Of a stretch of 64,000 bases of DNA, positions 1 to 64,000 are shown in pieces; the first letter of the stretch is position 1, and each line of letters opens with the position of its first letter. Where the stretch lies: IMG/VR virus record IMGVR_UViG_3300035696_002928, positions 20,565 to 84,564 of that record. One strand, written 5' to 3'. Below the pieces are notes generated by a model that saw only the letters and a program-made list of their open reading frames with translations, made no database searches and was not told where the DNA came from. The position numbers and the translations under genes were made by a program. Source of the stretch: a virus (taxonomy: Duplodnaviria; Caudoviricetes).

Positions 1-36
1 CCATTCGGCAGGGATGAACTCGACCTCGTGCAACAT
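1..36 (-). CDS. 5' fragment of a gene running off the left edge (MLHEVEFIPAEW...)
   Basis: ATG at 34-36 with GGAG 8 nt upstream, downstream of the class I motif at 67-98. Confidence 0.55.
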   Translation of the reverse strand, partial: MLHEVEFIPAEW

Positions 37-66
37 GGTTAATGCTCCGATCGAAAGTGCTGACAC

Positions 67-98
67 TTACTGAATCAGCGAAGAAATCGAAGCTAGAG
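67..98 (-). promoter_or_regulatory. Class I motif copy 1: CTCTAG-N12-CGCTGATTCAGTAA
   Basis: Exact match to three other copies with identical 12 nt spacer. Confidence 0.7.
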
Positions 99-113
99 TG
101 GATTTCCTTGGAA

Positions 114-686
114 TCAGTGAAACACCGCAAGTTGCTCGTCGATGGCATCGAACGGGTTGGCGACCCGCAGCCGATTCCACGGCCGCGGGACTAAGACGCC
201 ATGACCACCTTCTGCGCGAAAACGGTCCAAATTGGCCTCCAGATCGTCGATCAGCAGGGCGTCCGGGCGGCCGAACAGGTATTTGCGGGGCGTAATGGCG
301 TACTGCCGGTGCATCCACGACGGCATGTGGCGGTGAATCCAGTCCAGTTTCCCGGCCAGGCTTTCCGGGCACTTCGTCGGACCGCTGGCGATGCAGACGT
401 TTTCCCGGCCCACGAGCCGGGCCGCCCGTAGCAGAACCCACGGGAAGATTTCCGAGGTGGGGCATTCGGCCCAGTTGGTCCGGGTGATGGTGGACCAGAA
501 CCGGTCGGCACCCGCGAACTTGCGCCGGCCAAGCAGGTGATTGGCCGCCTCGTGGATTTCGTAGCCAAAAGAAACCGGGTGCTGTCGATAGTCGCGGGGA
601 TCGACCTGGCAACCAACGCAATGCAAAACGTGCATGGCCAGCGTGTTGCACACGTCGTCCAGGTCCAAGAAGATGCGGCGGATCAT
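114..686 (-). CDS. HAD-superfamily 5'(3')-deoxyribonucleotidase-like protein
   Basis: Motif I IFLDLDDV, C-terminal LLIDD and VLVPRPWN; start chosen at the ATGA overlap with the upstream stop (683-686). Confidence 0.75.
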   Translation of the reverse strand: MIRRIFLDLDDVCNTLAMHVLHCVGCQVDPRDYRQHPVSFGYEIHEAANHLLGRRKFAGADRFWSTITRTNWAECPTSEIFPWVLLRAARLVGRENVCIASGPTKCPESLAGKLDWIHRHMPSWMHRQYAITPRKYLFGRPDALLIDDLEANLDRFRAEGGHGVLVPRPWNRLRVANPFDAIDEQLAVFH

Positions 687-1324
687 TGGCAGTCCCATTT
701 CTTGAGGATTCGCTTTTGCAGTTTGCGGAACATCAAGTAGGCAGTCGGCAAGGGCTGATGGAGTGCTATACCGATCTCTTTGAACGTGTGGCCGGCGGCG
801 CGCAGCCGTAGGCATTCGCGTTCTGTCTCGGTCTGGCAGCACACGTCGCAGACATCCTGCAAGTCCACTAAAGCAAATTGCGAACGGGCTGTGAGCGTTT
901 CTGGCAGCACGTTGTAGACAATGGGCGTGTTGATGGGCCGAGCATTCCACGACACCGTTTCAGGATTGCGTGCGGCTTTCGCGGATTTGCGTGGAACTTG
1001 GATGGCTTGTTCCCGCGGGAGCAGTTCCAGCATTTCGTGCAGGATCGCACGACCCATCCACGTATTCAGTGCGCTCGCTGCGCGAAGACTGCTTTTGCGT
1101 GGCTTGGTGGTCGATAGCTTGTTGATTGCTTTAACCAGGCCGACGTAGCCCGCACTCACCAGGTCGTTACGCAGATAGGCAAAATGCGGCATTTGTCGGA
1201 CCAGGCCATCGGCCTTAACAATCACCAGCGCCATGTTCTCTTCGATCAAGACGCGGCGGGCCTCGGCGTCCCCTGCGATGACGCAAGGCAATAGCTCGTT
1301 GTTTCGTTGCACACTGGAAGCCAT
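683..1324 (-). CDS. Phage-encoded sigma-70-family RNA polymerase sigma factor (short, regions 2 and 4)
   Basis: Region 2-like LIEENMALV...DLVSAGYVGLVKAI; region 4 HTH ERECLRLRAAGHTFKEIGIAL. Confidence 0.75.
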   Translation of the reverse strand: MASSVQRNNELLPCVIAGDAEARRVLIEENMALVIVKADGLVRQMPHFAYLRNDLVSAGYVGLVKAINKLSTTKPRKSSLRAASALNTWMGRAILHEMLELLPREQAIQVPRKSAKAARNPETVSWNARPINTPIVYNVLPETLTARSQFALVDLQDVCDVCCQTETERECLRLRAAGHTFKEIGIALHQPLPTAYLMFRKLQKRILKKWDCQ

Positions 1325-1326
1325 GC

Positions 1327-1806
1327 TCAAATCCTGTCGATGCGCCAAAGGTGCTGAGTGAAGAAACCCCGTTGCTCGCAGGCTTCGCGCGAGTGGTCGT
1401 ACTCGCAGCCGTCCGGGTCGAAGATGTGGCCGTACTCGTAGGCGACAGCATGGCCGCAGTGGGAGCCGACGCCTTCAATCACGCCGCGCGTCAGGTCAAT
1501 GGTCCGCTTGAAGCGCTGCCACGCCACGTCGTCCGGCAGCACGGGCCACTCGGGGCTGTTGGGAGTGGCCATCAGGCACGGAGCCAATTCGATCCGCGTG
1601 GCCGCAAAGCCGCGGGCCAGGCACACGTCGATTAGCTCCTGGGGATGGAAGCCCCGCCGGCACACAGGCTCGGGCATTCCTGGGAACTTGATCGCGCTGC
1701 CGTCGTGGCCGATCTCGGCGAGAATCTCGTCAAGCGTCAGGTCCAGGACCATCGCGAAGGATGCCGGCAAACACATCCAACGCCGCGGCTTGCGTAATAG
1801 GCGCAT
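1327..1806 (-). CDS. Putative papain-fold (C39-like) cysteine peptidase
   Basis: N-terminal CLPASFAMVL, then GHAVAY and IFDPDG (Cys-His-Asp order of C39-like enzymes); good RBS. Confidence 0.5.
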   Translation of the reverse strand: MRLLRKPRRWMCLPASFAMVLDLTLDEILAEIGHDGSAIKFPGMPEPVCRRGFHPQELIDVCLARGFAATRIELAPCLMATPNSPEWPVLPDDVAWQRFKRTIDLTRGVIEGVGSHCGHAVAYEYGHIFDPDGCEYDHSREACEQRGFFTQHLWRIDRI

Positions 1807-1850
1807 AGTGTCCCCTTGGTGCGGATATAGCGGTGCGCTGGCGCGGTAGA

Positions 1851-2288
1851 TCAGGCGGAAGCGTTGTTTCCAGGCGGCTGCAACGATTCGCCTTCGCGCA
1901 CTAGCTCGTCGAGCATTCGGTCGATGTCAGCCTGGGTGGGAACCTGTCCCCACGAGGCTTTCCAATAGGTCTTCCAGTTCGGCGGCCTGAACAGCTTGTT
2001 GTATTGCTCTTGGTTGCCGGCTGTCAGAATCCAGATGCCGATGCCAAAGGAGTCCCAGATCGGCCACTTTCGTCGCTGGTCGCGGGTGAAGCTGTACTTC
2101 TTCGGCTGCTTGCAGTCGATCCAGCGGGTGCCCCATTTCTTGTGGGCGACGAACAGGTCAGGAAACCCGGTCTGGTAAAGGTTCCCGTGCGTTCGCTCGA
2201 CGTGCCACCCGCGGGCGACCAGGTACTTGATAACGTCCTTTTGAATGTGCCATTCAGGGCCGTGAAGCGGCCGGGAAATCTTCCTCAT
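1851..2288 (-). CDS. VRR-NUC-type PD-(D/E)xK nuclease
   Basis: E...Q..VIKYL, GFPDLFV, WIDCKQP; ATGA overlap with the upstream gene at 2285-2288. Confidence 0.75.
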   Translation of the reverse strand: MRKISRPLHGPEWHIQKDVIKYLVARGWHVERTHGNLYQTGFPDLFVAHKKWGTRWIDCKQPKKYSFTRDQRRKWPIWDSFGIGIWILTAGNQEQYNKLFRPPNWKTYWKASWGQVPTQADIDRMLDELVREGESLQPPGNNASA

Positions 2289-2638
2289 ACGGGCGGCTCC
2301 GGGCTTTCCCATTCCTCCTCAAGAAAGCGACGCACCCGCCATCGCCAACAGTCCTCCCACCTGTGCCGCAGCCTCCAGCCCCGACGTTCGCATCGCCAGA
2401 CACGGTAGTAAGTCAGCGGCGCGGCCAGACAGAAGGCCGTCGCCGCCCCGATGGCAACGCGCCGGGCTAGCAACGCTTCAACGGCCGCGTTGTTGACGAT
2501 CCGCGGCCGGCGGACCAATCCGAGAAAGAGCCAGGGGCGAACGACCCGCCATCGGTAGCGGGGATAGACGTGGCCCACCCTCTCCCACGGCCCATCGGCC
2601 GTCTTGAACTCAATCTCGTAGCTGTCGATGTAGCGCAT
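2285..2638 (-). CDS. Hypothetical Arg/Trp-rich protein
   Basis: MRYIDSYEIEFK...; TAATG coupling to the polymerase stop and ATGA coupling downstream. Confidence 0.6.
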   Translation of the reverse strand: MRYIDSYEIEFKTADGPWERVGHVYPRYRWRVVRPWLFLGLVRRPRIVNNAAVEALLARRVAIGAATAFCLAAPLTYYRVWRCERRGWRLRHRWEDCWRWRVRRFLEEEWESPEPPV

Positions 2639-5397
2639 TACAGCATCTCCGGGGCTCGAATCTTGACCGGGGCCGCACCGCCCTTCTTCTCGGCCCAGTT
2701 GTCCATGCCCTCGAACCAGGTCATGCCAATGAGCGGGACGTGGCCGCGGAACGATTCCACGACCTCGCGGACGCTGGCCGTAATCTCGGTGACGATCTCG
2801 GGCATGGCCACGACCATCAATTCGTCGTGGACGTTCAACGGGGCGAGGCGGAGCGGGTGGACGCCCGCCGGCTGCAAGTCCCACAGTTGCCGCTGGACCG
2901 ATTTGGTGATTTCGGCACCAGGCGATTGAATCTCGTGGTTGGCCGCCGCCCGCATGTTGGCCGCCTGCATCTGGAAGGCGGCACCATAGAGAGCGCTGGC
3001 CACGGCCCCGCCGGCAGTCTGCACGCGGTCGCGGCGGACGACCTTGACCTTGCAGTTCCGCCAGTGTTTCGGCGGGTTGCGGGCCAGGTCGAAGAGGGCC
3101 TTGCAGATTTTGTTCTCCAGCGTGAAGTAGCGACGGAAGCCGAGGAAGGTTTCGATGTACTCGGCGGGCGTGGCCCAGACCACTGCGCTCCCGATCCCTG
3201 CGGGTTGCCGCATGGAGCAGAAGGCGTCAAAGGTCTTGGTGCGGGCCTTGCCGATGCCGGGGTAGCGCTTCACGAAGTCCGCGTAGGCCCGTTTCGCCCT
3301 TTCCTCCGTGACGCCCAACTTCTGCACCAGTGTGTTCCAATCGCCGCCGTACACCAGGGCGAACACGCCACGCTTGCCCTTGTCGTACCAGTCGTTGTCG
3401 CTGCCGCTGGACGCAATGACCTCGGCGTAGCTGAGGCCAGAGAGGGCCATGCCGAACAGGGCATGGAGCTTCTGCGGCGTCATGCCGGTTGTTTCGCACT
3501 CGCCGCACGGCGTCCCCTTCTTCTTGTCCCTGCCGGTGCCGCCGCACTTCGGGCAGGGGCCCTTCGTCACCAGGTCCTTGCGGAGGGCCGGGTCGTTGTA
3601 GACGGCATCGGCAATCGTCACCTCGAACGAATCGAAGTCGCCGCCGCAGAGGATCATGTTTTCCCAGAACAAGGGGAACATCTTGCGCACGTCCTTGGCG
3701 TGCTTGATGCCCTGCGGATTCAGGCCGTCCGCCCCGGCCATGCGGCTTGACAAGGTGCCGATCACCACGAAGCTGGCGTGGAACTTGCCGGCAAGCAGCA
3801 GCTTCTTGTAGAGTTCCACCTCCTTGGCGGCGATCTTCACGTCGAGGACTTCCTGCGCCCGGCGGGCCGCCGGATGCCTACCGGGCTGAAGGACCCCGGC
3901 ACCGCCGCAACGGGCGCAGTCATGGAACTTGGCCGCCGAACCATTGGTCAACGTCTCGTAGGCCGTCTGCACCCGCTTGAAGTCCGCCGCATTGCCGTCA
4001 TGGTCAGGATGATGCTGTTGGACCAGGCGGCGGTACGCTGCGTTAATCGCGTCAGTGTCGGCCGCTGGTTCCAATCCAAGGGCGTCGAACGATTGCAGAC
4101 AGGCGGCCCCGTCACAACGTCCACACGGCTCCGGCGTCGCGATCTCCCAGCGAGTAATGGCTTCCAAATTGCTCTTCTTCGTGGACTCTTCGAGGACAAT
4201 CCTCTCGGTGAGGTCCATCGCCGCCGTGATATACGCCCGGACCTCCGGCGGCTTGTTGATGTTCACTGGGCTGTTGGCGACCACTGCCTCGGCCTTGGCG
4301 AGCAGTTCCCCCATGCCAGCCTTGTTGATCGAGAAGCCATGCCAGCGGACGACTGGGACCATGCAAGCCAGCGTCGAGTCGTTGTCGCCCGGCGGCGGGC
4401 AGCCGAAGTGCTTGTCGAGCGCCCGCGTGTAAACGATGTCATCGTTGGCGTATTCGCGCGCATCTGCCCGGGTGGCCCAATGCTCGATGTGCTTGTCGAT
4501 GACGCCCGGCCAGGCGTGGCCCAGCAGGGCATCTTCGCCTGCCTTGGGCCTCCGCCGCTTGGGGACTACCTCTTCGCCGTCATGCTCGTCGTCCAGAGTC
4601 AGGGCGGGGTCCGTCAGTTGCTCTTCGACGGCCACCTTGGCTGTTTTGCCCTTCTTCTTGCCCCACACCTCCCAATTCCGCTCCGGCGACGAGACGGCCA
4701 GTGCCGTGGGCGCATAGCCCAATTCGTAAGGCCGCCAAGCCGCCGAGGGCTCAACGTCCTTGAAATGGAACTTGGGCTTGAAGCCCATCGCGTGCTCAGC
4801 GAGGAACTTGAGGCCGCCAGCCGGGTTGAATCGCAGCACGACATCCTTGAAGTCGGTGTCGATGTCGCCGTAGCGATCCTTGCGGTCGAAGACTTGCCAC
4901 TTTGGGGCATTCGGATCGGCCGACTTGGCGAAGTAGATGTTGTCCAATTGGACACGGCCCTCTAGCTCAGAAGCGAGGGCATAGGCCAGCGCCGAGGGCA
5001 CCCGCTTGATGCGGATGTCCTCGCGGGCCATGAGGGACTGGTACGGTCCCTTGCGGGAATGAAGCATCAGGTCCAACGCCGCAGCCGGCTTGACGCACGG
5101 CCCATCCTGCCCCTGGGGCTCCAAGAGAGCGATCTCGTTGACGTGCTCCCGTGGAATCCAATCCGGGTCCGCAAGGCGGAAGATGGTGTAGGTCTTGACG
5201 ATGTGGAACCAGTCAAAGGAGAGGTTGAAGCCCACGACCGTGTGCTCGGTCAGCCATTCGATCAGGCGCAGCGTTTCGCGGATCGGCCGCCGCCAGACCT
5301 CGTGGAGCTGGATCGGGCCATCTTCCTCGGCGTACTGCAACAGCACCATCATGCTGTGCAAGCCGCAGGTCTCGCTGTCGATATAGACCTTGCTCAT
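2638..5397 (-). CDS. polA: Family A DNA polymerase with 3'-5' exonuclease, carrying inserted J-domain and zinc fingers
   Basis: ExoI YIDSETCG, ExoII GFNLSFD, ExoIII YANDD; GTLSSRM; motif A GDFDSFE; motif B KRGVFALVYGG; NHEIQSPGA; motif C NVHDEL. Confidence 0.92.
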   Translation of the reverse strand: MSKVYIDSETCGLHSMMVLLQYAEEDGPIQLHEVWRRPIRETLRLIEWLTEHTVVGFNLSFDWFHIVKTYTIFRLADPDWIPREHVNEIALLEPQGQDGPCVKPAAALDLMLHSRKGPYQSLMAREDIRIKRVPSALAYALASELEGRVQLDNIYFAKSADPNAPKWQVFDRKDRYGDIDTDFKDVVLRFNPAGGLKFLAEHAMGFKPKFHFKDVEPSAAWRPYELGYAPTALAVSSPERNWEVWGKKKGKTAKVAVEEQLTDPALTLDDEHDGEEVVPKRRRPKAGEDALLGHAWPGVIDKHIEHWATRADAREYANDDIVYTRALDKHFGCPPPGDNDSTLACMVPVVRWHGFSINKAGMGELLAKAEAVVANSPVNINKPPEVRAYITAAMDLTERIVLEESTKKSNLEAITRWEIATPEPCGRCDGAACLQSFDALGLEPAADTDAINAAYRRLVQQHHPDHDGNAADFKRVQTAYETLTNGSAAKFHDCARCGGAGVLQPGRHPAARRAQEVLDVKIAAKEVELYKKLLLAGKFHASFVVIGTLSSRMAGADGLNPQGIKHAKDVRKMFPLFWENMILCGGDFDSFEVTIADAVYNDPALRKDLVTKGPCPKCGGTGRDKKKGTPCGECETTGMTPQKLHALFGMALSGLSYAEVIASSGSDNDWYDKGKRGVFALVYGGDWNTLVQKLGVTEERAKRAYADFVKRYPGIGKARTKTFDAFCSMRQPAGIGSAVVWATPAEYIETFLGFRRYFTLENKICKALFDLARNPPKHWRNCKVKVVRRDRVQTAGGAVASALYGAAFQMQAANMRAAANHEIQSPGAEITKSVQRQLWDLQPAGVHPLRLAPLNVHDELMVVAMPEIVTEITASVREVVESFRGHVPLIGMTWFEGMDNWAEKKGGAAPVKIRAPEML

Positions 5398-5849
5398 GCG
5401 TCGTACTGCCCAAGGGCCATAAGCACGCGGCGGGCCTCGGCGATCGCAGCACTGGCATTATTGGCCCCGATGGCGTCTTTCTCGGCTGCCGTCTCGCACA
5501 GCACCTCGTAGCCAAGGGCGTAGGACTTCCAGGCATCAGCGATGGTGTTAGCGAGAACCTTCTCCAGGACGCTGCCGCCGATCTCGTCCAAGAGCACCAT
5601 GTTGTGCTGGTCATGCTGCCTGGCCTGTTCAGACAATTGCTCCGACAAGCAACTCGTCTCAATCGCATGGAGCCTGTCGCGGTCCGTGAGCAACTGCTTG
5701 AAGTCTTCCGCACACCGCAGCGCGAGTCGTGTCCCCTGGCGACTGGTACGCAGCTTGTCTCGGGCTTCCTGCCACAGGCCGCGGTAGCGGCAAATCAATT
5801 CCACAGCCATCAACCCCACAATCAAGGCGGCGAGACACAAGAAGTACAT
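5394..5849 (-). CDS. Hypothetical protein with N-terminal membrane anchor and coiled coil
   Basis: Hydrophobic N-terminus; ATGA overlap with the polymerase start. Confidence 0.6.
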   Translation of the reverse strand: MYFLCLAALIVGLMAVELICRYRGLWQEARDKLRTSRQGTRLALRCAEDFKQLLTDRDRLHAIETSCLSEQLSEQARQHDQHNMVLLDEIGGSVLEKVLANTIADAWKSYALGYEVLCETAAEKDAIGANNASAAIAEARRVLMALGQYDA

Positions 5850-6016
5850 GACGGTGTTTTCCCACAGTTAGAGGATGCGGCGGGACTCCCGGCCATCGCA
5901 CGACGCCCTGCCAGCCACGGCAGTGGATACCATTCCGGGTCAGGCTTTACCCACCCCAGTCACCCGCCATGCGGTTATGGGTTCAGTGCCCCGGGCACAT
6001 GCCGGGAGTCCTGCGC

Positions 6017-6382
6017 CTAGAACACGCTGTAGTGCCAAGTGTCGCCCTTCACTTCTGCGCCCTGGACTGCGGACGAGAGGTAGTAGCCATTGCGGAAGCG
6101 AAGGTACATGCGCAGTCCTTTGCCGAGCCAAGCCGGAATCTCGCACGCAGGCGTCATTCCGGCCGGGCCTTCGGAAGAAAGCTGGCTGCTGACGAATTGC
6201 CCTACGGTTGGCTGCCGCAGTTGCGGATCGCTGGACGAGATTTCCACCAGGCACAACTCCTGGTGCAGCACGCGCATCTCGTAAACGGCACTTTCCGTCT
6301 CGACCATCAGGCGCGTGCCGAGCTTGAGCCGTTTCATGTCGATGCCGGGCTCCTGTCGCAGCTTTGCCGCTAATGTCGTCAT
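6017..6382 (-). CDS. Hypothetical protein
   Basis: Globular-looking 121 aa ORF with GGAGG RBS directly after the class I motif. Confidence 0.65.
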   Translation of the reverse strand: MTTLAAKLRQEPGIDMKRLKLGTRLMVETESAVYEMRVLHQELCLVEISSSDPQLRQPTVGQFVSSQLSSEGPAGMTPACEIPAWLGKGLRMYLRFRNGYYLSSAVQGAEVKGDTWHYSVF

Positions 6383-6395
6383 ATCCAGCCTCCCC

Positions 6396-6427
6396 TTACT
6401 GAATCAGCGATTCTTCGTGAGCTAGAG
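6396..6427 (-). promoter_or_regulatory. Class I motif copy 2
   Basis: Same consensus; overlaps the ParB-1 stop; RBS and ATG follow. Confidence 0.7.
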
Positions 6428-7280
6428 TTGCTGCTTGAATATCTTCTTCAAGTTCCGCATCGCTGATGTACCCGGCGCACCACGCGCCCATCCGCGGGCC
6501 GAGTCCGGTAATTCCGCGTCCCAACATCTTGGCAACCATCTTGTTGATCTCCGCCTTCGACTTGCGGTAGCCGAACTTGCGGCGGTACTTCAGGTCCAGA
6601 TGTGCCAGTGAGGCGGTCTTGCCGTGCTCACGCTTGGCCTCCACGATCTTGCGGGCTGCGATGATCTGCTCATCGGGCGGCATGGCCGCCAGAACTTGAA
6701 CGTGGACCATTCCAAGCAGTCCCGCGGCGGCGAGTTGTTGGACCTCTTCAGGAAGCGCCAGCAGCCGTTGACGGTCATGGACCCAGCGGGTCGGTCGTTT
6801 TAGCTCGGCAGCCGCCGCCCGCAGCGACACACCATCAGGAAACAGGCGGCCTAGTGCCTGGGCCTCTTCCAGCGGGTTCAGGTCTTTGCGTTCAAGGTTC
6901 TCGGTGAAGTTGAGGATGCGTGCTTGGCGTTCGGTAAGGTTATGCCGGATGCCTGCGGGTATGGTCTTCCAGTTGAGGATTTGGGCCACGGCGACGAAGC
7001 GCCGGTGTCCGGCCAGCAGGCGGTAGGCGTAGCCATCCTGGTCCCGCGGCTCGACAATTACGGGGAATTGCAGGATGCTGTCCCGGATGCTGGCCGCCAG
7101 GTCCTCGACGGATTGCAACGTGAACGGCCCGCGGCAATTGAACGTCTCGTCATAGAAAATGCTGGCGATCGGCACTGCGTAGGCGTCGTACTGCGGCAGG
7201 CGCTCTAGGTTGTCGTCACGCTTCGTTTCCCTGGCGACTTCAACCTCTAGCCCAGCTTCGTGTTGCACGGCTTCGGCCAT
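6396..7280 (-). CDS. parB: ParB/Spo0J-like protein 1
   Basis: LAASIRDSILQFPVIV, LLAGHRRFVA, ENLERKDLNPLEEAQAL followed by an HTH; start codon uncertain. Confidence 0.8.
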   Translation of the reverse strand: MAEAVQHEAGLEVEVARETKRDDNLERLPQYDAYAVPIASIFYDETFNCRGPFTLQSVEDLAASIRDSILQFPVIVEPRDQDGYAYRLLAGHRRFVAVAQILNWKTIPAGIRHNLTERQARILNFTENLERKDLNPLEEAQALGRLFPDGVSLRAAAAELKRPTRWVHDRQRLLALPEEVQQLAAAGLLGMVHVQVLAAMPPDEQIIAARKIVEAKREHGKTASLAHLDLKYRRKFGYRKSKAEINKMVAKMLGRGITGLGPRMGAWCAGYISDAELEEDIQAATLAHEESLIQ

Positions 7281-8035
7281 GTTCCAAGCCACTCCAAGAC
7301 GTTGGTGGTGCCGTCGTCTTCGATCTTGACATAGGTGTCGTTCTGACGAGCCCACGACCCGGTGTTGAAGTGGTAGTCGCCGATTCGACCTGGGGCGTGC
7401 GTATGGCCGTAGACCACCACGTCGCACTGCTTTTCCTGGCGGTACTTCTCGACGCCCTCGACCATCTCAGCCTGCCGGCCGTGCTGGAACGTCAGCGTTC
7501 TCCACAGCGTCAGGGCGCTTTCCAGCGTGCCGACAAACTCGTCGGCGACGGCGTGGCCCTTGTGCGTGAACGGGCTCTTGTTGCGATCTTCCAGCATCCC
7601 GCTGATGATGGCCGTGATTTCGCCGACGCCGGGATTCGGCTCGCAGCAGTACGGATCGGCTTCGTGGCCGTGGAGGAAGGCAAACCTCCGGCCGCCGATG
7701 GTTTCCTCGAAGGGGTGGCAGGACCGCTGGAACAGCGGGTGGTCGATCATCAGCGGCGTGCCGATCAGCGGAGCCAGGGCGTTGTCATGGTTCCCTACAA
7801 TCCACGTCGCCCCCATCGCATCGAGCCGATCCAACAGCAAGCGGTGCGCCACGATGGCAGCCCCAACCGGAACCTGCCAGAAATCGAGCAGATCGCCAAG
7901 AATCAGCAGCCGGCCGTGTTCGCTCTCCACCATGTCAAGGAACTTGCCGAACCGCACCTCCCGGTCCTGGAAGGCGAAGGCGTCGCGCGGGCCTTTATCG
8001 CAAGCGTGCAGGTCACTGACACAAAAATGCGGCAT
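7247..8035 (-). CDS. Calcineurin-like metallophosphoesterase
   Basis: SDLH, GDLLD, GNHD, HGH, GHTH motifs. Confidence 0.85.
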   Translation of the reverse strand: MPHFCVSDLHACDKGPRDAFAFQDREVRFGKFLDMVESEHGRLLILGDLLDFWQVPVGAAIVAHRLLLDRLDAMGATWIVGNHDNALAPLIGTPLMIDHPLFQRSCHPFEETIGGRRFAFLHGHEADPYCCEPNPGVGEITAIISGMLEDRNKSPFTHKGHAVADEFVGTLESALTLWRTLTFQHGRQAEMVEGVEKYRQEKQCDVVVYGHTHAPGRIGDYHFNTGSWARQNDTYVKIEDDGTTNVLEWLGTWPKPCNTKLG

Positions 8036-8052
8036 GAGTCTGGCTTTCTGGG

Positions 8053-8727
8053 TTAGCGTGGCCTGATTTCATCCAGCGAGCGGAAGCCGGGTGCCCCGAA
8101 CACGCCGTCCATGAATCCTTTGTCCACGGCCTCCGCCGCAGGCATGTACCACTCGCGGACCTCGTTCATGCGTTGTCGCAGGTACTCGCGCACACGGTCC
8201 TTGGAGTATTTGTTGCGCCGGAAGAATGAGCCGCGGTAGCACTTGGCTGTGTAGATGGCGAGCATCTGGCCGTCCAGGCGATCATTCTGCTTGGCCTCCG
8301 CCAGAAAGCTGCGAGCATCGCCCTCATAGGCGGCCGTGCCGAAGTGGACCATGAAGTCCGCGTTGGGCATGATGACCCGCTTCTTGGCTGCCTGCGGAAT
8401 GATGCTCGACATGCTTCGCGCGTGGGCGTAGGCAAGCAGTGTGACGGGCGATTGACTGGCCGCGATGGCATCGTAGATGGCGATGCCGTAATTCCAGTCA
8501 CCGCCACAGGTGCATTGATGCACGAGGATGGACTGATGATTCAGCGAATTCAGAAAGAGAAGGTTCTTGATGAACGTGTTGGCGCAGGCGAAATCAATGC
8601 CGTCCTCCTCGTTCGCGGCCGGACTCATTAGTACGATCTCGCGCGTATCGGGATTGATCCCGAACTCGTGCAGGTCATAGACCAGTTCCGACCGTTGCGA
8701 AATGCTGCGGCGAGGCTTACGTTTCAT
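8053..8727 (-). CDS. clpP: ClpP-like serine protease
   Basis: CGGDWNYGIAIYDAI, ARSMSS (nucleophile Ser), RVIMPNADFMVH, WYMPAAEAVDKGFMD. Confidence 0.8.
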   Translation of the reverse strand: MKRKPRRSISQRSELVYDLHEFGINPDTREIVLMSPAANEEDGIDFACANTFIKNLLFLNSLNHQSILVHQCTCGGDWNYGIAIYDAIAASQSPVTLLAYAHARSMSSIIPQAAKKRVIMPNADFMVHFGTAAYEGDARSFLAEAKQNDRLDGQMLAIYTAKCYRGSFFRRNKYSKDRVREYLRQRMNEVREWYMPAAEAVDKGFMDGVFGAPGFRSLDEIRPR

Positions 8728-8878
8728 CGGCTTTCTCCACAGTGAGAAAATGCACGTCCGCGGGATGGCTGTCGAAATCCAGCCACTCGCAGATTTGCCG
8801 CCGGAGAACGTCGCCGACCGTGTACAGGTCAGTGTCCGCCGGCATGTTGTCAAGTTGCAGGACAACTCTCACGTTCAT
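8717..8878 (-). CDS. Small hypothetical protein (53 aa)
   Basis: ATG immediately after the tRNA 3' end; overlaps the ClpP start. Confidence 0.45.
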   Translation of the reverse strand: MNVRVVLQLDNMPADTDLYTVGDVLRRQICEWLDFDSHPADVHFLTVEKADET

Positions 8879-8881
8879 AGG

Positions 8882-8954
8882 CTGCATCGCCAGGACTCGA
8901 ACCTGGAACCACCGCATTAACAATGCGGCGCTCTACCAAATGAGCTACGATGCA
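8882..8954 (-). tRNA. trnN: tRNA-Asn (GTT)
   Basis: Cloverleaf TGCATCG-TA-GCTC/GAGC-CCGCA TTGTTAA TGCGG-CCAGG TTCGAGT CCTGG-CGATGCA-G; U1:A72 pair and G73; followed by CCT, so CCA is not fully encoded. Confidence 0.93.
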
Positions 8955-9022
8955 GAACGGCTCGCACCGTCGTCCCACGGGCGGCCACGGTGCGGGTACT
9001 GTTTCCGCGCATGGCGGATCAG

Positions 9023-9241
9023 CTACGGTACGTCCTGGTTGTTGCGCGGGTCCTCGTAGGCGTCGTCCTCGTTGTCGCTGAAGTCCTCGTCTTCGTCCTC
9101 GTCGTCGAAGTCCTCGTCTTCGTCGAAGTAGGGATCGAACTCGTCGTCATCGAAGTCGTCCTCGTCGAAGTCGTCCTCGTCGAAGTCGTCCTCGTCGTCC
9201 CACTCCTCGGGCACTTCAATGGGTCGGTCGGCGTCGGGCAT
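9023..9241 (-). CDS. Extremely acidic 72 aa protein (DEDDF repeats)
   Basis: AGGAG RBS; more than half of residues D or E. Confidence 0.6.
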   Translation of the reverse strand: MPDADRPIEVPEEWDDEDDFDEDDFDEDDFDDDEFDPYFDEDEDFDDEDEDEDFSDNEDDAYEDPRNNQDVP

Positions 9242-9354
9242 GGATGCGCTCCTGGTACTGGGGGATTGGGAAGCAGTCGCAAGGACGCGGGCGGACGTTT
9301 ATCGGCGTCTCGTTTAACTGCCAGGCAGGAACCCCTGGCCAGCCCGCGGTTCGT

Positions 9355-9903
9355 TCAACGATGGCCGCCACCGCCGTGACCGCCACCGTGGCCACCACCG
9401 CCACCGTGGCTACCGCCATGACCCGGCGGCGGGCCGCCATGACCCGGCGGCGGGCCGATATGACCGGGCGGACAGCCGTGATGCGGGTCGTGCCCGGGGT
9501 AATGCGGCGGCCCCAGCGGGCCGACATGCCCCGGCGGCGTCGGATAGCCATAATGCGGCTGGTGGTAGGACGGCCCGTGGTAATACCAGTTGTCACCCCA
9601 GCCGTAGACGTAGGGCTCGTCGTTGTTGTCGTACCAGTAGTCGCTATACAGCGACGGGTAGAACACCCACGACTGGCTCGATACGCAGGGATTGACGCAG
9701 AGCCCGTAATGCGGCGCGTACACGGTCGGCGTCGGCGGCTCCGGCAGAGGGTCGTCGTCCGCGATTTCCAACCTGGCACCCGCAGGAACCAGGTATCGCG
9801 TGCCATTCTCCAAGACGAGCACGCCGCCCTTGGGAAGATTCACGGTCGCCGCCTGCACGAGGCCGGCGGTCAACATCACGACCAGGGTCAACAGATACTT
9901 CAT
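9355..9903 (-). CDS. Secreted protein with Tyr/Pro/Gly/His-rich low-complexity tail
   Basis: Signal peptide MKYLLTLVVMLTAGLVQA; PPGHGG repeats; ATGA coupling. Confidence 0.65.
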   Translation of the reverse strand: MKYLLTLVVMLTAGLVQAATVNLPKGGVLVLENGTRYLVPAGARLEIADDDPLPEPPTPTVYAPHYGLCVNPCVSSQSWVFYPSLYSDYWYDNNDEPYVYGWGDNWYYHGPSYHQPHYGYPTPPGHVGPLGPPHYPGHDPHHGCPPGHIGPPPGHGGPPPGHGGSHGGGGGHGGGHGGGGHR

Positions 9904-10163
9904 GGCTGGCCTTTCTCCGCGTTGACCTTGGCTCGCAACTCGCCGAGCACTTCGTCAAGCGTCTGGTACTCGCCGCGCTCGATGGCGGCAATGCAACGGC
10001 GCTCCATTTCGGCGTCGTAGACGACCACAACGTCGTCCACGCTGTAGCAGCGGCCGAGCCACTGCCGCCAGACGCAGAAGTGAAGCTGGTGGCTGGCGTC
10101 CCAGTAGCGTGTCCGGTACATCAGCGGAAAGAGTTGCTTGAGGTAGTAGAGGAGCGTACTCAT
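9900..10163 (-). CDS. Hypothetical protein
   Basis: MSTLLYYLKQLF...; ATGA overlaps at both ends. Confidence 0.55.
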   Translation of the reverse strand: MSTLLYYLKQLFPLMYRTRYWDASHQLHFCVWRQWLGRCYSVDDVVVVYDAEMERRCIAAIERGEYQTLDEVLGELRAKVNAEKGQP

Positions 10164-10516
10164 GGTTTCTCGATCTCCAAGCGGTTGAAAGCGATGATCC
10201 GCATGTCGTCCAGGTGCCGTTGGATGGCCTCTGTTTGCCCGACGCTGCTCCGGCTCCGGGTGGGCCGCAGCCCGCAATCCCAGAGCATGTCCATTAGCTC
10301 CTGGGCCTCCATCCCCTGAAGGCGAAAGGTCGGATCGAGCGGTGCGCCGTCCGGCAACTCCACGAACTCCAGGGGCTTGGCGACCCGCCGCGGCTGGCCG
10401 CTCACATGCTCCACCAGCAGGAAGCCCACCTGCTCGCTCCACGGGTCGCGGTGCGCGACCGCGCGGATGAACTTGTAAAAGTCATAGCCAGATAGATCAC
10501 GCACCGGTATCTCCAA
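10160..10516 (-). CDS. Hypothetical protein
   Basis: Globular ORF in a tightly coupled operon; start uncertain. Confidence 0.6.
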   Translation of the reverse strand: MEIPVRDLSGYDFYKFIRAVAHRDPWSEQVGFLLVEHVSGQPRRVAKPLEFVELPDGAPLDPTFRLQGMEAQELMDMLWDCGLRPTRSRSSVGQTEAIQRHLDDMRIIAFNRLEIEKP

Positions 10517-10715
10517 TCACGTAGTAGTTGACGAGCAGGTCCATGATCTGATACAGCGTCAGGCCGTGGGCATAAATCAGCGTGTCGCCGTACCGCATGA
10601 GCAACTCGTAGCGGACCAGTACACCGGTCTGCATCCGCACGTCGCGGAAGCGCTGGTCGCCGTTGGCCTCCCGCTCTTGCGCATCGCATGGTCCGCCCAA
10701 GAAGATCGCTCTCAT
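10497..10715 (-). CDS. Small hypothetical protein (FLGGPCD motif)
   Basis: N-terminal GGP-x-D motif typical of small phage proteins. Confidence 0.55.
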   Translation of the reverse strand: MRAIFLGGPCDAQEREANGDQRFRDVRMQTGVLVRYELLMRYGDTLIYAHGLTLYQIMDLLVNYYVIGDTGA

Positions 10716-10729
10716 GCTCGCTCAGGGTC

Positions 10730-11011
10730 TCAGATGAAAAGGTGGAAAAGGAAGCCCAGGCCCAGGACCACGGCCCCTTCGGCGAACACGTTCAGGATGT
10801 TGCCGCCTTCCTTCGTCGTGCGGAGGAAGTAGTTGATGACCAGGGCCACGCCCAGGGCGGCGGCAATGGTCAGCCTCGGCAGCCCGAAGACGGGAACGAT
10901 CAGCCAGCCCCACAGGACCGACAGGCAGAACCCGCGGACCAGCGCCGCAGCCACGATCAGGCAGATGGTTCCCAGCAGAAAAGACAGGGACAAGGAGACC
11001 TTGTTGAACAT
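10730..11011 (-). CDS. Small multi-pass membrane protein
   Basis: Three or four hydrophobic segments; GGAG upstream. Confidence 0.6.
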   Translation of the reverse strand: MFNKVSLSLSFLLGTICLIVAAALVRGFCLSVLWGWLIVPVFGLPRLTIAAALGVALVINYFLRTTKEGGNILNVFAEGAVVLGLGFLFHLFI

Positions 11012-11048
11012 AGAGCACTCCGGGTTGGAGGAAAGGAAACGACTCGTT

Positions 11049-12362
11049 CTACTGCAACGGCCCCACGTCACGGCCGCCGTCGATGAGGTAGCGCCGCGGT
11101 CCTTGCTTCTCGCGCTCGTGCCGTAGCTTGACGTTCATCCGCCAGGTGATGCCGTGCTTGGCATTGACGCCGTGAATCCATTGCGACGGCTCGCGGTAGC
11201 CGGACAGCGAGTTGTAGGCGAAGGCGTCGGTGCCGACCCACGACCCGTTGACCAGCAGTTCGCCGTCCACGTCGGAAAGGACGCTGGCGGCATGGTGATG
11301 GCCGCAGCAGAAGTACCGGCAGCGTTGTGCGCCGGCCGCGGCCCCCAGGGCGATCAGGCCCTTCTGGCGGCGGACCATGCCGTACCACGGGATGCCCAGG
11401 TTCGATCGCACGTCGTCACCGTGCGAGACGTTGAACCCGACGCCGTTGATGTTCAGGTTGGCCGACCACGCATCGGGAATGGTGAAATGGACATTGGCCA
11501 TTTCACGGCAGTGCAAGCGGGCCACCTCGGCGACCAGATAGTCCCAGTTGTCCTGCGCGCCGAGGTAGTCCTTCTTCGGCGTCCGCCGGCCGTGATTGCC
11601 CGCCAGGTACAGGATATGGACCTGCTCGAAGTGGGCCGCCAGGTCGCGGTACATCAGGGCGTGAAGCTGGCCGATGGCCAGGCAGTTCTTGAACTGGTTG
11701 CGGTAGTAGGACCGCTCGCAGGCTTTGTGGATTTCGCCGCTGGTGTAGTCGCCGTAGGCCAGCACCCAGAGCACCGGAAAGTAGAACTTCGGCACCAGGG
11801 TGTCCTGGGTCCATTCGACCACGGTGTCCACGTACCGCTCGGCGCGGGCGCAACTGACCGGGAAGCTGTAGTCTTCCAGGCCGCCGACCTCCTCCGGCCG
11901 CACGACCTGATCGTGGTGGCCGTCCGAAAGGTGCATGACGACATGCTCGGTAATCTTCGCCTTGCGCCGGAAGTCCAGAACCGGCGGAAGGGCGGCGAAC
12001 GGCGTCACCCGCTGCTCCATTTCACCGACAATGGCCTTGAACAGGCCGGCGCTCTTGGCGCTGGCCTTGACCTTCTGCCGCTCGCGGTTGCGCTCTTCGG
12101 TCAGATGGATGACCTCGGCCTCCAACTCCATGATCTTCCGGTCGGTCGGGTCGTAGTCGGGGATCGCCTTGTGCTGGCCGCCGGCCGCCTTGGGTCCGGG
12201 GGCTTCCCCATCGGGCCACGGCACGTCCTTATGCACGCGGCCGGTGGCGATGTCGGAAACGATGGATCGGCTGACCTTGTGCCGCTTGGCAATGACCGGC
12301 TGCGATACGCCCGCGGCGATTGCCGTCTTGATCTTCACGACTGTTTTCTTGGACAAGCGCAT
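11049..12362 (-). CDS. HTH plus coiled coil plus calcineurin-like phosphoesterase/nuclease
   Basis: N-terminal HTH (QPVIAKRHKVSRSIVSDIATG); LSDGH, GDYTSG, AGNHGR, SHGD, GHHH motifs. Confidence 0.75.
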   Translation of the reverse strand: MRLSKKTVVKIKTAIAAGVSQPVIAKRHKVSRSIVSDIATGRVHKDVPWPDGEAPGPKAAGGQHKAIPDYDPTDRKIMELEAEVIHLTEERNRERQKVKASAKSAGLFKAIVGEMEQRVTPFAALPPVLDFRRKAKITEHVVMHLSDGHHDQVVRPEEVGGLEDYSFPVSCARAERYVDTVVEWTQDTLVPKFYFPVLWVLAYGDYTSGEIHKACERSYYRNQFKNCLAIGQLHALMYRDLAAHFEQVHILYLAGNHGRRTPKKDYLGAQDNWDYLVAEVARLHCREMANVHFTIPDAWSANLNINGVGFNVSHGDDVRSNLGIPWYGMVRRQKGLIALGAAAGAQRCRYFCCGHHHAASVLSDVDGELLVNGSWVGTDAFAYNSLSGYREPSQWIHGVNAKHGITWRMNVKLRHEREKQGPRRYLIDGGRDVGPLQ

Positions 12363-12452
12363 AGTGACTCCGCTCTCGCCTCGCCGGTGACAGGAAATGG
12401 ATAAGGCCGGACGGCCCCTGGGACGGGACCGTCCGGCATGGGAGGGCTGGAC

Positions 12453-13388
12453 TTACTGCGTGCGAACGAACTGCTCGATCCAGCTACGCGCGGCCTCGAA
12501 GTTGAAGCCGCCCAGACAGGGCTCGGACAAGTCGGGGCTGCCGCGCCCGGAGCCGACTACCGCGGCGTCTTCCACCGGAATGGCCTCGATGTCTTTCAGG
12601 GTGGGCATCTTGACGGTCGGGTCGATAGCCCATTCGATCTTGGCTTCCTTGGCAAAGGCATGGATGCGCCGCACGGGAACGATGAAGTTGAAGCCCTGGA
12701 GCCGCTGCACGCCCTGGGTCAGCATCCCGACGTAGACGCCATCCGCCTTGATGTACACGCCGCCGCCCGAGCTACCGGGGAAAGCCACGGCCGTCACCTG
12801 GTCGAAGACCTTGACGTTCGCGCCCTTCATCGGCAACGTCCGCCCCACCTGGCTGAGCACGCCGGTCGTGTAGCTGTTCGCCCCGAATTGGCCGAGGAGA
12901 CTGCCGCAATGCGCCAGTTCGACGCCGATGGCCGGGATGTAGTCCTTCTCCAGGTGGAACTTCGTATTCAGCGTGATCGGGTAGGCATTCTTGCAGCGGA
13001 CCATGAGCAGGGCCAGGTCTTCGCCATAATCGGCGTCCGACACCTTGATGACCTTGGCGTCGAACTTCACTTCGCCGACCCGCCGGCCGCCTTCCTGCCG
13101 CTCCTGGACGATCTCGGCGTCCTTGTATTCGATCAGGGTCCGCGTGGTGCCGTTGGCCGTGACGACCGTGCGTGACGTGCGCAGATTGTCAACGACGTGG
13201 GCCGCCGTCCAGACGAAACTCACGGTGTCCTCGCCGATCTTTCGAGTGACGAGGTTGCCGGAACCCTGGGCCTCCCCGGACTTGATGGTCACGCTGATCT
13301 GCTGCAAATCGTCGGGCACGCCCGCCAGGGCCGTGCCGCCCAACAGGGCGAGGGACAAGGCGAAAACCAGAAACAGGCTACTCTTCAT
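12453..13388 (-). CDS. Secreted trypsin-like (S1) serine protease
   Basis: Signal peptide; TAAHV, EDLALL, PGSSGGG catalytic triad motifs. Confidence 0.85.
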   Translation of the reverse strand: MKSSLFLVFALSLALLGGTALAGVPDDLQQISVTIKSGEAQGSGNLVTRKIGEDTVSFVWTAAHVVDNLRTSRTVVTANGTTRTLIEYKDAEIVQERQEGGRRVGEVKFDAKVIKVSDADYGEDLALLMVRCKNAYPITLNTKFHLEKDYIPAIGVELAHCGSLLGQFGANSYTTGVLSQVGRTLPMKGANVKVFDQVTAVAFPGSSGGGVYIKADGVYVGMLTQGVQRLQGFNFIVPVRRIHAFAKEAKIEWAIDPTVKMPTLKDIEAIPVEDAAVVGSGRGSPDLSEPCLGGFNFEAARSWIEQFVRTQ

Positions 13389-13466
13389 CGGTGCAACTCC
13401 AAAAGGTGAAAAGGAAAGGAAAACGCGACAGCCGCTCAGATGTCGAGCGACGAGTCCTCGTCCATG

Positions 13467-13820
13467 TCACGATCCGTGTCGTAATCTTCGGTACTCCTCC
13501 GCGTCAGGGTCATCCATGATCTCGACTTCGATCTGACGCTCGCACTCCGGTTTCAAGCGAACAACAAGTCCTTCGTGAAGGCGCTCGACAAGTGAACCCG
13601 GGTTGTCAGGGCACCACTCCATCAAGACTTCAATTGTCACGGCTAGGCCCACCGAATTCGGCTCGGTGAGCATAAACGCCAAGCCGACAAGTTCACCCTC
13701 GTCAGCAACGGCCTCGTGAACCGCGGCACGAAGGCGCTTGCCCCAACTACGACGAAAGCCGCTCGCGTCTTCGTCCCAGTGGCCGGAATACACCAGGATG
13801 CGGCATTGGATGTACTTCAC
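13467..13820 (-). CDS. Hypothetical protein
   Basis: GTG start overlapping the helicase TGA (GTGA). Confidence 0.55.
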   Translation of the reverse strand: MKYIQCRILVYSGHWDEDASGFRRSWGKRLRAAVHEAVADEGELVGLAFMLTEPNSVGLAVTIEVLMEWCPDNPGSLVERLHEGLVVRLKPECERQIEVEIMDDPDAEEYRRLRHGS

Positions 13821-15790
13821 AACACGGCCTCCACGATCTGGAGAGTTCCGTCCACACCATCCGAACTGGTGTCCCACTGGACGCCGGCCATCAGTTCGCC
13901 CATCGTCATTAGCTCCAACTTGCGGTTCTCACGAATCACGTCCAGCACGCGCTCGTCGGTGGGCAAATGGATCAAGTCCACAATCAAGCAGCCCAGGTTC
14001 AGGTCCATGCCAATACGGTGAATGCGGTCCTCGCTCTGGATGCGGTACTCCGGCTTCCAAGAGTTGGACCAGTAGACCGCCGTGCGGGCCTCGACCAGTG
14101 TCAGGCTCATGCCGCCGGACTCTGGGTTCGCCACGAAGGCCACCCGCGGATGGTTCATGTTGGCCCAGTAGTCCAGTGGCTCTTCGCTGACAGGCTCGCC
14201 GTCGTGCGTGAGCACTTGAAAAGTGCCCTGGTCGCACCGCACAACGGTCCACTTCTCCTTGAGGCACAGCCGGGCCACCCGATCCACCGAGCCCGTGAAG
14301 CCGGCGAAGATTACAAGACGGCCGGTCTCCTCGTTCTCGTCCAGGAGCATCTTCAGGGCGGCGTCCTTCGGGCACGGGACCTCGTGGGATGTGCGGATCA
14401 TCCTCGGGACTTCGCGTGCGCCACCGCACACCGGGCACGTCACCGTCTGCTCAATCAGCCGAGCCACCACATCGGGCGGCAATAGGCCAATACCCGGGTA
14501 CGATTGCTCCGGGTTCTGCGGGTCCACGTACTGCGTGACCGTGCCGTCGCTGCAATGTGTGCAGGGCTTCGTGCCATCCTGCTCTTCGCGGTACTGGAAG
14601 CCGTCGCTCAACTCCCGGAGCAGGGTCATGCCGGTGATGGCGTTCGGGGCCGACGACACGACAGCCTCGGCCACGCGGACGATGCTCGCGGACGGCTTGC
14701 AGATGATCTTGCGGTAGCGCTTGTCGGGCAGGTCCAGGCAGTCCTTCTTGTGCTTGATCGTGACCAGCCCCTTGAGCCGTTCGTGCAGGTAGGCGACCTC
14801 GTTCGTGCTCGCCTGGAACGGGTGATAGGCGTCCGGCTCCGTGAGCCCATCCAACTCGTGTGGCCCCGCCTCGCGGGTCTCGCCGCACTTCTCGCACTTC
14901 TTCTCGTCGTCCTTCCAGCCGATCCGCTTCTTGAACGCGCCTTCGTCGAACTGTTGCAGGACCATGAAGGCCATCCGCTCTTCCATCGCCTTCTGGCTCC
15001 CCTCGCGGAGGAACCCGGGCCAGGCGATCTCGCACTGGCTCCACCAATCCACCGGCGACTTCGGCGACGGGGTGCCGGACATCTCGATCACGAAGCCGTG
15101 CTCCAGCCCGTACTTTTCGCGGATCATGTCCGCCAGGCGTTGGCAGGCTTGCGAGCGCTGCGAGCCGGAGTTCTTGCACCGGCTGGATTCATCGCAGATC
15201 ATTCCCGCCGGAAACGGCTGGCCGGGCTTCCACTCGTCCACCCACAGTTTCAGTCCCTCGTAGGTGAAGAACTCGACGTTGAACCGGTCGAAGGGGAAGT
15301 TCCACTTGCGGAACTCCCGCTTGATGTTCGGCAGGCTGGTCTTCGGGCCGACCCAGAACCACCAGTCGATGCTCGACCGCTCGATGACTTCCTGGGCCGA
15401 CAGGGTTTTGCCCGTGCCCATTTCGGCCGCGAAGATGTGGTAGTGGTACGTCAGCCCGTTGTCGGTCAGGTCTTTCTGGTGGTCCTTCAGCGGTCGCGTG
15501 TACTCGTGCCGCACCAGCGGCCGGTCGAACCATGCGTAGGCATCTTCGCCTACGAGGAAGGAAAGCTGAAAGCGGTTGCGCGGGCAGTCCTCCACGGACC
15601 AAATCTTCCGCGGGTCCTGCTCGTCGTAGCCGTGCCAACGCGAGCCGCGCATCGCCTTGATCTCGTCCTTCAGGCTGTAGGGGCTCTTGATGAAGAAAAT
15701 GCGACCATCCTTGTACTCCAAGGTGGCCGTCACCAGGATCGGCGTCCCGGAGGAAGTCGTAGTACGCAACTGGGTTTGGACGACGGGCAT
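13817..15790 (-). CDS. SNF2-like SF2 helicase with Cys-pair insertions
   Basis: AAEMGTGKT, ICDES, MSGTP, SGGMSLTL, QSEDRIHRIG. Confidence 0.88.
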   Translation of the reverse strand: MPVVQTQLRTTTSSGTPILVTATLEYKDGRIFFIKSPYSLKDEIKAMRGSRWHGYDEQDPRKIWSVEDCPRNRFQLSFLVGEDAYAWFDRPLVRHEYTRPLKDHQKDLTDNGLTYHYHIFAAEMGTGKTLSAQEVIERSSIDWWFWVGPKTSLPNIKREFRKWNFPFDRFNVEFFTYEGLKLWVDEWKPGQPFPAGMICDESSRCKNSGSQRSQACQRLADMIREKYGLEHGFVIEMSGTPSPKSPVDWWSQCEIAWPGFLREGSQKAMEERMAFMVLQQFDEGAFKKRIGWKDDEKKCEKCGETREAGPHELDGLTEPDAYHPFQASTNEVAYLHERLKGLVTIKHKKDCLDLPDKRYRKIICKPSASIVRVAEAVVSSAPNAITGMTLLRELSDGFQYREEQDGTKPCTHCSDGTVTQYVDPQNPEQSYPGIGLLPPDVVARLIEQTVTCPVCGGAREVPRMIRTSHEVPCPKDAALKMLLDENEETGRLVIFAGFTGSVDRVARLCLKEKWTVVRCDQGTFQVLTHDGEPVSEEPLDYWANMNHPRVAFVANPESGGMSLTLVEARTAVYWSNSWKPEYRIQSEDRIHRIGMDLNLGCLIVDLIHLPTDERVLDVIRENRKLELMTMGELMAGVQWDTSSDGVDGTLQIVEAVL

Positions 15791-15852
15791 CAGAGTCTTC
15801 TCGCGTTTACACGCCTCTTCCAGCCTTGAGCACCGAGTAAGAGAGCTGACAC

Positions 15853-15884
15853 TTACTGAATCAGCGAAAAAATGAAGGCTAGAG
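15853..15884 (-). promoter_or_regulatory. Class I motif copy 3
   Basis: Same consensus; upstream of the helicase. Confidence 0.7.
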
Positions 15885-17072
15885 TGATTTCAGGCGGGCG
15901 ACCGCGATTTCGCAGTTGTGCTCGCTGAGTTCGACGCCGATACACGGCCGCCCGAGCCGTTTGGCAGCCAACAGCGTGGAACCGCTGCCGGCGAACGGGT
16001 CCAGCACCATCCCGCCCGTAGGCGTAGACAGCAGAGTGAGGAGATACTCCATCAAGGCAAGGGGCTTGACCGTGGGATGGTCATTCTTCATCCCCGGCGG
16101 GTTGCGCTCTTTCTTGTTGGCCTTCGCCGTGTAGAAGAACCGGCTGGCCCCGCCCGAATCTCCGTAGGTGCCGGCGGCCGTGGCCGTAGGCGGAAAGCCG
16201 CGGTGATAGCCGCCGTCCTTGCCGTCCGAGCGCTGCTGCCCGGGCTTCATCATGCCGCTCTTGAGCGTGCCGGTTTGCTGGTCCAGCATGGCCGCCGCCC
16301 CTTCATCCAGGAGCAGGTTTGCCGGCCAGCGCCCGCATTCCGAGCCACCCACAGGAGACCGGTTGACACTGACCCAGCCGCCGTCCGACTCCGACCGTGG
16401 GTTGCGCGTGCGGATCGTGCTGTCCATCCCGATCCGGCTGGCGTTGATGTTCAACCCGGCCACGCCCCACTGCTCGGCGTTGTGCGCCAGCGTGCCGTCC
16501 AGGGGCTTCATTGCTAACGTGACCGGTTCCCAGGCGGGCTTCAGTGAGTTGGCCCAACCGGTCCATGCTTTCGCCAGGTCAGTGGCCGGGGCCGTAATGG
16601 CGCATTCGGCCGCCGGATTGTGAAGATCACCGTAGACCTCGTTCGTGCGGCCGTTGTCGGCAAGCGAGTAGCCGGGCTGACCGACCTTCGTACCGATGAC
16701 CTCCCGCTTGGCCCCTTTCGCCTTGTCGATCATCAGGCCCACGTCCGGGGCCTTGGGAAAGCCCTGGCCTTGCAGCCACATGAGGCAATCACGGACCTCC
16801 CAACCGGCGTCCTCAATCGCGCAGACGAGCCGGTGATAGGTCCGGGTGCCGCCGAAGGCCATGAGCATCGCACCCGGCTTGCACACCCGAAGGAACTTCT
16901 CCCAGAACAGCGGACCAGGGACACCGTGGTCCCATTCGTGGCCCATGAAGTCCAGGCCGTAGGGTGGATCGGTGCAGATGAAGTCCATCGACAATTCGGG
17001 CAAGGTCGGCACGATCTCGCGGTTGTCACCGCAGTAGAGTGTGATGTTGTCACGCTGGTAGTACGGAGTCAT
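15879..17072 (-). CDS. Beta-class N6-adenine/N4-cytosine DNA methyltransferase
   Basis: DPPY near the N-terminus; HPTVKP and LDPFAGSGST near the C-terminus. Confidence 0.9.
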   Translation of the reverse strand: MTPYYQRDNITLYCGDNREIVPTLPELSMDFICTDPPYGLDFMGHEWDHGVPGPLFWEKFLRVCKPGAMLMAFGGTRTYHRLVCAIEDAGWEVRDCLMWLQGQGFPKAPDVGLMIDKAKGAKREVIGTKVGQPGYSLADNGRTNEVYGDLHNPAAECAITAPATDLAKAWTGWANSLKPAWEPVTLAMKPLDGTLAHNAEQWGVAGLNINASRIGMDSTIRTRNPRSESDGGWVSVNRSPVGGSECGRWPANLLLDEGAAAMLDQQTGTLKSGMMKPGQQRSDGKDGGYHRGFPPTATAAGTYGDSGGASRFFYTAKANKKERNPPGMKNDHPTVKPLALMEYLLTLLSTPTGGMVLDPFAGSGSTLLAAKRLGRPCIGVELSEHNCEIAVARLKSL

Positions 17073-17596
17073 CGCTGTGGCCTGTATTCCAAGAGAAGGG
17101 TGGCGTTGTCAGGGGCAGGGCGACTGCGGTAGTCGCCCCACACGTCCAAACCGGCACCACGAAAGATGCTGTGGACCTTGTTGAAGCCGGCGCGCACCGA
17201 CAACTTCACCGCGGGCGTAGACCCCGCAGCGACGGCATCGCGCCACTGAGCCAAGGTGCCGCTGATGACGGCTGCCGACACGCCACGAGCGGTTGTCTCC
17301 GCGGTGACATACGGCATCCCGGAACAGCGCTCCAGGATGTCGTACAAGTCGCCGTCCTCGGCGACCAAAAAGACACTGAAGAAGGCGTGAGGCAACAAGT
17401 CCGCCGTGAAGCCAGCCGGGGCGTCCGGGTCCCGCAACGCCGCCAGACAACTCAGAAACTTCTCCGCCTCTGACAACTCGCGCGGCATCGCCGCCGCGGC
17501 GCGCACGGGCGAATAGCCCAGCACTTGCTGGCAGATGCTCGTGAACGCACGAAGGTTCACGGCGGGCGACGTTAGCAACAAGCATTCCGGCTTCAT
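17069..17596 (-). CDS. Hypothetical protein with weak ThyX-like features
   Basis: LLPHAFFSVFL and ISGTLAQWRDAV resemble ThyX segments but the RHR motif is absent; coupled to the MTase start. Confidence 0.4.
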   Translation of the reverse strand: MKPECLLLTSPAVNLRAFTSICQQVLGYSPVRAAAAMPRELSEAEKFLSCLAALRDPDAPAGFTADLLPHAFFSVFLVAEDGDLYDILERCSGMPYVTAETTARGVSAAVISGTLAQWRDAVAAGSTPAVKLSVRAGFNKVHSIFRGAGLDVWGDYRSRPAPDNATLLLEYRPQR

Positions 17597-17830
17597 GGTG
17601 AACACGCAGAGAATGCCTGTCTTGCGGCACGATTGCCGCAAGACAGGCGAGGATCAGGACCCGCCAGAAGGCCCGTTGGCACGACTGGCGGGGAGCAAAT
17701 ACCTGCCCTTGATGCACGTCACCGAGCGTCGGTGGCCGATGCGCAGTCGGCCGGCGTTTGCGGGAGCGGTGCGGCAGGTGTGTCTAGCCCTGCCGGAGCC
17801 TTTCAGCAGGTCCAGCAGGGAACAGAGAAG

Positions 17831-18577
17831 CTACCGGGCACGGCTGGTCGGAGCGGGCGCGGCGCGCTGGACACCGTTGTTCTTCACGCTGACGAAGGCG
17901 TTGATCTCCTTCACGATGCGGTCCATCGACGGCATCCGCTCGAAGGTGTCCAGACACTTCACGACGACCGGGACGTGCCACGAGTAGGTGCCCTTTTCCA
18001 CCAGCCGGCTCTTGAGCGTCAATGGCAATGGAGGATGCGGCACCAGGCCGGTCACGTCTTCGCCCCTGGCCACCTTGGCGTCGATGTCCGCCTGCGACAG
18101 CGGCAGATAGGAGAAGAGTTTCTTGGATTCCTGGCGACCCGATTTGTTGCCGCAGAAGAACTCCAGAAAAAGGTTCTGGCTCCGCTCGTAGACGAGGAAG
18201 CTGGGGCCGAACATGCAGTGGCTCTCCTTCTCCGCGGCCTGTGCCTGGATGCGCTGGAACTCCGCGGAGGCCGGGTCATAGCTGACGATGATCGCCTCGC
18301 TGTCGGTCATGTCGATGGCCTTCGGCCGGCGGGCCAGCGGGATCACGTCGATCTGGTCGCCCAGATCGGTCACTTCCTCGTCGGAAAGGGGAATGCCGTA
18401 GTTGCCGGGGCGCACGAGGTTGCGGTTGACCGCCTTGCCCTTGGTAAACAGTTGCAGGCGGAGGAGGTAATCTGCGCTCTTGGCCAGATCGGTGAACTGC
18501 TCATCGCTGCCAAGCTGCGTGGAGGGGAGTTGGTCCAGGTTCACGGGGACCAGGGCATTGTTCGTGTCGTCGGACAT
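17831..18577 (-). CDS. Hypothetical protein, possibly ssDNA-binding or recombination related
   Basis: Well-formed 248 aa ORF in the replication cluster; function inferred from position only. Confidence 0.55.
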   Translation of the reverse strand: MSDDTNNALVPVNLDQLPSTQLGSDEQFTDLAKSADYLLRLQLFTKGKAVNRNLVRPGNYGIPLSDEEVTDLGDQIDVIPLARRPKAIDMTDSEAIIVSYDPASAEFQRIQAQAAEKESHCMFGPSFLVYERSQNLFLEFFCGNKSGRQESKKLFSYLPLSQADIDAKVARGEDVTGLVPHPPLPLTLKSRLVEKGTYSWHVPVVVKCLDTFERMPSMDRIVKEINAFVSVKNNGVQRAAPAPTSRAR

Positions 18578-18633
18578 TGGTGCTTACCTCAAAACAGGTG
18601 CATGAAAACAGCGAAACAAAGCGGACAGAGGAG

Positions 18634-19524
18634 TCAGTCTTGCTTGTCGGGAATGTCCTTTCTCTTGCGGTTACGGTTCATCACGACCTGGCGTTGGTTC
18701 TCGACACTCGCGTGGTCTAGGTGCATCACCCAAGCCAATGCCGCCCGCCAGGCGTCTAGCAGCGTCTTGCAGTTCTCAGTGGCCAGGACCAGGGCCGAGA
18801 CGGTCGGCCGCTCGTACTCCGGTTGCAGTTCCTTGAGGGGCCGCATGTACGGCTGCGGCTTGAAGTCCTCCGTGAAGAAGGCATCCAGCTTCCCTTGCCG
18901 CACGGCCTCTTGGAACTGCTTCAGGAATGCTTGGACCGCGGCCCGGAACTCGCCCACCGGCATCGTCCGGGCCATGTCGAAGAACTGCGCCTGGTGCTTG
19001 TAGGGCACCCGCGCCAACTCATAGGCGGACCCCAACGGCATCTCGCCACGGTCCACCGCCTTCTGATACTCCTTTTTCAGGTCCAGCAGCCCCAGGGTCT
19101 CGCTGACCCAGCCAGGGCTCTTGTGGAGGATGCGGGTGCTGATCTCTGCCAAGGTGGCCTCGGGGCGAGCCTCCATGATCCGTTTGATCTGACGGGCATA
19201 GTCCATCGGCGTCGTCTCTGGCCGGAGGGCGTTCGCCTGAATCTGAATCGCCAGCAGGTCGTCGTCCGTCAGGTCCTTGACGAGGCAGGGCGTGGTCGCC
19301 AAGCCGGCTTCACGGGACGCCGTGACACGGTACAGGCCATCCGCCACGTCGTATTTCCCCGGGAAGCGGGCGGACGGCCGGACCAGGATCGGGTTCAGGA
19401 TGCCACGGTCGGCAATCGAGTCCCGCAACTCCAGGTAGGCCATCGCCCCGCGATTCACCAGCCGGAGCACCAGCGGCGGGTCCACAAGCTGATCGGTCGG
19501 AATCCATCGCAATTCGTCTGTCAC
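18634..19524 (-). CDS. parB: ParB-like protein 2
   Basis: LRDSIADRGILNPILVRP, VADGLYRVTA, QANALR, HTH; GTG start 4 nt after the class II motif. Confidence 0.78.
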   Translation of the reverse strand: MTDELRWIPTDQLVDPPLVLRLVNRGAMAYLELRDSIADRGILNPILVRPSARFPGKYDVADGLYRVTASREAGLATTPCLVKDLTDDDLLAIQIQANALRPETTPMDYARQIKRIMEARPEATLAEISTRILHKSPGWVSETLGLLDLKKEYQKAVDRGEMPLGSAYELARVPYKHQAQFFDMARTMPVGEFRAAVQAFLKQFQEAVRQGKLDAFFTEDFKPQPYMRPLKELQPEYERPTVSALVLATENCKTLLDAWRAALAWVMHLDHASVENQRQVVMNRNRKRKDIPDKQD

Positions 19525-19528
19525 ACCC

Positions 19529-19560
19529 TTACCAGACGGCAGAACAAATCGTTTTTCTAA
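19529..19560 (-). promoter_or_regulatory. Class II motif copy 1: TTAGAAAAA-N7-TTCTGCCGTCTGGTAA
   Basis: Exact match to two other copies; points into ParB-2. Confidence 0.7.
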
Positions 19561-19566
19561 GACTCC

Positions 19567-19598
19567 TTAGAAAAATTGCCGCTTCTGCCGTCTGGTAA
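19567..19598 (+). promoter_or_regulatory. Class II motif copy 2
   Basis: Back-to-back with copy 1; points into the primase. Confidence 0.7.
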
Positions 19599-19659
19599 GG
19601 GTGGCACACCAATTACGCTCTTGAGCGATCGGCGTGTAAACGCGCTAAACGGAGCCACC

Positions 19660-22338
19660 ATGCCACAGGTAAGTGAAGCCCTGCAAGCCTTCCTGCAAGC
19701 CCGCAAGACGGCTGCGAACACCGATCTTCTTGATCGGTGGTCCATTGCAATGGAAACCCAGGTAAATGTCCTGGCCGGCGATGGCGAGCCCGTGGCCGGC
19801 AAGCGCAGCACCTGGACCAACGGCACGGAGACCTGGTGGTCCATCCGCATTCCGCACGACGCCAACTCGGAGCCAACCTGGGACGACTACAAGCTGACCT
19901 TCTCCTTCACCGAGCGTGCCGAGGGGATCGGCTGCACGGGCTGGGACTGGCGGGCACGACGCTCCCGCCGGGTGGCTTTCGACTTTGACAGCCTCACGGC
20001 GCACGCCAAGGGCGTGGGGCTCAGCAACGAGGATTTGGAGAAAGTCAAGCAGGCCGCGATGCGGCTTCCCTATATTGAGGTGCGAAAAAGCACGGGTGGA
20101 ACCGGCCTCCATCTCTATGCGTACTTTGACGACGCCGGCATCCCCACGGCCAATCACACGGAACACGCCGCCTTGGCCCGCTGCATCCTCGGCATGATGT
20201 CGAGCGAGTGCAACTTCGACTTCGCCTCGCAGATCGACTGCTGCGGCGGGGTCATGTGGATATGGCATCGCAAGATGACGAAAGCCAATCAGGGGCTCGC
20301 CATCATCAAGCCGGCCACCAAGGTCCTTGCTGAAGCCGATCTGCCGGCCAACTGGCGCGACCATATCGAAGTGGTCACTCGCAAGCGTACAAAGGTCCGC
20401 ATCAATGAGGTGGCGGAGGATGACCTGGACCCCTTCGAGGCATTGACCTCCAGCCGGAAGATCATCCCCCTCGACGACAGCCACAAAGCGCAGATCGCCG
20501 CGCTCCAGCATACCGGCTACACCACGCTCTGGGTCGCCGACCACCACCTCTTGCAGACGCACACCTGTGCGCTGAACGAGGTGATGGAAAATCAAGGCAA
20601 GGAGCTTGGGCTAGTCGGTGTCTTCGGGACCAATTCCCAAGGCCGGAATCCCGGCAACCCAAACTGTTTCCTGTTCCCTTTGCCGAACGGCGGCTGGCGG
20701 GTCTTCCGCTTTTCGCCCGGCGTAGCCGAAGCAAACACTTGGACGCAAGACGGCCAGGGGTGGACCACCTGCTACTTCAACCATCGGCCGGACCTGACCG
20801 CTGCCGCCAAACTTCGCGGTGGAATCGAGGACCCGGACAAGGGCGGGTACACGTTCAAGACACCCGAGGACGCTATACACGTCGCCAAGATTCTCGGTGA
20901 AGAGAACATTGCCGTGGACCCGATGTTCGTGGATCGCCGCACGCTGCTCAAGCCGCACAAAGACGGCCGCCTCGTCATGGAGATCGAACGAAAGAGGGGT
21001 GACGCGGACCTGAAAGAGCCGGACGGCTGGCTGGCGAAGAAGACGAAGTGGGTCCGCGTCTTCGAGACCGTCGTTACCGACAAGAAGAACGACGACCTCG
21101 GTTTGACGGAGTACGACAATCTGCTGCGTGCCGTCGAAACCTCCGCCAAGCAATTCGTCGGCTGGGTCGTCCACAAGGATAAGGAATGGGTTGGCGAACC
21201 CGCGGCCAACGTGAAGATGCTGCTGCAAAATATCGGCAATGCCAAGGATGCCGCCGAGTGCATCATGGGCGGAGCCGTTGCGAAAGGGTGGCGGCTGGTC
21301 AGCCTGCCCTTCCATGCAGAATACCCCGGCGGCCGGCAGTGGAACTTGGATGCCGCCCAATTCTTGTACTTGCCAGCGGCCTTGGAACCGGACACGACGC
21401 CCGAGCATCCCCACTGGGACATGATCTTCGAGCACATCGGCGTCGAATTGACAGTGGCCCTGCGTGATCTGCCCTGGGCACAGCAGGCCAACATCAGGAC
21501 CGGAGCCGACTACTTGAAGACATGGGTGGCGTGCGCCTTCCGCGAGCCTTTCGAGCCACTGCCCTACTTGTTCTTGTGGGGCAACGAGAAAGCCGGCAAG
21601 AGCGTTCTCCACGAGGCTTTGAGCCTCTTGGTGACAAAAGGCGTTGTCAAGGCGGACAAGGCCCTTACCAACAACAACGAGTTCAACGGCGAGCTGGCCG
21701 GGGCAGTCATTTGTGCCGTGGAAGAAAAGGATGTCTCCCTCACACCCGGCGCATACGCCCGCATCAAGGAGTACACCACCGCCACCACGTTGTCCATCCG
21801 CCAGATGCGGCGAGATGTCTACTCGGTCCCCAACACCACCCACTGGATTCAGACAGCCAACAAGCAGTCCGCGTGCCCCGTGATGTCTGGCGACACCCGC
21901 ATCACGGTCATCGAAGTTGGCGACCTTCTCACTGAGCAGCAAGTTCCCAAGAAGACCATGCTGCAAAAACTGACCGCCGAGGCCCCGCACTTCATGCACA
22001 CGCTCTTGAACATGCCGCTTCCGCCACTGTTCGACCGCCTGCGGCTACCGATGGTGTCCACCGCGAGCAAGACCAGAAGTGAAGAGCTGCACAAGACCGA
22101 CTTGCAACGCTTCCTGGAGGAATGCTGCCAGGCCCGAAAGGAGACCTGCTCGCTGCGTTTCGGCGAGTTCTTCGACGCCTTCCAAAAATGGCTCGACGCC
22201 GGAGAAAAGCACCTGTGGTCCAAGATCAAGGTGTCCCGGGAGATGCCGAACCGGCACCGGATCATCCGGGGGCACGCAGGGGACCGCTACGTCCAAGACC
22301 TGGTGTTCAAGGCCCCTGTGGAGGCTACACCATGTTGA
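19660..22338 (+). CDS. Primase-polymerase-like domain fused to P-loop helicase
   Basis: FDFD, STGGTGLHLY (AEP-like His motif); Walker A GNEKAGKS; Walker B VEE; GGAG RBS before ATG 19660. Confidence 0.75.
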   Translation: MPQVSEALQAFLQARKTAANTDLLDRWSIAMETQVNVLAGDGEPVAGKRSTWTNGTETWWSIRIPHDANSEPTWDDYKLTFSFTERAEGIGCTGWDWRARRSRRVAFDFDSLTAHAKGVGLSNEDLEKVKQAAMRLPYIEVRKSTGGTGLHLYAYFDDAGIPTANHTEHAALARCILGMMSSECNFDFASQIDCCGGVMWIWHRKMTKANQGLAIIKPATKVLAEADLPANWRDHIEVVTRKRTKVRINEVAEDDLDPFEALTSSRKIIPLDDSHKAQIAALQHTGYTTLWVADHHLLQTHTCALNEVMENQGKELGLVGVFGTNSQGRNPGNPNCFLFPLPNGGWRVFRFSPGVAEANTWTQDGQGWTTCYFNHRPDLTAAAKLRGGIEDPDKGGYTFKTPEDAIHVAKILGEENIAVDPMFVDRRTLLKPHKDGRLVMEIERKRGDADLKEPDGWLAKKTKWVRVFETVVTDKKNDDLGLTEYDNLLRAVETSAKQFVGWVVHKDKEWVGEPAANVKMLLQNIGNAKDAAECIMGGAVAKGWRLVSLPFHAEYPGGRQWNLDAAQFLYLPAALEPDTTPEHPHWDMIFEHIGVELTVALRDLPWAQQANIRTGADYLKTWVACAFREPFEPLPYLFLWGNEKAGKSVLHEALSLLVTKGVVKADKALTNNNEFNGELAGAVICAVEEKDVSLTPGAYARIKEYTTATTLSIRQMRRDVYSVPNTTHWIQTANKQSACPVMSGDTRITVIEVGDLLTEQQVPKKTMLQKLTAEAPHFMHTLLNMPLPPLFDRLRLPMVSTASKTRSEELHKTDLQRFLEECCQARKETCSLRFGEFFDAFQKWLDAGEKHLWSKIKVSREMPNRHRIIRGHAGDRYVQDLVFKAPVEATPC

Positions 22339-22517
22339 TCCACGTCTACCGCACGGCTGGCTACGTGACCCGTTCCATTGTGCTCGTCGAACCTGTCGCC
22401 GAGGTTGAAATGGATGCCTTCCCGGATGATCCGCAGGACTTCGCTGACAGGCGTGACGGCGATTACCTCGAAGTTGCACCCGGAGAAGAAGACCGTGAGC
22501 AAGTACAGCATGTGTGA
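22332..22517 (+). CDS. Small acidic hypothetical protein
   Basis: ATG overlapping the primase end. Confidence 0.45.
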   Translation: MLIHVYRTAGYVTRSIVLVEPVAEVEMDAFPDDPQDFADRRDGDYLEVAPGEEDREQVQHV

Positions 22518-22959
22518 CAACGGCAAGCGACAATCCTTCGGCAAGGGCCGGGCGATCCGCGACACCGCGGACGACAAGCCGCGGCCCGACCTGATCTCCC
22601 CCTTCGCCGAAGAGCGGCAGGGCCACTGGCTCCGCATGGGAGCCGCGAAATATGCCGAGCGCAATTGGGAGAACGGGATGCCATTCAGCCGGTGCGTGGC
22701 CTCCCTGAAACGGCACCTGATGAAGTTCCAGCAGGGGTTGAAGGACGAGGACCACCTGGCGGCCATCATGTTCAACGCGATGGCCCTGATCCACTACGAA
22801 GAGATGATCGAGCGCGGCGTGTTGCCTGCCAGCCTGAACGACATGCCAAGCTACCGGGCGGTCATCAAAAGCGCCTTGAGGGCCATCAAGCGGAAGGCCA
22901 AGAAGCCGGCCAAGCGCAAGCTGGCGAAGAAGGCCGCAAGGAAGACCTGCAAATCCTGA
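22495..22959 (+). CDS. dATP/dGTP diphosphohydrolase-like protein (DUF5664 type)
   Basis: KPRPDLIS, GAAKYAERNWENG, SLKRHL, EDHLAAIMFNAM; Lys-rich tail. Confidence 0.78.
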   Translation: MSKYSMCDNGKRQSFGKGRAIRDTADDKPRPDLISPFAEERQGHWLRMGAAKYAERNWENGMPFSRCVASLKRHLMKFQQGLKDEDHLAAIMFNAMALIHYEEMIERGVLPASLNDMPSYRAVIKSALRAIKRKAKKPAKRKLAKKAARKTCKS

Positions 22960-23023
22960 CCCAATCCCAACCGCTCCGGCCCCGCACGCGCGGGGCCGGA
23001 GGCATCCGACCGAGCAAACCCCC

Positions 23024-23635
23024 ATGAAGACCTATCCCGGACTCCTGAATCTCAATGGCAACCTGCTCGTGTCCGTGGACTTGGAGACCACCGGCCGGCG
23101 GCCCGGCTACCACGAGATCATCCAGGTCGCCTGCGTGCCGCTGGACGCCGAGTTGAAGCCGGCGGCCAACCTCCGTCCCTTCTACACCGAGATCAAGCCC
23201 AACTTCCCCGAACGGGCCGAGCAGCAGGCACAATTCAAGCACAACATCCCGATGGAGCAACTGCTGCTGCACGCCCCTGACCAGGACAAGGTGAAAGATT
23301 TGTTCGTCGAGTGGTTCGAGAGCCTAGACCTGCCCTTCAAGAAGAGTCTGGTGCCGATGGCGCATAATTGGTCGTTCGAGTCGAGTTGGCTCAAGGAATG
23401 GCTGGGCGTCACGCTCTTCGACGACATCTGGTTCAGCCACGCCCGCGATGGGATGCTGCTGGCTATTGCCATCAACGACCGGGCCGCCATGCGTGGCGAG
23501 GCGATCCCGTTCAACCGCGTGGGGTTGGGATCGCTCTGCGCCAAGTTCAACGTCGTCAACGCCAACGCCCACGACGCCCTGGCCGACGCCTTGGCTGAGG
23601 CCGAAGTCTACCGGGCGCTGCTGCAAATGTTCTAG
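23024..23635 (+). CDS. DEDDh 3'-5' exonuclease (DnaQ-like)
   Basis: VDLETTG, AHNWSFE, HDALADALAEA. Confidence 0.85.
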   Translation: MKTYPGLLNLNGNLLVSVDLETTGRRPGYHEIIQVACVPLDAELKPAANLRPFYTEIKPNFPERAEQQAQFKHNIPMEQLLLHAPDQDKVKDLFVEWFESLDLPFKKSLVPMAHNWSFESSWLKEWLGVTLFDDIWFSHARDGMLLAIAINDRAAMRGEAIPFNRVGLGSLCAKFNVVNANAHDALADALAEAEVYRALLQMF

Positions 23636-23645
23636 GAGGTGTGAC

Positions 23646-24665
23646 ATGGGACCAGTTCTGAAACTCGCCGACTGGAACAAGATCATCCAGCAGGTCAACG
23701 ACCTGGCAAACAACCCGCCGGCCGGTTGCAATGGCACGTCCGCACTGAGTCCGGTGACGGACCCGCATCGTTGGTCGAAGACCGACATCAAGGGGGTTCA
23801 GGATGCGCTGCAAGCCATTTGCAGCAGCAACACCTTCGACACCATTCCCGATCTCTGGAAACAGAAGACCATCGACGACATCAACACGGCGATTGCCAAC
23901 GGCTGGTGCCAGCAATGCAAGCAGCAGTCCGTCAAGACCTACCAGGTCGTTCCGATCCACGGGTGCGAGGTGGCGACGTGCGGCGACCTGAGTAATCCCG
24001 TCCCTTACACGTCAACCATCGCCCTCGGCAACCAGGCATGGGCGGCCTGCACCGCCTACTACCTGGACTATCTTGCCCGCTGTACGTTGCAAAGCCAACT
24101 CGCCACGGAACAGGCGAAGCCGAAGCCGGACCAGGGCGTCATCAACGGGCTGCAAGGACAGATCAACACCAAGACTTCCGACATGGCCGTCCAACGCGGA
24201 CTGGCCGACGCAGCGGCCACGGCGCAAAGTGCCTTCTTTACCAGCTATGATTCCTGCGCCCAGGCCCATGACCTTCCCGGGAACTGCCAGAATATGTGGC
24301 CGATGGTTGCCGCACTGACCGGCCACCCGTGGGCCGATAAGCCGTGCAGCCCGAAGGACATGCTCGGCCCCTGGCGCGAAAGTTGGACGCTTGCCGTCCG
24401 CTGGGGCACCAGCGGTCCTTTTAACCTCGTCCTAAGCGGCTACTTTTCACCAGGCGGTGTCCCGTTTGCCCTGATGACCTTCTCAAGCGCCGCACCCATC
24501 GCTGGAAAGAAGGCGGTCTGGTGCTATTGCGGTGCAGGTTGCTTGACTCCGAACCTGTCGTGGTTCCCTCCCTACAAGGACATGAACCCCTGTAGTGACG
24601 CCGAGAACACGACCGACTACGACGGCTCGACCACTTGGAGCGTCGAGTACCGCTGGTATGCGTGA
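23646..24665 (+). CDS. Cys-rich hypothetical protein
   Basis: AGGAGG RBS; many Cys and Trp; central coiled coil. Confidence 0.65.
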   Translation: MGPVLKLADWNKIIQQVNDLANNPPAGCNGTSALSPVTDPHRWSKTDIKGVQDALQAICSSNTFDTIPDLWKQKTIDDINTAIANGWCQQCKQQSVKTYQVVPIHGCEVATCGDLSNPVPYTSTIALGNQAWAACTAYYLDYLARCTLQSQLATEQAKPKPDQGVINGLQGQINTKTSDMAVQRGLADAAATAQSAFFTSYDSCAQAHDLPGNCQNMWPMVAALTGHPWADKPCSPKDMLGPWRESWTLAVRWGTSGPFNLVLSGYFSPGGVPFALMTFSSAAPIAGKKAVWCYCGAGCLTPNLSWFPPYKDMNPCSDAENTTDYDGSTTWSVEYRWYA

Positions 24666-24674
24666 GGATAAACT

Positions 24675-25481
24675 ATGTTGCCAGTCATTGAACCTGACGG
24701 GATGATCCGCTACAGCGAGCCCCCGGCCAACGTGCCCGCGGGCTGGACGCCAAGCCCGGACAATCCGCAAATCTACTTGCCGCCGTGGCAGCCCTGCGCG
24801 CATCGCCTTGTCGGTTTCGACAACCGCACGATGGTCATTACGCCCACCTGCCTTCTTGCCCTGGGGCCAGTCCCCATCAGCCGTTGCATCGGCTGTCCCC
24901 TGCGGCAGGACCCGTCGCCAGACCACTACCGGAACTTGGACTTCCGCAACCTCACGCAGAAGACCTACCCGGTCCCGGCCTTGGGGCCCCTCGAACGAAT
25001 CCAAATGCAAATACCCGAGGGTTGCAAGGACGCTAAGACGGCGACCATCACGACCATTGCCGACAAGCCGCTCGCGGAGGCAGCCCCCGTGACCCCGCCG
25101 ACCCCGGAAGCCTACTCGCCGAATGTCCCTCGCCCCGACCTGGCGGCCATCAGCACCACGCTGCCGCCGGATGACGCGAGCAAGGACCGGACCTTCAGGC
25201 GGCCCGTGTTCGAGCCCGATGGTTCCATCGTCTATCCGCACGACGACAAGGACTGGGAACCGCCGCAGAACATCAACGGCTATGTACGCGATCCCGACAA
25301 CCAGTGGCGCTTCCTGCCGCTGTGGCTGCCATGTGCGCTACGGATGCAGACCGCCTTCCTCAAGGCCAACTGCGGCTGCATCGACATCATCATGCGGTGC
25401 AACAATCCGCAAGCACCCACGTTCGGGCAGCGTGTGCCGTCCACCATCTGTGCGACTTGTCCCGTGAGGAGTGAGCCATGA
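24675..25481 (+). CDS. Protein with two copies of a PDG...W..C..R...CxxCP domain
   Basis: Internal repeat visible in the translation. Confidence 0.7.
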   Translation: MLPVIEPDGMIRYSEPPANVPAGWTPSPDNPQIYLPPWQPCAHRLVGFDNRTMVITPTCLLALGPVPISRCIGCPLRQDPSPDHYRNLDFRNLTQKTYPVPALGPLERIQMQIPEGCKDAKTATITTIADKPLAEAAPVTPPTPEAYSPNVPRPDLAAISTTLPPDDASKDRTFRRPVFEPDGSIVYPHDDKDWEPPQNINGYVRDPDNQWRFLPLWLPCALRMQTAFLKANCGCIDIIMRCNNPQAPTFGQRVPSTICATCPVRSEP

Positions 25482-25993
25482 CCCAACCTTGTGATTGCCC
25501 GAGTACGCCGCTGCCGGTGCCCGGCGACAAGCAAGACGGCCTACAGATCAACTACGTGCTCAACTACGACGGGCCGCAGACGGACGTGTACCGGACTCTG
25601 GCACACGCGGTTCCTGAAGGTGATCTGGAATGCGGGCGGCCCGTCTGTCATCCAGACGGAGCGCTCGAATTCCCAACGGGCACACCAGCCGACATCTACG
25701 GCTACACCCGCGACGGCACAAACCCGCGGCTCTTCCGCCCTGCATGGCCGGAGTGCATCCACCGGGCCTTCGGCGTCCTCATACGGGACAAGCAGCTTGT
25801 GATCGCCGGCCGGTGCAACCGCCTCGGCTGTGAGCAGTTCGGTTGCCCGGTCACGCTCGACCTTTGCCAGGGATGCCCCGTGCGGCAGGCGGCCACCGTC
25901 CACAAGCCGAAGAGCATCCGCACCCTGATTGCTGAAATGGAAGCCCGCGGCAAAGCGGGCGCGGCAGCACGGATCGTGGCCGGCAAGAAGTAG
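25478..25993 (+). CDS. Protein with a third copy of the same Cys-rich domain
   Basis: PDG...GY.RD..N..F.P.W..C..R...CQGCPVR; ATGA overlap. Confidence 0.7.
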   Translation: MTQPCDCPSTPLPVPGDKQDGLQINYVLNYDGPQTDVYRTLAHAVPEGDLECGRPVCHPDGALEFPTGTPADIYGYTRDGTNPRLFRPAWPECIHRAFGVLIRDKQLVIAGRCNRLGCEQFGCPVTLDLCQGCPVRQAATVHKPKSIRTLIAEMEARGKAGAAARIVAGKK

Positions 25994-26010
25994 GCACTGA
26001 CACAGAAACA

Positions 26011-26045
26011 AAAGGGCACCCGGCGCTTGTCGCCGGGTGCCCTTT
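26011..26045. terminator. Bidirectional intrinsic terminator between convergent gene blocks
   Basis: AAAGGGCACCCGGCG-cttgt-CGCCGGGTGCCCTTT perfect 15 bp stem. Confidence 0.85.
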
Positions 26046-26069
26046 CTCTACTTCTGGACTGCCTCCACA

Positions 26070-26252
26070 TTACGGGATTGGCACCGGGCAGTCGGGGTCA
26101 GGCCCCAAGGCTGCCACACGTTCTGCGCGAATGGCCTCTGCCGCAGACCGCGCCTTTGCCAGGTCCACTTGGACCGAAGGCGTATCGCGGCCCTGCGATT
26201 GCACGAGGACCATATCGGCATGGGTTGGTCGGGGAGGATTGATCGCCTGCAT
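26070..26252 (-). CDS. Small protein, paralog A (PTHxDM..QGRD family)
   Basis: Similar to the neighbouring 26256-26468 product. Confidence 0.6.
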   Translation of the reverse strand: MQAINPPRPTHADMVLVQSQGRDTPSVQVDLAKARSAAEAIRAERVAALGPDPDCPVPIP

Positions 26253-26255
26253 GGT

Positions 26256-26468
26256 TCACTCCCCCTCAGCGGCCTCGTCCGGGCAAGACTCGCTGGATTC
26301 GTCGTCATGGACCCACTGCGGGGCAGGCGACGGCCCCATCCGCCGCGCGTGATCGTTGGCACGCGCGGCGGCCACGTCTTGATCGACGGCCTGGGGATCG
26401 CGCCCCTGGGCCGGGATCAGCGCCATGTCATTGTGGGTCGGCTTCGGGTTGTCGCCGATTCCCTGCAT
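26256..26468 (-). CDS. Small protein, paralog B
   Basis: PTHNDMALIPAQGRD. Confidence 0.6.
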   Translation of the reverse strand: MQGIGDNPKPTHNDMALIPAQGRDPQAVDQDVAAARANDHARRMGPSPAPQWVHDDESSESCPDEAAEGE

Positions 26469-26471
26469 GGC

Positions 26472-26660
26472 TTAGAGTCCCTTCCACTGCCCGTCGTACT
26501 TGGCGGCCTTGTTGACCTCGGGGGCCTTCACGTCGCCGGACTCGGCGAGGGCTTCGCCCATCGCGGGCTTGCGCTCGACGTGCGTGCCGGTTTCGCCTTC
26601 GGCCTGAACGAGGATGTTGTCGATGTTGCCGTTGCCGGCCGGTGCTCCGATGTTCTGCAT
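26472..26660 (-). CDS. Small protein, distant paralog C
   Basis: MQNIG...DNILVQAEG; 3 nt spacing to the next gene. Confidence 0.55.
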   Translation of the reverse strand: MQNIGAPAGNGNIDNILVQAEGETGTHVERKPAMGEALAESGDVKAPEVNKAAKYDGQWKGL

Positions 26661-26728
26661 CGTAGTGTACCTTTTCGTTAAGAGAAACTGATCGAACGAA
26701 ACGCACGCCAACCGAACGCCGGCTGACG

Positions 26729-26911
26729 TTACTTGCCCTTCCGGCGGTGTGACATCGCCATCAGGGTCCGCGCCATTGCGACCTGGCGCTTGGTCGTCGG
26801 GTCCTTGTGGGCCTCCCGCATGAACTGCGAAAGGCTCTCGCCTGCCCGTTTGGCCTTGGCTTTCAGAGCCCCAGGGTGCTTGATTGCCCCCTGAATCCAC
26901 TTTTCAGCCAT
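26729..26911 (-). CDS. Small basic protein (KWIQGAIKHPGAL type)
   Basis: Resembles a small basic family I recall from aquatic phages; GGAGG RBS. Confidence 0.6.
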   Translation of the reverse strand: MAEKWIQGAIKHPGALKAKAKRAGESLSQFMREAHKDPTTKRQVAMARTLMAMSHRRKGK

Positions 26912-26996
26912 CGGTTGGCCCTCCAGTTGAAGGTTGCACAAATCAACTCGAACACGAACCCTCAAGTCAGTTTCCGTCGATCCCTACGGTCGCCGC

Positions 26997-29900
26997 TCAA
27001 GGTGACTGCAAGAACGCTGTCCCTGCGCCTAGCTTGCCGGTGTTCGTATCCAACTTGAAGTCGAATAACGCACCATCCGGCGCATCGTCCGTGATGATCT
27101 TCACACCGCTACTGCTTTGACCATCCACCATCAGAAGATCATTCTGGACGATGAACACATCGGACAGAGCACCATGCGTACTGTCCGTCACGTTGGTCAC
27201 GAACGCGGTCAAGTCAATAGCTAACTGGCCGTCGTTGACGACCAATACCTGTTTGAGCGCCGTCTGCGGGCTGGCCGCAGGCAGGTCGCCCGCACTGCTG
27301 TCCACCACCTGGGCGTTGACATCCAGTGCCAACGCGCCATGCGAATTGTCGCCGGGGGCGGTAAGCCGAAACACGTCCCCAAAGTATCCGTACTTTGCGA
27401 CCCCCGCCTTGGAATCCATTACCGTAGTTGTTGACAGGTCGATCACCAGCGGATGCGGGTCTTGCGCGATCTGCATGGAGGGTCCTGGTGCCAACAAGAC
27501 GGGTGTAAAGTCGAACGGCAAGTGGGCAATGCCGGGCGTGTCCTGGTACAAGGCAATCGCCGGCAAAGCCTGTGCCGCAAAGCCCACGTCGGTCGGTGTC
27601 CGGTCGCCCCAGTCCGCGGGGCCGCTGAACACCACGTTCGGGCCGCCCAGAAACACGGGTTTGCTGGGGAGGCTCGACGTATCGCCGACAGGCAGCGTCC
27701 CGGACGCATTCGTTCCCAGGCCGCCGCCGCCCGCGTTCCCGCTGTCGATGTCGGCCTGCGAGGGCCAGGTCGTCGATTGCGGCAGCGCCGCGGGCCAGTA
27801 AAAGGGGTCCTGCACCAGGGTGCCGCCGCGCACGGGCGTCGCACACTCGAAGTCGATGCAGTTTTCCGCCGAATTGTAGTCCGCTTTCTCGACAACCATC
27901 TTCACCGGCCCCAAGGCGACGTAGCCCGTCGCGTCGAGCGTCAGGCAGTCGAACGCCTCGAATGGCAGTTTGTGGAGGTAGGTGCGGAACTTCACCCGCT
28001 TCCAAGCACTCGACAAGCGGATCAACCAGAAGGTCGCCATCTTGAGGATGATGTCCGGCTGGTTGAAGATGTACCAATCGTAATCCTTCTCCCAGAGGCC
28101 GTAGCGCTGGACGTTGTGCCGCAAGACCATGTACTGGCTCTGGCTGGCCTGCTCGGCGGAAAACTCGTAGGCCGGCACGTTCGTCAGCCGCCACGTAATG
28201 TTCATCTTCGTAACGATGTCTTCCGTGCGCTGCGCCAGTTCCACCGCCATGCCCTTGTCAGCGTCGATGTCGCTGACCGTGATCGTGCCCACCGGCGTCG
28301 GCTCCTCGGGCAGGTACTTGATGTAGACAACATTGTCCTCCAGCCACAAGGCGCAACGCGACTGAAAGCAAATCTCCTTGAGCACCTGCACCACGTTCTT
28401 CCGCTGCAAGAGCGGGAAGTTCGCCGGGAACGGAGCCAGCTTCGTGCGAACGTAGTTGAAGCTGTCCGCGTCGTAGGTCAGGTCCGTGTAGTTGTCGATG
28501 ATGTACTCAAGGGTGTCAACGATGTTCGGGCCGACCGACGACTGGAAAGTGATGTACAACTCGTCGGACCAGCCGCGCACGTTGTCCCCGTGGGCGTTCA
28601 CGAACCACACCTGACTCAGTTGCTCCTTCAACACGACCTGCACGGCGGTGACGCTGCCGTAGGTTTTCGTCTCGATGGTGTAAAGGTCCTGCGGCACGGG
28701 CGTCAGCCGCCGCACGCCGTCCACGGACTGGAAGGCTTTCACGGCCAGCACAGTCCCCGGCGTAATCGACGCGATGTAGGTGATCGTGGGGTCCGTGTAC
28801 AACCGCACCGGCGACCCGGCATCGTACCACGTCTCGTTCACCAGGGAGTTGATTAGCACAAAGCCGCCCGGCGGCGGCGTCAAGAACTTGTAGAGTCCGT
28901 AGTTGCGGACTTCGCACGAATTGCCTGTGCCCTCGGGGGTTGGCGTGCAAGGCACCGGCACGCGGAAGTCATACGGATGCCAGCCCGTGTCGGGAATCGG
29001 CTGGCAGTCCGGCAGCCGCACCCGCTGGTAGGCCGCATTCGTGATCGTGTTGGCGATCTGGTTGGCGAGTTCCGTTTCCAACTGCGGGTCCACGCGGCTG
29101 CTGATGTAGAAGGCGTCCCCTTGGAAGACCCCGTGGAACAGGCCGCTGCCGATCTGGATGGTCACGGGAGTGTTCTGCGGGAAGTCTTCGCCGCCGAGGA
29201 TGTGGACCGGGTTGGCACCCTCGCCCTGGAAGTCCGCCTCGGCCATCTGCAAGGCCCGCCGCTCGACCGCGCACTTCTCCTGCCGCAGCATCATAAAGGC
29301 TTCCATGCTGAGTTGCTGGTTCAACTTGTTGGCAGCGTCCAGCAAATCGGCGGACTTCTTCGGGTCAACGATCTGCCACAACTCGCTCGCCTGCATGAGC
29401 GTGCTGTAGTGGATGTGCTCGATGGACATTTGCATCAACTTGTGATCGTCCCGGTTCGAGCCGTTCACGTACAGCGGACTGTTCGAGTATTCCTGCTGTC
29501 CGCCGAGGATGCCCACGCCTTGCAGCGTCGTACCCGTGACCGCCAGCGACATCTTGAGCGCCGGGTAGTCGTAGGCCAGGCCGAACACCATCGGCCACGC
29601 CTTGCCCACCAGGTCCGCAGGGATGAAGGGGAACTGCCCCTCGTCTGCCGAGAACCCGATCTCCTTGTCTTCGATCTGCGACACGGCGCTGAACTTGACC
29701 GTGCGGTCGCGCTCGTTCCAACTGGCCGGTGTGTTGATCTTGCCGGAGAACACCAGGAACTTGTCGCTCAACGCCAGGCCCGTGAACCACTGGTACAGCC
29801 GCACGGGCCGCTTGTGGATGTCGTAGGCATCGAAAATCTTCTTGAGCGCGCCGTCCGTGTCGTCGAGCGTGATGGCGATTTCCTGTGACGGGCTGTTCTG

Positions 29901-30098
29901 CATCGTCACGTCGATGGCTTCGTCCAGGTCGCCCAACTCCACGATCTTGCCTGGGATGGCCGGCGGCCCCGCGATGTCCTTGTCGGCATACGATGACGTG
30001 ACCCCGCCTTCGGACCAGTCGATCTCCAGGATGCAGACCGGCTCGTTGCCGTGGGTGGTCGTCAGTTTCGCCAGACCGTCGCTAGAAATGGTACGCAT
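26997..30098 (-). CDS. Tail tip / central tail protein
   Basis: 1033 aa, beta-rich, last large gene of the tail operon. Confidence 0.7.
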   Translation of the reverse strand: MRTISSDGLAKLTTTHGNEPVCILEIDWSEGGVTSSYADKDIAGPPAIPGKIVELGDLDEAIDVTMQNSPSQEIAITLDDTDGALKKIFDAYDIHKRPVRLYQWFTGLALSDKFLVFSGKINTPASWNERDRTVKFSAVSQIEDKEIGFSADEGQFPFIPADLVGKAWPMVFGLAYDYPALKMSLAVTGTTLQGVGILGGQQEYSNSPLYVNGSNRDDHKLMQMSIEHIHYSTLMQASELWQIVDPKKSADLLDAANKLNQQLSMEAFMMLRQEKCAVERRALQMAEADFQGEGANPVHILGGEDFPQNTPVTIQIGSGLFHGVFQGDAFYISSRVDPQLETELANQIANTITNAAYQRVRLPDCQPIPDTGWHPYDFRVPVPCTPTPEGTGNSCEVRNYGLYKFLTPPPGGFVLINSLVNETWYDAGSPVRLYTDPTITYIASITPGTVLAVKAFQSVDGVRRLTPVPQDLYTIETKTYGSVTAVQVVLKEQLSQVWFVNAHGDNVRGWSDELYITFQSSVGPNIVDTLEYIIDNYTDLTYDADSFNYVRTKLAPFPANFPLLQRKNVVQVLKEICFQSRCALWLEDNVVYIKYLPEEPTPVGTITVSDIDADKGMAVELAQRTEDIVTKMNITWRLTNVPAYEFSAEQASQSQYMVLRHNVQRYGLWEKDYDWYIFNQPDIILKMATFWLIRLSSAWKRVKFRTYLHKLPFEAFDCLTLDATGYVALGPVKMVVEKADYNSAENCIDFECATPVRGGTLVQDPFYWPAALPQSTTWPSQADIDSGNAGGGGLGTNASGTLPVGDTSSLPSKPVFLGGPNVVFSGPADWGDRTPTDVGFAAQALPAIALYQDTPGIAHLPFDFTPVLLAPGPSMQIAQDPHPLVIDLSTTTVMDSKAGVAKYGYFGDVFRLTAPGDNSHGALALDVNAQVVDSSAGDLPAASPQTALKQVLVVNDGQLAIDLTAFVTNVTDSTHGALSDVFIVQNDLLMVDGQSSSGVKIITDDAPDGALFDFKLDTNTGKLGAGTAFLQSP

Positions 30099-30496
30099 TA
30101 TTGCTGCACTCCCTCGAACTCGATGTCAATGGCTTGCAACTCGCCGCGCGGCATGGGCGTGATCGCCGGAGCCGCGGCGTTCGGCGTATCGAACTCGAAC
30201 GGATTGTTGGTGAAGTGCCCCACCCACGTCCGCCCGCGGTGGTCCACCGCCTGCACCGCGACGGCGAAGTAGGCGAAGATGAAGGCCCGCAGTTCCAGCG
30301 CCTTGTTGCGGCTGAGAAGGAAGGTCCACTTCAGCTTGCGGCGGCCGTCCCGGCGCTTGACGTAGGTGTAGCGCGTCCCGTCCATCGCCAGCTTCCGAGA
30401 CACCGTATCCAGCAGGTTCTCTTGATCGCTGAATTGCGGGCTCGGAAGCACGGTGGTCGTTTGCAGGAGTGGCGACGGTGCGGAAACTTGGAACAT
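30098..30496 (-). CDS. Distal-tail (Dit)-like protein
   Basis: Position; paralogous to the C-terminal domain of 30507-33281. Confidence 0.55.
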   Translation of the reverse strand: MFQVSAPSPLLQTTTVLPSPQFSDQENLLDTVSRKLAMDGTRYTYVKRRDGRRKLKWTFLLSRNKALELRAFIFAYFAVAVQAVDHRGRTWVGHFTNNPFEFDTPNAAAPAITPMPRGELQAIDIEFEGVQQ

Positions 30497-30506
30497 GCCT
30501 GCCTCC

Positions 30507-33281
30507 TTACGCCAGAGCGCCCTCAAACTCCAACGACGCCGCAAACATCGCGCCTTGACCGTCCTGCGTCACGGCTTCGGTCGGATTAGTGATGACCCCC
30601 TTCCACAGGCGGTTCTCCCAATCCACGAAGCCGATCTCCAGGCCCAGGTGGCTGGACATGAAGTTGAGCAGGTCGGCGGCCTGCGTCTCCGACAGGCCCG
30701 TGAAGGACAAGACTTGCACCTGGGTCTTCGGCCAGATGGGGTCCGCGTAGACCACCAGGGTTCCGCCGCGAGTCTCGCGGCTGATGCGGTTGAACGCCAA
30801 ACGGTCCTTGTTGCCCAACTCGGGCGACCGCAGCGTCAAGGTGTCCGATGGCGACACCGCCGGATACAGGAACGTCGTCGGCGGGTAATCGGCGTCCGGG
30901 GCGTACACCAGCGTCCCCGGCGGGGGCGTCGGCAAGTCCGGCAGCGATTGCCCGATGCGCGGCTTGTAAAGGAACTCGATGTCGTTGGTCGGCGACTCGT
31001 AGACAAAGACTTGCCCGAGCGTCAAGCCGGACTCGGCCGACAGGACGCGCACCACCGTGACCGTGGCCTTGTGCCCAAGCGTCACTTGGTCGCTGGCCGG
31101 CTTGGACGACACGACCGTTGCCAGGTCGCCAAGCTGAAGAGCGCTGAACGTCGCCGATTCGCGGATCGAATAGGCCGCCTGCCCGAGGCTCAAAGCGCTG
31201 GTCGCGCCGACCGCGATGGCCGCCGCGTGCGTCACGCCGCCCAGGGCCGAATAGCCGAAGGACAAGTGGCTCGTCGCAGTGAGCACGCCGCGCTTGTCCA
31301 CCGTCGTGGCGGCGTCGGACAGCCCGGCGAGGACCACCAGCGAGTTCACAAGCGTGTCGGGATCGAACACGAAGCCCATCGTCTGGATCGTGTCCGTTGC
31401 GTCCACGCGGATCGGCCGGTTGAGCCGGTTCGTGTCCGCCATCGCCAGGTGGCTGACGGCCCCGCAATGCTGCGAGCCGGCGCGTACAATCGTCTGGTCC
31501 AGAACCACCTGATCCACGGCGGACAGGCGGGGCTTCGTCGGGTGGACGCTGGCCGCATCAATCAGTTGCAGTGCGCTGGCGGCTGCCAGGTGCGTTGCGC
31601 GGTTCTTGACATCGGCGCTGGACACCACAGCCAAGGGATCAGTCGCCGCAACATGGTGGACCGTGTTATAGCCGGTCGCCGTCTGGGCGACGGCCAACAC
31701 GCTCGTGGCCTGCGGCACGCTGCGCTTGTGGACCGTGTTGCTCTGCGACAGCGGCAGGTTGCTGGTGCCGCGCTTGCTGAGGCTGCAAATCGAGTTCTGC
31801 CCGAAGGTCAGGGCGCTCGTCGCCCCGCGGAACTGCACGCGCGTCCGCACGGAGGAGCCCGCCAGCGCCAAGGCGCTGGTCGCATCCCGCAGGGACGTGT
31901 GCCGCGCGCCCGTCGCGTAGTTGAACACCAGGGCGGACGCCGCCCCACCGGTCAAATGCTGGCCGAGGTACGGGATCGTCGAGAACACAACATTGCTGCT
32001 GGCCGCGCGACCGTGTACGGTCGCGGTCGCTGCCGCGTGGCCCATCGCCAGGTGGCTTGTGGCGTCTGCCAGCACGGCGGGGATGCGCTCGGTCATCAGC
32101 GACAATTCGCCGAAGGAGCAATAGCCGCCGTCGCCATTGTTGGACGTGACCGTCAGCCGGTAGTAGGCATACGCGCCCGTGACCGCCAGCGGGTAGTGCC
32201 GGCGCTCGCCGGGGTGCCAGTTCGTCTCGGTCGTGATCGCATTCGAGAGCGTGGTCCAGGCGATGCCGTCCGTCGAGCCCTGGAGGCTGAACGCCTGCGG
32301 CATCTCAGCGCCGCGGTCCTCGAACGGGGCCCAGAGCGCGAAGGACTTGATCTCAACCGGCGCGGTGAATTGGTACTGCCACCAGACCGGGAACGAAGCC
32401 GCCGACTGCGAGGCCACGCTGCTGCTGTGGTAATCGCCGTCGAACGCCTTGTAGGCGTTCGCCAAGGAGTCGGACGAACTCGCGGTGCCAGCCGGCGTCG
32501 TGTTACTTGTCAACCGCGGGATCGCCGTGGACGGCCCGTACAGGAGCAACTCGCCAATCGACACGGCATCCACGCTGCCGTTGTTCGACGTAACCGTCAG
32601 CTTGTAGTGCGTGTACCAGTCGGGCGTGTCCACCAGGACCACGCGCTTCTGGCCCACCTGCCAGTTGGTCGCGTTGTTGACGGCCGACACCTGCGTCCAG
32701 TTGGTCCCGTCCGGCGAGCCCCACAGCTTGAAGCTGCGGGGCATCTCGTCCGTGGCCCCATCCGACCGTGCCCACAGGGCATAGGCCGTGACTTTCTGCG
32801 GCGAAGGAAACTGGAACTGCCACCAGGCCGGGTAGCCCGCCGACAGGACGCTCGAACTGAGCGCACCGTTCAAGCCGTCGAAGGCCAGGTACGCCGGGTA
32901 GGTCCCGGAGCCGTAGAGGGCCGTCGAACTCGCGGTGCCCAGCGGGGCCGTGTCGCTCGTCATCAGCGGCGTCAGCGGCAGGTCGCTGCGGACCAGGGTG
33001 ACGGTCGCCGTCTGGCCCATCGCCAGGGCACTGGTGGCCGGACGCGCGGACCCGGAAAGGTCCGCCGAGGCCGACTGGCCCAGCGACAGCGCGCTCGCCG
33101 CCCCGCACCCGGGCAAGCCGGCCGTGTCCAGCATCATCGCGCCGAGGCGTGCGCCGGCCGTGCCCAGGATGGAGGCTGAACCCTTCGGGGGCGCGCTCCC
33201 GCTGCTGCCGCCGCCCCCGCCACCGCCCCCGGTGACGAGCGCGCCAATCGGCAAACCCGAGATTGGTGAGCGTCCGAGCAT
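30507..33281 (-). CDS. Tail protein with two F5/8 type C (discoidin/CBM32-like) domains, Ala/Ser/Thr repeats and a C-terminal Dit-like domain
   Basis: Two copies of AFDG...WWQ(F/Y)QF...P..F.L.GS.DG..W. Confidence 0.75.
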   Translation of the reverse strand: MLGRSPISGLPIGALVTGGGGGGGGSSGSAPPKGSASILGTAGARLGAMMLDTAGLPGCGAASALSLGQSASADLSGSARPATSALAMGQTATVTLVRSDLPLTPLMTSDTAPLGTASSTALYGSGTYPAYLAFDGLNGALSSSVLSAGYPAWWQFQFPSPQKVTAYALWARSDGATDEMPRSFKLWGSPDGTNWTQVSAVNNATNWQVGQKRVVLVDTPDWYTHYKLTVTSNNGSVDAVSIGELLLYGPSTAIPRLTSNTTPAGTASSSDSLANAYKAFDGDYHSSSVASQSAASFPVWWQYQFTAPVEIKSFALWAPFEDRGAEMPQAFSLQGSTDGIAWTTLSNAITTETNWHPGERRHYPLAVTGAYAYYRLTVTSNNGDGGYCSFGELSLMTERIPAVLADATSHLAMGHAAATATVHGRAASSNVVFSTIPYLGQHLTGGAASALVFNYATGARHTSLRDATSALALAGSSVRTRVQFRGATSALTFGQNSICSLSKRGTSNLPLSQSNTVHKRSVPQATSVLAVAQTATGYNTVHHVAATDPLAVVSSADVKNRATHLAAASALQLIDAASVHPTKPRLSAVDQVVLDQTIVRAGSQHCGAVSHLAMADTNRLNRPIRVDATDTIQTMGFVFDPDTLVNSLVVLAGLSDAATTVDKRGVLTATSHLSFGYSALGGVTHAAAIAVGATSALSLGQAAYSIRESATFSALQLGDLATVVSSKPASDQVTLGHKATVTVVRVLSAESGLTLGQVFVYESPTNDIEFLYKPRIGQSLPDLPTPPPGTLVYAPDADYPPTTFLYPAVSPSDTLTLRSPELGNKDRLAFNRISRETRGGTLVVYADPIWPKTQVQVLSFTGLSETQAADLLNFMSSHLGLEIGFVDWENRLWKGVITNPTEAVTQDGQGAMFAASLEFEGALA

Positions 33282-33283
33282 GG

Positions 33284-34540
33284 TTAGTACGCCTGGTTGT
33301 ATTGCAGGATCGTTCCTGTGCCGCTGTCCGAAATCGTCTGGCTGCCCAGGTCACAAAGGGCCACGGTGCAGTTGTTGCAACCGCTGTCGATGGTGACGGA
33401 ATGGGAGCCGTTGGTCTGGAACCGGCAGCCGATGACGCTGATCGCCGAGGCGGTCTTGCCGCCGTTGTTGGAGATCACGATGCCTGGGCCGCCGTTGGCG
33501 ACGAACACGCAGCCCGAGATGTTCACGCCGGCCATCGAGCCCAGGTTGTTCTGGAACTTGATGCCGGGCAGGCTGCTCCCGGTCGCCTGGATGATGCAGT
33601 TGGTGATGCGGGCCAGGTCGCCCTCGTCGATGCCGATGCCGCCCACGCCGCCGCTCTGGCAGTTCGCGTTCACGTTGCAGTTGTCGATCAGGCAACGGTA
33701 CGATTGGTTGTCAATCGTGATCCCCTCGTAGCCGTTATGGTACGTGTAGCAGTCGGAGATTATCGAGTCCGTGACGTGGTTCTGCGAAATGCCGATCTGG
33801 CCGTTGTCGTGGGAATAGCAGGCGTGAATTCGGTTGTACGCGCACGTCGTCGATTGCCCGTCCAGGCAGATGCCGTGCCCCGTCGAATGGTGGTGGCTCT
33901 CCACGCCGTCCACGTAGTTGTTCGCGCCCTTGATGACCAGGCCGCTGCCGCCGCTCTGGCTGTTGCCGTCGATGGTGATGCCGCGAATCTCGTTGTCGTT
34001 GCCCGTGACCGTGAGGGCGTCCACGCCGGCCGTCTTCTTGAGGATCACGCCCTTGGGGCCGGACAGCGATTGGCCGTTGTTGCCGGCCGTGAGCCCCGTG
34101 CTGATGGCGTAGGTGGCGGCCGGAAAGTAGACCGGCAGCCCGCTGTCGATGGCCGCCTGGATCGCGGCGTGATCGTCCGCTGATCCGTTGCCCACGGCCC
34201 CGTAGAGCAGGACATTGGCGACCGCGAGGGCCGCCTGCGTGAGCAGCTTTGCCGGCGCGTCCACCCAGACGTTCTTCGTGCCTGCCCCGAAGCTGACCGC
34301 GCTGCCGCTGTTGCTGCTGGCGAGGATCAGGTCGCGGCTCAACGTGGTGCCCGAGCCCGTGTACGTCCCGCGGCCGACTTCCCAGTTGCCTGCGCCGTCG
34401 TCGATGCAGTAGAAGCACTCGTTCCGGTCGCCCACGACAGAGAACGCGCGAAAGCCCGAGACGGCCCCGCCCAGCGTCAGGGTGCCGGTGCCGGTCGTGG
34501 CCGTCGTTTCCTGGATGCGGTCTGCAACTACCAGTGTCAT
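33284..34540 (-). CDS. Tailspike-like protein with pectate-lyase-type beta helix
   Basis: N-terminal ADRIQETTATTGTGTLTL module; YGAVGNG..DDHAAIQAAID; beta-helix repeats. Confidence 0.75.
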   Translation of the reverse strand: MTLVVADRIQETTATTGTGTLTLGGAVSGFRAFSVVGDRNECFYCIDDGAGNWEVGRGTYTGSGTTLSRDLILASSNSGSAVSFGAGTKNVWVDAPAKLLTQAALAVANVLLYGAVGNGSADDHAAIQAAIDSGLPVYFPAATYAISTGLTAGNNGQSLSGPKGVILKKTAGVDALTVTGNDNEIRGITIDGNSQSGGSGLVIKGANNYVDGVESHHHSTGHGICLDGQSTTCAYNRIHACYSHDNGQIGISQNHVTDSIISDCYTYHNGYEGITIDNQSYRCLIDNCNVNANCQSGGVGGIGIDEGDLARITNCIIQATGSSLPGIKFQNNLGSMAGVNISGCVFVANGGPGIVISNNGGKTASAISVIGCRFQTNGSHSVTIDSGCNNCTVALCDLGSQTISDSGTGTILQYNQAY

Positions 34541-34551
34541 GTCGCTCTCCC

Positions 34552-35469
34552 TTAGCTGCCCAAGATGCCCGCCCCATCGTCCCACGCCGCCAAGGTCGCC
34601 CAACCGCCGACCGCCGGATTGATCGCCCCGAAGAAGATGCGGTCAATCGTGCCCAGGTAAGCGGACTCGCCATAGCTGCCGATGTTGAGCCAGAACTTGC
34701 CGTTGTCCGAAATGTCGAAGTACCAGTTGCCATTGTTCGGCCGGCGGATGCGAAACCACATCCACTCCAGGACGGGGCAATCATAGGTCGTAATCACGTC
34801 GGGGAACACGTAGCTGGCAAGGTTATCCCACTTGTTGACGTTGGCCTGCTTCTTGTGCGACCAATAGTTCTGGCACACGATCTTGCCCGCCGTGTCCATG
34901 ACGCCAATCGACGCGCCGGACCACCAGCCGTTGAACGACGAGGGACCATGCGACACGCCCCGCACGGCCGCCGTAAGCTGCCAGGTCGGGCTCGTCGGCA
35001 CCGGGCGGGTCAAGGCGGCGTTCGTCAGGGTGTTCGTCGCCAGGACGATGCTGCCGCCGCTGTCCGACTTCGTGGCCCCGCCGCTGCCCCAATCCTGCAA
35101 GGTGAAGTCCGCGGCCGTCAGGATGTCCTCGCTGGCGTCGGTGATGCGGAACGCCGGCCGCCCGCCGTCGAACAAAGGGTCATTGTCCTGGCAATAGCGT
35201 TGCAGGTCGCCTTGCGTCAGGAGTTGGTAAGCCCGCGTCCCGTCCCCATGCGACACGTTCGTCGTGCCCTCTTGCGCCCGCGCCACCGTCAACGTGTTCG
35301 TCGAGCGGGCCGTGCAAAGCACCAACTCGCTCTCGATCAGGAGGTGGAAGTCGCCGCCGCTCGGGAACACCGAGCCGTCCGCAACCGTAATCGACGTGGC
35401 CGTGTCCGTGATCGCCCCGTTGAGGGTCGTCTGGGCGTTGTTCACAAACTCTTCGCGGCGTTGTGTCAT
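34552..35469 (-). CDS. Tail / receptor-binding protein, paralog 3
   Basis: LNGAI..T.TSITVADGS.FP N-module; C-terminal LAAWDDGAGILGS. Confidence 0.7.
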   Translation of the reverse strand: MTQRREEFVNNAQTTLNGAITDTATSITVADGSVFPSGGDFHLLIESELVLCTARSTNTLTVARAQEGTTNVSHGDGTRAYQLLTQGDLQRYCQDNDPLFDGGRPAFRITDASEDILTAADFTLQDWGSGGATKSDSGGSIVLATNTLTNAALTRPVPTSPTWQLTAAVRGVSHGPSSFNGWWSGASIGVMDTAGKIVCQNYWSHKKQANVNKWDNLASYVFPDVITTYDCPVLEWMWFRIRRPNNGNWYFDISDNGKFWLNIGSYGESAYLGTIDRIFFGAINPAVGGWATLAAWDDGAGILGS

Positions 35470-35480
35470 GTCTCGTCTCC

Positions 35481-36374
35481 CTAGCTGCCGAGGATGCCGC
35501 CCCCGTCGTCCCACGCCGCCAGCGTGCAATAGCAGCCGGCCGCCGGGTTAAAGGTCCCGAAGCAAATGCGGTTCGGCGTGCCCAAGTAGGCCGTCTTCCC
35601 GTAGCTGCCGACTTCGATCCACTGCTTGCCGTTGTCCGAAATCTGGAAGTGCCAGTTGCCGTCGTTCGGGTCCACGATGCGCAGCCACATCCATTCGGTC
35701 GCAAAGACATTGAAAGGCCCCACGATGTCGGGCGGGGTGTAGCTGCCGTTGTTCCACTTGTTGATGTGGATGGCCTGCTCATGCGCGCGGTAGTTGATGA
35801 ACACCCCGAGACCGGCCGAGTCCAGAATGCCAATCGAAGCCGTGGCCCAGATCGCCACGGCGCTCGTGGACAAGCCGCGCACGGCGGCGGTCAGCGTCCA
35901 CGTCGAGCCGCCGGGGTAGGGGCGCGTGATGAAACCGCCGACCGACGCGGTAACGACGATGCTCGTGCCCATATTCGTGGCCGCCAGGTCCGTGCCGCCC
36001 CAGTTGAGGATCGTGAAATCGGACGCCTGGAGGCGATTCTGGCTGGCGTCCGTGATGCGGAACGCCGGCCGGTCGGTGTCGAACAACGGGTCATTGTCGC
36101 GGAGGTAGCTTTGCAACCCGCCCTGCGAGACGACGTGGTTGACCAACGCGCCGTCCGCGTGCGACACGTTCGTCGTGCCCTCTTGTGCCCGCACCACCGT
36201 CAGCGTGTTGGTCGAGCGGGCTGTGCAGAGCATCAATTCGTCGTCGATCAGGATGCGGAAGTCGCCGCCGGCCGGGAGCGCGGAACCGTCCGCGACCACG
36301 ACCGACGTGACCAGACTTGAGATCGCCCCGTTGAGGGGCGTTTGGCCGTCGTTCTTGAACTGCTCGCGCCGCAT
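35481..36374 (-). CDS. Tail / receptor-binding protein, paralog 2
   Basis: Same architecture as its neighbours. Confidence 0.7.
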   Translation of the reverse strand: MRREQFKNDGQTPLNGAISSLVTSVVVADGSALPAGGDFRILIDDELMLCTARSTNTLTVVRAQEGTTNVSHADGALVNHVVSQGGLQSYLRDNDPLFDTDRPAFRITDASQNRLQASDFTILNWGGTDLAATNMGTSIVVTASVGGFITRPYPGGSTWTLTAAVRGLSTSAVAIWATASIGILDSAGLGVFINYRAHEQAIHINKWNNGSYTPPDIVGPFNVFATEWMWLRIVDPNDGNWHFQISDNGKQWIEVGSYGKTAYLGTPNRICFGTFNPAAGCYCTLAAWDDGGGILGS

Positions 36375-36384
36375 GTGTCACCTC

Positions 36385-37290
36385 CTACGCGCCCAGGATT
36401 CCGGCCCCATCGTCCCACGCCGCCAGGGTTGACCAACAGCCCGCGTTCTGCGCGTCGATCATCCCGAAGAAAATCCGGTCAACGGTCCCCAGGTAAGAAG
36501 TCTTACCGTAGGTGCCCAGTTCCAGGAAACGCTTGCCGTCGTCCGAGAACTGGAAATGCCAGTTGCCGTCATTCGGGTCCGTGAGCCGCAGCCACATCCA
36601 TTCCGCGCAGGCCGCCGGCACCTGGGAAATAATGTCGGGCGACACGTACCCCGAGTTGCCGTCGTTCTTGCACACATGGAGCATCTTGCGGTTTGCCAGC
36701 CACCGGTAATTCACCGTCTTGTTGCCGGTGTCCATGACCCCGATGCACGCGCCGCCCCAGTACGCCGTGTTGGTCGTTGTCACGCCGCGCACCGCCGCCG
36801 TGAGTTTCCACGTCGGGCCGGCGGGGACGGGGCGCGTCATAAACGCCGTCGCGTTGCCGGGCGAAATGATGATGCTCTTCCCGTGCATCGCCGCGGAAGC
36901 CCCGCTCCCGTAGTCGTGCATCGTGAAGTCGGTCGCCGCCAGCCGGTTCTCGTTGGCGTCGATGATGCGGAACGCCGGCCGGTCGCTGTCCACCAGGGGG
37001 TCGTTGTCACGGAGGTAGCGCTGCAAGCCGCCCTGCGTCAGGACTTGGTAGACCGTCGCCCCGCTCGAATGCCCGGCCGCCGTCGTCCCTTCCAGGCCCC
37101 GCGCGACCGAGAGCGTGTTGCCGGAGACGCCGGTGCAGAGCATCAGTTCGTCGTCCACCAGGACGCGGAAGAAGCCGACGACCGGGAACGCGCTGCCGTC
37201 CACGACCGTGATGGTCGAGTCGCCCGACAGCACCGTCCCATTGAGGTTCGACTGGCTATCGTTCTTGAATAGCTCTCGGCGTTGGGTCAT
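36385..37290 (-). CDS. Tail / receptor-binding protein, paralog 1
   Basis: Same architecture as its neighbours. Confidence 0.7.
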   Translation of the reverse strand: MTQRRELFKNDSQSNLNGTVLSGDSTITVVDGSAFPVVGFFRVLVDDELMLCTGVSGNTLSVARGLEGTTAAGHSSGATVYQVLTQGGLQRYLRDNDPLVDSDRPAFRIIDANENRLAATDFTMHDYGSGASAAMHGKSIIISPGNATAFMTRPVPAGPTWKLTAAVRGVTTTNTAYWGGACIGVMDTGNKTVNYRWLANRKMLHVCKNDGNSGYVSPDIISQVPAACAEWMWLRLTDPNDGNWHFQFSDDGKRFLELGTYGKTSYLGTVDRIFFGMIDAQNAGCWSTLAAWDDGAGILGA

Positions 37291-37366
37291 GGTCCGGCTC
37301 CGAAAGAGGAAATGGGGTCAGCGGCCGGGCTGTGCCCGGCCGCCGACCCACGCGAGGGAGAGATCG

Positions 37367-37990
37367 TTACGCGGTGACGGTGTACGTGACCTTCAACTGG
37401 TCGCCGTTCAGCACCGCCACGTCGCCGGCCGTGAAGGCGGCGGCGGCCCAGAGCACGCCGTCGGCGGCCGTGGTGTCGCCCTTGGTCTGCGACCCGGGGC
37501 TCGCCGTCCCGCCGACGATGAAGAGGCCCTTCACCGTGTTGCCGCTGGTAATGTCGAACACCGCCGCTGCGGCGTTGGTCGTGGACGCGACATGGCTGGT
37601 GACGCCCGCCGCCCCGGCTCCCCATGACGGCCGCGTGCTGGAACTGCCGCCGTTGAGGTTGTCGGTGTAGTCCTGGAACTCACGCCAGCCGTTGGTGCCC
37701 GCCAACTGGGCGTAGGCATCGCCCTGGCCGTAGGACGTAAAGCTGCTGGCGCTGACGAGGCCCATCCACCAGGCCGTCAGCTTCGTGCCGTTGTGGAACA
37801 TCACTTCCAGCAGCTTCGTGCGGCCCTCGTCGGTGATGTAGTTCGACACGTCGAACTCGTTGATCTTCACGCCGCCGCGCCAGTGCTCGACGTGGAACCG
37901 CCCCTTCGGGGCCAGCTTGTCGGCAACGCCCTTGCCCGGACGCACCAGTTCGACGCCGGCCGCCTGGCCCATGTGCAATTCGCTCTTCAT
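37367..37990 (-). CDS. Minor tail structural protein
   Basis: Immediately after the tape measure; N.ITDEG...GDQLKVTYTV pattern. Confidence 0.6.
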   Translation of the reverse strand: MKSELHMGQAAGVELVRPGKGVADKLAPKGRFHVEHWRGGVKINEFDVSNYITDEGRTKLLEVMFHNGTKLTAWWMGLVSASSFTSYGQGDAYAQLAGTNGWREFQDYTDNLNGGSSSTRPSWGAGAAGVTSHVASTTNAAAAVFDITSGNTVKGLFIVGGTASPGSQTKGDTTAADGVLWAAAAFTAGDVAVLNGDQLKVTYTVTA

Positions 37991-38007
37991 CGTTGATTCT
38001 CCGAAAG

Positions 38008-41000
38008 TTAGAGGACTGACGTGCCACGCCGCAACTCACGTCGCAGTTCCGTGGCAATGGATCGAGCCGTTTGGCGGCCCGTTCCGCCGCCTTCGACGGT
38101 TACGTTGATGTCGCCGACGTTGGTGACATGCCCACCCTGGCTGTGGTAGGACGGTTTGCCACCGGCGTTCATCGCCGTAAGCTGCGAAGCGAAACGACGA
38201 GTCGTTGCCGCGCTCATCACCATTTCGCCGGGCGAAAGCATGGCGGGGATCACGTCCGTGCCCCGCGGCCGTCCGCCGCCCGCCAGAAAGGCCATGCCGC
38301 CGTGCGCGGCGGTCATTTCCCCACCACCCCCGCCGGGCGATGGCACGTTACCGGCTGCGGCAGCCAACTCCCGCATGGCCGTGGTCGCTTGCTCGATCTG
38401 GCCGATGAAGCCCGCCAGCGACAAGCCATCAATGGCCGATTGGATCATGGAGAACTTGTTGGTCGTTTCCTGGACCTTCTTGCCGGTCTCCGGGATCGCC
38501 TCGTTCAGGTGTTCCATTCCTTGGGCGGCACCCTTGATCTGTTGATCGAGGTTAGGGAACTTCGACTGGATACCCCGCAACCGCTCGGCATAGTCGAACA
38601 TCTCCCGCAGGCTTTTCAGGTTGGCTTCCGTGGAACTCATGTTGAGATCAAGCGACCAGGGCATGTTTGCCTTGAGGTTCTTGATCTTGTCCGTCAGGTC
38701 TGTCAGCGCTTTCGGATCAATCTGGAGAGGGTGCGACCGCATCTGCAAGATCGTCTCATTGATCTCGCGGAACATCGTGACCGCAGCGTTCAGTTCGGCC
38801 TTACCGCTCCCGCCGAAGACGCCCGTGACCATGTTTGCGCCGACCTTCAGCGCCTGCACCGTGCCGACCGTCTCGTCCTTCTGCACGGCCATGTTGCCGG
38901 TGATCTGCCCTTGCAACGCCTCAATCCGTTGCAAGGCATCAGCCCGCTCCAACTCGGCGTCCTTGACGGCCTTAGCCGATGTCGCCTGCTCCCGCGGATA
39001 GTCCCCGGCAATCTTGAACTGCTCCTCCATCGTCTTGCCGGCCAGCTTCGACTTGTCGCCGCCGACGAACACATCGAGATTGATTCGTCCAAGTCCCGTC
39101 GTGATGCGCTGATTCAGCTTGCTGAGCGACTGATCGGCGATGAACAGGTCGCGGACTTCGGCCTTTGTCACGGTGCCTTCCATCGTCTCGCGCATCTTGC
39201 GCTTCATGCCGTCGAAATTGAGCCAGTCGGAGACCTCCCACTTCTTGCTGGCCATCATCAGGTTTTGGAATTCCTGAAGACCCGCCTTCGTCTTGGTGAC
39301 AGCTTTCTCACGATCCTCGCCTGCAAGGGGGTGATTCTTCTTGTCGAACAGGTCCATGTCCTTGGAGATTGCCTTGGCCAACTCCCGCATCCGCGTGACG
39401 CGCTGTTCCTCGTCGGCCGCGGCCTGGGCAGCTTGCTTGGCCTGCACTTGCTTGCTGGCCCGCAACTGCTCATTGGCCGTCAATTCGCTCCGCAGAACGC
39501 CCTCGATCGCCGCCTCCGCGTCTTGCTGGCCGAGGGTGTCCTTCCGCCGCTGGGCAATCGACATCGACTCTTGGGCGAATGCCTGCGCCCGTTTGTAGAT
39601 GCTTTGCGCCGCCTCGATGTCCTGCGGCGTCTTGGCCGTGGACATCAGTTCTTCGGCCTGGCGAGCCAAGCTGAGGGCGCGGCCGGCAAAGTCTTTCTGC
39701 TGTTCCCAGCCGCTCTTCCACTGGCTCTCGTACCAACGGAACTGGGTGTCCGCCAGACTGCCGGCGATTGCGGTACTCCGCTTCATCGAATCGGAGATGG
39801 CGCGGTCGGCTTCACTGGCCAGGTTGCGCAGGATGTGGACCTCCTTGTCGGCCTCTTCGGTGATCTTGAGCATCGTGGCATGGGAATCGGCGATCAGACG
39901 CTTGTTGTCCGTCTGCGTGGCGTCCACCATGTCGAAGTAGTCTTTGCGCCGCTCGGCCAAGGTTTGCTCGGCCTTGTGGACGATCTCCTGGTTAGCGCGG
40001 TCCTCTTCGTCAATCCGTCGTTGAGACGCCGCGCGAACCATGTCCAGGCGGTCCATTTCCGCCCGATGGAACTCGTCCTCCGCCTGCCGAATGCTCTGGA
40101 TGATCCGGCTGTTGGTGAAGTCGAAGGCCGCATACGCCGTGAGTCCTACGAGTAGACCGTTCACGGCAAGGCCCAAGGGACCGAGCCCCAGGGCCGCCAG
40201 CCGCGCGTTGAGGGCCATTGTGCCCAGCACTGCGGCAAACGAGCCGAAGACCGCCACGCCTGTCAGCACGACGGGGACCAGTGCTTTGATGGCCGCACCG
40301 ACCGCATCCGCGCCGCCGGCAAACGACAGGAATTGGTTCACCACCTTGACGATTGCCGCACCCAGGTCGGTGGTGAGGAAGGTTTTCAGCTTGTTCATCT
40401 CAGTGAGCGTCTTCTGCGCATCGCTCTCGATGAACAACCGGTACTTCTCGTTGAAAGCGGCGACCGACACCTCATGGAGGTGCGCCAAGGCTTCCGCCGT
40501 CCGCCGGCCATTGTCATCCGTCTCCCGCAACGCCCCGCTGATGGCACGGACGTTGGGAATCAACTTGGCGAAAGCCGACATATTCTCGTCCGTGCTCTCG
40601 CGCAGCTTGAGCAAGGCCCCTTCGAGGCCCAAGGCCGCGATCATTTGCGGGCCGGACTCGAAGCCCAATTGGCGCAGTTCTTTCTGCAAGTCCTGCGACG
40701 GCTTGATAAGGGCCATCATCGCGGACCGCAACGCCGTGGCAGCCTCGGCCGGCTTGACGCCGGAAATGGTCAGCGTGACCATCATGGCGTTAAGCTCGTC
40801 GAGCGACACGCCCAGCTCCGACGACACAGCCGTTACGCGGCCGAGCACGGAGGCCAGTTCCTCCCCACGCACGCGGCCGATCTGGATGGTGGCAAAGAAC
40901 TTCGCCGCCACCTCCTCGGCCTGGCTGGAGGCCATGTGGTAGGCATTCATCGTGCCGGACAACAGGTTGACGGCCTGGCCGGCGTCCATCACCGCCACCT

Positions 41001-41694
41001 TCGACAGCTTGAAGGCCGCCGTCAGCACCTCAGTTTGCTGCGCGGTAGTGGTGAATTGATTCGAGAGCACCTGGTACTGCGCCTCGGCGACCTGCGCCAA
41101 GGGGATGTTGAACTCGCGGGAGAGTTGCGCGACGTGCTGCGCGATCGAATCCAGGCTGGTGTTGACGCCCGGAGCGATCGACTGAATCTCGGCCACGCGG
41201 GTCATAAACTGCAAGTTGGAGTCGAATGCCTCGTGCATGGCGTCACGGATGGCGCTCAGCGCGCGGACGATGGCCTGCGTCATCACAACGCGGCTCATGG
41301 TCTCCCATGACACGATGAACTTGGCCGCCGCCTTGTCGGCCTCTTCAATCGGCGTCTTGTCAATCTGCGGCGTGACCTTCGGCACCTGGGCCGGGGCAAC
41401 GGCCGCAGCCGGCGCGCCCGCCGCGCCACCACCGGACTGACCAGGAACCGCCACCTGCGACGCGCCGAAGGCCGTATGCAACTTGCCCATTGCGACGGCT
41501 GCCAGATCGGCGTTGGCGGCGATGTCCTTCAACACCTGCACAGTGTCTTTCGCGCAGGCGTTCCACACCGCCATCGACTCGGCCACCGAGGACAAACGCC
41601 CCTCGAAGCTGCCGAAGGCCACGTCCATCTTCGCCAAGGCATCAAGGGCGGCGGAGGCATCGAATCCAAGCTGTTGAATGATTTCATCAGCCAT
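38008..41694 (-). CDS. Tail tape measure protein
   Basis: 1228 aa, Ala-rich helical; TP901-type core (VAEAQYQVLS...MVTLTISGVKPAEAATALRS). Confidence 0.88.
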   Translation of the reverse strand: MADEIIQQLGFDASAALDALAKMDVAFGSFEGRLSSVAESMAVWNACAKDTVQVLKDIAANADLAAVAMGKLHTAFGASQVAVPGQSGGGAAGAPAAAVAPAQVPKVTPQIDKTPIEEADKAAAKFIVSWETMSRVVMTQAIVRALSAIRDAMHEAFDSNLQFMTRVAEIQSIAPGVNTSLDSIAQHVAQLSREFNIPLAQVAEAQYQVLSNQFTTTAQQTEVLTAAFKLSKVAVMDAGQAVNLLSGTMNAYHMASSQAEEVAAKFFATIQIGRVRGEELASVLGRVTAVSSELGVSLDELNAMMVTLTISGVKPAEAATALRSAMMALIKPSQDLQKELRQLGFESGPQMIAALGLEGALLKLRESTDENMSAFAKLIPNVRAISGALRETDDNGRRTAEALAHLHEVSVAAFNEKYRLFIESDAQKTLTEMNKLKTFLTTDLGAAIVKVVNQFLSFAGGADAVGAAIKALVPVVLTGVAVFGSFAAVLGTMALNARLAALGLGPLGLAVNGLLVGLTAYAAFDFTNSRIIQSIRQAEDEFHRAEMDRLDMVRAASQRRIDEEDRANQEIVHKAEQTLAERRKDYFDMVDATQTDNKRLIADSHATMLKITEEADKEVHILRNLASEADRAISDSMKRSTAIAGSLADTQFRWYESQWKSGWEQQKDFAGRALSLARQAEELMSTAKTPQDIEAAQSIYKRAQAFAQESMSIAQRRKDTLGQQDAEAAIEGVLRSELTANEQLRASKQVQAKQAAQAAADEEQRVTRMRELAKAISKDMDLFDKKNHPLAGEDREKAVTKTKAGLQEFQNLMMASKKWEVSDWLNFDGMKRKMRETMEGTVTKAEVRDLFIADQSLSKLNQRITTGLGRINLDVFVGGDKSKLAGKTMEEQFKIAGDYPREQATSAKAVKDAELERADALQRIEALQGQITGNMAVQKDETVGTVQALKVGANMVTGVFGGSGKAELNAAVTMFREINETILQMRSHPLQIDPKALTDLTDKIKNLKANMPWSLDLNMSSTEANLKSLREMFDYAERLRGIQSKFPNLDQQIKGAAQGMEHLNEAIPETGKKVQETTNKFSMIQSAIDGLSLAGFIGQIEQATTAMRELAAAAGNVPSPGGGGGEMTAAHGGMAFLAGGGRPRGTDVIPAMLSPGEMVMSAATTRRFASQLTAMNAGGKPSYHSQGGHVTNVGDINVTVEGGGTGRQTARSIATELRRELRRGTSVL

Positions 41695-41697
41695 GAT

Positions 41698-42189
41698 CTA
41701 CCTCACCTTGAGCTTGGCGGACCGGAGATACTCGAACGGATTGGGCAAGCGCACGGTCTCCGCATACTGGCGGAAGGCGGCCTGCCCCTTCTTCTGAAAG
41801 TCGTAGGGGCCGGGCTTCCTGAGATTGAAGCCCCATTGCGTGGCGTCGAAATACTCGTTAATGAGCAGCCACGGCAAAGTTGTCTGGTACTTGAAGACGT
41901 AGCGGCCCTTGGCCTCGTCGGTCTCCAAGGCCCCGCTGCTCTCCGCCTCCCCGCGGCTGATGCGACTCGGGGCGACGGGAAAAATCGGGATGCTGTATTC
42001 GATGTGGTTGGCCAACGCCCGAAACGTGGCCCGTGACGCCCCGCTCCACACGGGCACTTCGGCCAGCACGGTCGCTTCCAACCATGCCATAAGGGCCTGA
42101 GCGATGGCTTCACGAAGATGCTTGTCCACCGCGCGGCGGTATGCCGACAGGTCCAGTCGCGGTGCCAGCAGCGTGCCCGTGAACTTCAT
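41698..42189 (-). CDS. Neck/tail completion-like protein
   Basis: EVPVWSGASRA resembles the HK97 gp10 P.DTG.LR motif; position. Confidence 0.5.
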   Translation of the reverse strand: MKFTGTLLAPRLDLSAYRRAVDKHLREAIAQALMAWLEATVLAEVPVWSGASRATFRALANHIEYSIPIFPVAPSRISRGEAESSGALETDEAKGRYVFKYQTTLPWLLINEYFDATQWGFNLRKPGPYDFQKKGQAAFRQYAETVRLPNPFEYLRSAKLKVR

Positions 42190-42205
42190 GGTCAGGAACC
42201 TCCCG

Positions 42206-42451
42206 TCACTCGGCCGCATCGGGCATCCTTGCCCCCATCAGGCGTGCGTCCCGCACAGACTCGTCGTAAGCGCACGTCTGGTCGAACGCGACGATCAAGG
42301 CTTGCGTCTCGACCGTGCAGTCGTCCCAGGCCGGCTTGACGCCTGGCGGCCGGAGTCCTAGGCGCTGGCAGGCGCACCAGACGGCGTACTCGCCGGTTCG
42401 GTGGGGAGGCCAGAGGACGCGGGCTTCGGTTCCTGACCAGCTAGAAAAACC
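42206..42451 (-). CDS. Probable -1 frameshift extension of the tail assembly chaperone
   Basis: Open -1 frame with no good start of its own, overlapping the chaperone end at GGTTTTTC. Confidence 0.5.
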   Translation of the reverse strand, partial: GFSSWSGTEARVLWPPHRTGEYAVWCACQRLGLRPPGVKPAWDDCTVETQALIVAFDQTCAYDESVRDARLMGARMPDAAE

Positions 42452-42882
42452 TCGCGGGCCTTCTTCAGCTTCAACTCGTCCAGGCAGTTGGCCTCCAGCA
42501 CGAGGTTCATCACCCGATGGCACTCGATGTCGCTAAGGCCGCCGTTGCGCAGGTCCGTGGCCCAGCCCTTCCAGGTGCGCGGATCGCCTTCCGTCACCGT
42601 GTCCCATTCGATCTGGCTCGGTTCCAGCGACTTCATCACCATGTAGCCGAGCCGCTGGCTGGCCCACCCCGCCAAGACCTGTTGGTAGGTGGGGTCGTTC
42701 TCCATCGGCACGAAGCCGTCGCGGGTCATCTTGCCGGGCGGAATCGGCCGCGGGCACACGGTCTCGAAGGCGTCCATGTCCCGCACGGGCTGCGCCCGAA
42801 AAACGATCTGCTGCTCGCCGCGGGGCAGCACGAGAACCACTTCACTCGGAAGCGTGGTAGGATCAATCCCTGCGATCTTCAT
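42358..42882 (-). CDS. Tail assembly chaperone
   Basis: Follows the major tail gene; GGGAGA RBS. Confidence 0.65.
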   Translation of the reverse strand: MKIAGIDPTTLPSEVVLVLPRGEQQIVFRAQPVRDMDAFETVCPRPIPPGKMTRDGFVPMENDPTYQQVLAGWASQRLGYMVMKSLEPSQIEWDTVTEGDPRTWKGWATDLRNGGLSDIECHRVMNLVLEANCLDELKLKKAREVFLAGQEPKPASSGLPTEPASTPSGAPASA

Positions 42883-42918
42883 TGACTTGTCTCCCTCAGA
42901 TGATCGAAAAGAGAAGAT

Positions 42919-42950
42919 CGGCAGCGCCGGCGATGGTGCCGGCGCTGCCG
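42919..42950 (-). terminator. Intrinsic terminator after the major tail gene
   Basis: 13 bp GC stem CGGCAGCGCCGGC/GCCGGCGCTGCCG followed by a T-rich tract on the minus strand. Confidence 0.65.
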
Positions 42951-43006
42951 GCTAGCCTATTGACTAGCGGAACCGGTCATTTCAGAAAGAGGACCGGGGA
43001 GTCGTC

Positions 43007-44104
43007 TTAGGCGTTCGGCCGGGTGACTTCCGGCTCACGCACCTTGCACTTGCCTGACAGCACGATCGTCGCCGCGCTGTAGTTGATCTCGCGGGTCTCA
43101 GCCCGGAACATCGGGAACAGCGTGACTTCCGCCTGCGACGGCGCGCACGGCGGCTCGTAATCGACTTCCAGGTCGATGCAGAAGGGCTCGCACTGGTCGG
43201 GCGAGGAGCTAACCCACTCCGACGCCGCGCCCGTGCCCTTCAGGGCCTCCATCGGGCAGACGTGCTCGCCGGTGATCGAGACGATGTGCTCGTACACGGC
43301 GTCCAGCTTCACGTCCATCGGGACATCCTTCGGCTCCCGGACGGTATCCAACCGGCCGCGGTCCAGAAGGTATTGGTAGTCCCGGTGCTCGGTGTAGGTC
43401 AGGTTCCCGTCACCGATCTTGATGGCGATTTGCTGCGGCCCGAAGGTCAGGACGGCATCGTCGAGATAGGTGCCGGGACCGAGGGGCGGCGTGAACGTAA
43501 CGCTGAGGGTCGTGGTCGTGGGAGTCGGCACAGCGCCCGTCGTGTTGTTGGTCACGGCCACGGTGCCGGTGTCGCCTGCGCCCGTCATCAGGGCTTGCGG
43601 CGCGTTGCCCAGGACACCCTTGAACTCCACGACGTAGGGGCCGCCGGCGCTGCCGGTCACGTCCCAATCGTTGGTCCCGTAGCCGTCGTCCATCGCCACA
43701 ATCGCCGCCTTCACGGCAACATTGTCGGCGTCGTGGGCGATGGCGGCCGTCGTCTTGCCGCCCCACGTCAGGGTGAAGGTAGTCGTGCAGCCCGACACCG
43801 TGACGTTCTGCTTGGCGTTCACGCCCGCGTTGGCCCCTTGCGTGCGGCCGGTGACGGTGTGGACCTGGGGATAGGTGTTGTCCAGGCTGTCGGGCGGGAC
43901 GACCGGCGGGTTCGTTTCCCCGGCGACGGTAAAGGTCGCGCCCACGGGGACCCTTGCCGGCGTGAGGCTGTTCAGTGCCACACCATCGAGGGCAAGCGTC
44001 GTGTCCCCCGGTGCCGGCGGCGTGGTGGGCTGGTTGACCAGCCCGGTTCCGTTCAGACCGTCCATCATGCGGACGGTGCAGTATTTCAGTTCGATGCGAG
44101 CCAT
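43007..44104 (-). CDS. Major tail (tube) protein with inserted accessory domains
   Basis: Position; terminal tube-like segments flank Thr/Gly-rich inserts. Confidence 0.65.
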   Translation of the reverse strand: MARIELKYCTVRMMDGLNGTGLVNQPTTPPAPGDTTLALDGVALNSLTPARVPVGATFTVAGETNPPVVPPDSLDNTYPQVHTVTGRTQGANAGVNAKQNVTVSGCTTTFTLTWGGKTTAAIAHDADNVAVKAAIVAMDDGYGTNDWDVTGSAGGPYVVEFKGVLGNAPQALMTGAGDTGTVAVTNNTTGAVPTPTTTTLSVTFTPPLGPGTYLDDAVLTFGPQQIAIKIGDGNLTYTEHRDYQYLLDRGRLDTVREPKDVPMDVKLDAVYEHIVSITGEHVCPMEALKGTGAASEWVSSSPDQCEPFCIDLEVDYEPPCAPSQAEVTLFPMFRAETREINYSAATIVLSGKCKVREPEVTRPNA

Positions 44105-44125
44105 AGTTGGTTGATCTCCTGTTGC

Positions 44126-44614
44126 CTAGCCGTCAAGGTCGATAACGTAGCGGGCGTCGATCATCACCTGCTTCTGCCGGTCGGTCTGATCGGTTTGCCC
44201 AAAGTGAAACACACGAACTGCGTCGTTACGTCCTGTGCGAGGCAGTAAGCAGGTCACGAGGCTTTCGTCGTCACCAGGTTGATCCCCGTAGCGCCTCAGC
44301 GGGATTGGATTGTCCAGCGCCTCGTGAAACTTCCCCACAATGGTGATGATGTCGTATTGGTTCCCGTTGGCTTCGTACCGGCTCGTGAAGAGCACGTTGA
44401 TGTCAACGCCCAACTCGTAGTAGTCTTTACTCAGTTCCTTGGTGAAGGGGCCTGACATGCGGATTTCCACCCGCGTGGCCGACTCCATGAATTGCGTCGT
44501 CCGCTCGTCCAACCCCTCCATCAACGCCGGGATGTTCGCCTCTTTGGCGATCTGTTTCATCAGGGTCGCCACGGATGCGAACGCCCAGCGTGCCCAATTC
44601 GGATTCACTGCCAT
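44126..44614 (-). CDS. Tail terminator-like protein
   Basis: Position directly before the tail tube gene; size. Confidence 0.5.
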   Translation of the reverse strand: MAVNPNWARWAFASVATLMKQIAKEANIPALMEGLDERTTQFMESATRVEIRMSGPFTKELSKDYYELGVDINVLFTSRYEANGNQYDIITIVGKFHEALDNPIPLRRYGDQPGDDESLVTCLLPRTGRNDAVRVFHFGQTDQTDRQKQVMIDARYVIDLDG

Positions 44615-44622
44615 GCGCGCAC

Positions 44623-45147
44623 CTATGGGGTGGTTGCGGGATTGTCGTTGAGCGTTAGTTGGTCGCTTGCGTCCAGCCGCGGTCGCCAGGGGTTGTGGAT
44701 TTCGTCAATGACTTCCACGCGCCCTTTCAGTTCCTTGCCAATCACCAACCAGGCCGTGTCGAACTCGTACTCCGTGATGCTTTCGATGTCGTAGTGCCGG
44801 TCGTTGAAGACGATCCAGTCGTCTCTTTCCAGGACGAGATCGGAGGGCACCTCGCGGCGGTCGAAAAGGAAATGCCGGCCGCCGGTATCGAAACTGGAGC
44901 CTTGAATGATCGACCGATTGGCCGTCATCGCCCCCGCGTTCTGCCGCACCTCCCGCTGATTCTTCGCAGGGAGGATGATGACGCGCTTAATCCTCCAGGT
45001 CTTGATGGTCCACTCGGTCTGGCCGGTCTTCGTGTCGGCCTGGACCTGGACCTTGCGGCGCACGAATACGGTTGCGCCGTTGCGGCGCTTGTGGACGTAC
45101 AGTGCCAGCCGCATGAAGCGATCGTGGATGGGATTGGCGTTCTTCAT
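44623..45147 (-). CDS. Head closure / head-tail joining protein
   Basis: DDWIVFNDRHYDIESI pattern; position. Confidence 0.55.
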   Translation of the reverse strand: MKNANPIHDRFMRLALYVHKRRNGATVFVRRKVQVQADTKTGQTEWTIKTWRIKRVIILPAKNQREVRQNAGAMTANRSIIQGSSFDTGGRHFLFDRREVPSDLVLERDDWIVFNDRHYDIESITEYEFDTAWLVIGKELKGRVEVIDEIHNPWRPRLDASDQLTLNDNPATTP

Positions 45148-45151
45148 CGTG

Positions 45152-45424
45152 CTACCCCTGCGGGCATTGGTGCCGCAAGGGGCACTCGAAGTGGCTGCTG
45201 GCCAGGGCCTTTTCCAGTCGCTCCATCATGGTCGTGTTCTGCGCGATCACGTCCGTGCAGCGCTCCACCATCGGCAGCAGCACTGCGCGCTGCTCGCCTT
45301 CCAACTTGTCGATACGCCTGCTCATGCGCAGTTCGCGGAGCCAGTTCTGCCAGAGGAAGAATCCCACCACCAGAACCAACGGCCCGTACTGCCGCAGCAG
45401 CAACCAAAGGTCGGACAGTTCCAT
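45152..45424 (-). CDS. Holin-like single-TM coiled-coil protein
   Basis: QYGPLVLVVGFFLWQNW TM segment followed by a coiled coil. Confidence 0.45.
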   Translation of the reverse strand: MELSDLWLLLRQYGPLVLVVGFFLWQNWLRELRMSRRIDKLEGEQRAVLLPMVERCTDVIAQNTTMMERLEKALASSHFECPLRHQCPQG

Positions 45425-45455
45425 ACCGAGTCCTCCACCTGCGAAACGAGAAAGG

Positions 45456-45488
45456 CCGCCCGGCCCGGATGCGCACCGAGCCGGGCGG
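45456..45488 (-). terminator. Hairpin / terminator after the major capsid gene
   Basis: CCGCCCGGCcCGG...CCGaGCCGGGCGG stem followed by CCTTTCTCGTTT on the minus strand. Confidence 0.55.
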
Positions 45489-45512
45489 ATTCGTGACCTT
45501 GAGACAGCGGGC

Positions 45513-46985
45513 TTAGCCCTGGAGGACGACGCAGAGGTTCGTGTCCAGGATGGCGACACCCGCGAGGATGTCCAGGTTGACCACCGTGCCGCCCTGGGCG
45601 ATGCTGTACTGCATCGACACCCTCATGGCGATGTCGTTGTAGACACCGACGTGCGAGAGCACGCCCATCGCGTTGTTCGGAATGGCCAACGGACGGGTGA
45701 CCAGCGCGATGGCGTTCCGGTGGAAGGCCATGTTCAGCGCGCCGGCCGGGCCCGGGAAGCACTTGTCGGCGGCGGTGATGTCCTGCTCCAGCGGCCGGTC
45801 CAGGAAGAGGGCCTGGCACGCGCCGGCGGGATTCGGCGTCCCATCCGCGTCCGCTTGGTAGGACTCGATGATGGTGTACGTGTGCCGCACACCGCCACTG
45901 TGCTGGAAAGCGATCAACTGGCCGACCTGCGGAGGCAGGCCCGCCCCGTAGCCACCCACCGTCACGGCCTCGACCCAGCCCGCGAGCTGGGTGGCCGACA
46001 CGGCGCACGCCTTGTAGACCGTCAAGGCGGCCCCGGCGGAGGTGGCGTACTTGTTCACCTCGTTGAGGGTGACGTGATCCACCGGGGTCCCGGCGGTCGC
46101 GGTCACGTAGGTCGGCTGATCGTTGCCGGCCACGGTGACGAACTCGCCACCCGTCGCCAGCGGCGCGTAGCTGCCGGCGGTGATCGCCTGCGACCCGCTG
46201 CCACCCGCGGCCAGGGCGGCGGTGACGGTGCCCGCAGCGTCCACGTCGCAGTTGGCAACCGAAACGCTGTTGACGTTCTGGTCCATGTAGGTGTCGAACC
46301 CGAGAATCCTTCCCAGGGTGGCGCTTTCCAACGCCGTGCCGAAGTCACCGCGTTGCTGGGCCGCGATGAACAGTTCGTTCTTCAACATCGAGGTCTCGCT
46401 GATCGGAGCCAAGACCAGGTTGCGGCCCTCCAGCGGGGCCTTGTTGACGTTCAGCCGCTCGCGGGCTTCCAGCACGTAGTCCTTGCTGTTCTGCGCCGAG
46501 AGGTTAGCCAGCCGGCCCACGCGACCGGTCGGTCCGCCCAGGAACCCGTGGACCCGGCCCAAGACGGCGCGGTCCACCGAACGGGCAATGGTAATCATGC
46601 CCGGCCGGAGGTAGATGTCCACCAGGTCTTGGAACGACTTGCTGGCCTCGCCGTCCTTGATGGTGAAGCTGGTGTAGAACCACTGGTCCAGCGGCACGCG
46701 GACGTTCGTGGCGTTCGCGTCCTGGTTCTGGAGCGTGGTGCCGTCCTTCTTGCGGCGAATCTGGAAGGTGCCGGGCCGGCGGGTGTTCACCACGTCGCCA
46801 AACTGGCGGATTTCGTTCTCGAAGTCGCGGTGGACCAGGTTGGCGATCACCATGTTCTCCTGGAGGATCGCCAGGCCCTCGGCCGCCCACAGTTCGGGAA
46901 TGAAGCCGTTCGCTCCCGAGCCGGTCACGTCGAAGTTGTTGTCGAAGCACGCCACGGCGGCGCGCGAGAGGTAAAGCGGATTCAT
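45513..46985 (-). CDS. Major capsid protein (P22 coat-like) with insertion domain
   Basis: IPELWA.EGL..L.ENMV.ANLVHRDF...GD.VN.RRP; C-terminal LDILAGVAIL; GGAG RBS favours ATG 46985. Confidence 0.85.
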   Translation of the reverse strand: MNPLYLSRAAVACFDNNFDVTGSGANGFIPELWAAEGLAILQENMVIANLVHRDFENEIRQFGDVVNTRRPGTFQIRRKKDGTTLQNQDANATNVRVPLDQWFYTSFTIKDGEASKSFQDLVDIYLRPGMITIARSVDRAVLGRVHGFLGGPTGRVGRLANLSAQNSKDYVLEARERLNVNKAPLEGRNLVLAPISETSMLKNELFIAAQQRGDFGTALESATLGRILGFDTYMDQNVNSVSVANCDVDAAGTVTAALAAGGSGSQAITAGSYAPLATGGEFVTVAGNDQPTYVTATAGTPVDHVTLNEVNKYATSAGAALTVYKACAVSATQLAGWVEAVTVGGYGAGLPPQVGQLIAFQHSGGVRHTYTIIESYQADADGTPNPAGACQALFLDRPLEQDITAADKCFPGPAGALNMAFHRNAIALVTRPLAIPNNAMGVLSHVGVYNDIAMRVSMQYSIAQGGTVVNLDILAGVAILDTNLCVVLQG

Positions 46986-47074
46986 CGTTGCCACTCCACG
47001 TAGTTGTCAGGATCAAGAAACAGAAGAAGCCGCAACGTGCGGCTTCTTACGACGAACCCCTGATGATCGACCGG

Positions 47075-47992
47075 CTAGCGGTTGGACTGGCCCTTCTGGG
47101 GGCGCAACCCGAGCAGAGCAGGGTTCTCTGCGCGAATCTTCAGGTATTGCTCTTGGGTGAGCTTCCTGGGGTCCACTTTGCCGCCAGCACCCGACGCAAG
47201 GCCGCCGGTTGCCGCACTCGACCCGATGCCGCTGACGACGCCGGACTTGAAGAGGTTGCCGTAGACCTGCGGCAAGTCTTTCATCCGCTTCACAGCGCTT
47301 TCGGGCGTGTGCAAGGTCACAGTCGGTTCCCCGGTGTTGGGATCGGTGTCCGGGAAGTCCACCATGACCTTGAATTTCCCCGTGCCCTTGCCCGTCTTCT
47401 CGTCCGTGATCTCGGTCAGGCGGGTCATGGGGCGCAACACGGACATCACCGTGTTGGTGTTGAACGCATCGCCGCCGACGGCCGCATCCATCAAGGCCCG
47501 CTCCACGGTGCCCTCGCGGTAGCGATTCTCCCACTGTTCGCGGGCCTTCCTCTCGTCCGCCAACTGTTTCTGGTACTGCTCTTCGAGTTGCTTCTTGTCG
47601 TGAGCCAACTGCTGTTCCTTCGTCCGCGTCTCCTTCCGCAGGTCCTCCAACTGCTGGGCCAACTGCTCGCGCTCTTGGATGGTCAGGTTCTTGGACGCTG
47701 CCGTTTCCTCAAGCATCTTCTCGACCCGCTGAATCTGCGCCTGATGCTTGCGGCGGTCGTCGGCGAGCATCCGGTTGACATCCTCCTGGCTGAAGCGGCC
47801 ATCGCCCACGCCAACCCCGGTCCCGGCACCCGCCCCCGCACCTGCGCCGGCACCTGCGCTGGCACCTACGCTTGCGCTCGCACCAGCCCCGGCCCCGGCA
47901 CCCGCGCCGGCATCGCCGGCACCTGCCCCCGCACCCGCACCCTCGCCCTCGAAACAAGCCAACACCGCACGCGACAGATAGAGAGACTTCAT
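47075..47992 (-). CDS. Capsid scaffolding protein
   Basis: (GA)n linker, FSQEDVN motif, long coiled coil, directly upstream of the capsid gene. Confidence 0.8.
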   Translation of the reverse strand: MKSLYLSRAVLACFEGEGAGAGAGAGDAGAGAGAGAGASASVGASAGAGAGAGAGAGTGVGVGDGRFSQEDVNRMLADDRRKHQAQIQRVEKMLEETAASKNLTIQEREQLAQQLEDLRKETRTKEQQLAHDKKQLEEQYQKQLADERKAREQWENRYREGTVERALMDAAVGGDAFNTNTVMSVLRPMTRLTEITDEKTGKGTGKFKVMVDFPDTDPNTGEPTVTLHTPESAVKRMKDLPQVYGNLFKSGVVSGIGSSAATGGLASGAGGKVDPRKLTQEQYLKIRAENPALLGLRPQKGQSNR

Positions 47993-48123
47993 CACTTGTT
48001 CTCGCTCCCACGACTGAAAACAGAGACGCGCAGCTACGTCGTGGTCCGCAGGGCGTCATGGATACCACGGCCTTAAAATGGGCCGCCGTGTTGGCCCAGC
48101 AATGGAACCCGGCGAACACCGGG

Positions 48124-48693
48124 TCACGAAACTCGTGACAACCTGACCGCCTGCTCGTCGCGTAGGAAGGGCTTCAAGAGCGACCATGCCAGCGGGTTCG
48201 GCACGAGGTTGATAAGATGCTCAATCGGCACCATGTTCCGCTCGTAGTGCGTCCGCACTTCGGCGTGACCTTGGGCCGTGACCGCCAGGTTCTCCAATTC
48301 CAACTGCGGGTCCACGCCGTCCAGGAGGCTCAGTGCCAACTCGTACTGGGCGATGCGGATGGGCTCCGGGACCACCGTGTCCGCGCCGCGCGGAAACTCC
48401 AACGCCTGGCTCGATTCCGCGGCGCGCTCCTGCTGGCGGTACTGCTCCGCCGCCTTGTGGTCGAAGGTGCCGTTCGTCGGGTCCCGCCAGGGCGGCGGCA
48501 CCGTCTCATGGAACACCCAGACCGTGTGCTTGAAGCCCTTGAAGCTGAGATTGTCGATCAGCCGCCGGGCCGCCAAAAGCGCCTTGGACTGGTCCGCGGC
48601 GTTGGCATCATCCCACGGCTCCGAGTGCAGGCGAGAGTCGAAGTAATCGTCCGCCTCGGCCACCGAGCCATAGATGGATGTGTCAATCGCCAT
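48124..48693 (-). CDS. Head-tail adaptor (DnaT-like family)
   Basis: YGSVAEADDYF...KALLAARRLID...QALEFPR...IAQYELAL; AGGAGG RBS. Confidence 0.75.
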   Translation of the reverse strand: MAIDTSIYGSVAEADDYFDSRLHSEPWDDANAADQSKALLAARRLIDNLSFKGFKHTVWVFHETVPPPWRDPTNGTFDHKAAEQYRQQERAAESSQALEFPRGADTVVPEPIRIAQYELALSLLDGVDPQLELENLAVTAQGHAEVRTHYERNMVPIEHLINLVPNPLAWSLLKPFLRDEQAVRLSRVS

Positions 48694-48704
48694 CGGACCA
48701 CCTC

Positions 48705-49850
48705 CTACATAGGCGCGAGCCAGTCGAGTTCTTTTCGTCCACGTTCGGTGTACCAGCCTCGTCCCCATAGGTCGGACAACATCTGGAAATACTCTTGGTA
48801 GCGCCAGCGGATTCGGTCCATGCCGTAGTTGGCGACCGCCCGCCGGTGGATGTACTTGCGATCCAGCGTCGGGGCGTTGCGGGCCGCGAACAGGAAGTGG
48901 TCCAGCGTGCGGCAGCGGAAGCCGGTCTTGCCGTGCTCCACCGTCTCCGGGAACGCGCCCCAGTCGGTCGTGATGACCGGCGTGCCCGCCATCTGCGATT
49001 CCACCGCCACGGTGCCGAAGGGCTCGACATACAGCGTTGGGACAAAGGTGGCGATAGCCTGTCCGTAGAGTTGAGCCCGCTTGGCACCCGTGACCGCACC
49101 CACGTATTCGAGGTTGTCGCCTTCGTACACCTCGCCGTCTGTGGCGTAAATCCGGTTGCCCTCGACCTTGAGGCAGCCTTGCCCGGCGATCTTCAGCTTG
49201 ACGCCCAGCCGGTTGCAGGTTTCGACCGCGATCTTGATGCCCTTCCGCTGAATCAGCCGGCCGATATACAGGTAGTAGTCGCCCGGCTCCTTGGAATACG
49301 TGTAGTCGGCAGGGTCCAGGTAATTCGGGATCACCACGTCGTAGAACCTGCCATCGGGGTCGTAGCCGCCCTGTGCGCCCCAGACCTTGTGCATGTGGGC
49401 ATAGGACTCGAACACCCGGTAACGGGCGAACGTCCCGTTGTAGCCGATGCCGTACTCCACCACCAGCACGTCGTCGCCGACCGCCTTCACCAGGGGCAGG
49501 TTCATCGTGCCCATGATGATGCACACGAAGTCGCCCGGCTGCTTCCGCTTGTTGATCTCGGCCGCCGCCCGCTCGTTCAAGAGACCCCAGTACGGGGCCT
49601 GCCCGGTCCAATCGACATCGTAAAGGGCGTTGGGATCGAACGTGCCGAACCAGCCTTCCTGCTCGGCCGCCGACAGGACGATCACGTCCTCGGTGCATTC
49701 CACCCGGCTCCCTTCTGCCCCATAATGGAAGACCTCGTGGCCGAGGCTCGTCATCATTTGGCAGAAGTGGAGCACCTTCGTCGTGAACGCGCACGCAGTA
49801 TGCTTGGAATGGGTCTGCGTATGCGGCAAAGCCACAACATGGAATCTCAT
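48705..49850 (-). CDS. GT4 (GT-B) glycosyltransferase
   Basis: YIGRLIQRKG, EPFGTVAVESQMAGTPVI (EX7E), GFR. Confidence 0.88.
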   Translation of the reverse strand: MRFHVVALPHTQTHSKHTACAFTTKVLHFCQMMTSLGHEVFHYGAEGSRVECTEDVIVLSAAEQEGWFGTFDPNALYDVDWTGQAPYWGLLNERAAAEINKRKQPGDFVCIIMGTMNLPLVKAVGDDVLVVEYGIGYNGTFARYRVFESYAHMHKVWGAQGGYDPDGRFYDVVIPNYLDPADYTYSKEPGDYYLYIGRLIQRKGIKIAVETCNRLGVKLKIAGQGCLKVEGNRIYATDGEVYEGDNLEYVGAVTGAKRAQLYGQAIATFVPTLYVEPFGTVAVESQMAGTPVITTDWGAFPETVEHGKTGFRCRTLDHFLFAARNAPTLDRKYIHRRAVANYGMDRIRWRYQEYFQMLSDLWGRGWYTERGRKELDWLAPM

Positions 49851-49912
49851 GCGGGTCTCTCTCGCGTTGACGTAACTGGGTTGAGGGTTGAAGTCGCGTC
49901 TCTCCCCGCGAC

Positions 49913-52126
49913 TTAGTATTCGGACGAAGCGTAATTGGAGATCAGAGCGTTGGCGTTGCCCACCGTGTTCAGCGCCGGGTTGTAGTTGGTCGTGTTGGAT
50001 TGGGTGTTCACGGACGTAACCCGGCACAGGCCGCCCACGTAAGCACTCGCACCGTATCCCGCGCCGCTCCCGACCAGGCTGCCGCCGGTGATGTCGATGA
50101 AGCCCAAGTTCCGCGCCAGGATGCCCGTGTAGGCACCGCCGATGGCGACAAACGGTGCATTGATGCACGTACTGCCGCCCGACGCATAGAGCCCGGCCCC
50201 CGACCCCATGCCGCCGCAACCGCTGATCCCCAGCCATTGATCGGTCGTCACGAAGCCGTTGAACAGCTTCACGCCGTAGTCATAGTTGTTGATGCCGAGG
50301 GACTCCAGCAAAATCGACGGGTTGCCTCCGGCCCAGTCGCTTCCCGTTCCGACCAGGACGGCACTCGTCCCGTCATTTCTTACGCCGATCAGCGCCATCT
50401 GCCCCAGCGTGACATCGGCCCCAAGATGGAACCCGTCGCCGCTGAAGGTGAGGACACTCTTGAGCACGCGGATGTAGCCAGTGACCGCGCCGCTCGGCAC
50501 GTCGCTGGAAAAACTCCAGACCTGCAAACTGATGCGGCTGTTCACTGCGTCAACATTCGTGACCTGGTGGCAGCCGCACAGCATCAGTGGCTTCGTGCCA
50601 CCGCTCGGTATGCGGATCACCACGTAGTCGTTGACTGCCACATGGCTCACGTCGCTGACATTGAGGACGACTGTGTAGCCGCCTCCGATAGCGCTCGTGC
50701 TCTGCACCGACGACATGGTGATGTCGTAGGTGTTGACGCCGAGAATCTGAACTCGTGCCCCGCACGGATGCCAGTAGTCGATCTCGCCCACCGACGTATA
50801 ATGTCCGTCCTGAACATAGAGCGTGGCGGTGTAGGCCGGCGGGATGTACAAGGGACCGATGACCGACAAGAACTTGCCGACCGTCTTCCACGGATTCCCG
50901 CTGCTGCCGTCCCCGGTCGAATCGTCCCCGGACGGCCCGATGTAGTAGGTGGTGTCGCCGCTGATGGCCGATCCCGCAGGGCCGGTTGCCCCAGTTGGTC
51001 CGGCAGGCCCCGTGGCTCCTGTTGGCCCGGCCGGTCCTGTCGCGCCCGCGGGACCTGTCGCCCCGGTTGCGCCGCCGGACGGACCCGATGGACCCGTCGC
51101 CCCCGTTGCACCGACAAGGAAAGCTGTCAGGCCGCCCCAGCGCGTGCTCTGCGGTCCTGTGGCCCCAGTCGGGCCTGTCGTTCCAGTCGCCCCTGTAGGA
51201 CCTGCCGGGCCAGTCGCCCCGTCGCTTCCTGTGGGGCCAGTGGGACCAGTCGATCCCGTCGCGCCAGCAGGGCCCGTTGGCCCGCCGGACGGCCCCGTTG
51301 CGCCGACAGGACCAGTCGGGCCGGTGGGACCCGTCACCCCGTCACCTCCAATGATTCCATTGATCCCTTGGGGACCACTCGGCCCCGTGGAACCAGTCGG
51401 TCCGGTCGGCCCAGTAGGTCCGGTCGGCCCACCAGATGGTCCAGTGGCTCCGGTCTCGCCTTGCGGACCAGTTGCGCCCGTGGCACCAACATCTCCTTGA
51501 GGGCCTGTCGGCCCCGTGGCCCCGGTTGGTCCCGTGGCTCCATTCGGCCCAGTGCTCCCCGTCAGCCCGGTGGGACCAGTCACACCGGCAGGCCCCGTGG
51601 CTCCAACCAAAAATGCCGTGAGGCCACCCCAGCGCGTGCTCTGCGGTCCGGTCGCGCCCGTCGGCCCCGTCGCACCAGTGGGGCCGGTAGCTCCGGTGGG
51701 ACCTGCGAGACCAGTCGGCCCCGCGGGACCAGTCGCACCGGTCGGTCCGTCCGAGGGACCGGTCGGTCCGGTCGCCCCTGTCGGCCCGCTAGGTCCCGTT
51801 GGCCCCGTGGCTCCTATGTTGCCAGTCGGCCCAGTTGCCCCGGTCGCTCCCGCACCACTGGGACCAGTCGCGCCAGTCGGCCCCGTGGCTCCGGTCGCGC
51901 CAACGCCCCCCATTCCGCCTGTCGGCCCGCTGGGGCCAGTCGGTCCCGTGGGACCGGCCTGCGTGCTCCACGACAAATTGCCGTCGCCGTCCGTGGACAG
52001 GACTTGGTTCGGGGTGCCATCAGCCACCGGAAACGTGAACGGCGAGATCACCAATTGATCGCCGACATCAAATTGGCGGACTTGTCCGCCGTCTACGATC
52101 AATGGTTTGTGTTCTGCCACGATCAC
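49913..52126 (-). CDS. Collagen-like fibre with C-terminal beta-helix-like domain
   Basis: Long G-P-T/G-A-T triplet tracts; [20 protein letters not shown] head domain. Confidence 0.8.
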
Positions 52127-52142
52127 GCTCCCGATTCATTGC

Positions 52143-52709
52143 CTACAGCTTGATGGGAGCCATAAGCGTCAAGTCCAGCTTCGTCGCACTCAGCGCCTTC
52201 CCAACACGCACAACGAACTGACCGGCCGTGGACGGAGCCGTCGCCGTGAGCAGGCCCGCCGTGGCGGCACTCAAGAAGTAAACCGCCCCCGGCGTCAGGC
52301 CGCCTGTCGTCCCGGCCACGGCGTCCCACTGGTCGGTCGTGGCCGTCAAGACGCCATCCAGCAGGACATTTCCCGAAGCGGCTGCCGCGATGGAGGCGTC
52401 CTTCACCAGCCCCAGGACATCCGCGGTGGCTTGGGCGTCCGCCTTGGCGAGATCGACGTTGCCATTCGCCTTCATGTAGACCGGCGCACCGATCACGATA
52501 GGCGCGGCGTTGTCGTTACTCAGCGGAGTGGCCGCAACGTCGGGATCGACCCATTCGAGCACGGTGCCCGTAGCTGGAACCGCCAAGACCTGTGACGGTG
52601 CGCCCATGCTGGCCGGCACTTGAAACGCGCCGGCATCGAGCCCGTCGCCGGACTGGACTTGTTCGAGTTGTCCGTTTTCCAGGACGATTGGTTTACGATA
52701 CGCTGTCAT
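52143..52709 (-). CDS. Capsid decoration / cement-like protein
   Basis: IGAPVY...GLV...G.L...GAVYFLS module, also present in the next gene. Confidence 0.55.
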   Translation of the reverse strand: MTAYRKPIVLENGQLEQVQSGDGLDAGAFQVPASMGAPSQVLAVPATGTVLEWVDPDVAATPLSNDNAAPIVIGAPVYMKANGNVDLAKADAQATADVLGLVKDASIAAAASGNVLLDGVLTATTDQWDAVAGTTGGLTPGAVYFLSAATAGLLTATAPSTAGQFVVRVGKALSATKLDLTLMAPIKL

Positions 52710-52720
52710 GTGAGTGCTCC

Positions 52721-53446
52721 TTAAAGCCGAACCCTTGTTTTGATGTCAACGTCCAGAATCCCCGCAGTCACGGCAATCCCGACCTGCACAATGAAACCAG
52801 TTGCAGGCGGCGTCACGGTTATCTGTCCCGCGGCACCGCTCAGGTAGTACACGGCACCCGGACTCAAGGCGGCGTTGCCCGAAGGGACAGACCAGTCCGC
52901 CAATTCCAAACGCCCAGCAGGAACGATGCTGGACGTGTCCCCGGCTGCAACGTCGCCACGACAAAAACCACACGTCTGACTCGATGCCTCGGATGCAGCA
53001 CTCGCTCGGTAAGCCTGCGTATCCTGTTGATTCACGCAGACCGGTTGACCCGCTTGAAGCGATTCGCCAGCCGTTGTCTCAATGTCGGCTGACGGACCGC
53101 TCGGGCCGGTCGCCCCCACGGGACCAGTCGGTCCGGTCGGTCCACCAGGCGGGCCGATAGGACCGCTCGGTCCACTCGGCCCGGTGGCTCCAGTTGCTCC
53201 CACCCGGCCTAACGGTCCCCGCGGGCCTGTCACGCCAATAGGCCCGGTCGCACCCGTGTCCCCTTGCGGCCCACTCGCGCCGACAGGCCCGCTGGGGCCT
53301 GTCGGACCTGTTTCACCTGTTTCACCCTTCAGCCCCATCACACCGGCAGGTCCGCTTGGACCTGTCGGACCGCCGGCCGGGCCTGTTGCACCAGGCGGAC
53401 CCGCAAGTGGTGATTGTTCGTAGTCAAACTGCATGACTATGCCCAA
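52721..53446 (-). CDS. Collagen-like protein with C-terminal cement-like domain
   Basis: GXY tract followed by AGQPV...PGAVYYLS domain. Confidence 0.75.
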
Positions 53447-53451
53447 TCACG

Positions 53452-54582
53452 TTAGGGTGTGAATGTGTGCCAACTCAGGTTCCCACCCGAGTCCGATGCC
53501 AGATACCAGCAGAGATTGTTGCCAGTTGGCGCAGGCGGCAGTCCCGCACTGGGACCTGTCGCACCTGTGGCACCGCGCGGGCCAGAGGCTCCCTGTGAGC
53601 CCGTCGCGCCACGGGGACCAGTGGGACCCGTCGCCCCGACCGGGCCCACCTCACCCGTGTCTCCCACGTCACCCTGCGGACCCGTCGCACCGCTAGAGCC
53701 TGCGGCACCGACGAGACCAGTGGCCCCGGTGGCTCCAGTCGCGCCCACGCCACCTTGCGGGCCTGTGGCACCGGCGGGGCCTGTAGCCCCAGCAGGGCCC
53801 GTTGCACCCACGACACCTGCGGTGCCCTCTGGACCAGTAGCACCGGCGGGACCCGTCGCTCCCGCGAGCCCTGCCGCACCATTGGCACCAACAGGACCGC
53901 TTGGCCCGGTCGCACCAGTACGGCCCAATGAACCTTGTGGGCCTGTCGCCCCAGCAGGTCCAGCAGGACCTGTGGCCCCCGTGGGACCAGGTGCTCCGGT
54001 CGGTCCAGTCGGTCCGCCGGACGGTCCGGTCGGGCCAACATCGCCGGTGTCGCCCTTCGGCCCGGTCGCCCCAAAAGGGCCCGTGGCTCCGGCAGGCCCG
54101 GTTGCTCCGATGTCACCCTGGGGCCCGGTCGCTCCCACAGGACCCGTAGCCCCGTCAGGTCCGGTGTCGCCGATGGGACCTGTGGGACCAGTTGGTCCAT
54201 CCGCCCCGTCAGGCCCGGTCTCGCCGAGCGGCCCGGCGGGTCCGGTAGCTCCCAGATCTCCTTGCGGTCCCGTAGCTCCCGCCACACCTGCCGGTCCAGT
54301 GGCTCCAGGCACGCCTTGTGGCCCGCTTGGACCAGTGGCCCCAGCAGGCCCGGTGGCTCCAACGCCTTGCGGCCCCGTCGCCCCGGTCGCTCCGATCACG
54401 CCTTGCGGCCCTGTTGCCCCGGTGACTCCGATCTCGCCCTGCGGCCCGGTCGGTCCCGTGGAGCCGCGGTTGCCTTGCGGCCCTTCCGGTCCGGTTGCCC
54501 CGACAGGACCCGTGGGCCCGCCAGTTGGCCCAGTCGCCCCGACAGGGCCAGTGGCCCCGGTAGGTGTGCTGTAAGTAAACAT
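53452..54582 (-). CDS. Collagen-like protein (almost entirely GXY)
   Basis: Near-continuous GATGPxG repeats. Confidence 0.8.
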
Positions 54583-54586
54583 GGCT

Positions 54587-54910
54587 TCAGACCCCCATCC
54601 ACGCCAGGTCTTGACCGGGGCTCAACGACACCGCGTAAACCTGCGACGGGTCTTCCACCGGCAATTCGATCGCGCTGCCCGGCAGAATCGGCATCCCGCC
54701 CGTGCCCGCGTTCGAGTCCGCCGTCACGCACTTGCAGCCGACGTACACGACATCGGTGTTCGGCGTGAGATCATCCGGTCCCGGTGCGCGCAGGAGAATG
54801 CCGCGAACGAACTTCATGGACAAAGTGGTCAACGGCGCTGGCGACGTGCCCACCACCGCATGTCCGTGCCTCAACTCGCTGGACGGCGAAGTTTCTTTGA
54901 CTTCCCACAT
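54587..54910 (-). CDS. Small beta-rich virion-associated protein
   Basis: NTDVVYVG...G.PI.PG.AIEL pattern; GAGGAG RBS. Confidence 0.55.
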
Positions 54911-54923
54911 CGTTGCGGCTCCT

Positions 54924-56807
54924 CTAAAGTTGCTTGCCCTTCCCGCGGACGGGCGGCTTGGTGTCGTGGTCGAGCGTCGTGTCCCGGCTGGTCGCCTTCT
55001 CCTCCTTGCCAGCGGCGGCGTTCGCCGAGAGATCGGGCACGCCCCGCGCCCCGGCATCACCGCCCATGTTGCCCACGTCGCTGAGGTTCGTGGAGTCAGA
55101 CCCGAAGGTCTTGCCCGTCGCCGGATCGCGCCTCGTGCCGCCGGTCGTTTGATCGCCGAACGCACCGCCCTTCTGCTGAGCTTGCAGAATCCGAATCGCC
55201 CTGGCCGCATGATCGGCACGGGCTTGCAGGTGCTCGTCGTCGTTGAAGCCGAGTGCCATCGCGGCCGTCTTCTCGCCGCACAGGCCCGCCGTGACCGCCG
55301 CAATGATGGTCGTCGGATCACTGGTAGCGTAAGGGGCCTTGTCGATCTCGGCGAAGATGGCTTGAATGTCGCCCACGCTGACCTTGCCGCCGAGCAAAGC
55401 AAGCACGATGTTCTTCGCCAACTCGCGCTTGACCTTCTGGCCCGGCACTGCGTACATCAACTTGACGAGATTCTCGGCTTCCGTGATGCGGTCGGAGTCC
55501 GTCTTGAGGCTGTAGCGGTCCGGGTACTTGATCGTGGCGACATTCCGTTTCGCCGCATCGCGTTCCTCATAGGCCGCCCAGAACTCGGCGATCTGCCGCT
55601 CGGCGGCCTCCAGCACCAGGCCGATGTAAGACAAGCCGGCTTCAAGGCCCTGGTTGTCCATCGACTTCGATTCCGCCGTGGCCCGATTCGCCGTGTTGGC
55701 CACCGCCAAATGGATCAGCTTGCGGATGTCGTCCTCCAGCTTGGCTTGCAACTCCATCGACGCCTTCAAGGGCTCGCTCGACGGATTGATAAAGGCCGGA
55801 GCATTGGCCTTCATGTCGTAGGTCCGGCCTTGCGTCGTGCCGACCTTGATGTCGGAGTCCGCACCTGGCTGACCGCCCGTTGTCGCCGTGCCGTCCTCGC
55901 CCACCGCAGTCTTCAGGTGGGAGCCCATCGCCCGCTGGTCCTTCTGCTCGATGTAGAAAGGGAAGTTGCTCTTCAGGGCGTAGTTCACGTCACTGGACCC
56001 GAGATTAAGCAACGCGATTTGGTGGTTCACCACGTCCTTAATCATGCTGTCGCCGATGTCCAACAGCACGAAGGGGATGCGGGTCAACTCCAACTCCACG
56101 GCCCCGGCCGGATTCCCCTGGCGGTCGATGGGATTGCCGGCGGTGTCCAGGAATTGCAAGTTGACCTTGCCGGTGTCACGGTCGATCCACAACATGCGGA
56201 ACCGCTCGACCGTGGTGGTCGGCAGGTAGGTTCGCTGATCGAAGTTGAGCACCACGTCGCGGAGCAAGAGCGCCTGGAACGTGGAGGGCTCATCCGGCTT
56301 GGCACAAGTCCAGCTCAGAATGTCTTCGATGGGGTAGAAGTACAGGTAGGGCCGAACGCCCTTCACGTCGGCCAGCGTGGCGTTGCCCGGGACCTCCGGG
56401 GAATCCACGTAGACGCCGACGCGCCCCATAATGAGCAGTTCCGACAGCACCTTGATACCGAGGAATCCGTTCATCGTGTTGCCGCGCAAGTCCACGCCCA
56501 GGCTCAAACCGTTGATCGCCTCCTGGTATGCGTTGCTGCCGCCGCGCCGAATGGTGTCGCGCAAGCGCTGGAAGATGGCGTTGCGCACGTCGTCAATCGC
56601 CACCCGCGCATAGCTGGGGATCGGCGTCATGTTGAGCCGATTCTGAAAGTCCTGCTCGTCCTCGCGGCCACTGAGTTTCTGGAGATACAGCTTGCGGAAG
56701 TATTCGCCGCCGTTGTAAGTGATGCGCCACTTGCGCCAATCCAGCAGGCTGCTGAGATAGCTCGGGTGGCGGACTTCAACGATGTTGGTGATGTATTGAA
56801 CAACCAC
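54924..56807 (-). CDS. Portal protein
   Basis: 627 aa immediately after the terminase; helical; low-complexity C-terminal tail. Confidence 0.75.
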   Translation of the reverse strand: MVVQYITNIVEVRHPSYLSSLLDWRKWRITYNGGEYFRKLYLQKLSGREDEQDFQNRLNMTPIPSYARVAIDDVRNAIFQRLRDTIRRGGSNAYQEAINGLSLGVDLRGNTMNGFLGIKVLSELLIMGRVGVYVDSPEVPGNATLADVKGVRPYLYFYPIEDILSWTCAKPDEPSTFQALLLRDVVLNFDQRTYLPTTTVERFRMLWIDRDTGKVNLQFLDTAGNPIDRQGNPAGAVELELTRIPFVLLDIGDSMIKDVVNHQIALLNLGSSDVNYALKSNFPFYIEQKDQRAMGSHLKTAVGEDGTATTGGQPGADSDIKVGTTQGRTYDMKANAPAFINPSSEPLKASMELQAKLEDDIRKLIHLAVANTANRATAESKSMDNQGLEAGLSYIGLVLEAAERQIAEFWAAYEERDAAKRNVATIKYPDRYSLKTDSDRITEAENLVKLMYAVPGQKVKRELAKNIVLALLGGKVSVGDIQAIFAEIDKAPYATSDPTTIIAAVTAGLCGEKTAAMALGFNDDEHLQARADHAARAIRILQAQQKGGAFGDQTTGGTRRDPATGKTFGSDSTNLSDVGNMGGDAGARGVPDLSANAAAGKEEKATSRDTTLDHDTKPPVRGKGKQL

Positions 56808-56819
56808 GAGTACATCCCC

Positions 56820-58520
56820 TTACAGAACTTTGCCGATGTTGGTGCCGCCACCAATGCCTGCGGCAAAGGTCAGTCCGATGTCGGCGTAGACCAGCGAGTG
56901 CGCGTAGTGGTCAGGTCCAGTCTCAACGTAGACCGCTTCTGGGTTGCCGTGGTCATCCTTCTCGTAGGTCCGCACAAGGTTCTTCAGGTGCTCGCGGTAC
57001 TCCACGGAAATGTCTGCCGGCAACAGCAGCCGCGTCGGGTTCGTCTTGAAGCGGCCGAGCGTGCAACCCAGCCAGTTCGTCCGGTCCACCGTCGCCATCG
57101 GGGCTCCGGTGTCCTCTTCAGAAAGTGCGATCTCCTTCGCGGTCTGGCCGCGCCGATAACGGGTCAGCCAGACGTAGCCGTGAAACTTACGGGCAAAGCG
57201 GCGGGCATCGTTGATGTTCGGGTCGGCGTCGATGACGCAGGCCAGGACTTGCCACTCCCGCATCAGTTGTCCGAGATAAGTGAAGTCGTCTTCCCGGAAC
57301 TTGCCGTACCAAAGCAGCTTGCCCAACGCCGCCAGGTTGATGTCCACGCGACGGTCGCCATCGACCGTCCAGTCCACAACGGAGATGTAGCCGGTCTTGC
57401 CCTGGTCCACACCCATCGTGATGCACCGCCGGCCGCCGACCACCGGCCGCAGGTCGGTGATCGAATACTTCCGCACGGCGTTATCCAGCATCGTGTCCGT
57501 GACCTGGGCGTTCTCGCCGATGAACGGCACGCCCAGCTTGGAGTTGTGAAACTCCTTGTTCGCTATCTCGTCGCCCTGACCGCGAAAATAGGCGATAGCG
57601 ATTTCGCCCGGACTCACGGTGGACGAGTAAAGCTGATTGGCGTAAAAGCCACGGGACTCCTGCGGGTCCACATTGGGATTCGTCGGCTGCCACAGGCCGT
57701 TGGCCAGAAACATCGGCTTGGCGGCATGGTCCAGCTTGTGCTTGCATTCCTTGCACTTGAGAAAGGATTCGGCGGTGCGCGGGTCGCTGACCGTTTCACC
57801 AACGATCTCGAAGCAATCGGGCCACACCAACTCAGTCGATCGGCTGCAACACGGGCACTTGAAGAAGAAGTGCTCTTGCGTGCTGGTGAGGTACAGCCTA
57901 TGGATGCCGTACTTGGGAACAGTCGGCGTCGATATGGCGACGACGTGCTTCTCGATCTGGCCGGAGAGGCGTTCCAAGGCCAACCAAATGGCCTTCGTAT
58001 CCATCTCGTCCAACTCGTCCAGGACCAGTTCGGAGACCGGGATGGACTTCAGGTTGGAATCGCCACGGCTCCCGCGGATGTAGAGGACGTTGGTGCCGGT
58101 CGATTTCAGGCCGACCGTGTTGGTATCGACGAACAGTGACTTCAGGTAAGGGCTGAGCTTCAGTGCGGTGGTGAAACGAGCCTTGGAGAAATCGCTCGCA
58201 TTCAAGGTCGTCGGAAGCACGTACAGCACGTCACGCTTCGCCTGGTCAAGCGTGAAGAACGCCCGATTGATCCCCGCTTCCGTGATACCCAACTGTGCCG
58301 CCTTCATCGCCACGGTGAAGGCGGCCTTGCTGTTGTGAATCTCGCGGCACCAAGGATGGTGCAGGAAGCTATAGGGACCGGGGAAAGGCGCTCCCATCAC
58401 CCGGCGATGCTCGGCCCACCGGCTACACGACAATAGAGACGAGTTCTCCAGGCCGCGGGTGATGCCCTGCTCGAAGGCATCCCACAGATCGGCATGGCTG
58501 TCGCGTGTCTGAATCGTCAT
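56820..58520 (-). CDS. terL: Terminase large subunit (lambda GpA-like)
   Basis: MKAAQLGITE, LDELDEM, ISTPT, CPCC...CKEC zinc finger, MGVDQG nuclease, DHYAHS. Confidence 0.88.
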   Translation of the reverse strand: MTIQTRDSHADLWDAFEQGITRGLENSSLLSCSRWAEHRRVMGAPFPGPYSFLHHPWCREIHNSKAAFTVAMKAAQLGITEAGINRAFFTLDQAKRDVLYVLPTTLNASDFSKARFTTALKLSPYLKSLFVDTNTVGLKSTGTNVLYIRGSRGDSNLKSIPVSELVLDELDEMDTKAIWLALERLSGQIEKHVVAISTPTVPKYGIHRLYLTSTQEHFFFKCPCCSRSTELVWPDCFEIVGETVSDPRTAESFLKCKECKHKLDHAAKPMFLANGLWQPTNPNVDPQESRGFYANQLYSSTVSPGEIAIAYFRGQGDEIANKEFHNSKLGVPFIGENAQVTDTMLDNAVRKYSITDLRPVVGGRRCITMGVDQGKTGYISVVDWTVDGDRRVDINLAALGKLLWYGKFREDDFTYLGQLMREWQVLACVIDADPNINDARRFARKFHGYVWLTRYRRGQTAKEIALSEEDTGAPMATVDRTNWLGCTLGRFKTNPTRLLLPADISVEYREHLKNLVRTYEKDDHGNPEAVYVETGPDHYAHSLVYADIGLTFAAGIGGGTNIGKVL

Positions 58521-58610
58521 GTAGCCACCGCTGTATTCGAGGTTGCATGTTCAGGTTCGCTCGGCATGTTGCTCGGTCAGTGCGTTCGTCCTGTGCAACC
58601 TCGTGTTTCC

Positions 58611-59279
58611 TTAGCCGGCCGCCGGAGCCGCGTTGGCGGGGGCCGCATCGGCAATCGGAGCCGAATCGGCGACCGCGGGTGCATCGGTGGCCGGAGCCGC
58701 ATCAGCGGGAGCCGGGTCGGCAACCGGGGCCGCACTGGCTGGCGTGGCATCGGCGACCGGAGCCACTTCGGCAGGGGCCGCATCGGCGGAAGCCACCTCG
58801 GCAACCGGCGCGGCCTCGGCGAGAGCCGCATCGGCAACCGCGGGCGCATCGGCGGCCGGAGCTGAAACGACGGGAGCCGCGGCGGCAACCGGAGTCGCAT
58901 CGGCGGGAGTCGCATCGGCGACCGGGGCCGCATCGGTGGAGCCCGTGGTGGCGGGAGTTGTATTGGCGGGGGCCACATCGACGGGAGCCGCACCGGCAAC
59001 CGGCTCGGCTACTTGGAGGCCAACCATCGACAAGGCGGATTCGATCTTCCGCACGGCCGCTTGAATCAGCGCGGGGCCACAGCCGCTTGGCACATGACCG
59101 CCCGCATCGCGGAAGCAGGAGTACACGTCCACCTCGGCTTCCTCGACGCCTTCGGGCAACTCGATGTCCACGAAGGAGTGAAAGCTGCGGTTTACCGTCG
59201 CCGTGCGTTCGCCTTTGGGCGTCATCAGGATGACGGTCACGTATGGGTAACTGCTACTGTACGGAAGCGCGACTCGCAT
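58611..59279 (-). CDS. Small globular domain plus long A/P/V/D low-complexity tail
   Basis: Repeated APVADA-like units. Confidence 0.55.
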   Translation of the reverse strand: MRVALPYSSSYPYVTVILMTPKGERTATVNRSFHSFVDIELPEGVEEAEVDVYSCFRDAGGHVPSGCGPALIQAAVRKIESALSMVGLQVAEPVAGAAPVDVAPANTTPATTGSTDAAPVADATPADATPVAAAAPVVSAPAADAPAVADAALAEAAPVAEVASADAAPAEVAPVADATPASAAPVADPAPADAAPATDAPAVADSAPIADAAPANAAPAAG

Positions 59280-59523
59280 GGCTTTCCTCCACTGCTTGAG
59301 CTATTTCCAAGAGGTTGGACGCCATCCGGCGAAGCGGGGCGGGATCACCACCCGGCGCGCCAAGATGCGTGTAGACTCGCATCATTTCCACGACTGCATT
59401 GCAGGTGACAAGGGCATGGTGCCAGAGGCGCTTGCCGTCTTCGACCACAAGGCCGGAGACAGGTGGCAGCTTCGGTGTCGCCGGCCCTGGCGGACAATTG
59501 GCGCACCGTCGCTCGGCCATCAC
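59254..59523 (-). CDS. Hypothetical protein
   Basis: Start overlaps the thioredoxin stop; fills the gap in the operon. Confidence 0.4.
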   Translation of the reverse strand: MMAERRCANCPPGPATPKLPPVSGLVVEDGKRLWHHALVTCNAVVEMMRVYTHLGAPGGDPAPLRRMASNLLEIAQAVEESHASRASVQ

Positions 59524-59936
59524 TGCCTCCCGAACGCTTCATTCATCAGCCGGACGGCCTCGTCGATGTCCTGTGTCCGCACGGTTTTGTGTCCGCAACG
59601 GAGCGCGAAGTAGACCGGGACGCTGGTGATGCCCCACTTGGCCGCCAGATCAGGGTACTTGTCGATGTTGACCCGCTCGACAACAACGCCCTTTTGTTCC
59701 AGGGCGTCCAGCTTCGGCTCGCCCGCGCGGCAGGCCGGGCACCAGTCCGCCCCGAAGGCAATGATCTTCGGCGGACAGCACTGCTTATGCTGTTGCTCAG
59801 GTTGCGCCGGGCATTGCTTGTTGGGCGCTGGCCACGGGGCCAAAGGTGTCGGCGGCTCGCAGCCCAGAAACAGGATGGTCGCCAGGATGGCTGACAACGG
59901 CAGCAACACGGACGTGTAAAAAGATCGTGAATTCAT
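59520..59936 (-). CDS. Thioredoxin-like exported/lipoprotein
   Basis: Hydrophobic leader ending LFLGC; WCPAC active site; cis-Pro motif TSVP. Confidence 0.8.
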   Translation of the reverse strand: MNSRSFYTSVLLPLSAILATILFLGCEPPTPLAPWPAPNKQCPAQPEQQHKQCCPPKIIAFGADWCPACRAGEPKLDALEQKGVVVERVNIDKYPDLAAKWGITSVPVYFALRCGHKTVRTQDIDEAVRLMNEAFGRQ

Positions 59937-59976
59937 ACTGACCATCCTTTTCCGGTGCCGAGCATTTCGAGGCCCG

Positions 59977-60007
59977 GCCCCGGTCGGCTTACAACACCGA
60001 CCGGGGC
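59977..60007. other. Intergenic hairpin
   Basis: GCCCCGGTCGG/CCGACCGGGGC 11 bp stem. Confidence 0.45.
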
Positions 60008-60142
60008 GAGGGGATACCAAAGACCTGTCAAAAGTGCGCGTGATTCAGAGGCGTGACAGGTTTACTGAGAATCGCCCGGCTGCGTATGACCGTAGCGGCG
60101 AGCGATGATCCAGGGATGCTATCCCTGGAGGGGCTGACAGCT

Positions 60143-60586
60143 TCACTTGGCCGGAGCCGCCGGGGCAGTGGGAGCCGCAGGCGCAGCGGGAGCGGCCGGG
60201 CCTGGGACCGGATCGCTGGCCTGCTCGATCACGGCGATCTTCGCCTTAATCAAGGCCATGCCCTCGGGCGTTGCCAGCTTCTTGTCCAGCACATTCTCGT
60301 AGGTGGCTTCCAGGTCCTTCTCGATGGCGTCGTTGCCGGCTTCCACCAGCTTGGCCAGATCGTGAATCTTCGTCAGCAGGTCGCTCACGTCGCCCACAAC
60401 GAAGTCTTCCAGTAGCTTGGGGAGCAGCGTGAGGCCGACAGCCCGCAACTTGATGGCGAGTGCCTGGGCGGCCCGCTTCTTCTCCACCAGTTTCTCGTTC
60501 ACGCCGAACAGGTACTTGCCGGCCTCGCGGCCAAGCAACACGCACACGAGAGCAACCAGGATCAACAGCACAACGGTCGGGTTCAT
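60143..60586 (-). CDS. Membrane-anchored coiled-coil protein with AP-rich tail
   Basis: N-terminal TM; GGAG RBS. Confidence 0.6.
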   Translation of the reverse strand: MNPTVVLLILVALVCVLLGREAGKYLFGVNEKLVEKKRAAQALAIKLRAVGLTLLPKLLEDFVVGDVSDLLTKIHDLAKLVEAGNDAIEKDLEATYENVLDKKLATPEGMALIKAKIAVIEQASDPVPGPAAPAAPAAPTAPAAPAK

Positions 60587-60660
60587 ACTTCTTCTCCGAG
60601 TGTGGGAATGCTGCGTCAGGCAGCGGGCAGGTCACAGGAAACAGACACGCGAGACGGCGG

Positions 60661-61353
60661 CTACCTCACGACCGGCAGCCACTTCTCTTTCAGTTTGCGG
60701 CCGTAGCCGATGGCCAGGCCCAAGAGCACCGCACCTCCGCAGACCGGAACCACGACATACCAGGCCAGCAGTGATTCCACAGCGTCCACAACCGGCGACG
60801 CGCTATCGTCAGTCGGTTGCGGCTCGGGATCGGGACTCGGCTGCGGAGTCGGGTTCGGTTGCGGGTTCGGATTCGGCGCGGGGCACCGTCGCTCCATTTC
60901 CCGCCGCCAGGGCAAGATCGGCCGGAGACGTTGCGCCTCGCCCACCGCATTGGCCAGGGCACCATTGAGCCCCGCGGCCGTCAGAGGGATGTCCTTTGCC
61001 GACGCCTCGTAGATCACGTTGCCGGCGGCATTCTGCATCCGCACGGTAGGCAGGGCCTTGACGTTGGGCGCATAGCGTTCCGTGTAGACCGCGGTATCGG
61101 TCGTCACCGGGCAGAAATGCACCTGACTCTTCAGCTTGGCGAGGCTCGTATTGCTCTCGAACCAGCCGAGGATCTCCTTGTAGCCGGCATCGTTCGCGTT
61201 GCCGACGACACTGATGTACCACTTGCCCTGATCGTTGGGCAGGTTGACCACGCGCTCTTCGGCAAGAACGCCGTTCACCGTGTCGGCGAGGCACGGGGCC
61301 CCGGCCGCCGCGAGCATGAAGACACACAGGACAGTCAGTAGCAGCTTGTTCAT
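60661..61353 (-). CDS. Exported thioredoxin-fold-like protein with C-terminal TM anchor
   Basis: Signal peptide, VKALPTV cis-Pro-like motif without CxxC, PNPQ linker, TM. Confidence 0.55.
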   Translation of the reverse strand: MNKLLLTVLCVFMLAAAGAPCLADTVNGVLAEERVVNLPNDQGKWYISVVGNANDAGYKEILGWFESNTSLAKLKSQVHFCPVTTDTAVYTERYAPNVKALPTVRMQNAAGNVIYEASAKDIPLTAAGLNGALANAVGEAQRLRPILPWRREMERRCPAPNPNPQPNPTPQPSPDPEPQPTDDSASPVVDAVESLLAWYVVVPVCGGAVLLGLAIGYGRKLKEKWLPVVR

Positions 61354-61384
61354 TGTTCTCTCGCTTGTGAAACGGACCTTGACG

Positions 61385-61942
61385 TTATTGTGGAAGCGGA
61401 GCCGCCGGGGTGTAGATTGGCGTTATTGCCCATCCCAGGCTTGCCTTCCATTCAGCAATCAGCGTCTCTCGCGGAACCCAGACATAGCTCTCGACAGCGT
61501 TGTTGTCCAAGAGGGCAGCCCACTTGTTGTCGAGATACACCAAGGCGACCATGTGCGCCCCGCCCAGCACCGTGATGCCGCAGCCCCTCCGCGTGCGGCA
61601 CGCCCACTCCAGGAACTTCACGTCACCGTTGGTGACGTAGGCGTAGCGAATCCTGGCCGCATCCAGCTTCTTGGCCATGTCGTCGGGCCATTCGCCGGCA
61701 CCGTAATTCCGTCGCACCCAATCGGCCGTGTGATAGCGGCCCTGCCAACGCAACAGGGAAACCATCGAGGCCCAGGTACAGGACCCGTCACCCTCCGCTC
61801 CCTGCCAGTTGCTCTGCCGCATGGAAAGCGGCAAGTTCACTGTGGGGCGCTCTTTCTTCACCGGCCTCAGCTTGAGGCTGTCGTCACTGCACCCGCTGAG
61901 CAACAGGCACAACAGCGACACCGCTAAGATGTTTCGCGTCAT
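61385..61942 (-). CDS. Lipoprotein with C39-like cysteine peptidase domain
   Basis: Lipobox LLSGC; Q...GSCTWAS, AHMV, LDNN. Confidence 0.65.
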   Translation of the reverse strand: MTRNILAVSLLCLLLSGCSDDSLKLRPVKKERPTVNLPLSMRQSNWQGAEGDGSCTWASMVSLLRWQGRYHTADWVRRNYGAGEWPDDMAKKLDAARIRYAYVTNGDVKFLEWACRTRRGCGITVLGGAHMVALVYLDNKWAALLDNNAVESYVWVPRETLIAEWKASLGWAITPIYTPAAPLPQ

Positions 61943-62529
61943 CGCATCCTCCGTGGCTTGAAGACCAGTTCCCGCCGCCGGAGCGTGCGACAAAGGTGAT
62001 TCGGATTCCAACGGGCGGCGTCACTCGTGTTGAAGATTCCGATGTTCGACAAGCCCGCGGCGACCCACTCCGAGCAGAAGATCATGTGCAGGTCTTGCTC
62101 GCGGAAGCATGACTCGATCAAGGACAACCCGACGCCAGCCGACCGGAACGCCCCCATCTCGTCATAGGGCGTATGGATCGTGGCCATCAGGAACTCAGTC
62201 AGCCGCTTGTCTTCGCTCTCATAGAGCGGCCGATAGAGCGGATAGTGCCACACCTTGCCGTTGTAGGCCGGGAGCATCTTGTCGAGCACATGCGCCTGTG
62301 TCCCGTCAAAGCACTGCCCGGCGATCTCGCAGGGCATGTTTTCCAGCGTCGTGGACTCGAACAGCAGCAGCCGGCCGTCATCGGCATGGGCCATGATTCC
62401 CACATGGCTGATGCCCCACCACGGAAGCCCGTAGGTGCCGACGTTGATGAGGCCGCTGATCCAACTGTTGCCCGAGAAGCCGATTACGTCCCCGGCCTTG
62501 AGATCATCCGGGTGGACGATCTTGTTCAC
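61939..62529 (-). CDS. Permuted papain-like amidase (YiiX/YaeF, NlpC/P60 superfamily)
   Basis: GDVIGF, SHVGI before FCSEWVA (His precedes Cys), TPYD; start uncertain (GTG 62529 or 62631). Confidence 0.75.
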   Translation of the reverse strand: MNKIVHPDDLKAGDVIGFSGNSWISGLINVGTYGLPWWGISHVGIMAHADDGRLLLFESTTLENMPCEIAGQCFDGTQAHVLDKMLPAYNGKVWHYPLYRPLYESEDKRLTEFLMATIHTPYDEMGAFRSAGVGLSLIESCFREQDLHMIFCSEWVAAGLSNIGIFNTSDAARWNPNHLCRTLRRRELVFKPRRMR

Positions 62530-62767
62530 GGTGCGCCGGCGCAGCGCCGGAATCGCAGTGGCCGTTGCCGGCGGCGGCGCACACCCTTGGCCGCAATGGG
62601 GAAGGCTCGGGAACATGCTCAACCTCTTCACCGTTATGGATCATGGTCCGCACCGCGCGACTGTAGCCGTGATAGCGCTTCTGGTCGTTCGCCCAGCAAT
62701 CTTCGCAGCGCGTCTCACCCGCGTAGGTGATGATCTTGCCGCACGCACACCACTCGGGCATCTGCAT
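62504..62767 (-). CDS. Small CxC...CxxC protein
   Basis: CACG...CEDC; TAGATG coupling to the upstream gene. Confidence 0.5.
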   Translation of the reverse strand: MQMPEWCACGKIITYAGETRCEDCWANDQKRYHGYSRAVRTMIHNGEEVEHVPEPSPLRPRVCAAAGNGHCDSGAAPAHREQDRPPG

Positions 62768-63331
62768 CTAGGACTCGTTTGGAGCCGGAAGCGCTAAGGC
62801 CGTATCGTTGCGGGCCTGGTCGATGACGCCGATGACTTCGTGGATCAACGGGTCCACGATCTGCTCGTAGTTGGGCAAGTCCGAGAGCCGGTTCACGAGC
62901 ACCCGGCAAATCTCCATCCCGACCCGCAACAGCGTCGGCTTCGCCAGCAGGGTGCCCAACCGCTCCTCGATCTGGTTGCAGGTCTTGACCAGCTTTTCGA
63001 GCGTGAGGATATGGCTGTTTACACGCCCGAAGAGCGCCATGCGCTCCACGTCTGATTGAGCGGAATTCCACAGCCGCTCGATCATCATTCGCGTCAAGGC
63101 GATCTCGTCACGGAGCGATTTGATGTCGTCGTGCTCGGACAAGGCGGCCAATCTGGCGCGATCCTGGGCCTGGGCCAAGAGATACTGCCGCAGCCCCTTT
63201 ACAGGCGGCCGGTACGAGCCGGCGTGGACCTGGCAGTAATCGGACCCTTCCAGAGCCGCGGTCATGCACTGACCGGTGCCCACCGACGCCTTGCAGCGCC
63301 GCGGGTCCGCCATGTCCGTTACCCGCTCCAT
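62768..63331 (-). CDS. Putative terminase small subunit / zinc-finger DNA-binding protein
   Basis: RCKA...QC...YCQVHAG motif plus helical region; first gene of the late arm. Confidence 0.55.
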   Translation of the reverse strand: MERVTDMADPRRCKASVGTGQCMTAALEGSDYCQVHAGSYRPPVKGLRQYLLAQAQDRARLAALSEHDDIKSLRDEIALTRMMIERLWNSAQSDVERMALFGRVNSHILTLEKLVKTCNQIEERLGTLLAKPTLLRVGMEICRVLVNRLSDLPNYEQIVDPLIHEVIGVIDQARNDTALALPAPNES

Positions 63332-63371
63332 GCGTTACCTCAGTTAGCCCTGCCACAGAGATTCTCCACCA

Positions 63372-63403
63372 TTACCAGACGGCAGAAACGCGGCTTTTTC
63401 TAA
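63372..63403 (-). promoter_or_regulatory. Class II motif copy 3
   Basis: Same consensus; points into the 37 kb virion arm. Confidence 0.7.
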
Positions 63404-63431
63404 TCGAAAACGAGAATTCCGTCGCCGGGCA

Positions 63432-63463
63432 CTCTAGGGCTGCCAAGATCGCTGATTCAGTAA
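63432..63463 (+). promoter_or_regulatory. Class I motif copy 4
   Basis: Same consensus on the plus strand; upstream of 63479. Confidence 0.7.
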
Positions 63464-63478
63464 GAAGAAAGGCATCCC

Positions 63479-64000
63479 ATGCAGCACAACCGACCACGAC
63501 CGCCCGCACCGCCGCCGCGTCAAGGCGGCCCGAAGCCCAGCTTGCCGATGGTCCAGCTTCCCATCTACCGCGTCAAACAGCGGCATCTGGAAGCCTACCT
63601 GGCGAAGGTCTACCGGATGGACGGCTTCGACTTCCTGCTGGCGGTCGGAGCCACGCCGGGGATGTGCCCGGAGTACCGGGTCAGCCCCGCGCTGCCGCCG
63701 GCCTGGAGCGCCCGGCAAGAGGCCGATCGCATCCGCCGCGGCCACCCCTCGCGCAACGTGGGGCTGATCCTCAACGTGCTCTGCCTGGACGGCTACATCC
63801 CGGCGGGGGCGTACACCATCGACACGCACCCCGAGCCGCCCCCAGGCCAGGTCTACCGAGCCTTGCTGATGAAGACCGGCTATCCCGGCCACCCCGACTG
63901 CGTAGCCTTCCGGCGGGAGCACCGCCACGAGCGCGCGTTTATACAACTAGCTGCGCAGATGGACAAGACAGTCTTGGAATGCCAACGAGAGCAGAAGTGA
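63479..64000 (+). CDS. Hypothetical protein
   Basis: ATG 15 nt after a class I motif; ends with TGA at 64000. Confidence 0.6.
   Translation: MQHNRPRPPAPPPRQGGPKPSLPMVQLPIYRVKQRHLEAYLAKVYRMDGFDFLLAVGATPGMCPEYRVSPALPPAWSARQEADRIRRGHPSRNVGLILNVLCLDGYIPAGAYTIDTHPEPPPGQVYRALLMKTGYPGHPDCVAFRREHRHERAFIQLAAQMDKTVLECQREQK

Follow-up and report, generated by a model that had tools for sequence, protein, structure and literature searches.

What is a J-domain doing inside the thumb of a phage DNA polymerase? The locus lies in a 64,000-nt stretch of viral DNA (the window), in which the initial annotation had noticed a J-domain with an intact HPD tripeptide within a family-A DNA polymerase (PolA) and proposed that the enzyme may recruit host DnaK. 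Precedents are known, in that replicases borrow host proteins, as T7 does thioredoxin, and viral initiators such as T antigen carry J-domains. The literature that we searched contained no earlier description of a J-domain joined to a PolA thumb. A J-domain in this position would tie a DNA polymerase straight into the Hsp70 cycle.

The ORF at nt 2638-5397 (minus strand, as are all features given below) encodes 919 residues and is a family-A polymerase with its 3'-5' exonuclease and polymerase motifs intact. Its PF00476 (DNA_pol_A) score of 53.3 bits exceeds the 34.3-bit cut-off. Among 103 homologues, conservation is complete or at least 90% at the ExoI-III residues (D7, E9, N58, D62, Y316 and D320), and those of motif A (D587), motif B (K675, Y683 and G684) and motif C (H857, D858 and E859) are invariant or nearly so. 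The AF2 model (pLDDT 85.9) matched phage G20c Pol I at a VIA Z score of 21.7 and the Bst large fragment at around 20, and the values of 18-21.7 across G20c, Bst, Taq, Klenow and Pol nu are those of a Klenow-like fold; the model aligned from residue 1 with exonuclease-bearing structures. The invariant motifs, the Pfam score and the fold bear out the annotation of the ORF as a PolA enzyme, with one slip to correct. The peptide GTLSSRM (aa 547-553, nt 3739-3759), which had been taken for motif A, is the TGRLSS-like motif and aligns by HMMER with GTVSGRMSS of 7r0k, while motif A is GGDFDSFEV (aa 585-593, nt 3619-3645), aligned with DYASMEL of 7r0k and containing the invariant D587. Between motifs A and B lies a second Cys4 finger, CPKCGGTG...CGECETTG (aa 615-638, nt 3484-3555), whose CxxC...CxxC pattern is found in the family consensus and which PF00684 (DnaJ central zinc-finger) matches weakly (16.3 bits, with the cut-off at 32.7).

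The ORF is best explained as encoding the replicative polymerase of a temperate phage that infects Planctomycetota in peat, an enzyme of a PolA subfamily with a putative zinc knuckle in the thumb. This subfamily, now defined in Planctomycetota phages, goes unmentioned in two recent surveys, one of PolA enzymes and one of bacterial polymerases. The PolA reclassification survey makes no mention of zinc, cysteine, DnaJ or chaperones (PMC10201439). A separate idea, that of a Z-genome, was dropped: a MazZ-like domain is present and PurZ is absent.

Within this enzyme the block at approximately aa 431-493 (nt 3919-4107) is a genuine and complete J-domain with its HPD. The peptide quoted in the initial annotation is present exactly, with CGRC starting at aa 425 and CARCGGAG at aa 494, and its interval of nt 3895-4130 spans aa 423-501 of the ORF. 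PF00226 (DnaJ) matched the core of the domain (aa 437-487, nt 3937-4089) with 43.7 bits (E-value 2.9e-11; cut-off 27.8 bits), rising to 48.6 bits in a six-frame search, and phmmer found DNAJA1/2 at around 5e-8 and E. coli DnaJ at 1e-5. In DNA alignment with J-less relatives (L003/L004; 84.6% nucleotide identity for one of them) the block appears as a clean in-frame gap of 186 nt, or 62 additional codons, between the two CxxC halves, and the reading frame is unbroken as claimed. The third-position GC content of the insert is 0.71 compared with 0.84 for the whole gene.

Modelling gave the four-helix J fold (helices at aa 430-440, 448-462, 470-484 and 487-492), with HPD (aa 463-465, nt 4003-4011) in the loop between the second and third helices and a mean pLDDT of 80-96 for the J-domain blocks of a sub-model covering aa 340-560. 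The best structural matches were almost all J-domains, including the top 36 among the Foldseek matches listed (TM normalised to the target, 0.6-0.73); 5nro_B superposed with an rmsd of 2.3 over 59 residues. VIA Z scores of the sub-model were 9.7 to Tim14 and 7-7.6 to P58IPK, ERdj5 and Ydj1. Helix II carries fewer basic residues than that of E. coli DnaJ, and the position of R22 is occupied by N, H or G.

The J-domain lies within the loop of a putative Cys4 zinc knuckle, whose first half is CGRC (aa 425-428, nt 4114-4125) and whose second is CARC (aa 494-497, nt 3907-3918), the latter of CxxCxGxG type. All four cysteines (C425, C428, C494 and C497) are invariant in the 103 homologues, in agreement with the description of a domain clasped by two CxxC half-sites. 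PF00684 scored 16.3 bits for our protein, 27.2 for P0040 and 25.2 for P0042, all below the 32.7 cut-off, though CxxCxGxG motifs are present. Structural alignment of the sub-model with T7 gp5 (residues 217-439) and Klenow (residues 530-677), and with the thumbs of M. smegmatis Pol1, Pol nu and DpoZ, confirmed the predicted position of the insert in the PolA thumb. The helices run from short tip helices through the knuckle and J-domain to a long helix (aa 509-536, nt 3790-3873, by DSSP of the models) that leads back toward the palm, and from this order the J-domain would sit at the thumb tip. The same knuckle loop holds unrelated inserts of 20-70 residues in three other polymerases (P0148, L156 and L159); hence it is a permissive site.

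The insert is rare and patchy. It was found in 5 of about 79 viral relatives and in none of 22 copies of the polymerase in Planctomycetota genomes, and J-less relatives are as close as 92-93% identity. An AU test rejected a single clade of J-bearing enzymes (p 7e-94), and their distribution corresponds to at least four gains or losses. All five nevertheless keep HPD and the AYRxL and FKxxxxA(Y/F)E signatures despite divergence of their J-domains to 44-67% mutual identity, and the other four copies scored 37.2-49.5 bits with PF00226, all above the cut-off. For the J-domain dN was 0.27-0.46 and dS at least about 0.9, giving dN/dS below 1, with dS noisy and saturated over some 55 codons. As judged from these comparisons of sequence, the J-domain is under purifying selection in the polymerases. 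Homologues with and without the insert were thus both recovered, and HPD is conserved throughout the former.

The nearest J-domains outside polymerases belong to small stand-alone proteins with a C-terminal J-domain on metagenome and viral contigs (54-68% identity). The polymerase J-domains are one another's best matches, but the stand-alone ones score almost equally, so the cassette may have had one origin or several. A separate J protein of the ‘Rosetta-stone’ kind was absent from the J-less relatives in five incomplete records and one complete record. Further searches added no J-bearing polymerase: tblastn with the polymerase found nothing in 50,697 GenBank phage records, word-indexed protein searches with the J region returned only J-less polymerases or only P0034 itself, and scans of IMG/VR and JGI metagenomes with the J-domain found stand-alone J proteins, none adjoining a polymerase. 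An exhaustive HMMER search with aa 405-560 against 1.84 billion representatives had no other protein combining J-domain and polymerase among its best 150 matches, and found other inserts at the knuckle loop. Given that relatives of 92-93% identity have neither the module nor, in the parts recovered, a stand-alone J protein, phages of this group can replicate without it and any benefit would be conditional.

The provirus holds no Hsp70 gene, so any chaperone partner would have to come from the host. Docking of the thumb fragment, rather than the whole enzyme on DNA, onto a Pirellulales (Rhodopirellula) DnaK gave a score of 0.70 against 0.01 for the best control; 58 of 80 solved complexes attain that mark, as do 2 of 110 mismatched pairs. 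Three runs shared at least 98% of contacts, with a partner pLDDT of 80. The predicted interface places helix II, HPD (sub-model residues 124-126) and helix III against DnaK residues 208-221, 385-396, 421-425 and 483-484, which we take to be approximately the nucleotide-binding domain, interdomain linker and beta substrate-binding domain, as in 5NRO. This pass may only reflect the model's memory of, or likeness to, solved J-DnaK complexes. DnaK binding is predicted in silico, and the client and the benefit are inferred.

We propose that the insert is an optional module acting in cis to bring host DnaK to the replicase, and give this reading a probability of around 0.6. With HPD and the surface of helices II and III preserved, the J-domain stands out from the thumb, and it would bind host DnaK in its ATP state and trigger ATP hydrolysis, upon which DnaK would clamp a nearby client, either the polymerase itself or a replisome partner. 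It would then help the phage replicase to fold, assemble or be remodelled, rather than serve as an obligatory processivity subunit.

A bolder version, which we consider doubtful, makes the thumb a docking platform from which ATP-controlled loading in cis would place DnaK on the replisome as a regulated remodeller or transient clamp, with the cassette an intragenic accessory module spread by recombination and the DnaJ-like knuckle as its ancestral landing pad. The clamp targets proposed in that version are the polymerase-DNA or polymerase-helicase complex, and the cassette is pictured as spreading among co-infecting phages, tuned to the host DnaK.

DnaK might instead stay on the thumb as a clamp-like or processivity cofactor, the chaperone analogue of thioredoxin on T7 gp5. 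The insert does occupy the subdomain in which T7 has its thioredoxin-binding domain, and recurrent thumb-tip inserts in phage PolAs have been proposed to contact the nascent duplex (PMC10201439). Near-identical polymerases, however, work without the module, and a clamp or thioredoxin-like fold is absent; nor did the insert show homology to the thioredoxin-binding domain or a thioredoxin-binding loop, being a J-domain by both sequence and fold. Furthermore, J-domains bind Hsp70-ATP transiently and dissociate after hydrolysis, in contrast to the tight 1:1 complex of T7 gp5 and thioredoxin. We therefore regard this role as improbable. Of the original proposal, recruitment of host DnaK is retained as a docking prediction, whereas a T7-thioredoxin-like processivity function is unsupported in view of the transient contacts and the 92-93% identical relatives that lack the module.

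The J-domain might also be a passenger in a permissive surface loop, neutral or being lost and with no part in replication, as could be read from its patchy distribution, the other inserts of 20-70 residues accepted by the loop and its lower third-position GC content. Such a passenger would hardly be expected to keep HPD and the J signature in five of five copies across their divergence, to stay above the Pfam cut-off in every one and free of frameshifts and stops, or to give dN/dS below 1 (with the noise in dS already noted), and we think this reading unlikely too.

Somewhat less probable still is host takeover, with the polymerase a mere carrier. As part of an early and abundant protein, the J-domain would titrate DnaK or redirect it, for instance so as to change the heat-shock response in the manner of Rki of RB43. 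Rki, a phage J protein, acts on DnaK and sigma32 (PMC3486835), and the nearest non-polymerase relatives of the insert are the small stand-alone J proteins described above. Takeover fails to account for the identical thumb-loop site in every copy, as opposed to a separate gene, and the recovered parts of J-less relatives lack a stand-alone J gene.

An assembly chimera or sequencing artefact is already close to refuted and has almost no probability left: the window is a metagenome assembly and the C-side junction is bridged by a single contig, from the probable source run, but the insert is in frame, its N-side junction is bridged in other runs, and a J-domain stands at the same site in four other viral contigs from other samples. 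A 630-nt contig of the probable source run spans the whole insert without a mismatch. On the N-side, two other peat runs have contigs that cross the junction by 37-41 nt; the contig of a third run reaches only 18 nt into the insert. The C-side is not bridged by the contigs of other runs, which thus give no evidence either way, so the junction check stands on the N-side for the source run and two others and on the C-side for the source-run contig.

The natural alleles with and without the J-domain, 92-93% identical outside the insert, form a clean system for the role of Hsp70 at a replicase, and open questions of folding, assembly, stress tolerance and processivity. If the docking-platform version were true, it would add a new class to the ways in which replicases are coupled to host factors.

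Among known systems, the thioredoxin-binding domain of T7 gp5 is likewise an insert in a phage PolA thumb, and ours is predicted to recruit a host protein as well. It differs in that its loop fold is unrelated to a J-domain within a knuckle, its partner is thioredoxin rather than the predicted DnaK, with which contact would be transient and ATP-driven, and the J module is optional among close relatives. The thumb-tip inserts of phiKMV-like and POP phages are also lineage-specific PolA inserts thought to contact DNA or partners, but are beta-rich extensions (PMC10201439). Polyomavirus large T antigen similarly fuses an HPD-bearing J-domain to a viral replication protein, and our J-domain matched its structures 1faf and 1gh6 in the structural and sequence comparisons; there, however, the J-domain is N-terminal on an SF3 helicase and initiator of a eukaryotic virus, whereas here it lies inside a phage polymerase subdomain. 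Phage-encoded J-domains aimed at host DnaK, as predicted here, include Rki of phage RB43, which binds DnaK (PMC3486835), and the DnaJ-domain co-chaperones of jumbo phages (PMC7824862). Stand-alone phage J proteins, among which we found matches to five PHROGs, are separate small proteins, unlike our internal replicase insert. Type I DnaJ also has a J-domain and CxxCxGxG-type motifs in one polypeptide, in line with the weak PF00684 matches, but in the polymerase the J-domain sits inside the finger, and the G/F region and C-terminal client-binding domains are absent. In the release of lambda P from DnaB by DnaK, DnaJ and GrpE, the Hsp70 system remodels replication proteins with the J protein supplied in trans, and the activity of yeast Pol gamma, itself a family-A enzyme, depends on Mdj1, again a J protein acting in trans.

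The 919-aa open reading frame of the family-A DNA polymerase lies on the minus strand (2638-5397). Although translation of the plus strand at the coordinates of the initial annotation gives nonsense, the peptide quoted there is exact, with CGRC at residue 425, HPD at residues 463-465 and CARCGGAG at residue 494. The polymerase and J-domain named there both exceed their Pfam cut-offs, DNA_pol_A at 53.3 bits (cut-off 34.3) and DnaJ at 43.7 bits (cut-off 27.8; residues 437-487, E 2.9e-11), and PHROGs matches are to DNA polymerase and to five phage J-containing protein families without functional annotation. The full-length AlphaFold2 model (built on 103 homologues; pLDDT 85.9, pTM 0.83) matches Klenow-type polymerases over residues 1-906, with Z scores of 21.7 for phage G20c Pol I and approximately 20 for the Bst large fragment. 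More than 900 homologues were found, most of 800-860 aa, and family-wide the exonuclease residues and motifs A, B and C show little or no variation. One homologue locus, L166:1501-5022 (IMGVR_UViG_3300007764_000001), has a polymerase match of 3522 nt, about 250 codons above the usual length, with a reading frame that is broken in simple extraction; an intein, a frameshift or a large insert may account for the additional length.

The J-domain insert (3919-4107, minus strand) accounts for 62 extra residues between two CxxC pairs, where almost all aligned homologues have a short loop. The four cysteines of this putative zinc knuckle are invariant in 103 sequences, and a J-less relative 84.6% identical at the DNA level differs by a clean in-frame block of 186 nt. 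Unrelated inserts of about 20-70 aa occupy the same loop in the relatives P0142, P0148, L156:1501-4092 and L159:1501-4065, hence the knuckle loop is a permissive site. In one clade (L094-L118 and others) an extra upstream CxxC pair brings the CxxCxG repeats to four, which resembles the DnaJ zinc-finger domain. Another CxxCxGxG-type Cys4 finger (CPKCGGTG...CGECETTG; residues 615-638, 3484-3555, minus strand) separates motif A from motif B, presumably within the polymerase fingers, and gives a weak, sub-threshold Pfam match to DnaJ_CXXCXGXG (residues 615-650). Its CxxC...CxxC pattern is retained in the family consensus, and the finger is larger in some relatives (P0021 and P0024-P0026).

A separate model of the thumb fragment (residues 340-560; 72 sequences including all the J-bearing ones, pLDDT 88.2) has mean pLDDT values of 80-96 in blocks over the J-domain. 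Its top Foldseek matches are almost all J-domains, among them that of DnaK-bound DnaJ (5nro_B, rmsd 2.3 over 59 aa) and that of polyomavirus T antigen, and an independent search against all representative structures matched Tim14 to model residues 90-153 with a Z score of 9.7. In the latter search the rest of the fragment aligned to the thumb regions of T7 gp5 (residues 217-439, Z 6.2) and Klenow (residues 530-677, Z 5.8), and also to the thumbs of M. smegmatis Pol1, Pol nu and DpoZ. The models thus confirm the J fold and thumb location first read from the sequence. The elements run from short tip helices through the knuckle and J-domain to a long helix (residues 509-536) and a TGRLSS-like motif, an order from which we infer that the J-module lies at the distal tip of the thumb.

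The fusion had been described as in frame and unbroken. The probable source run has a mismatch-free contig of 630 nt that covers the entire insert, and in two other peat runs (X3 and X4) contigs cover the J-domain and bridge the N-side junction by 37-41 nt; in a third (X2) the contig extends only 18 nt into the insert. More tellingly, the J-domain is found at the same loop in four more IMG/VR contigs from other samples, so the insert is very probably real. Short contigs from runs X1-X3 match the last part of the J-domain (around 3927-3975) at no less than 88%, but from 3927 onwards they continue as an unlike Cys-rich sequence reading ...CPDDCGIC...; they may represent a further J-bearing variant or a relative of the donor. 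One X1 contig runs directly from 3848 to 4157, with 308 nt missing, as would be expected if the sample also contained a J-less relative whose knuckle has diverged. Polymerases with and without the J-domain likewise occur together in sample 3300031788 (L089 and L004, respectively).

Across 78 IMG/VR loci and the query, five polymerases carry the J-domain (the query, L089, L115, L094 and L095, the last being P0034). None of 22 species-genome loci does, and the best 150 of 1.84 billion representatives include no protein combining J-domain and polymerase. All five pass the Pfam cut-off and keep HPD, which agrees with the expected conservation of this motif. On a tree computed without the insert the J-bearing enzymes are scattered, the nearest relative of each being J-less at 92-93% identity. 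Five changes are required, at least four of them forced by well-supported branches, and a single J-bearing clade is rejected (AU test, delta lnL 787, p 7e-94). The J-domains share 44-67% amino acid identity (dN 0.27-0.46, dS from about 0.9 to saturated) and their distances do not track those of the far less diverged carriers (dN 0.06-0.23, dS 0.7-1.0). Despite this divergence the signature positions GL, YRxL, HPD, FK and A-Y/F-E are fixed. The polymerase J-domains are mutual best matches, and only slightly more distant are small stand-alone proteins whose C-terminus carries a J-domain, such as L009 (54-68% identity). In our reading the cassette was repeatedly moved between polymerase alleles, or lost, while J function stayed under selection. 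The cassette probably travelled by recombination through its conserved flanks, and stand-alone J proteins of the L009 kind are a plausible source; as judged from the sequences, this history is compatible with a single or a multiple origin.

The window comes from an IMG/VR provirus record of 84.6 kb, DNA of which was detected in peat metagenomes. The polymerase is surrounded by a phage replication module comprising an exonuclease, a SNF2-like helicase, a D5/DUF5906 primase-helicase, ParB, methylases and a metallophosphatase. Within this module, and not beside capsid genes, lie a ClpP-family protease (8053-8865, minus strand, 69 bits) and a trypsin-like peptidase (12453-13388, minus strand). A protein with a MazZ-like dATP/dGTP diphosphohydrolase N-terminal domain (PF18909, 68 bits) is encoded at 22378-22959 on the plus strand; a 2-aminoadenine genome is nevertheless not indicated, because the 84.6-kb record has no gene for a PurZ-like adenylosuccinate synthetase. 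Relatives of the polymerase are carried by prophages in MAGs of Thermoguttaceae, Pirellulales and Planctomycetia, with a few more distant copies in MAGs labelled as other phyla. One Thermoguttaceae MAG chromosome (OY762224.2, 4.2 Mb) has three separate copies (L173, L185 and L191), which suggests three related prophages in a single host.

No Hsp70 was found in the provirus, nor any J-domain besides that of the polymerase, so any partner would have to be host DnaK. Complexes were predicted for the thumb fragment with ATP and the DnaK of Rhodopirellula baltica; the best of three controls scored 0.01, whereas the fragment with DnaK scored 0.70 in three runs. Of 80 solved complexes, 58 attained that mark, as did 2 of 110 mismatched pairs. 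The runs shared at least 98% of their contacts, with a partner pLDDT of 80. The predicted interface involves polymerase residues 452-461 (helix II), 463-466 (HPD and the next residue) and 470-481 (helix III), and DnaK residues 208-221, 385-396, 421-425 and 483-484, which we take to be the nucleotide-binding domain, interdomain linker and beta substrate-binding domain contacted in 5NRO. Since J-DnaK complexes have already been solved, this modelled docking shows likeness and accessibility of the J-domain in the fragment, not binding. By analogy with established J-domain biology, the J-domain would likely deliver DnaK-ATP and trigger hydrolysis beside a client. The initial annotation had proposed DnaK as a folding, loading or processivity cofactor resembling thioredoxin in T7. 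The docking model is consistent with a DnaK cofactor; the transient nature of J-Hsp70 contacts speaks against a processivity subunit that is obligatory in the way thioredoxin is for T7, and so do near-identical J-less enzymes, the recovered parts of whose records contain no stand-alone J protein. For these reasons we favour a role in cis-chaperoning or replisome remodelling.

Full-text literature searches found no fusion of a J-domain or DnaJ with a DNA polymerase in a phage or virus, in line with the earlier impression that it was undescribed. T antigen is a known neighbour of the J-bearing polymerase. A 2026 survey of bacterial polymerases does not mention a J-domain fusion. The 2023 PolA reclassification gives the T7 TBD, phiKMV-like inserts and POPs as thumb-tip inserts, and mentions neither DnaJ, zinc, cysteine nor chaperone (PMC10201439). 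Rki of RB43 was the first phage J protein (PMC3486835), and jumbo phages encode stand-alone DnaJ co-chaperones (PMC7824862). Hence the parts are known, as is the logic by which a replication protein of a virus recruits a factor from its host; what appears to be new is their combination and placement.

What the first reader, a model, noticed from the sequence alone, without database searches (positions are those of the whole stretch)
46944..47992. Scaffold and major capsid protein share an N-terminal leader LYLSRAxxACF
Seen: scaffold begins MKSLYLSRAVLACF-EGEG and capsid begins MNPLYLSRAAVACF-DNNF; the rest of the proteins is unrelated. Known: in Staphylococcus phage 80alpha, scaffold and capsid share an N-terminal motif ending in Phe that is removed by the host Prp cysteine protease. 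No prohead protease gene is adjacent to the portal or capsid genes here. Inference: a new maturation-cleavage or targeting signal, probably cut after C-F, by a host protease or one of the phage's five peptidases.
Basis: partly seen in the sequence, partly recalled or inferred. Interest (0 to 1): 0.7.

Follow-up and report, generated by a model that had tools for sequence, protein, structure and literature searches.

The report
Shared leader tag on phage scaffold and coat
In a large group of uncultured phages of Planctomycetes, the two proteins that build the empty head, scaffold and coat, start with the same 14-residue, co-evolving tag. It resembles the removable leader of staphylococcal phage 80alpha, but these hosts lack the enzyme (Prp) and the ribosomal-protein template that explain it there.

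Summary
The coat protein (45513-46985, minus strand) starts MNPLYLSRAAVACF-DNNFD. The scaffold (47075-47992, minus strand) starts MKSLYLSRAVLACF-EGEGA. Nine of 11 residues match at the same offset, and nowhere else in the window does the motif occur.

It is a family trait:
- 108 of 114 coat homologues with an intact N-terminal arm carry it.
- Every related phage has exactly two copies, one on the scaffold and one on the coat.
- The two copies co-vary within a phage (p<1e-4), while their synonymous codons do not match. Selection therefore acts on the peptide.

The tag is predicted disordered and is joined to both proteins by linkers of variable length.

The hosts are Planctomycetota. Prp was not found in 151 sampled genomes. 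Host L27 in two genomes has no N-terminal extension. No host protein in 301 genomes starts with the tag. The 80alpha route through host Prp is therefore not supported.

No head-module protease exists. Of the phage peptidases:
- the ClpP-like one is not conserved;
- the trypsin-like and C39-like ones are exported;
- a conserved cytoplasmic YiiX/C92-like cysteine peptidase remains a candidate, but it could equally be a lysis enzyme.

Cleavage is unproven. My best reading is a modular assembly tag, probably trimmed. The strong rival is an uncleaved address peptide.

This scan noted the same tag earlier on other DNA (e1-5344264). I found no paper describing it.

The parts
46944..46985 (-). Coat leader, residues 1-14 (MNPLYLSRAAVACF)
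   Evidence: It is conserved in 108 of 114 homologues. AlphaFold2 pLDDT is below 50 for residues 1-28.
46929..46943 (-). Acidic/small stretch after the coat's aromatic residue (DNNFD here; family consensus [AD]-N-D-N-D)
   Evidence: Position counts: +2 is N in 40 of 42 and +3 is D in 31 of 42. This is followed by a spacer of variable length before the N-arm AFIPELW.
45513..46985 (-). Major capsid (coat) protein, P22-like, 490 aa
   Evidence: PF11651 7.5e-24 and phrog_283 1.8e-51. AlphaFold2 pLDDT 80.7. Foldseek to CUS-3, Sf6 and P22 coats at 4e-13 to 2e-11.
47951..47992 (-). Scaffold leader, residues 1-14 (MKSLYLSRAVLACF)
   Evidence: It is conserved in 43 distinct scaffold leaders.
47798..47950 (-). 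Scaffold EGEG stretch plus Gly/Ala-rich flexible linker (residues 15-65)
   Evidence: Alignment A3 shows that its length and composition vary (Gly/Ala, poly-Ala, Pro/Ala) between the leader and the invariant F67.
47075..47992 (-). Scaffolding protein, 305 aa: leader, linker, coiled coil, C-terminal ..LTxQQYxEIRxKNPELLGLR
   Evidence: phrog_206 (head scaffolding protein) 6.8e-9. Alignment A3.
48124..48732 (-). Head-tail adaptor
   Evidence: phrog_477 (head-tail adaptor Ad1) 4.8e-13. PF20557 2.4e-8.
54924..56807 (-). Portal protein
   Evidence: phrog_145 3e-39.
56820..58520 (-). Large terminase (gpA type)
   Evidence: PF05876 2.5e-27 and PF20454 6.3e-8.
61939..62631 (-). Cytoplasmic YiiX/Peptidase_C92-like permuted papain-fold protein. 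It is the only conserved phage-encoded candidate for trimming the leader, and it may instead be a lysis enzyme.
   Evidence: No signal peptide. His and Cys are invariant in 41 homologues. AlphaFold2 pLDDT 78.6. Foldseek to 3kw0 at 7e-7 and to E. coli YiiX (2if6) at 1e-5. Present in 14 of 21 related records, including both complete ones. No Pfam hit at E up to 1.
8053..8865 (-). ClpP-like protein that matches 'head maturation protease' families. It is an accessory gene of this phage only.
   Evidence: PF00574 4.6e-19. phrog_94 1.3e-20. Absent from 14 related records, including two complete ones. The syntenic slot is empty in G005 and G007.
12453..13388 (-). Trypsin-like serine peptidase, exported
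   Evidence: PF13365 8.9e-7. It has a Sec signal peptide, MKSSLFLVFALSLALLGGTALA, which is conserved in 11 homologues. Present in 11 of 21 records.
61385..62011 (-). C39-like papain-fold lipoprotein, exported
   Evidence: Lipoprotein signal ..LLLSGC, kept in G005 and G007. No Pfam or PHROG hit. The C39-like label rests on reading the sequence and on note e1-5940711.

Best explanation
The 14-residue N-terminus, consensus x-L-Y-L-S-R-A-x-[VL]-A-C-[FY], followed by [DEA]-[GN]-[DE]-[GN], is a self-contained, flexible linear tag. This phage lineage places it on exactly two proteins, scaffold and coat, which are the two components that co-assemble into the procapsid.

Shown here:
- the tag is conserved at the protein level;
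- it sits at the extreme N-terminus;
- it is tethered by linkers of variable length;
- its two copies co-evolve within each phage;
- it has no counterpart in host proteins.

Inferred: both copies are read by one common partner during head assembly. By analogy with phage 80alpha, whose leader has the same length (13-14 residues), ends in an aromatic residue and sits on the same two proteins, the tag is probably a leader that is needed early. It would then be trimmed at or just after the aromatic residue, exposing the acidic stretch.

The trimming enzyme is not Prp. The only conserved, cytoplasmic, phage-encoded candidate is the YiiX/C92-like cysteine peptidase at 61939-62631. An unidentified host protease is the alternative.
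For: - Motif and start sites.
- Family-wide conservation: 108 of 114 coat homologues, down to about 55-60% identity, and 43 distinct scaffold leaders.
- Copy number: exactly two copies per phage in 74 loci and in three whole genomes.
- Co-variation: matched pairs share 5.4 of 11 positions against 3.65 for shuffled pairs, p about 5e-5 in 19 dereplicated pairs. There is a shared one-residue deletion in L080, and shared RARLVCF and RP[WF] variants.
- No gene conversion: 128 of 308 identical residues use the same codon, against 168.6 expected.
- Disorder: coat residues 1-28 have pLDDT below 50.
- Variable tethers in both proteins.
- No protease in the head module.
- Homologous scaffolds from a Bacillus and a Nitriliruptoria genome bin carry leaders that look Prp-type, judged against the 80alpha/L27 motif as I recall it. 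They sit at the same place and are followed by the same kind of acidic low-complexity linker. The two scaffold families share the motifs F/YSQxxVxxML and KL[TS]xxxYxxxR.
- 80alpha facts: Prp cuts between F and A and removes 13 and 14 residues. The scaffold leader is essential for assembly (PMC5744158).
- Candidate enzyme.
Against: - No direct evidence of cleavage exists.
- The coat fold is that of P22, Sf6 and CUS-3. By established knowledge, those phages mature without proteolysis.
- In 80alpha, cleavage itself is dispensable, so a leader can act without being removed.
- The YiiX/C92-like protein sits in a cluster of envelope proteins and may be the lysis enzyme. Distant signal-less homologues occur in 10 of 301 Planctomycetota genomes with no detectable homologue of this phage's proteins within about 20 kb, so the family is not tied to the tag.
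- The Cys before the aromatic residue is replaceable (Ser, Ala, Arg, Asn). This argues against a chemistry centred on that Cys.
Confidence: 0.45

Rival explanations
1. The tag is not removed. It is an address or docking peptide on a flexible tether, laid out like an encapsulin cargo-targeting peptide. Scaffold and coat would both use it to bind the same site, such as the inner face of the coat shell, the portal or a chaperone. This would coordinate the co-assembly or folding of the two proteins.
For: - The layout is a short conserved peptide plus a variable Gly/Ala/Pro-rich linker.
- The peptide is predicted disordered.
- Frequent Pro inside the tag (LSPA, LAPA, SRPW, SQPF) suits an extended bound peptide.
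- Co-variation of the two copies fits two ligands of one pocket.
- No conserved protease sits in the head module.
- P22-like coats mature without proteolysis (fold match; established knowledge).
- In 80alpha the scaffold leader is essential but its cleavage is not, and the authors propose a common chaperone (PMC5744158).
Against: No binding partner has been identified. Strict N-terminal placement, a fixed length of 14 and an invariant aromatic residue followed by acidic and small residues are also what a cleavage site looks like. Co-variation fits a co-evolving protease equally well.
Confidence: 0.35
2. The tag is an 80alpha-type system proper: it mimics the N-terminal extension of host ribosomal protein L27 and is cut by host (or phage) Prp.
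For: Only the general resemblance to 80alpha, and the Prp-type leaders on scaffolds of Firmicute relatives.
Against: - PF04327 was not found in the phage record, in two host genomes or in 151 sampled genomes of the phylum. Positive controls matched.
- L27 in both host genomes starts MAHKKGQGSS.
- A profile of the tag finds only the prophage's own two genes in the host genomes.
- In 301 genomes of the phylum it finds only internal, chance-level matches.
Confidence: 0.02
3. The tag is cut by one of the other phage peptidases: the ClpP-like 'head maturation protease' homologue (8053-8865), the trypsin-like enzyme (12453-13388) or the C39-like enzyme (61385-62011).
For: - ClpP-like: it matches PHROG head-maturation-protease families and has no signal peptide.
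- Trypsin-like: it is highly conserved in the clade, and a chymotrypsin-fold enzyme could cut after F or Y.
- C39-like: C39 enzymes are leader peptidases (established knowledge).
Against: - ClpP-like: absent from 14 tag-bearing relatives, including two complete genomes.
- Trypsin-like: all 11 homologues have a Sec signal peptide.
- C39-like: it has a lipoprotein signal that is conserved, and coat leaders lack a Gly-Gly site.
- Capsids assemble in the cytoplasm.
Confidence: 0.05
4. The tag is a secretion or lipoprotein signal (A-C resembles a lipobox), or the match is a nucleic-acid-level element or a by-product of recombination rather than a peptide signal.
For: V-L-A-C and A-V-A-C loosely resemble a lipobox. 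The two genes are adjacent.
Against: - Only about 9 hydrophobic residues precede the Cys, interrupted by S-R, which is too short for a signal peptide.
- Cys is replaced by Ser, Ala, Arg or Asn in several lineages.
- Coat and scaffold are cytoplasmic proteins.
- Synonymous codons differ more than codon usage predicts, which excludes an RNA/DNA element or gene conversion.
Confidence: 0.02

Closest known systems
N-terminal leaders of capsid (CP) and scaffold (SP) of Staphylococcus phage 80alpha, cut by host Prp (PMC5744158; Wall et al. 2015, as cited there)
   Same: The same two proteins carry the tag, at the extreme N-terminus. The length is the same (13-14 residues) and the tag ends in an aromatic residue. 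There is no phage prohead protease in the head module. Homologous scaffolds in Firmicute genome bins carry what look like Prp-type leaders at the same position.
   Different: The sequence is unrelated (LYLSRAxxAC[FY]-[DEA][GN][DE][GN] against a ..NLQFF-A type motif, which I recall from memory). The host phylum has no detectable Prp and no L27 extension. No host protein bears the tag. Cleavage has not been shown.
P22-like procapsid assembly (P22, Sf6, CUS-3 coat with a separate scaffold)
   Same: The coat fold matches and the Pfam family is the same. There is a separate scaffold with a C-terminal helix-rich, coat-binding-like end. There is no protease.
   Different: The P22-type coats compared here start at the N-arm. 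Pfam and PHROG matches begin at about residues 19-29 of this coat, so the tag is an add-on that these models lack. All 156 matches to cultured phages begin at residue 25 or later.
Encapsulin cargo-targeting peptides (HK97-fold shells)
   Same: A short conserved peptide on a flexible Gly/Ala/Pro-rich tether directs a protein to the interior of an HK97-fold shell (established knowledge). The scaffold N-terminus here has the same layout.
   Different: Those peptides are usually C-terminal and sit on cargo only. Here the shell protein carries the same peptide. Binding has not been shown.
T4 capsid-targeting sequence with gp21 cleavage
   Same: A short N-terminal leader shared by several head-interior proteins and removed after assembly (established knowledge).
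   Different: T4 encodes the protease in its head module, and its sites are [LI]-x-E. No such protease or site is present here.
YiiX/YaeF family, Peptidase_C92 (PDB 2if6, 3kw0)
   Same: The protein at 61939-62631 has this permuted papain fold, with invariant His and Cys.
   Different: No member has a known substrate. The Pfam model does not score this protein at E up to 1. A link to the leader is only circumstantial.

Membership tests
80alpha-type Prp leader system | Scaffold and capsid share a short N-terminal leader | tested here: met
80alpha-type Prp leader system | The leader copies the N-terminal extension of host ribosomal protein L27 | tested here: not met
   L27 of two host genomes starts MAHKKGQGSS with no extension. 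A profile of the tag hits no host N-terminus.
80alpha-type Prp leader system | Prp protease (PF04327) encoded by host or phage | tested here: not met
   No match in 1 phage record, 2 host genomes and 151 sampled genomes of the phylum. Controls matched.
80alpha-type Prp leader system | The leader is removed at a defined bond (F|A in 80alpha) | not testable with these tools
   This needs protein chemistry on particles.
P22-like coat protein (PF11651) | Sequence and fold match to the P22 gp5 family | tested here: met
   PF11651 84.7 bits against a cut-off of 24. Foldseek to CUS-3, Sf6 and P22 at about 1e-12.
Protease-dependent HK97/lambda/T4-type head maturation | Prohead protease gene within the portal-scaffold-capsid module, conserved in relatives | tested here: not met
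   None by Pfam. Minimal modules have no room for one. The ClpP-like gene lies elsewhere and only in this phage.
Double-glycine leader with a C39 peptidase | Gly-Gly/Ala/Ser at the end of the leader, and a cytoplasmic C39 domain | tested here: not met
   Coat leaders have no Gly at the junction. The C39-like protein is a lipoprotein.
Bacterial lipoprotein signal peptide | Invariant lipobox Cys after a hydrophobic core of adequate length | tested here: not met
   Cys is replaced in several lineages. The core is short and interrupted.
Peptidase_C92 / YiiX (for the protein at 61939-62631) | Permuted papain fold with a His...Cys pair | tested here: met
   Foldseek to 3kw0 at 7e-7 and to 2if6 at 1e-5. 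His and Cys are invariant. The nearest Atlas cluster carries PF05708 in 23% of its members.
Peptidase_C92 / YiiX (for the protein at 61939-62631) | Match to the Pfam model PF05708 | tested here: not met
   No Pfam family at E up to 1.

The most novel reading that the evidence does not exclude
The tag may not be a cleavage signal in essence. It may be a shared address peptide through which scaffold and coat bind one site, or one chaperone, so that the two proteins are brought together in step. This would be a general solution that 80alpha also uses, where the leader is essential but its cutting is not, and that arose independently of Prp in a phylum that lacks it.
Probability: 0.3. Interest if true: 0.75.

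Novelty: new variant of a known kind. Interest (0 to 1): 0.6.

Why it matters
The only published case I found of scaffold and coat sharing a leader is the staphylococcal 80alpha group. There it is explained as borrowing the host's L27-processing enzyme, and its function remains unclear.

Here the same layout recurs, with an unrelated sequence, in hundreds of phages of a phylum in which I found neither the enzyme nor the L27 template. The two copies also co-evolve. This suggests that a common N-terminal tag on scaffold and coat may be a more general device of head assembly, not a quirk of Firmicutes.

It also offers a second, independent system in which to ask what the tag does, and a short list of candidate enzymes. 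Both proteins can be tested by heterologous expression, even though no host or phage of this group has been cultured.

Tried and rejected
- Complex prediction of the coat with scaffold residues 1-34 gave no verdict (score 0.00). I take nothing from it.
- AlphaFold2 of the coat alone leaves the tag disordered, so it gives no docking site.
- Scaffold against solved structures returned only noise.
- The apparent leaderless coats (L038, L039, L044, L048, L070-L074) are intron-split genes that still encode the tag.
- Three of the ten paper searches used found only the 80alpha papers. None concerned Planctomycetes phages with such a tag.
- No cultured phage in the phage collection has the tag.
- The neighbourhoods of distant YiiX/C92-like homologues in other Planctomycetota genomes held no detectable homologue of this phage's proteins. 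They therefore could not be used to test whether the enzyme travels with leaders.
- A scan of the remaining phage genes found no further protease.
- I considered self-cleavage at the Cys (or Ser) by acyl shift and dropped it, because Ala, Arg and Asn occur at that position in some coats and scaffolds.
- I considered Asn-driven self-cleavage and dropped it, because scaffolds have Gly where coats have Asn.
Full report
**What is there.** On the minus strand the window carries a head module. It consists of a gpA-type large terminase (56820-58520), the portal (54924-56807), a variable cassette of collagen-repeat genes with a glycosyltransferase, a head-tail adaptor (48124-48732), the scaffold (47075-47992) and a P22-like coat protein (45513-46985). 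The coat model matches the coats of CUS-3, Sf6 and P22.

The coat starts MNPLYLSRAAVACF-DNNFD and the scaffold starts MKSLYLSRAVLACF-EGEGA. Each start has a Shine-Dalgarno sequence in front of the ATG. A six-frame scan finds the motif nowhere else in the 64 kb. Nine matches out of 11 at the same offset has a chance probability of about 1e-6 over all gene pairs.

**It is a family trait under selection on the peptide.**
- The coat has over a thousand homologues in metagenomes. Of the 114 best with an intact N-arm, 108 begin with the tag. The other six are close variants (F for Y) or truncated gene calls.
- In about 70 viral loci the upstream scaffold begins with it too.
- The consensus is x-L-Y-L-S-R-A-x-[VL]-A-C-[FY], followed by [AD]-N-D-N-D in coats and [ED]-G-[ED]-G in scaffolds.
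- A profile of the tag finds exactly two copies per phage in 74 loci and in three whole genomes, and never a third.
- The two copies co-vary. Matched pairs share 5.4 of 11 positions against 3.65 for shuffled pairs, p about 5e-5 in 19 dereplicated pairs. Examples are a shared one-residue deletion (L080) and the shared variants RARLVCF and RP[WF].
- Gene conversion does not explain this. At identical residues the codons agree less often than codon usage predicts (128 of 308 against 168.6 expected).

**Anatomy.**
- AlphaFold2 leaves coat residues 1-28 without structure, while the rest folds well.
- The spacer between the tag and the N-arm (AFIPELW) varies from 6 to about 20 residues in coats.
- In scaffolds a Gly/Ala, poly-Ala or Pro/Ala linker of very variable length separates the tag from the invariant F67.
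- Proline is common inside the tag.

The tag is therefore a separable linear motif on a tether. It is not part of either fold.

**Hosts, and the 80alpha route.** Genome matches name the hosts as Pirellulales and Planctomycetaceae genome bins.

In 80alpha, host Prp removes 13 and 14 residues from capsid and scaffold at an F|A bond, and the motif is shared with ribosomal protein L27 (PMC5744158). Here that route fails on every test I could make.
- Prp (PF04327) is not found in the phage record, in two host genomes or in 151 sampled genomes of the phylum. Positive controls matched.
- L27 in both host genomes begins MAHKKGQGSS.
- The tag profile finds only the prophage's own two genes in those genomes.
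- In 301 genomes of the phylum it finds only internal matches at chance level.

Mimicry of a host substrate is therefore not supported.

**Phage peptidases.**
- No protease lies in the head module, and relatives have modules with no spare room (L054).
- The ClpP-like gene (8053-8865) matches head-maturation-protease families. It sits in a variable block and is absent from 14 relatives that carry the tag, two of them complete.
- The trypsin-like enzyme (12453-13388) is conserved, but it always has a Sec signal peptide.
- The C39-like protein (61385-62011) is a lipoprotein in all three genomes read.
- The remaining genes hold no recognisable protease.

- It has no signal peptide.
- His and Cys are invariant in 41 homologues.
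- Its model matches the YiiX/C92 permuted papain fold (3kw0 at 7e-7, 2if6 at 1e-5).
- It occurs in 14 of 21 related records, including both complete ones.
- It is not found in five genomes whose related coats lack the tag.

Against it, the gene lies in a cluster of envelope proteins where a lysis enzyme is expected. Distant signal-less homologues also occur in 10 of 301 Planctomycetota genomes with no detectable homologue of this phage's proteins within about 20 kb. It is a candidate and nothing more.

**Comparative pointer.** Distant relatives of the coat in Firmicute and other genome bins have no coat leader. However, the scaffold next to a Bacillus-bin coat starts MMLKDLFKFNLQFH-AEED, and one in a Nitriliruptoria bin starts MKERFELQLF-AEEE. 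Both resemble Prp-type leaders as I recall that motif, and both are followed by an acidic low-complexity linker. That scaffold shares the motifs F/YSQxxVxxML and KL[TS]xxxYxxxR with ours. The tag thus occupies the position that a Prp-type leader appears to hold in related scaffolds. This is the best argument that it works like one.

**Weighing the readings.** Two readings remain.

(a) A leader that is needed early and is then trimmed near the aromatic residue. I put this at 0.45. Within it, I put the C92-like enzyme at roughly 0.15-0.2 overall.

(b) An uncleaved address peptide that lets scaffold and coat bind one partner. I put this at 0.35. In its favour:
- P22-type heads mature without proteolysis.
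- In 80alpha the scaffold leader is essential while its cleavage is dispensable.
- The 80alpha authors themselves suggested a common chaperone.

Nothing computed here separates (a) from (b). The one complex prediction gave no verdict.

**Novelty.** I found no paper on such a tag outside the 80alpha group, and no cultured phage has it. The scan itself noted the same tag, and a sister tag, on other DNA (e1-5344264, e1-5798644). I class it as a new variant of a known kind.

Noticed in passing
L038:3774-4657, L044:5330-5966, L039:5291-5951, L070:4781-5409 (also L048, L071-L074): A group I intron (Rfam RF00028, 52-76 bits) with an internal ORF splits the major capsid gene just after the codons for ..AFIPEL in several relatives. 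Exon 1 encodes the tag and the start of the N-arm.
   Followed up: partly
window 8053-8865 (-): A ClpP-like gene that matches PHROG head-maturation-protease families lies far from the head genes, in a variable block. It is absent from 14 related records.
   Followed up: partly
window 12453-13388 (-): A secreted trypsin-like serine peptidase (Sec signal peptide) is about 70% identical across most of the clade (40-47% in the G005/G001 lineage). In G007 it is better conserved than the coat (70% against 56%). Its role is unknown.
   Followed up: partly
window 59520-62631 (-): A cluster lies between the first virion-arm genes and the terminase: a cytoplasmic YiiX/C92-like papain-fold protein, a C39-like lipoprotein, exported thioredoxin-fold proteins and a membrane coiled-coil protein. 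No classical endolysin was recognised in the window.
   Followed up: partly
window 45152-45559 (-): A small ORF with a hydrophobic helix and a coiled coil lies directly after the coat gene. It is conserved in G005 and G007 (51-57% identity).
   Followed up: no
window 48705-54582 (-): Collagen-repeat genes and a GT1 glycosyltransferase form a variable cassette between portal and adaptor. Some relatives have it (L013, L039) and others lack it (L011, L054).
   Followed up: no
L086:5265-5963, L091:736-1401: Scaffolds next to distantly related coats in a Bacillus bin and a Nitriliruptoria bin start with leaders that look Prp-type (..FNLQFH-AEED, ..FELQLF-AEEE), while their coats have no leader.
   Followed up: no
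G007:C1:4226-4816 and 76410-77000: The record called 100% complete holds two copies of the C92-like gene about 72 kb apart. This suggests a terminal duplication or a wrapped assembly.
   Followed up: no
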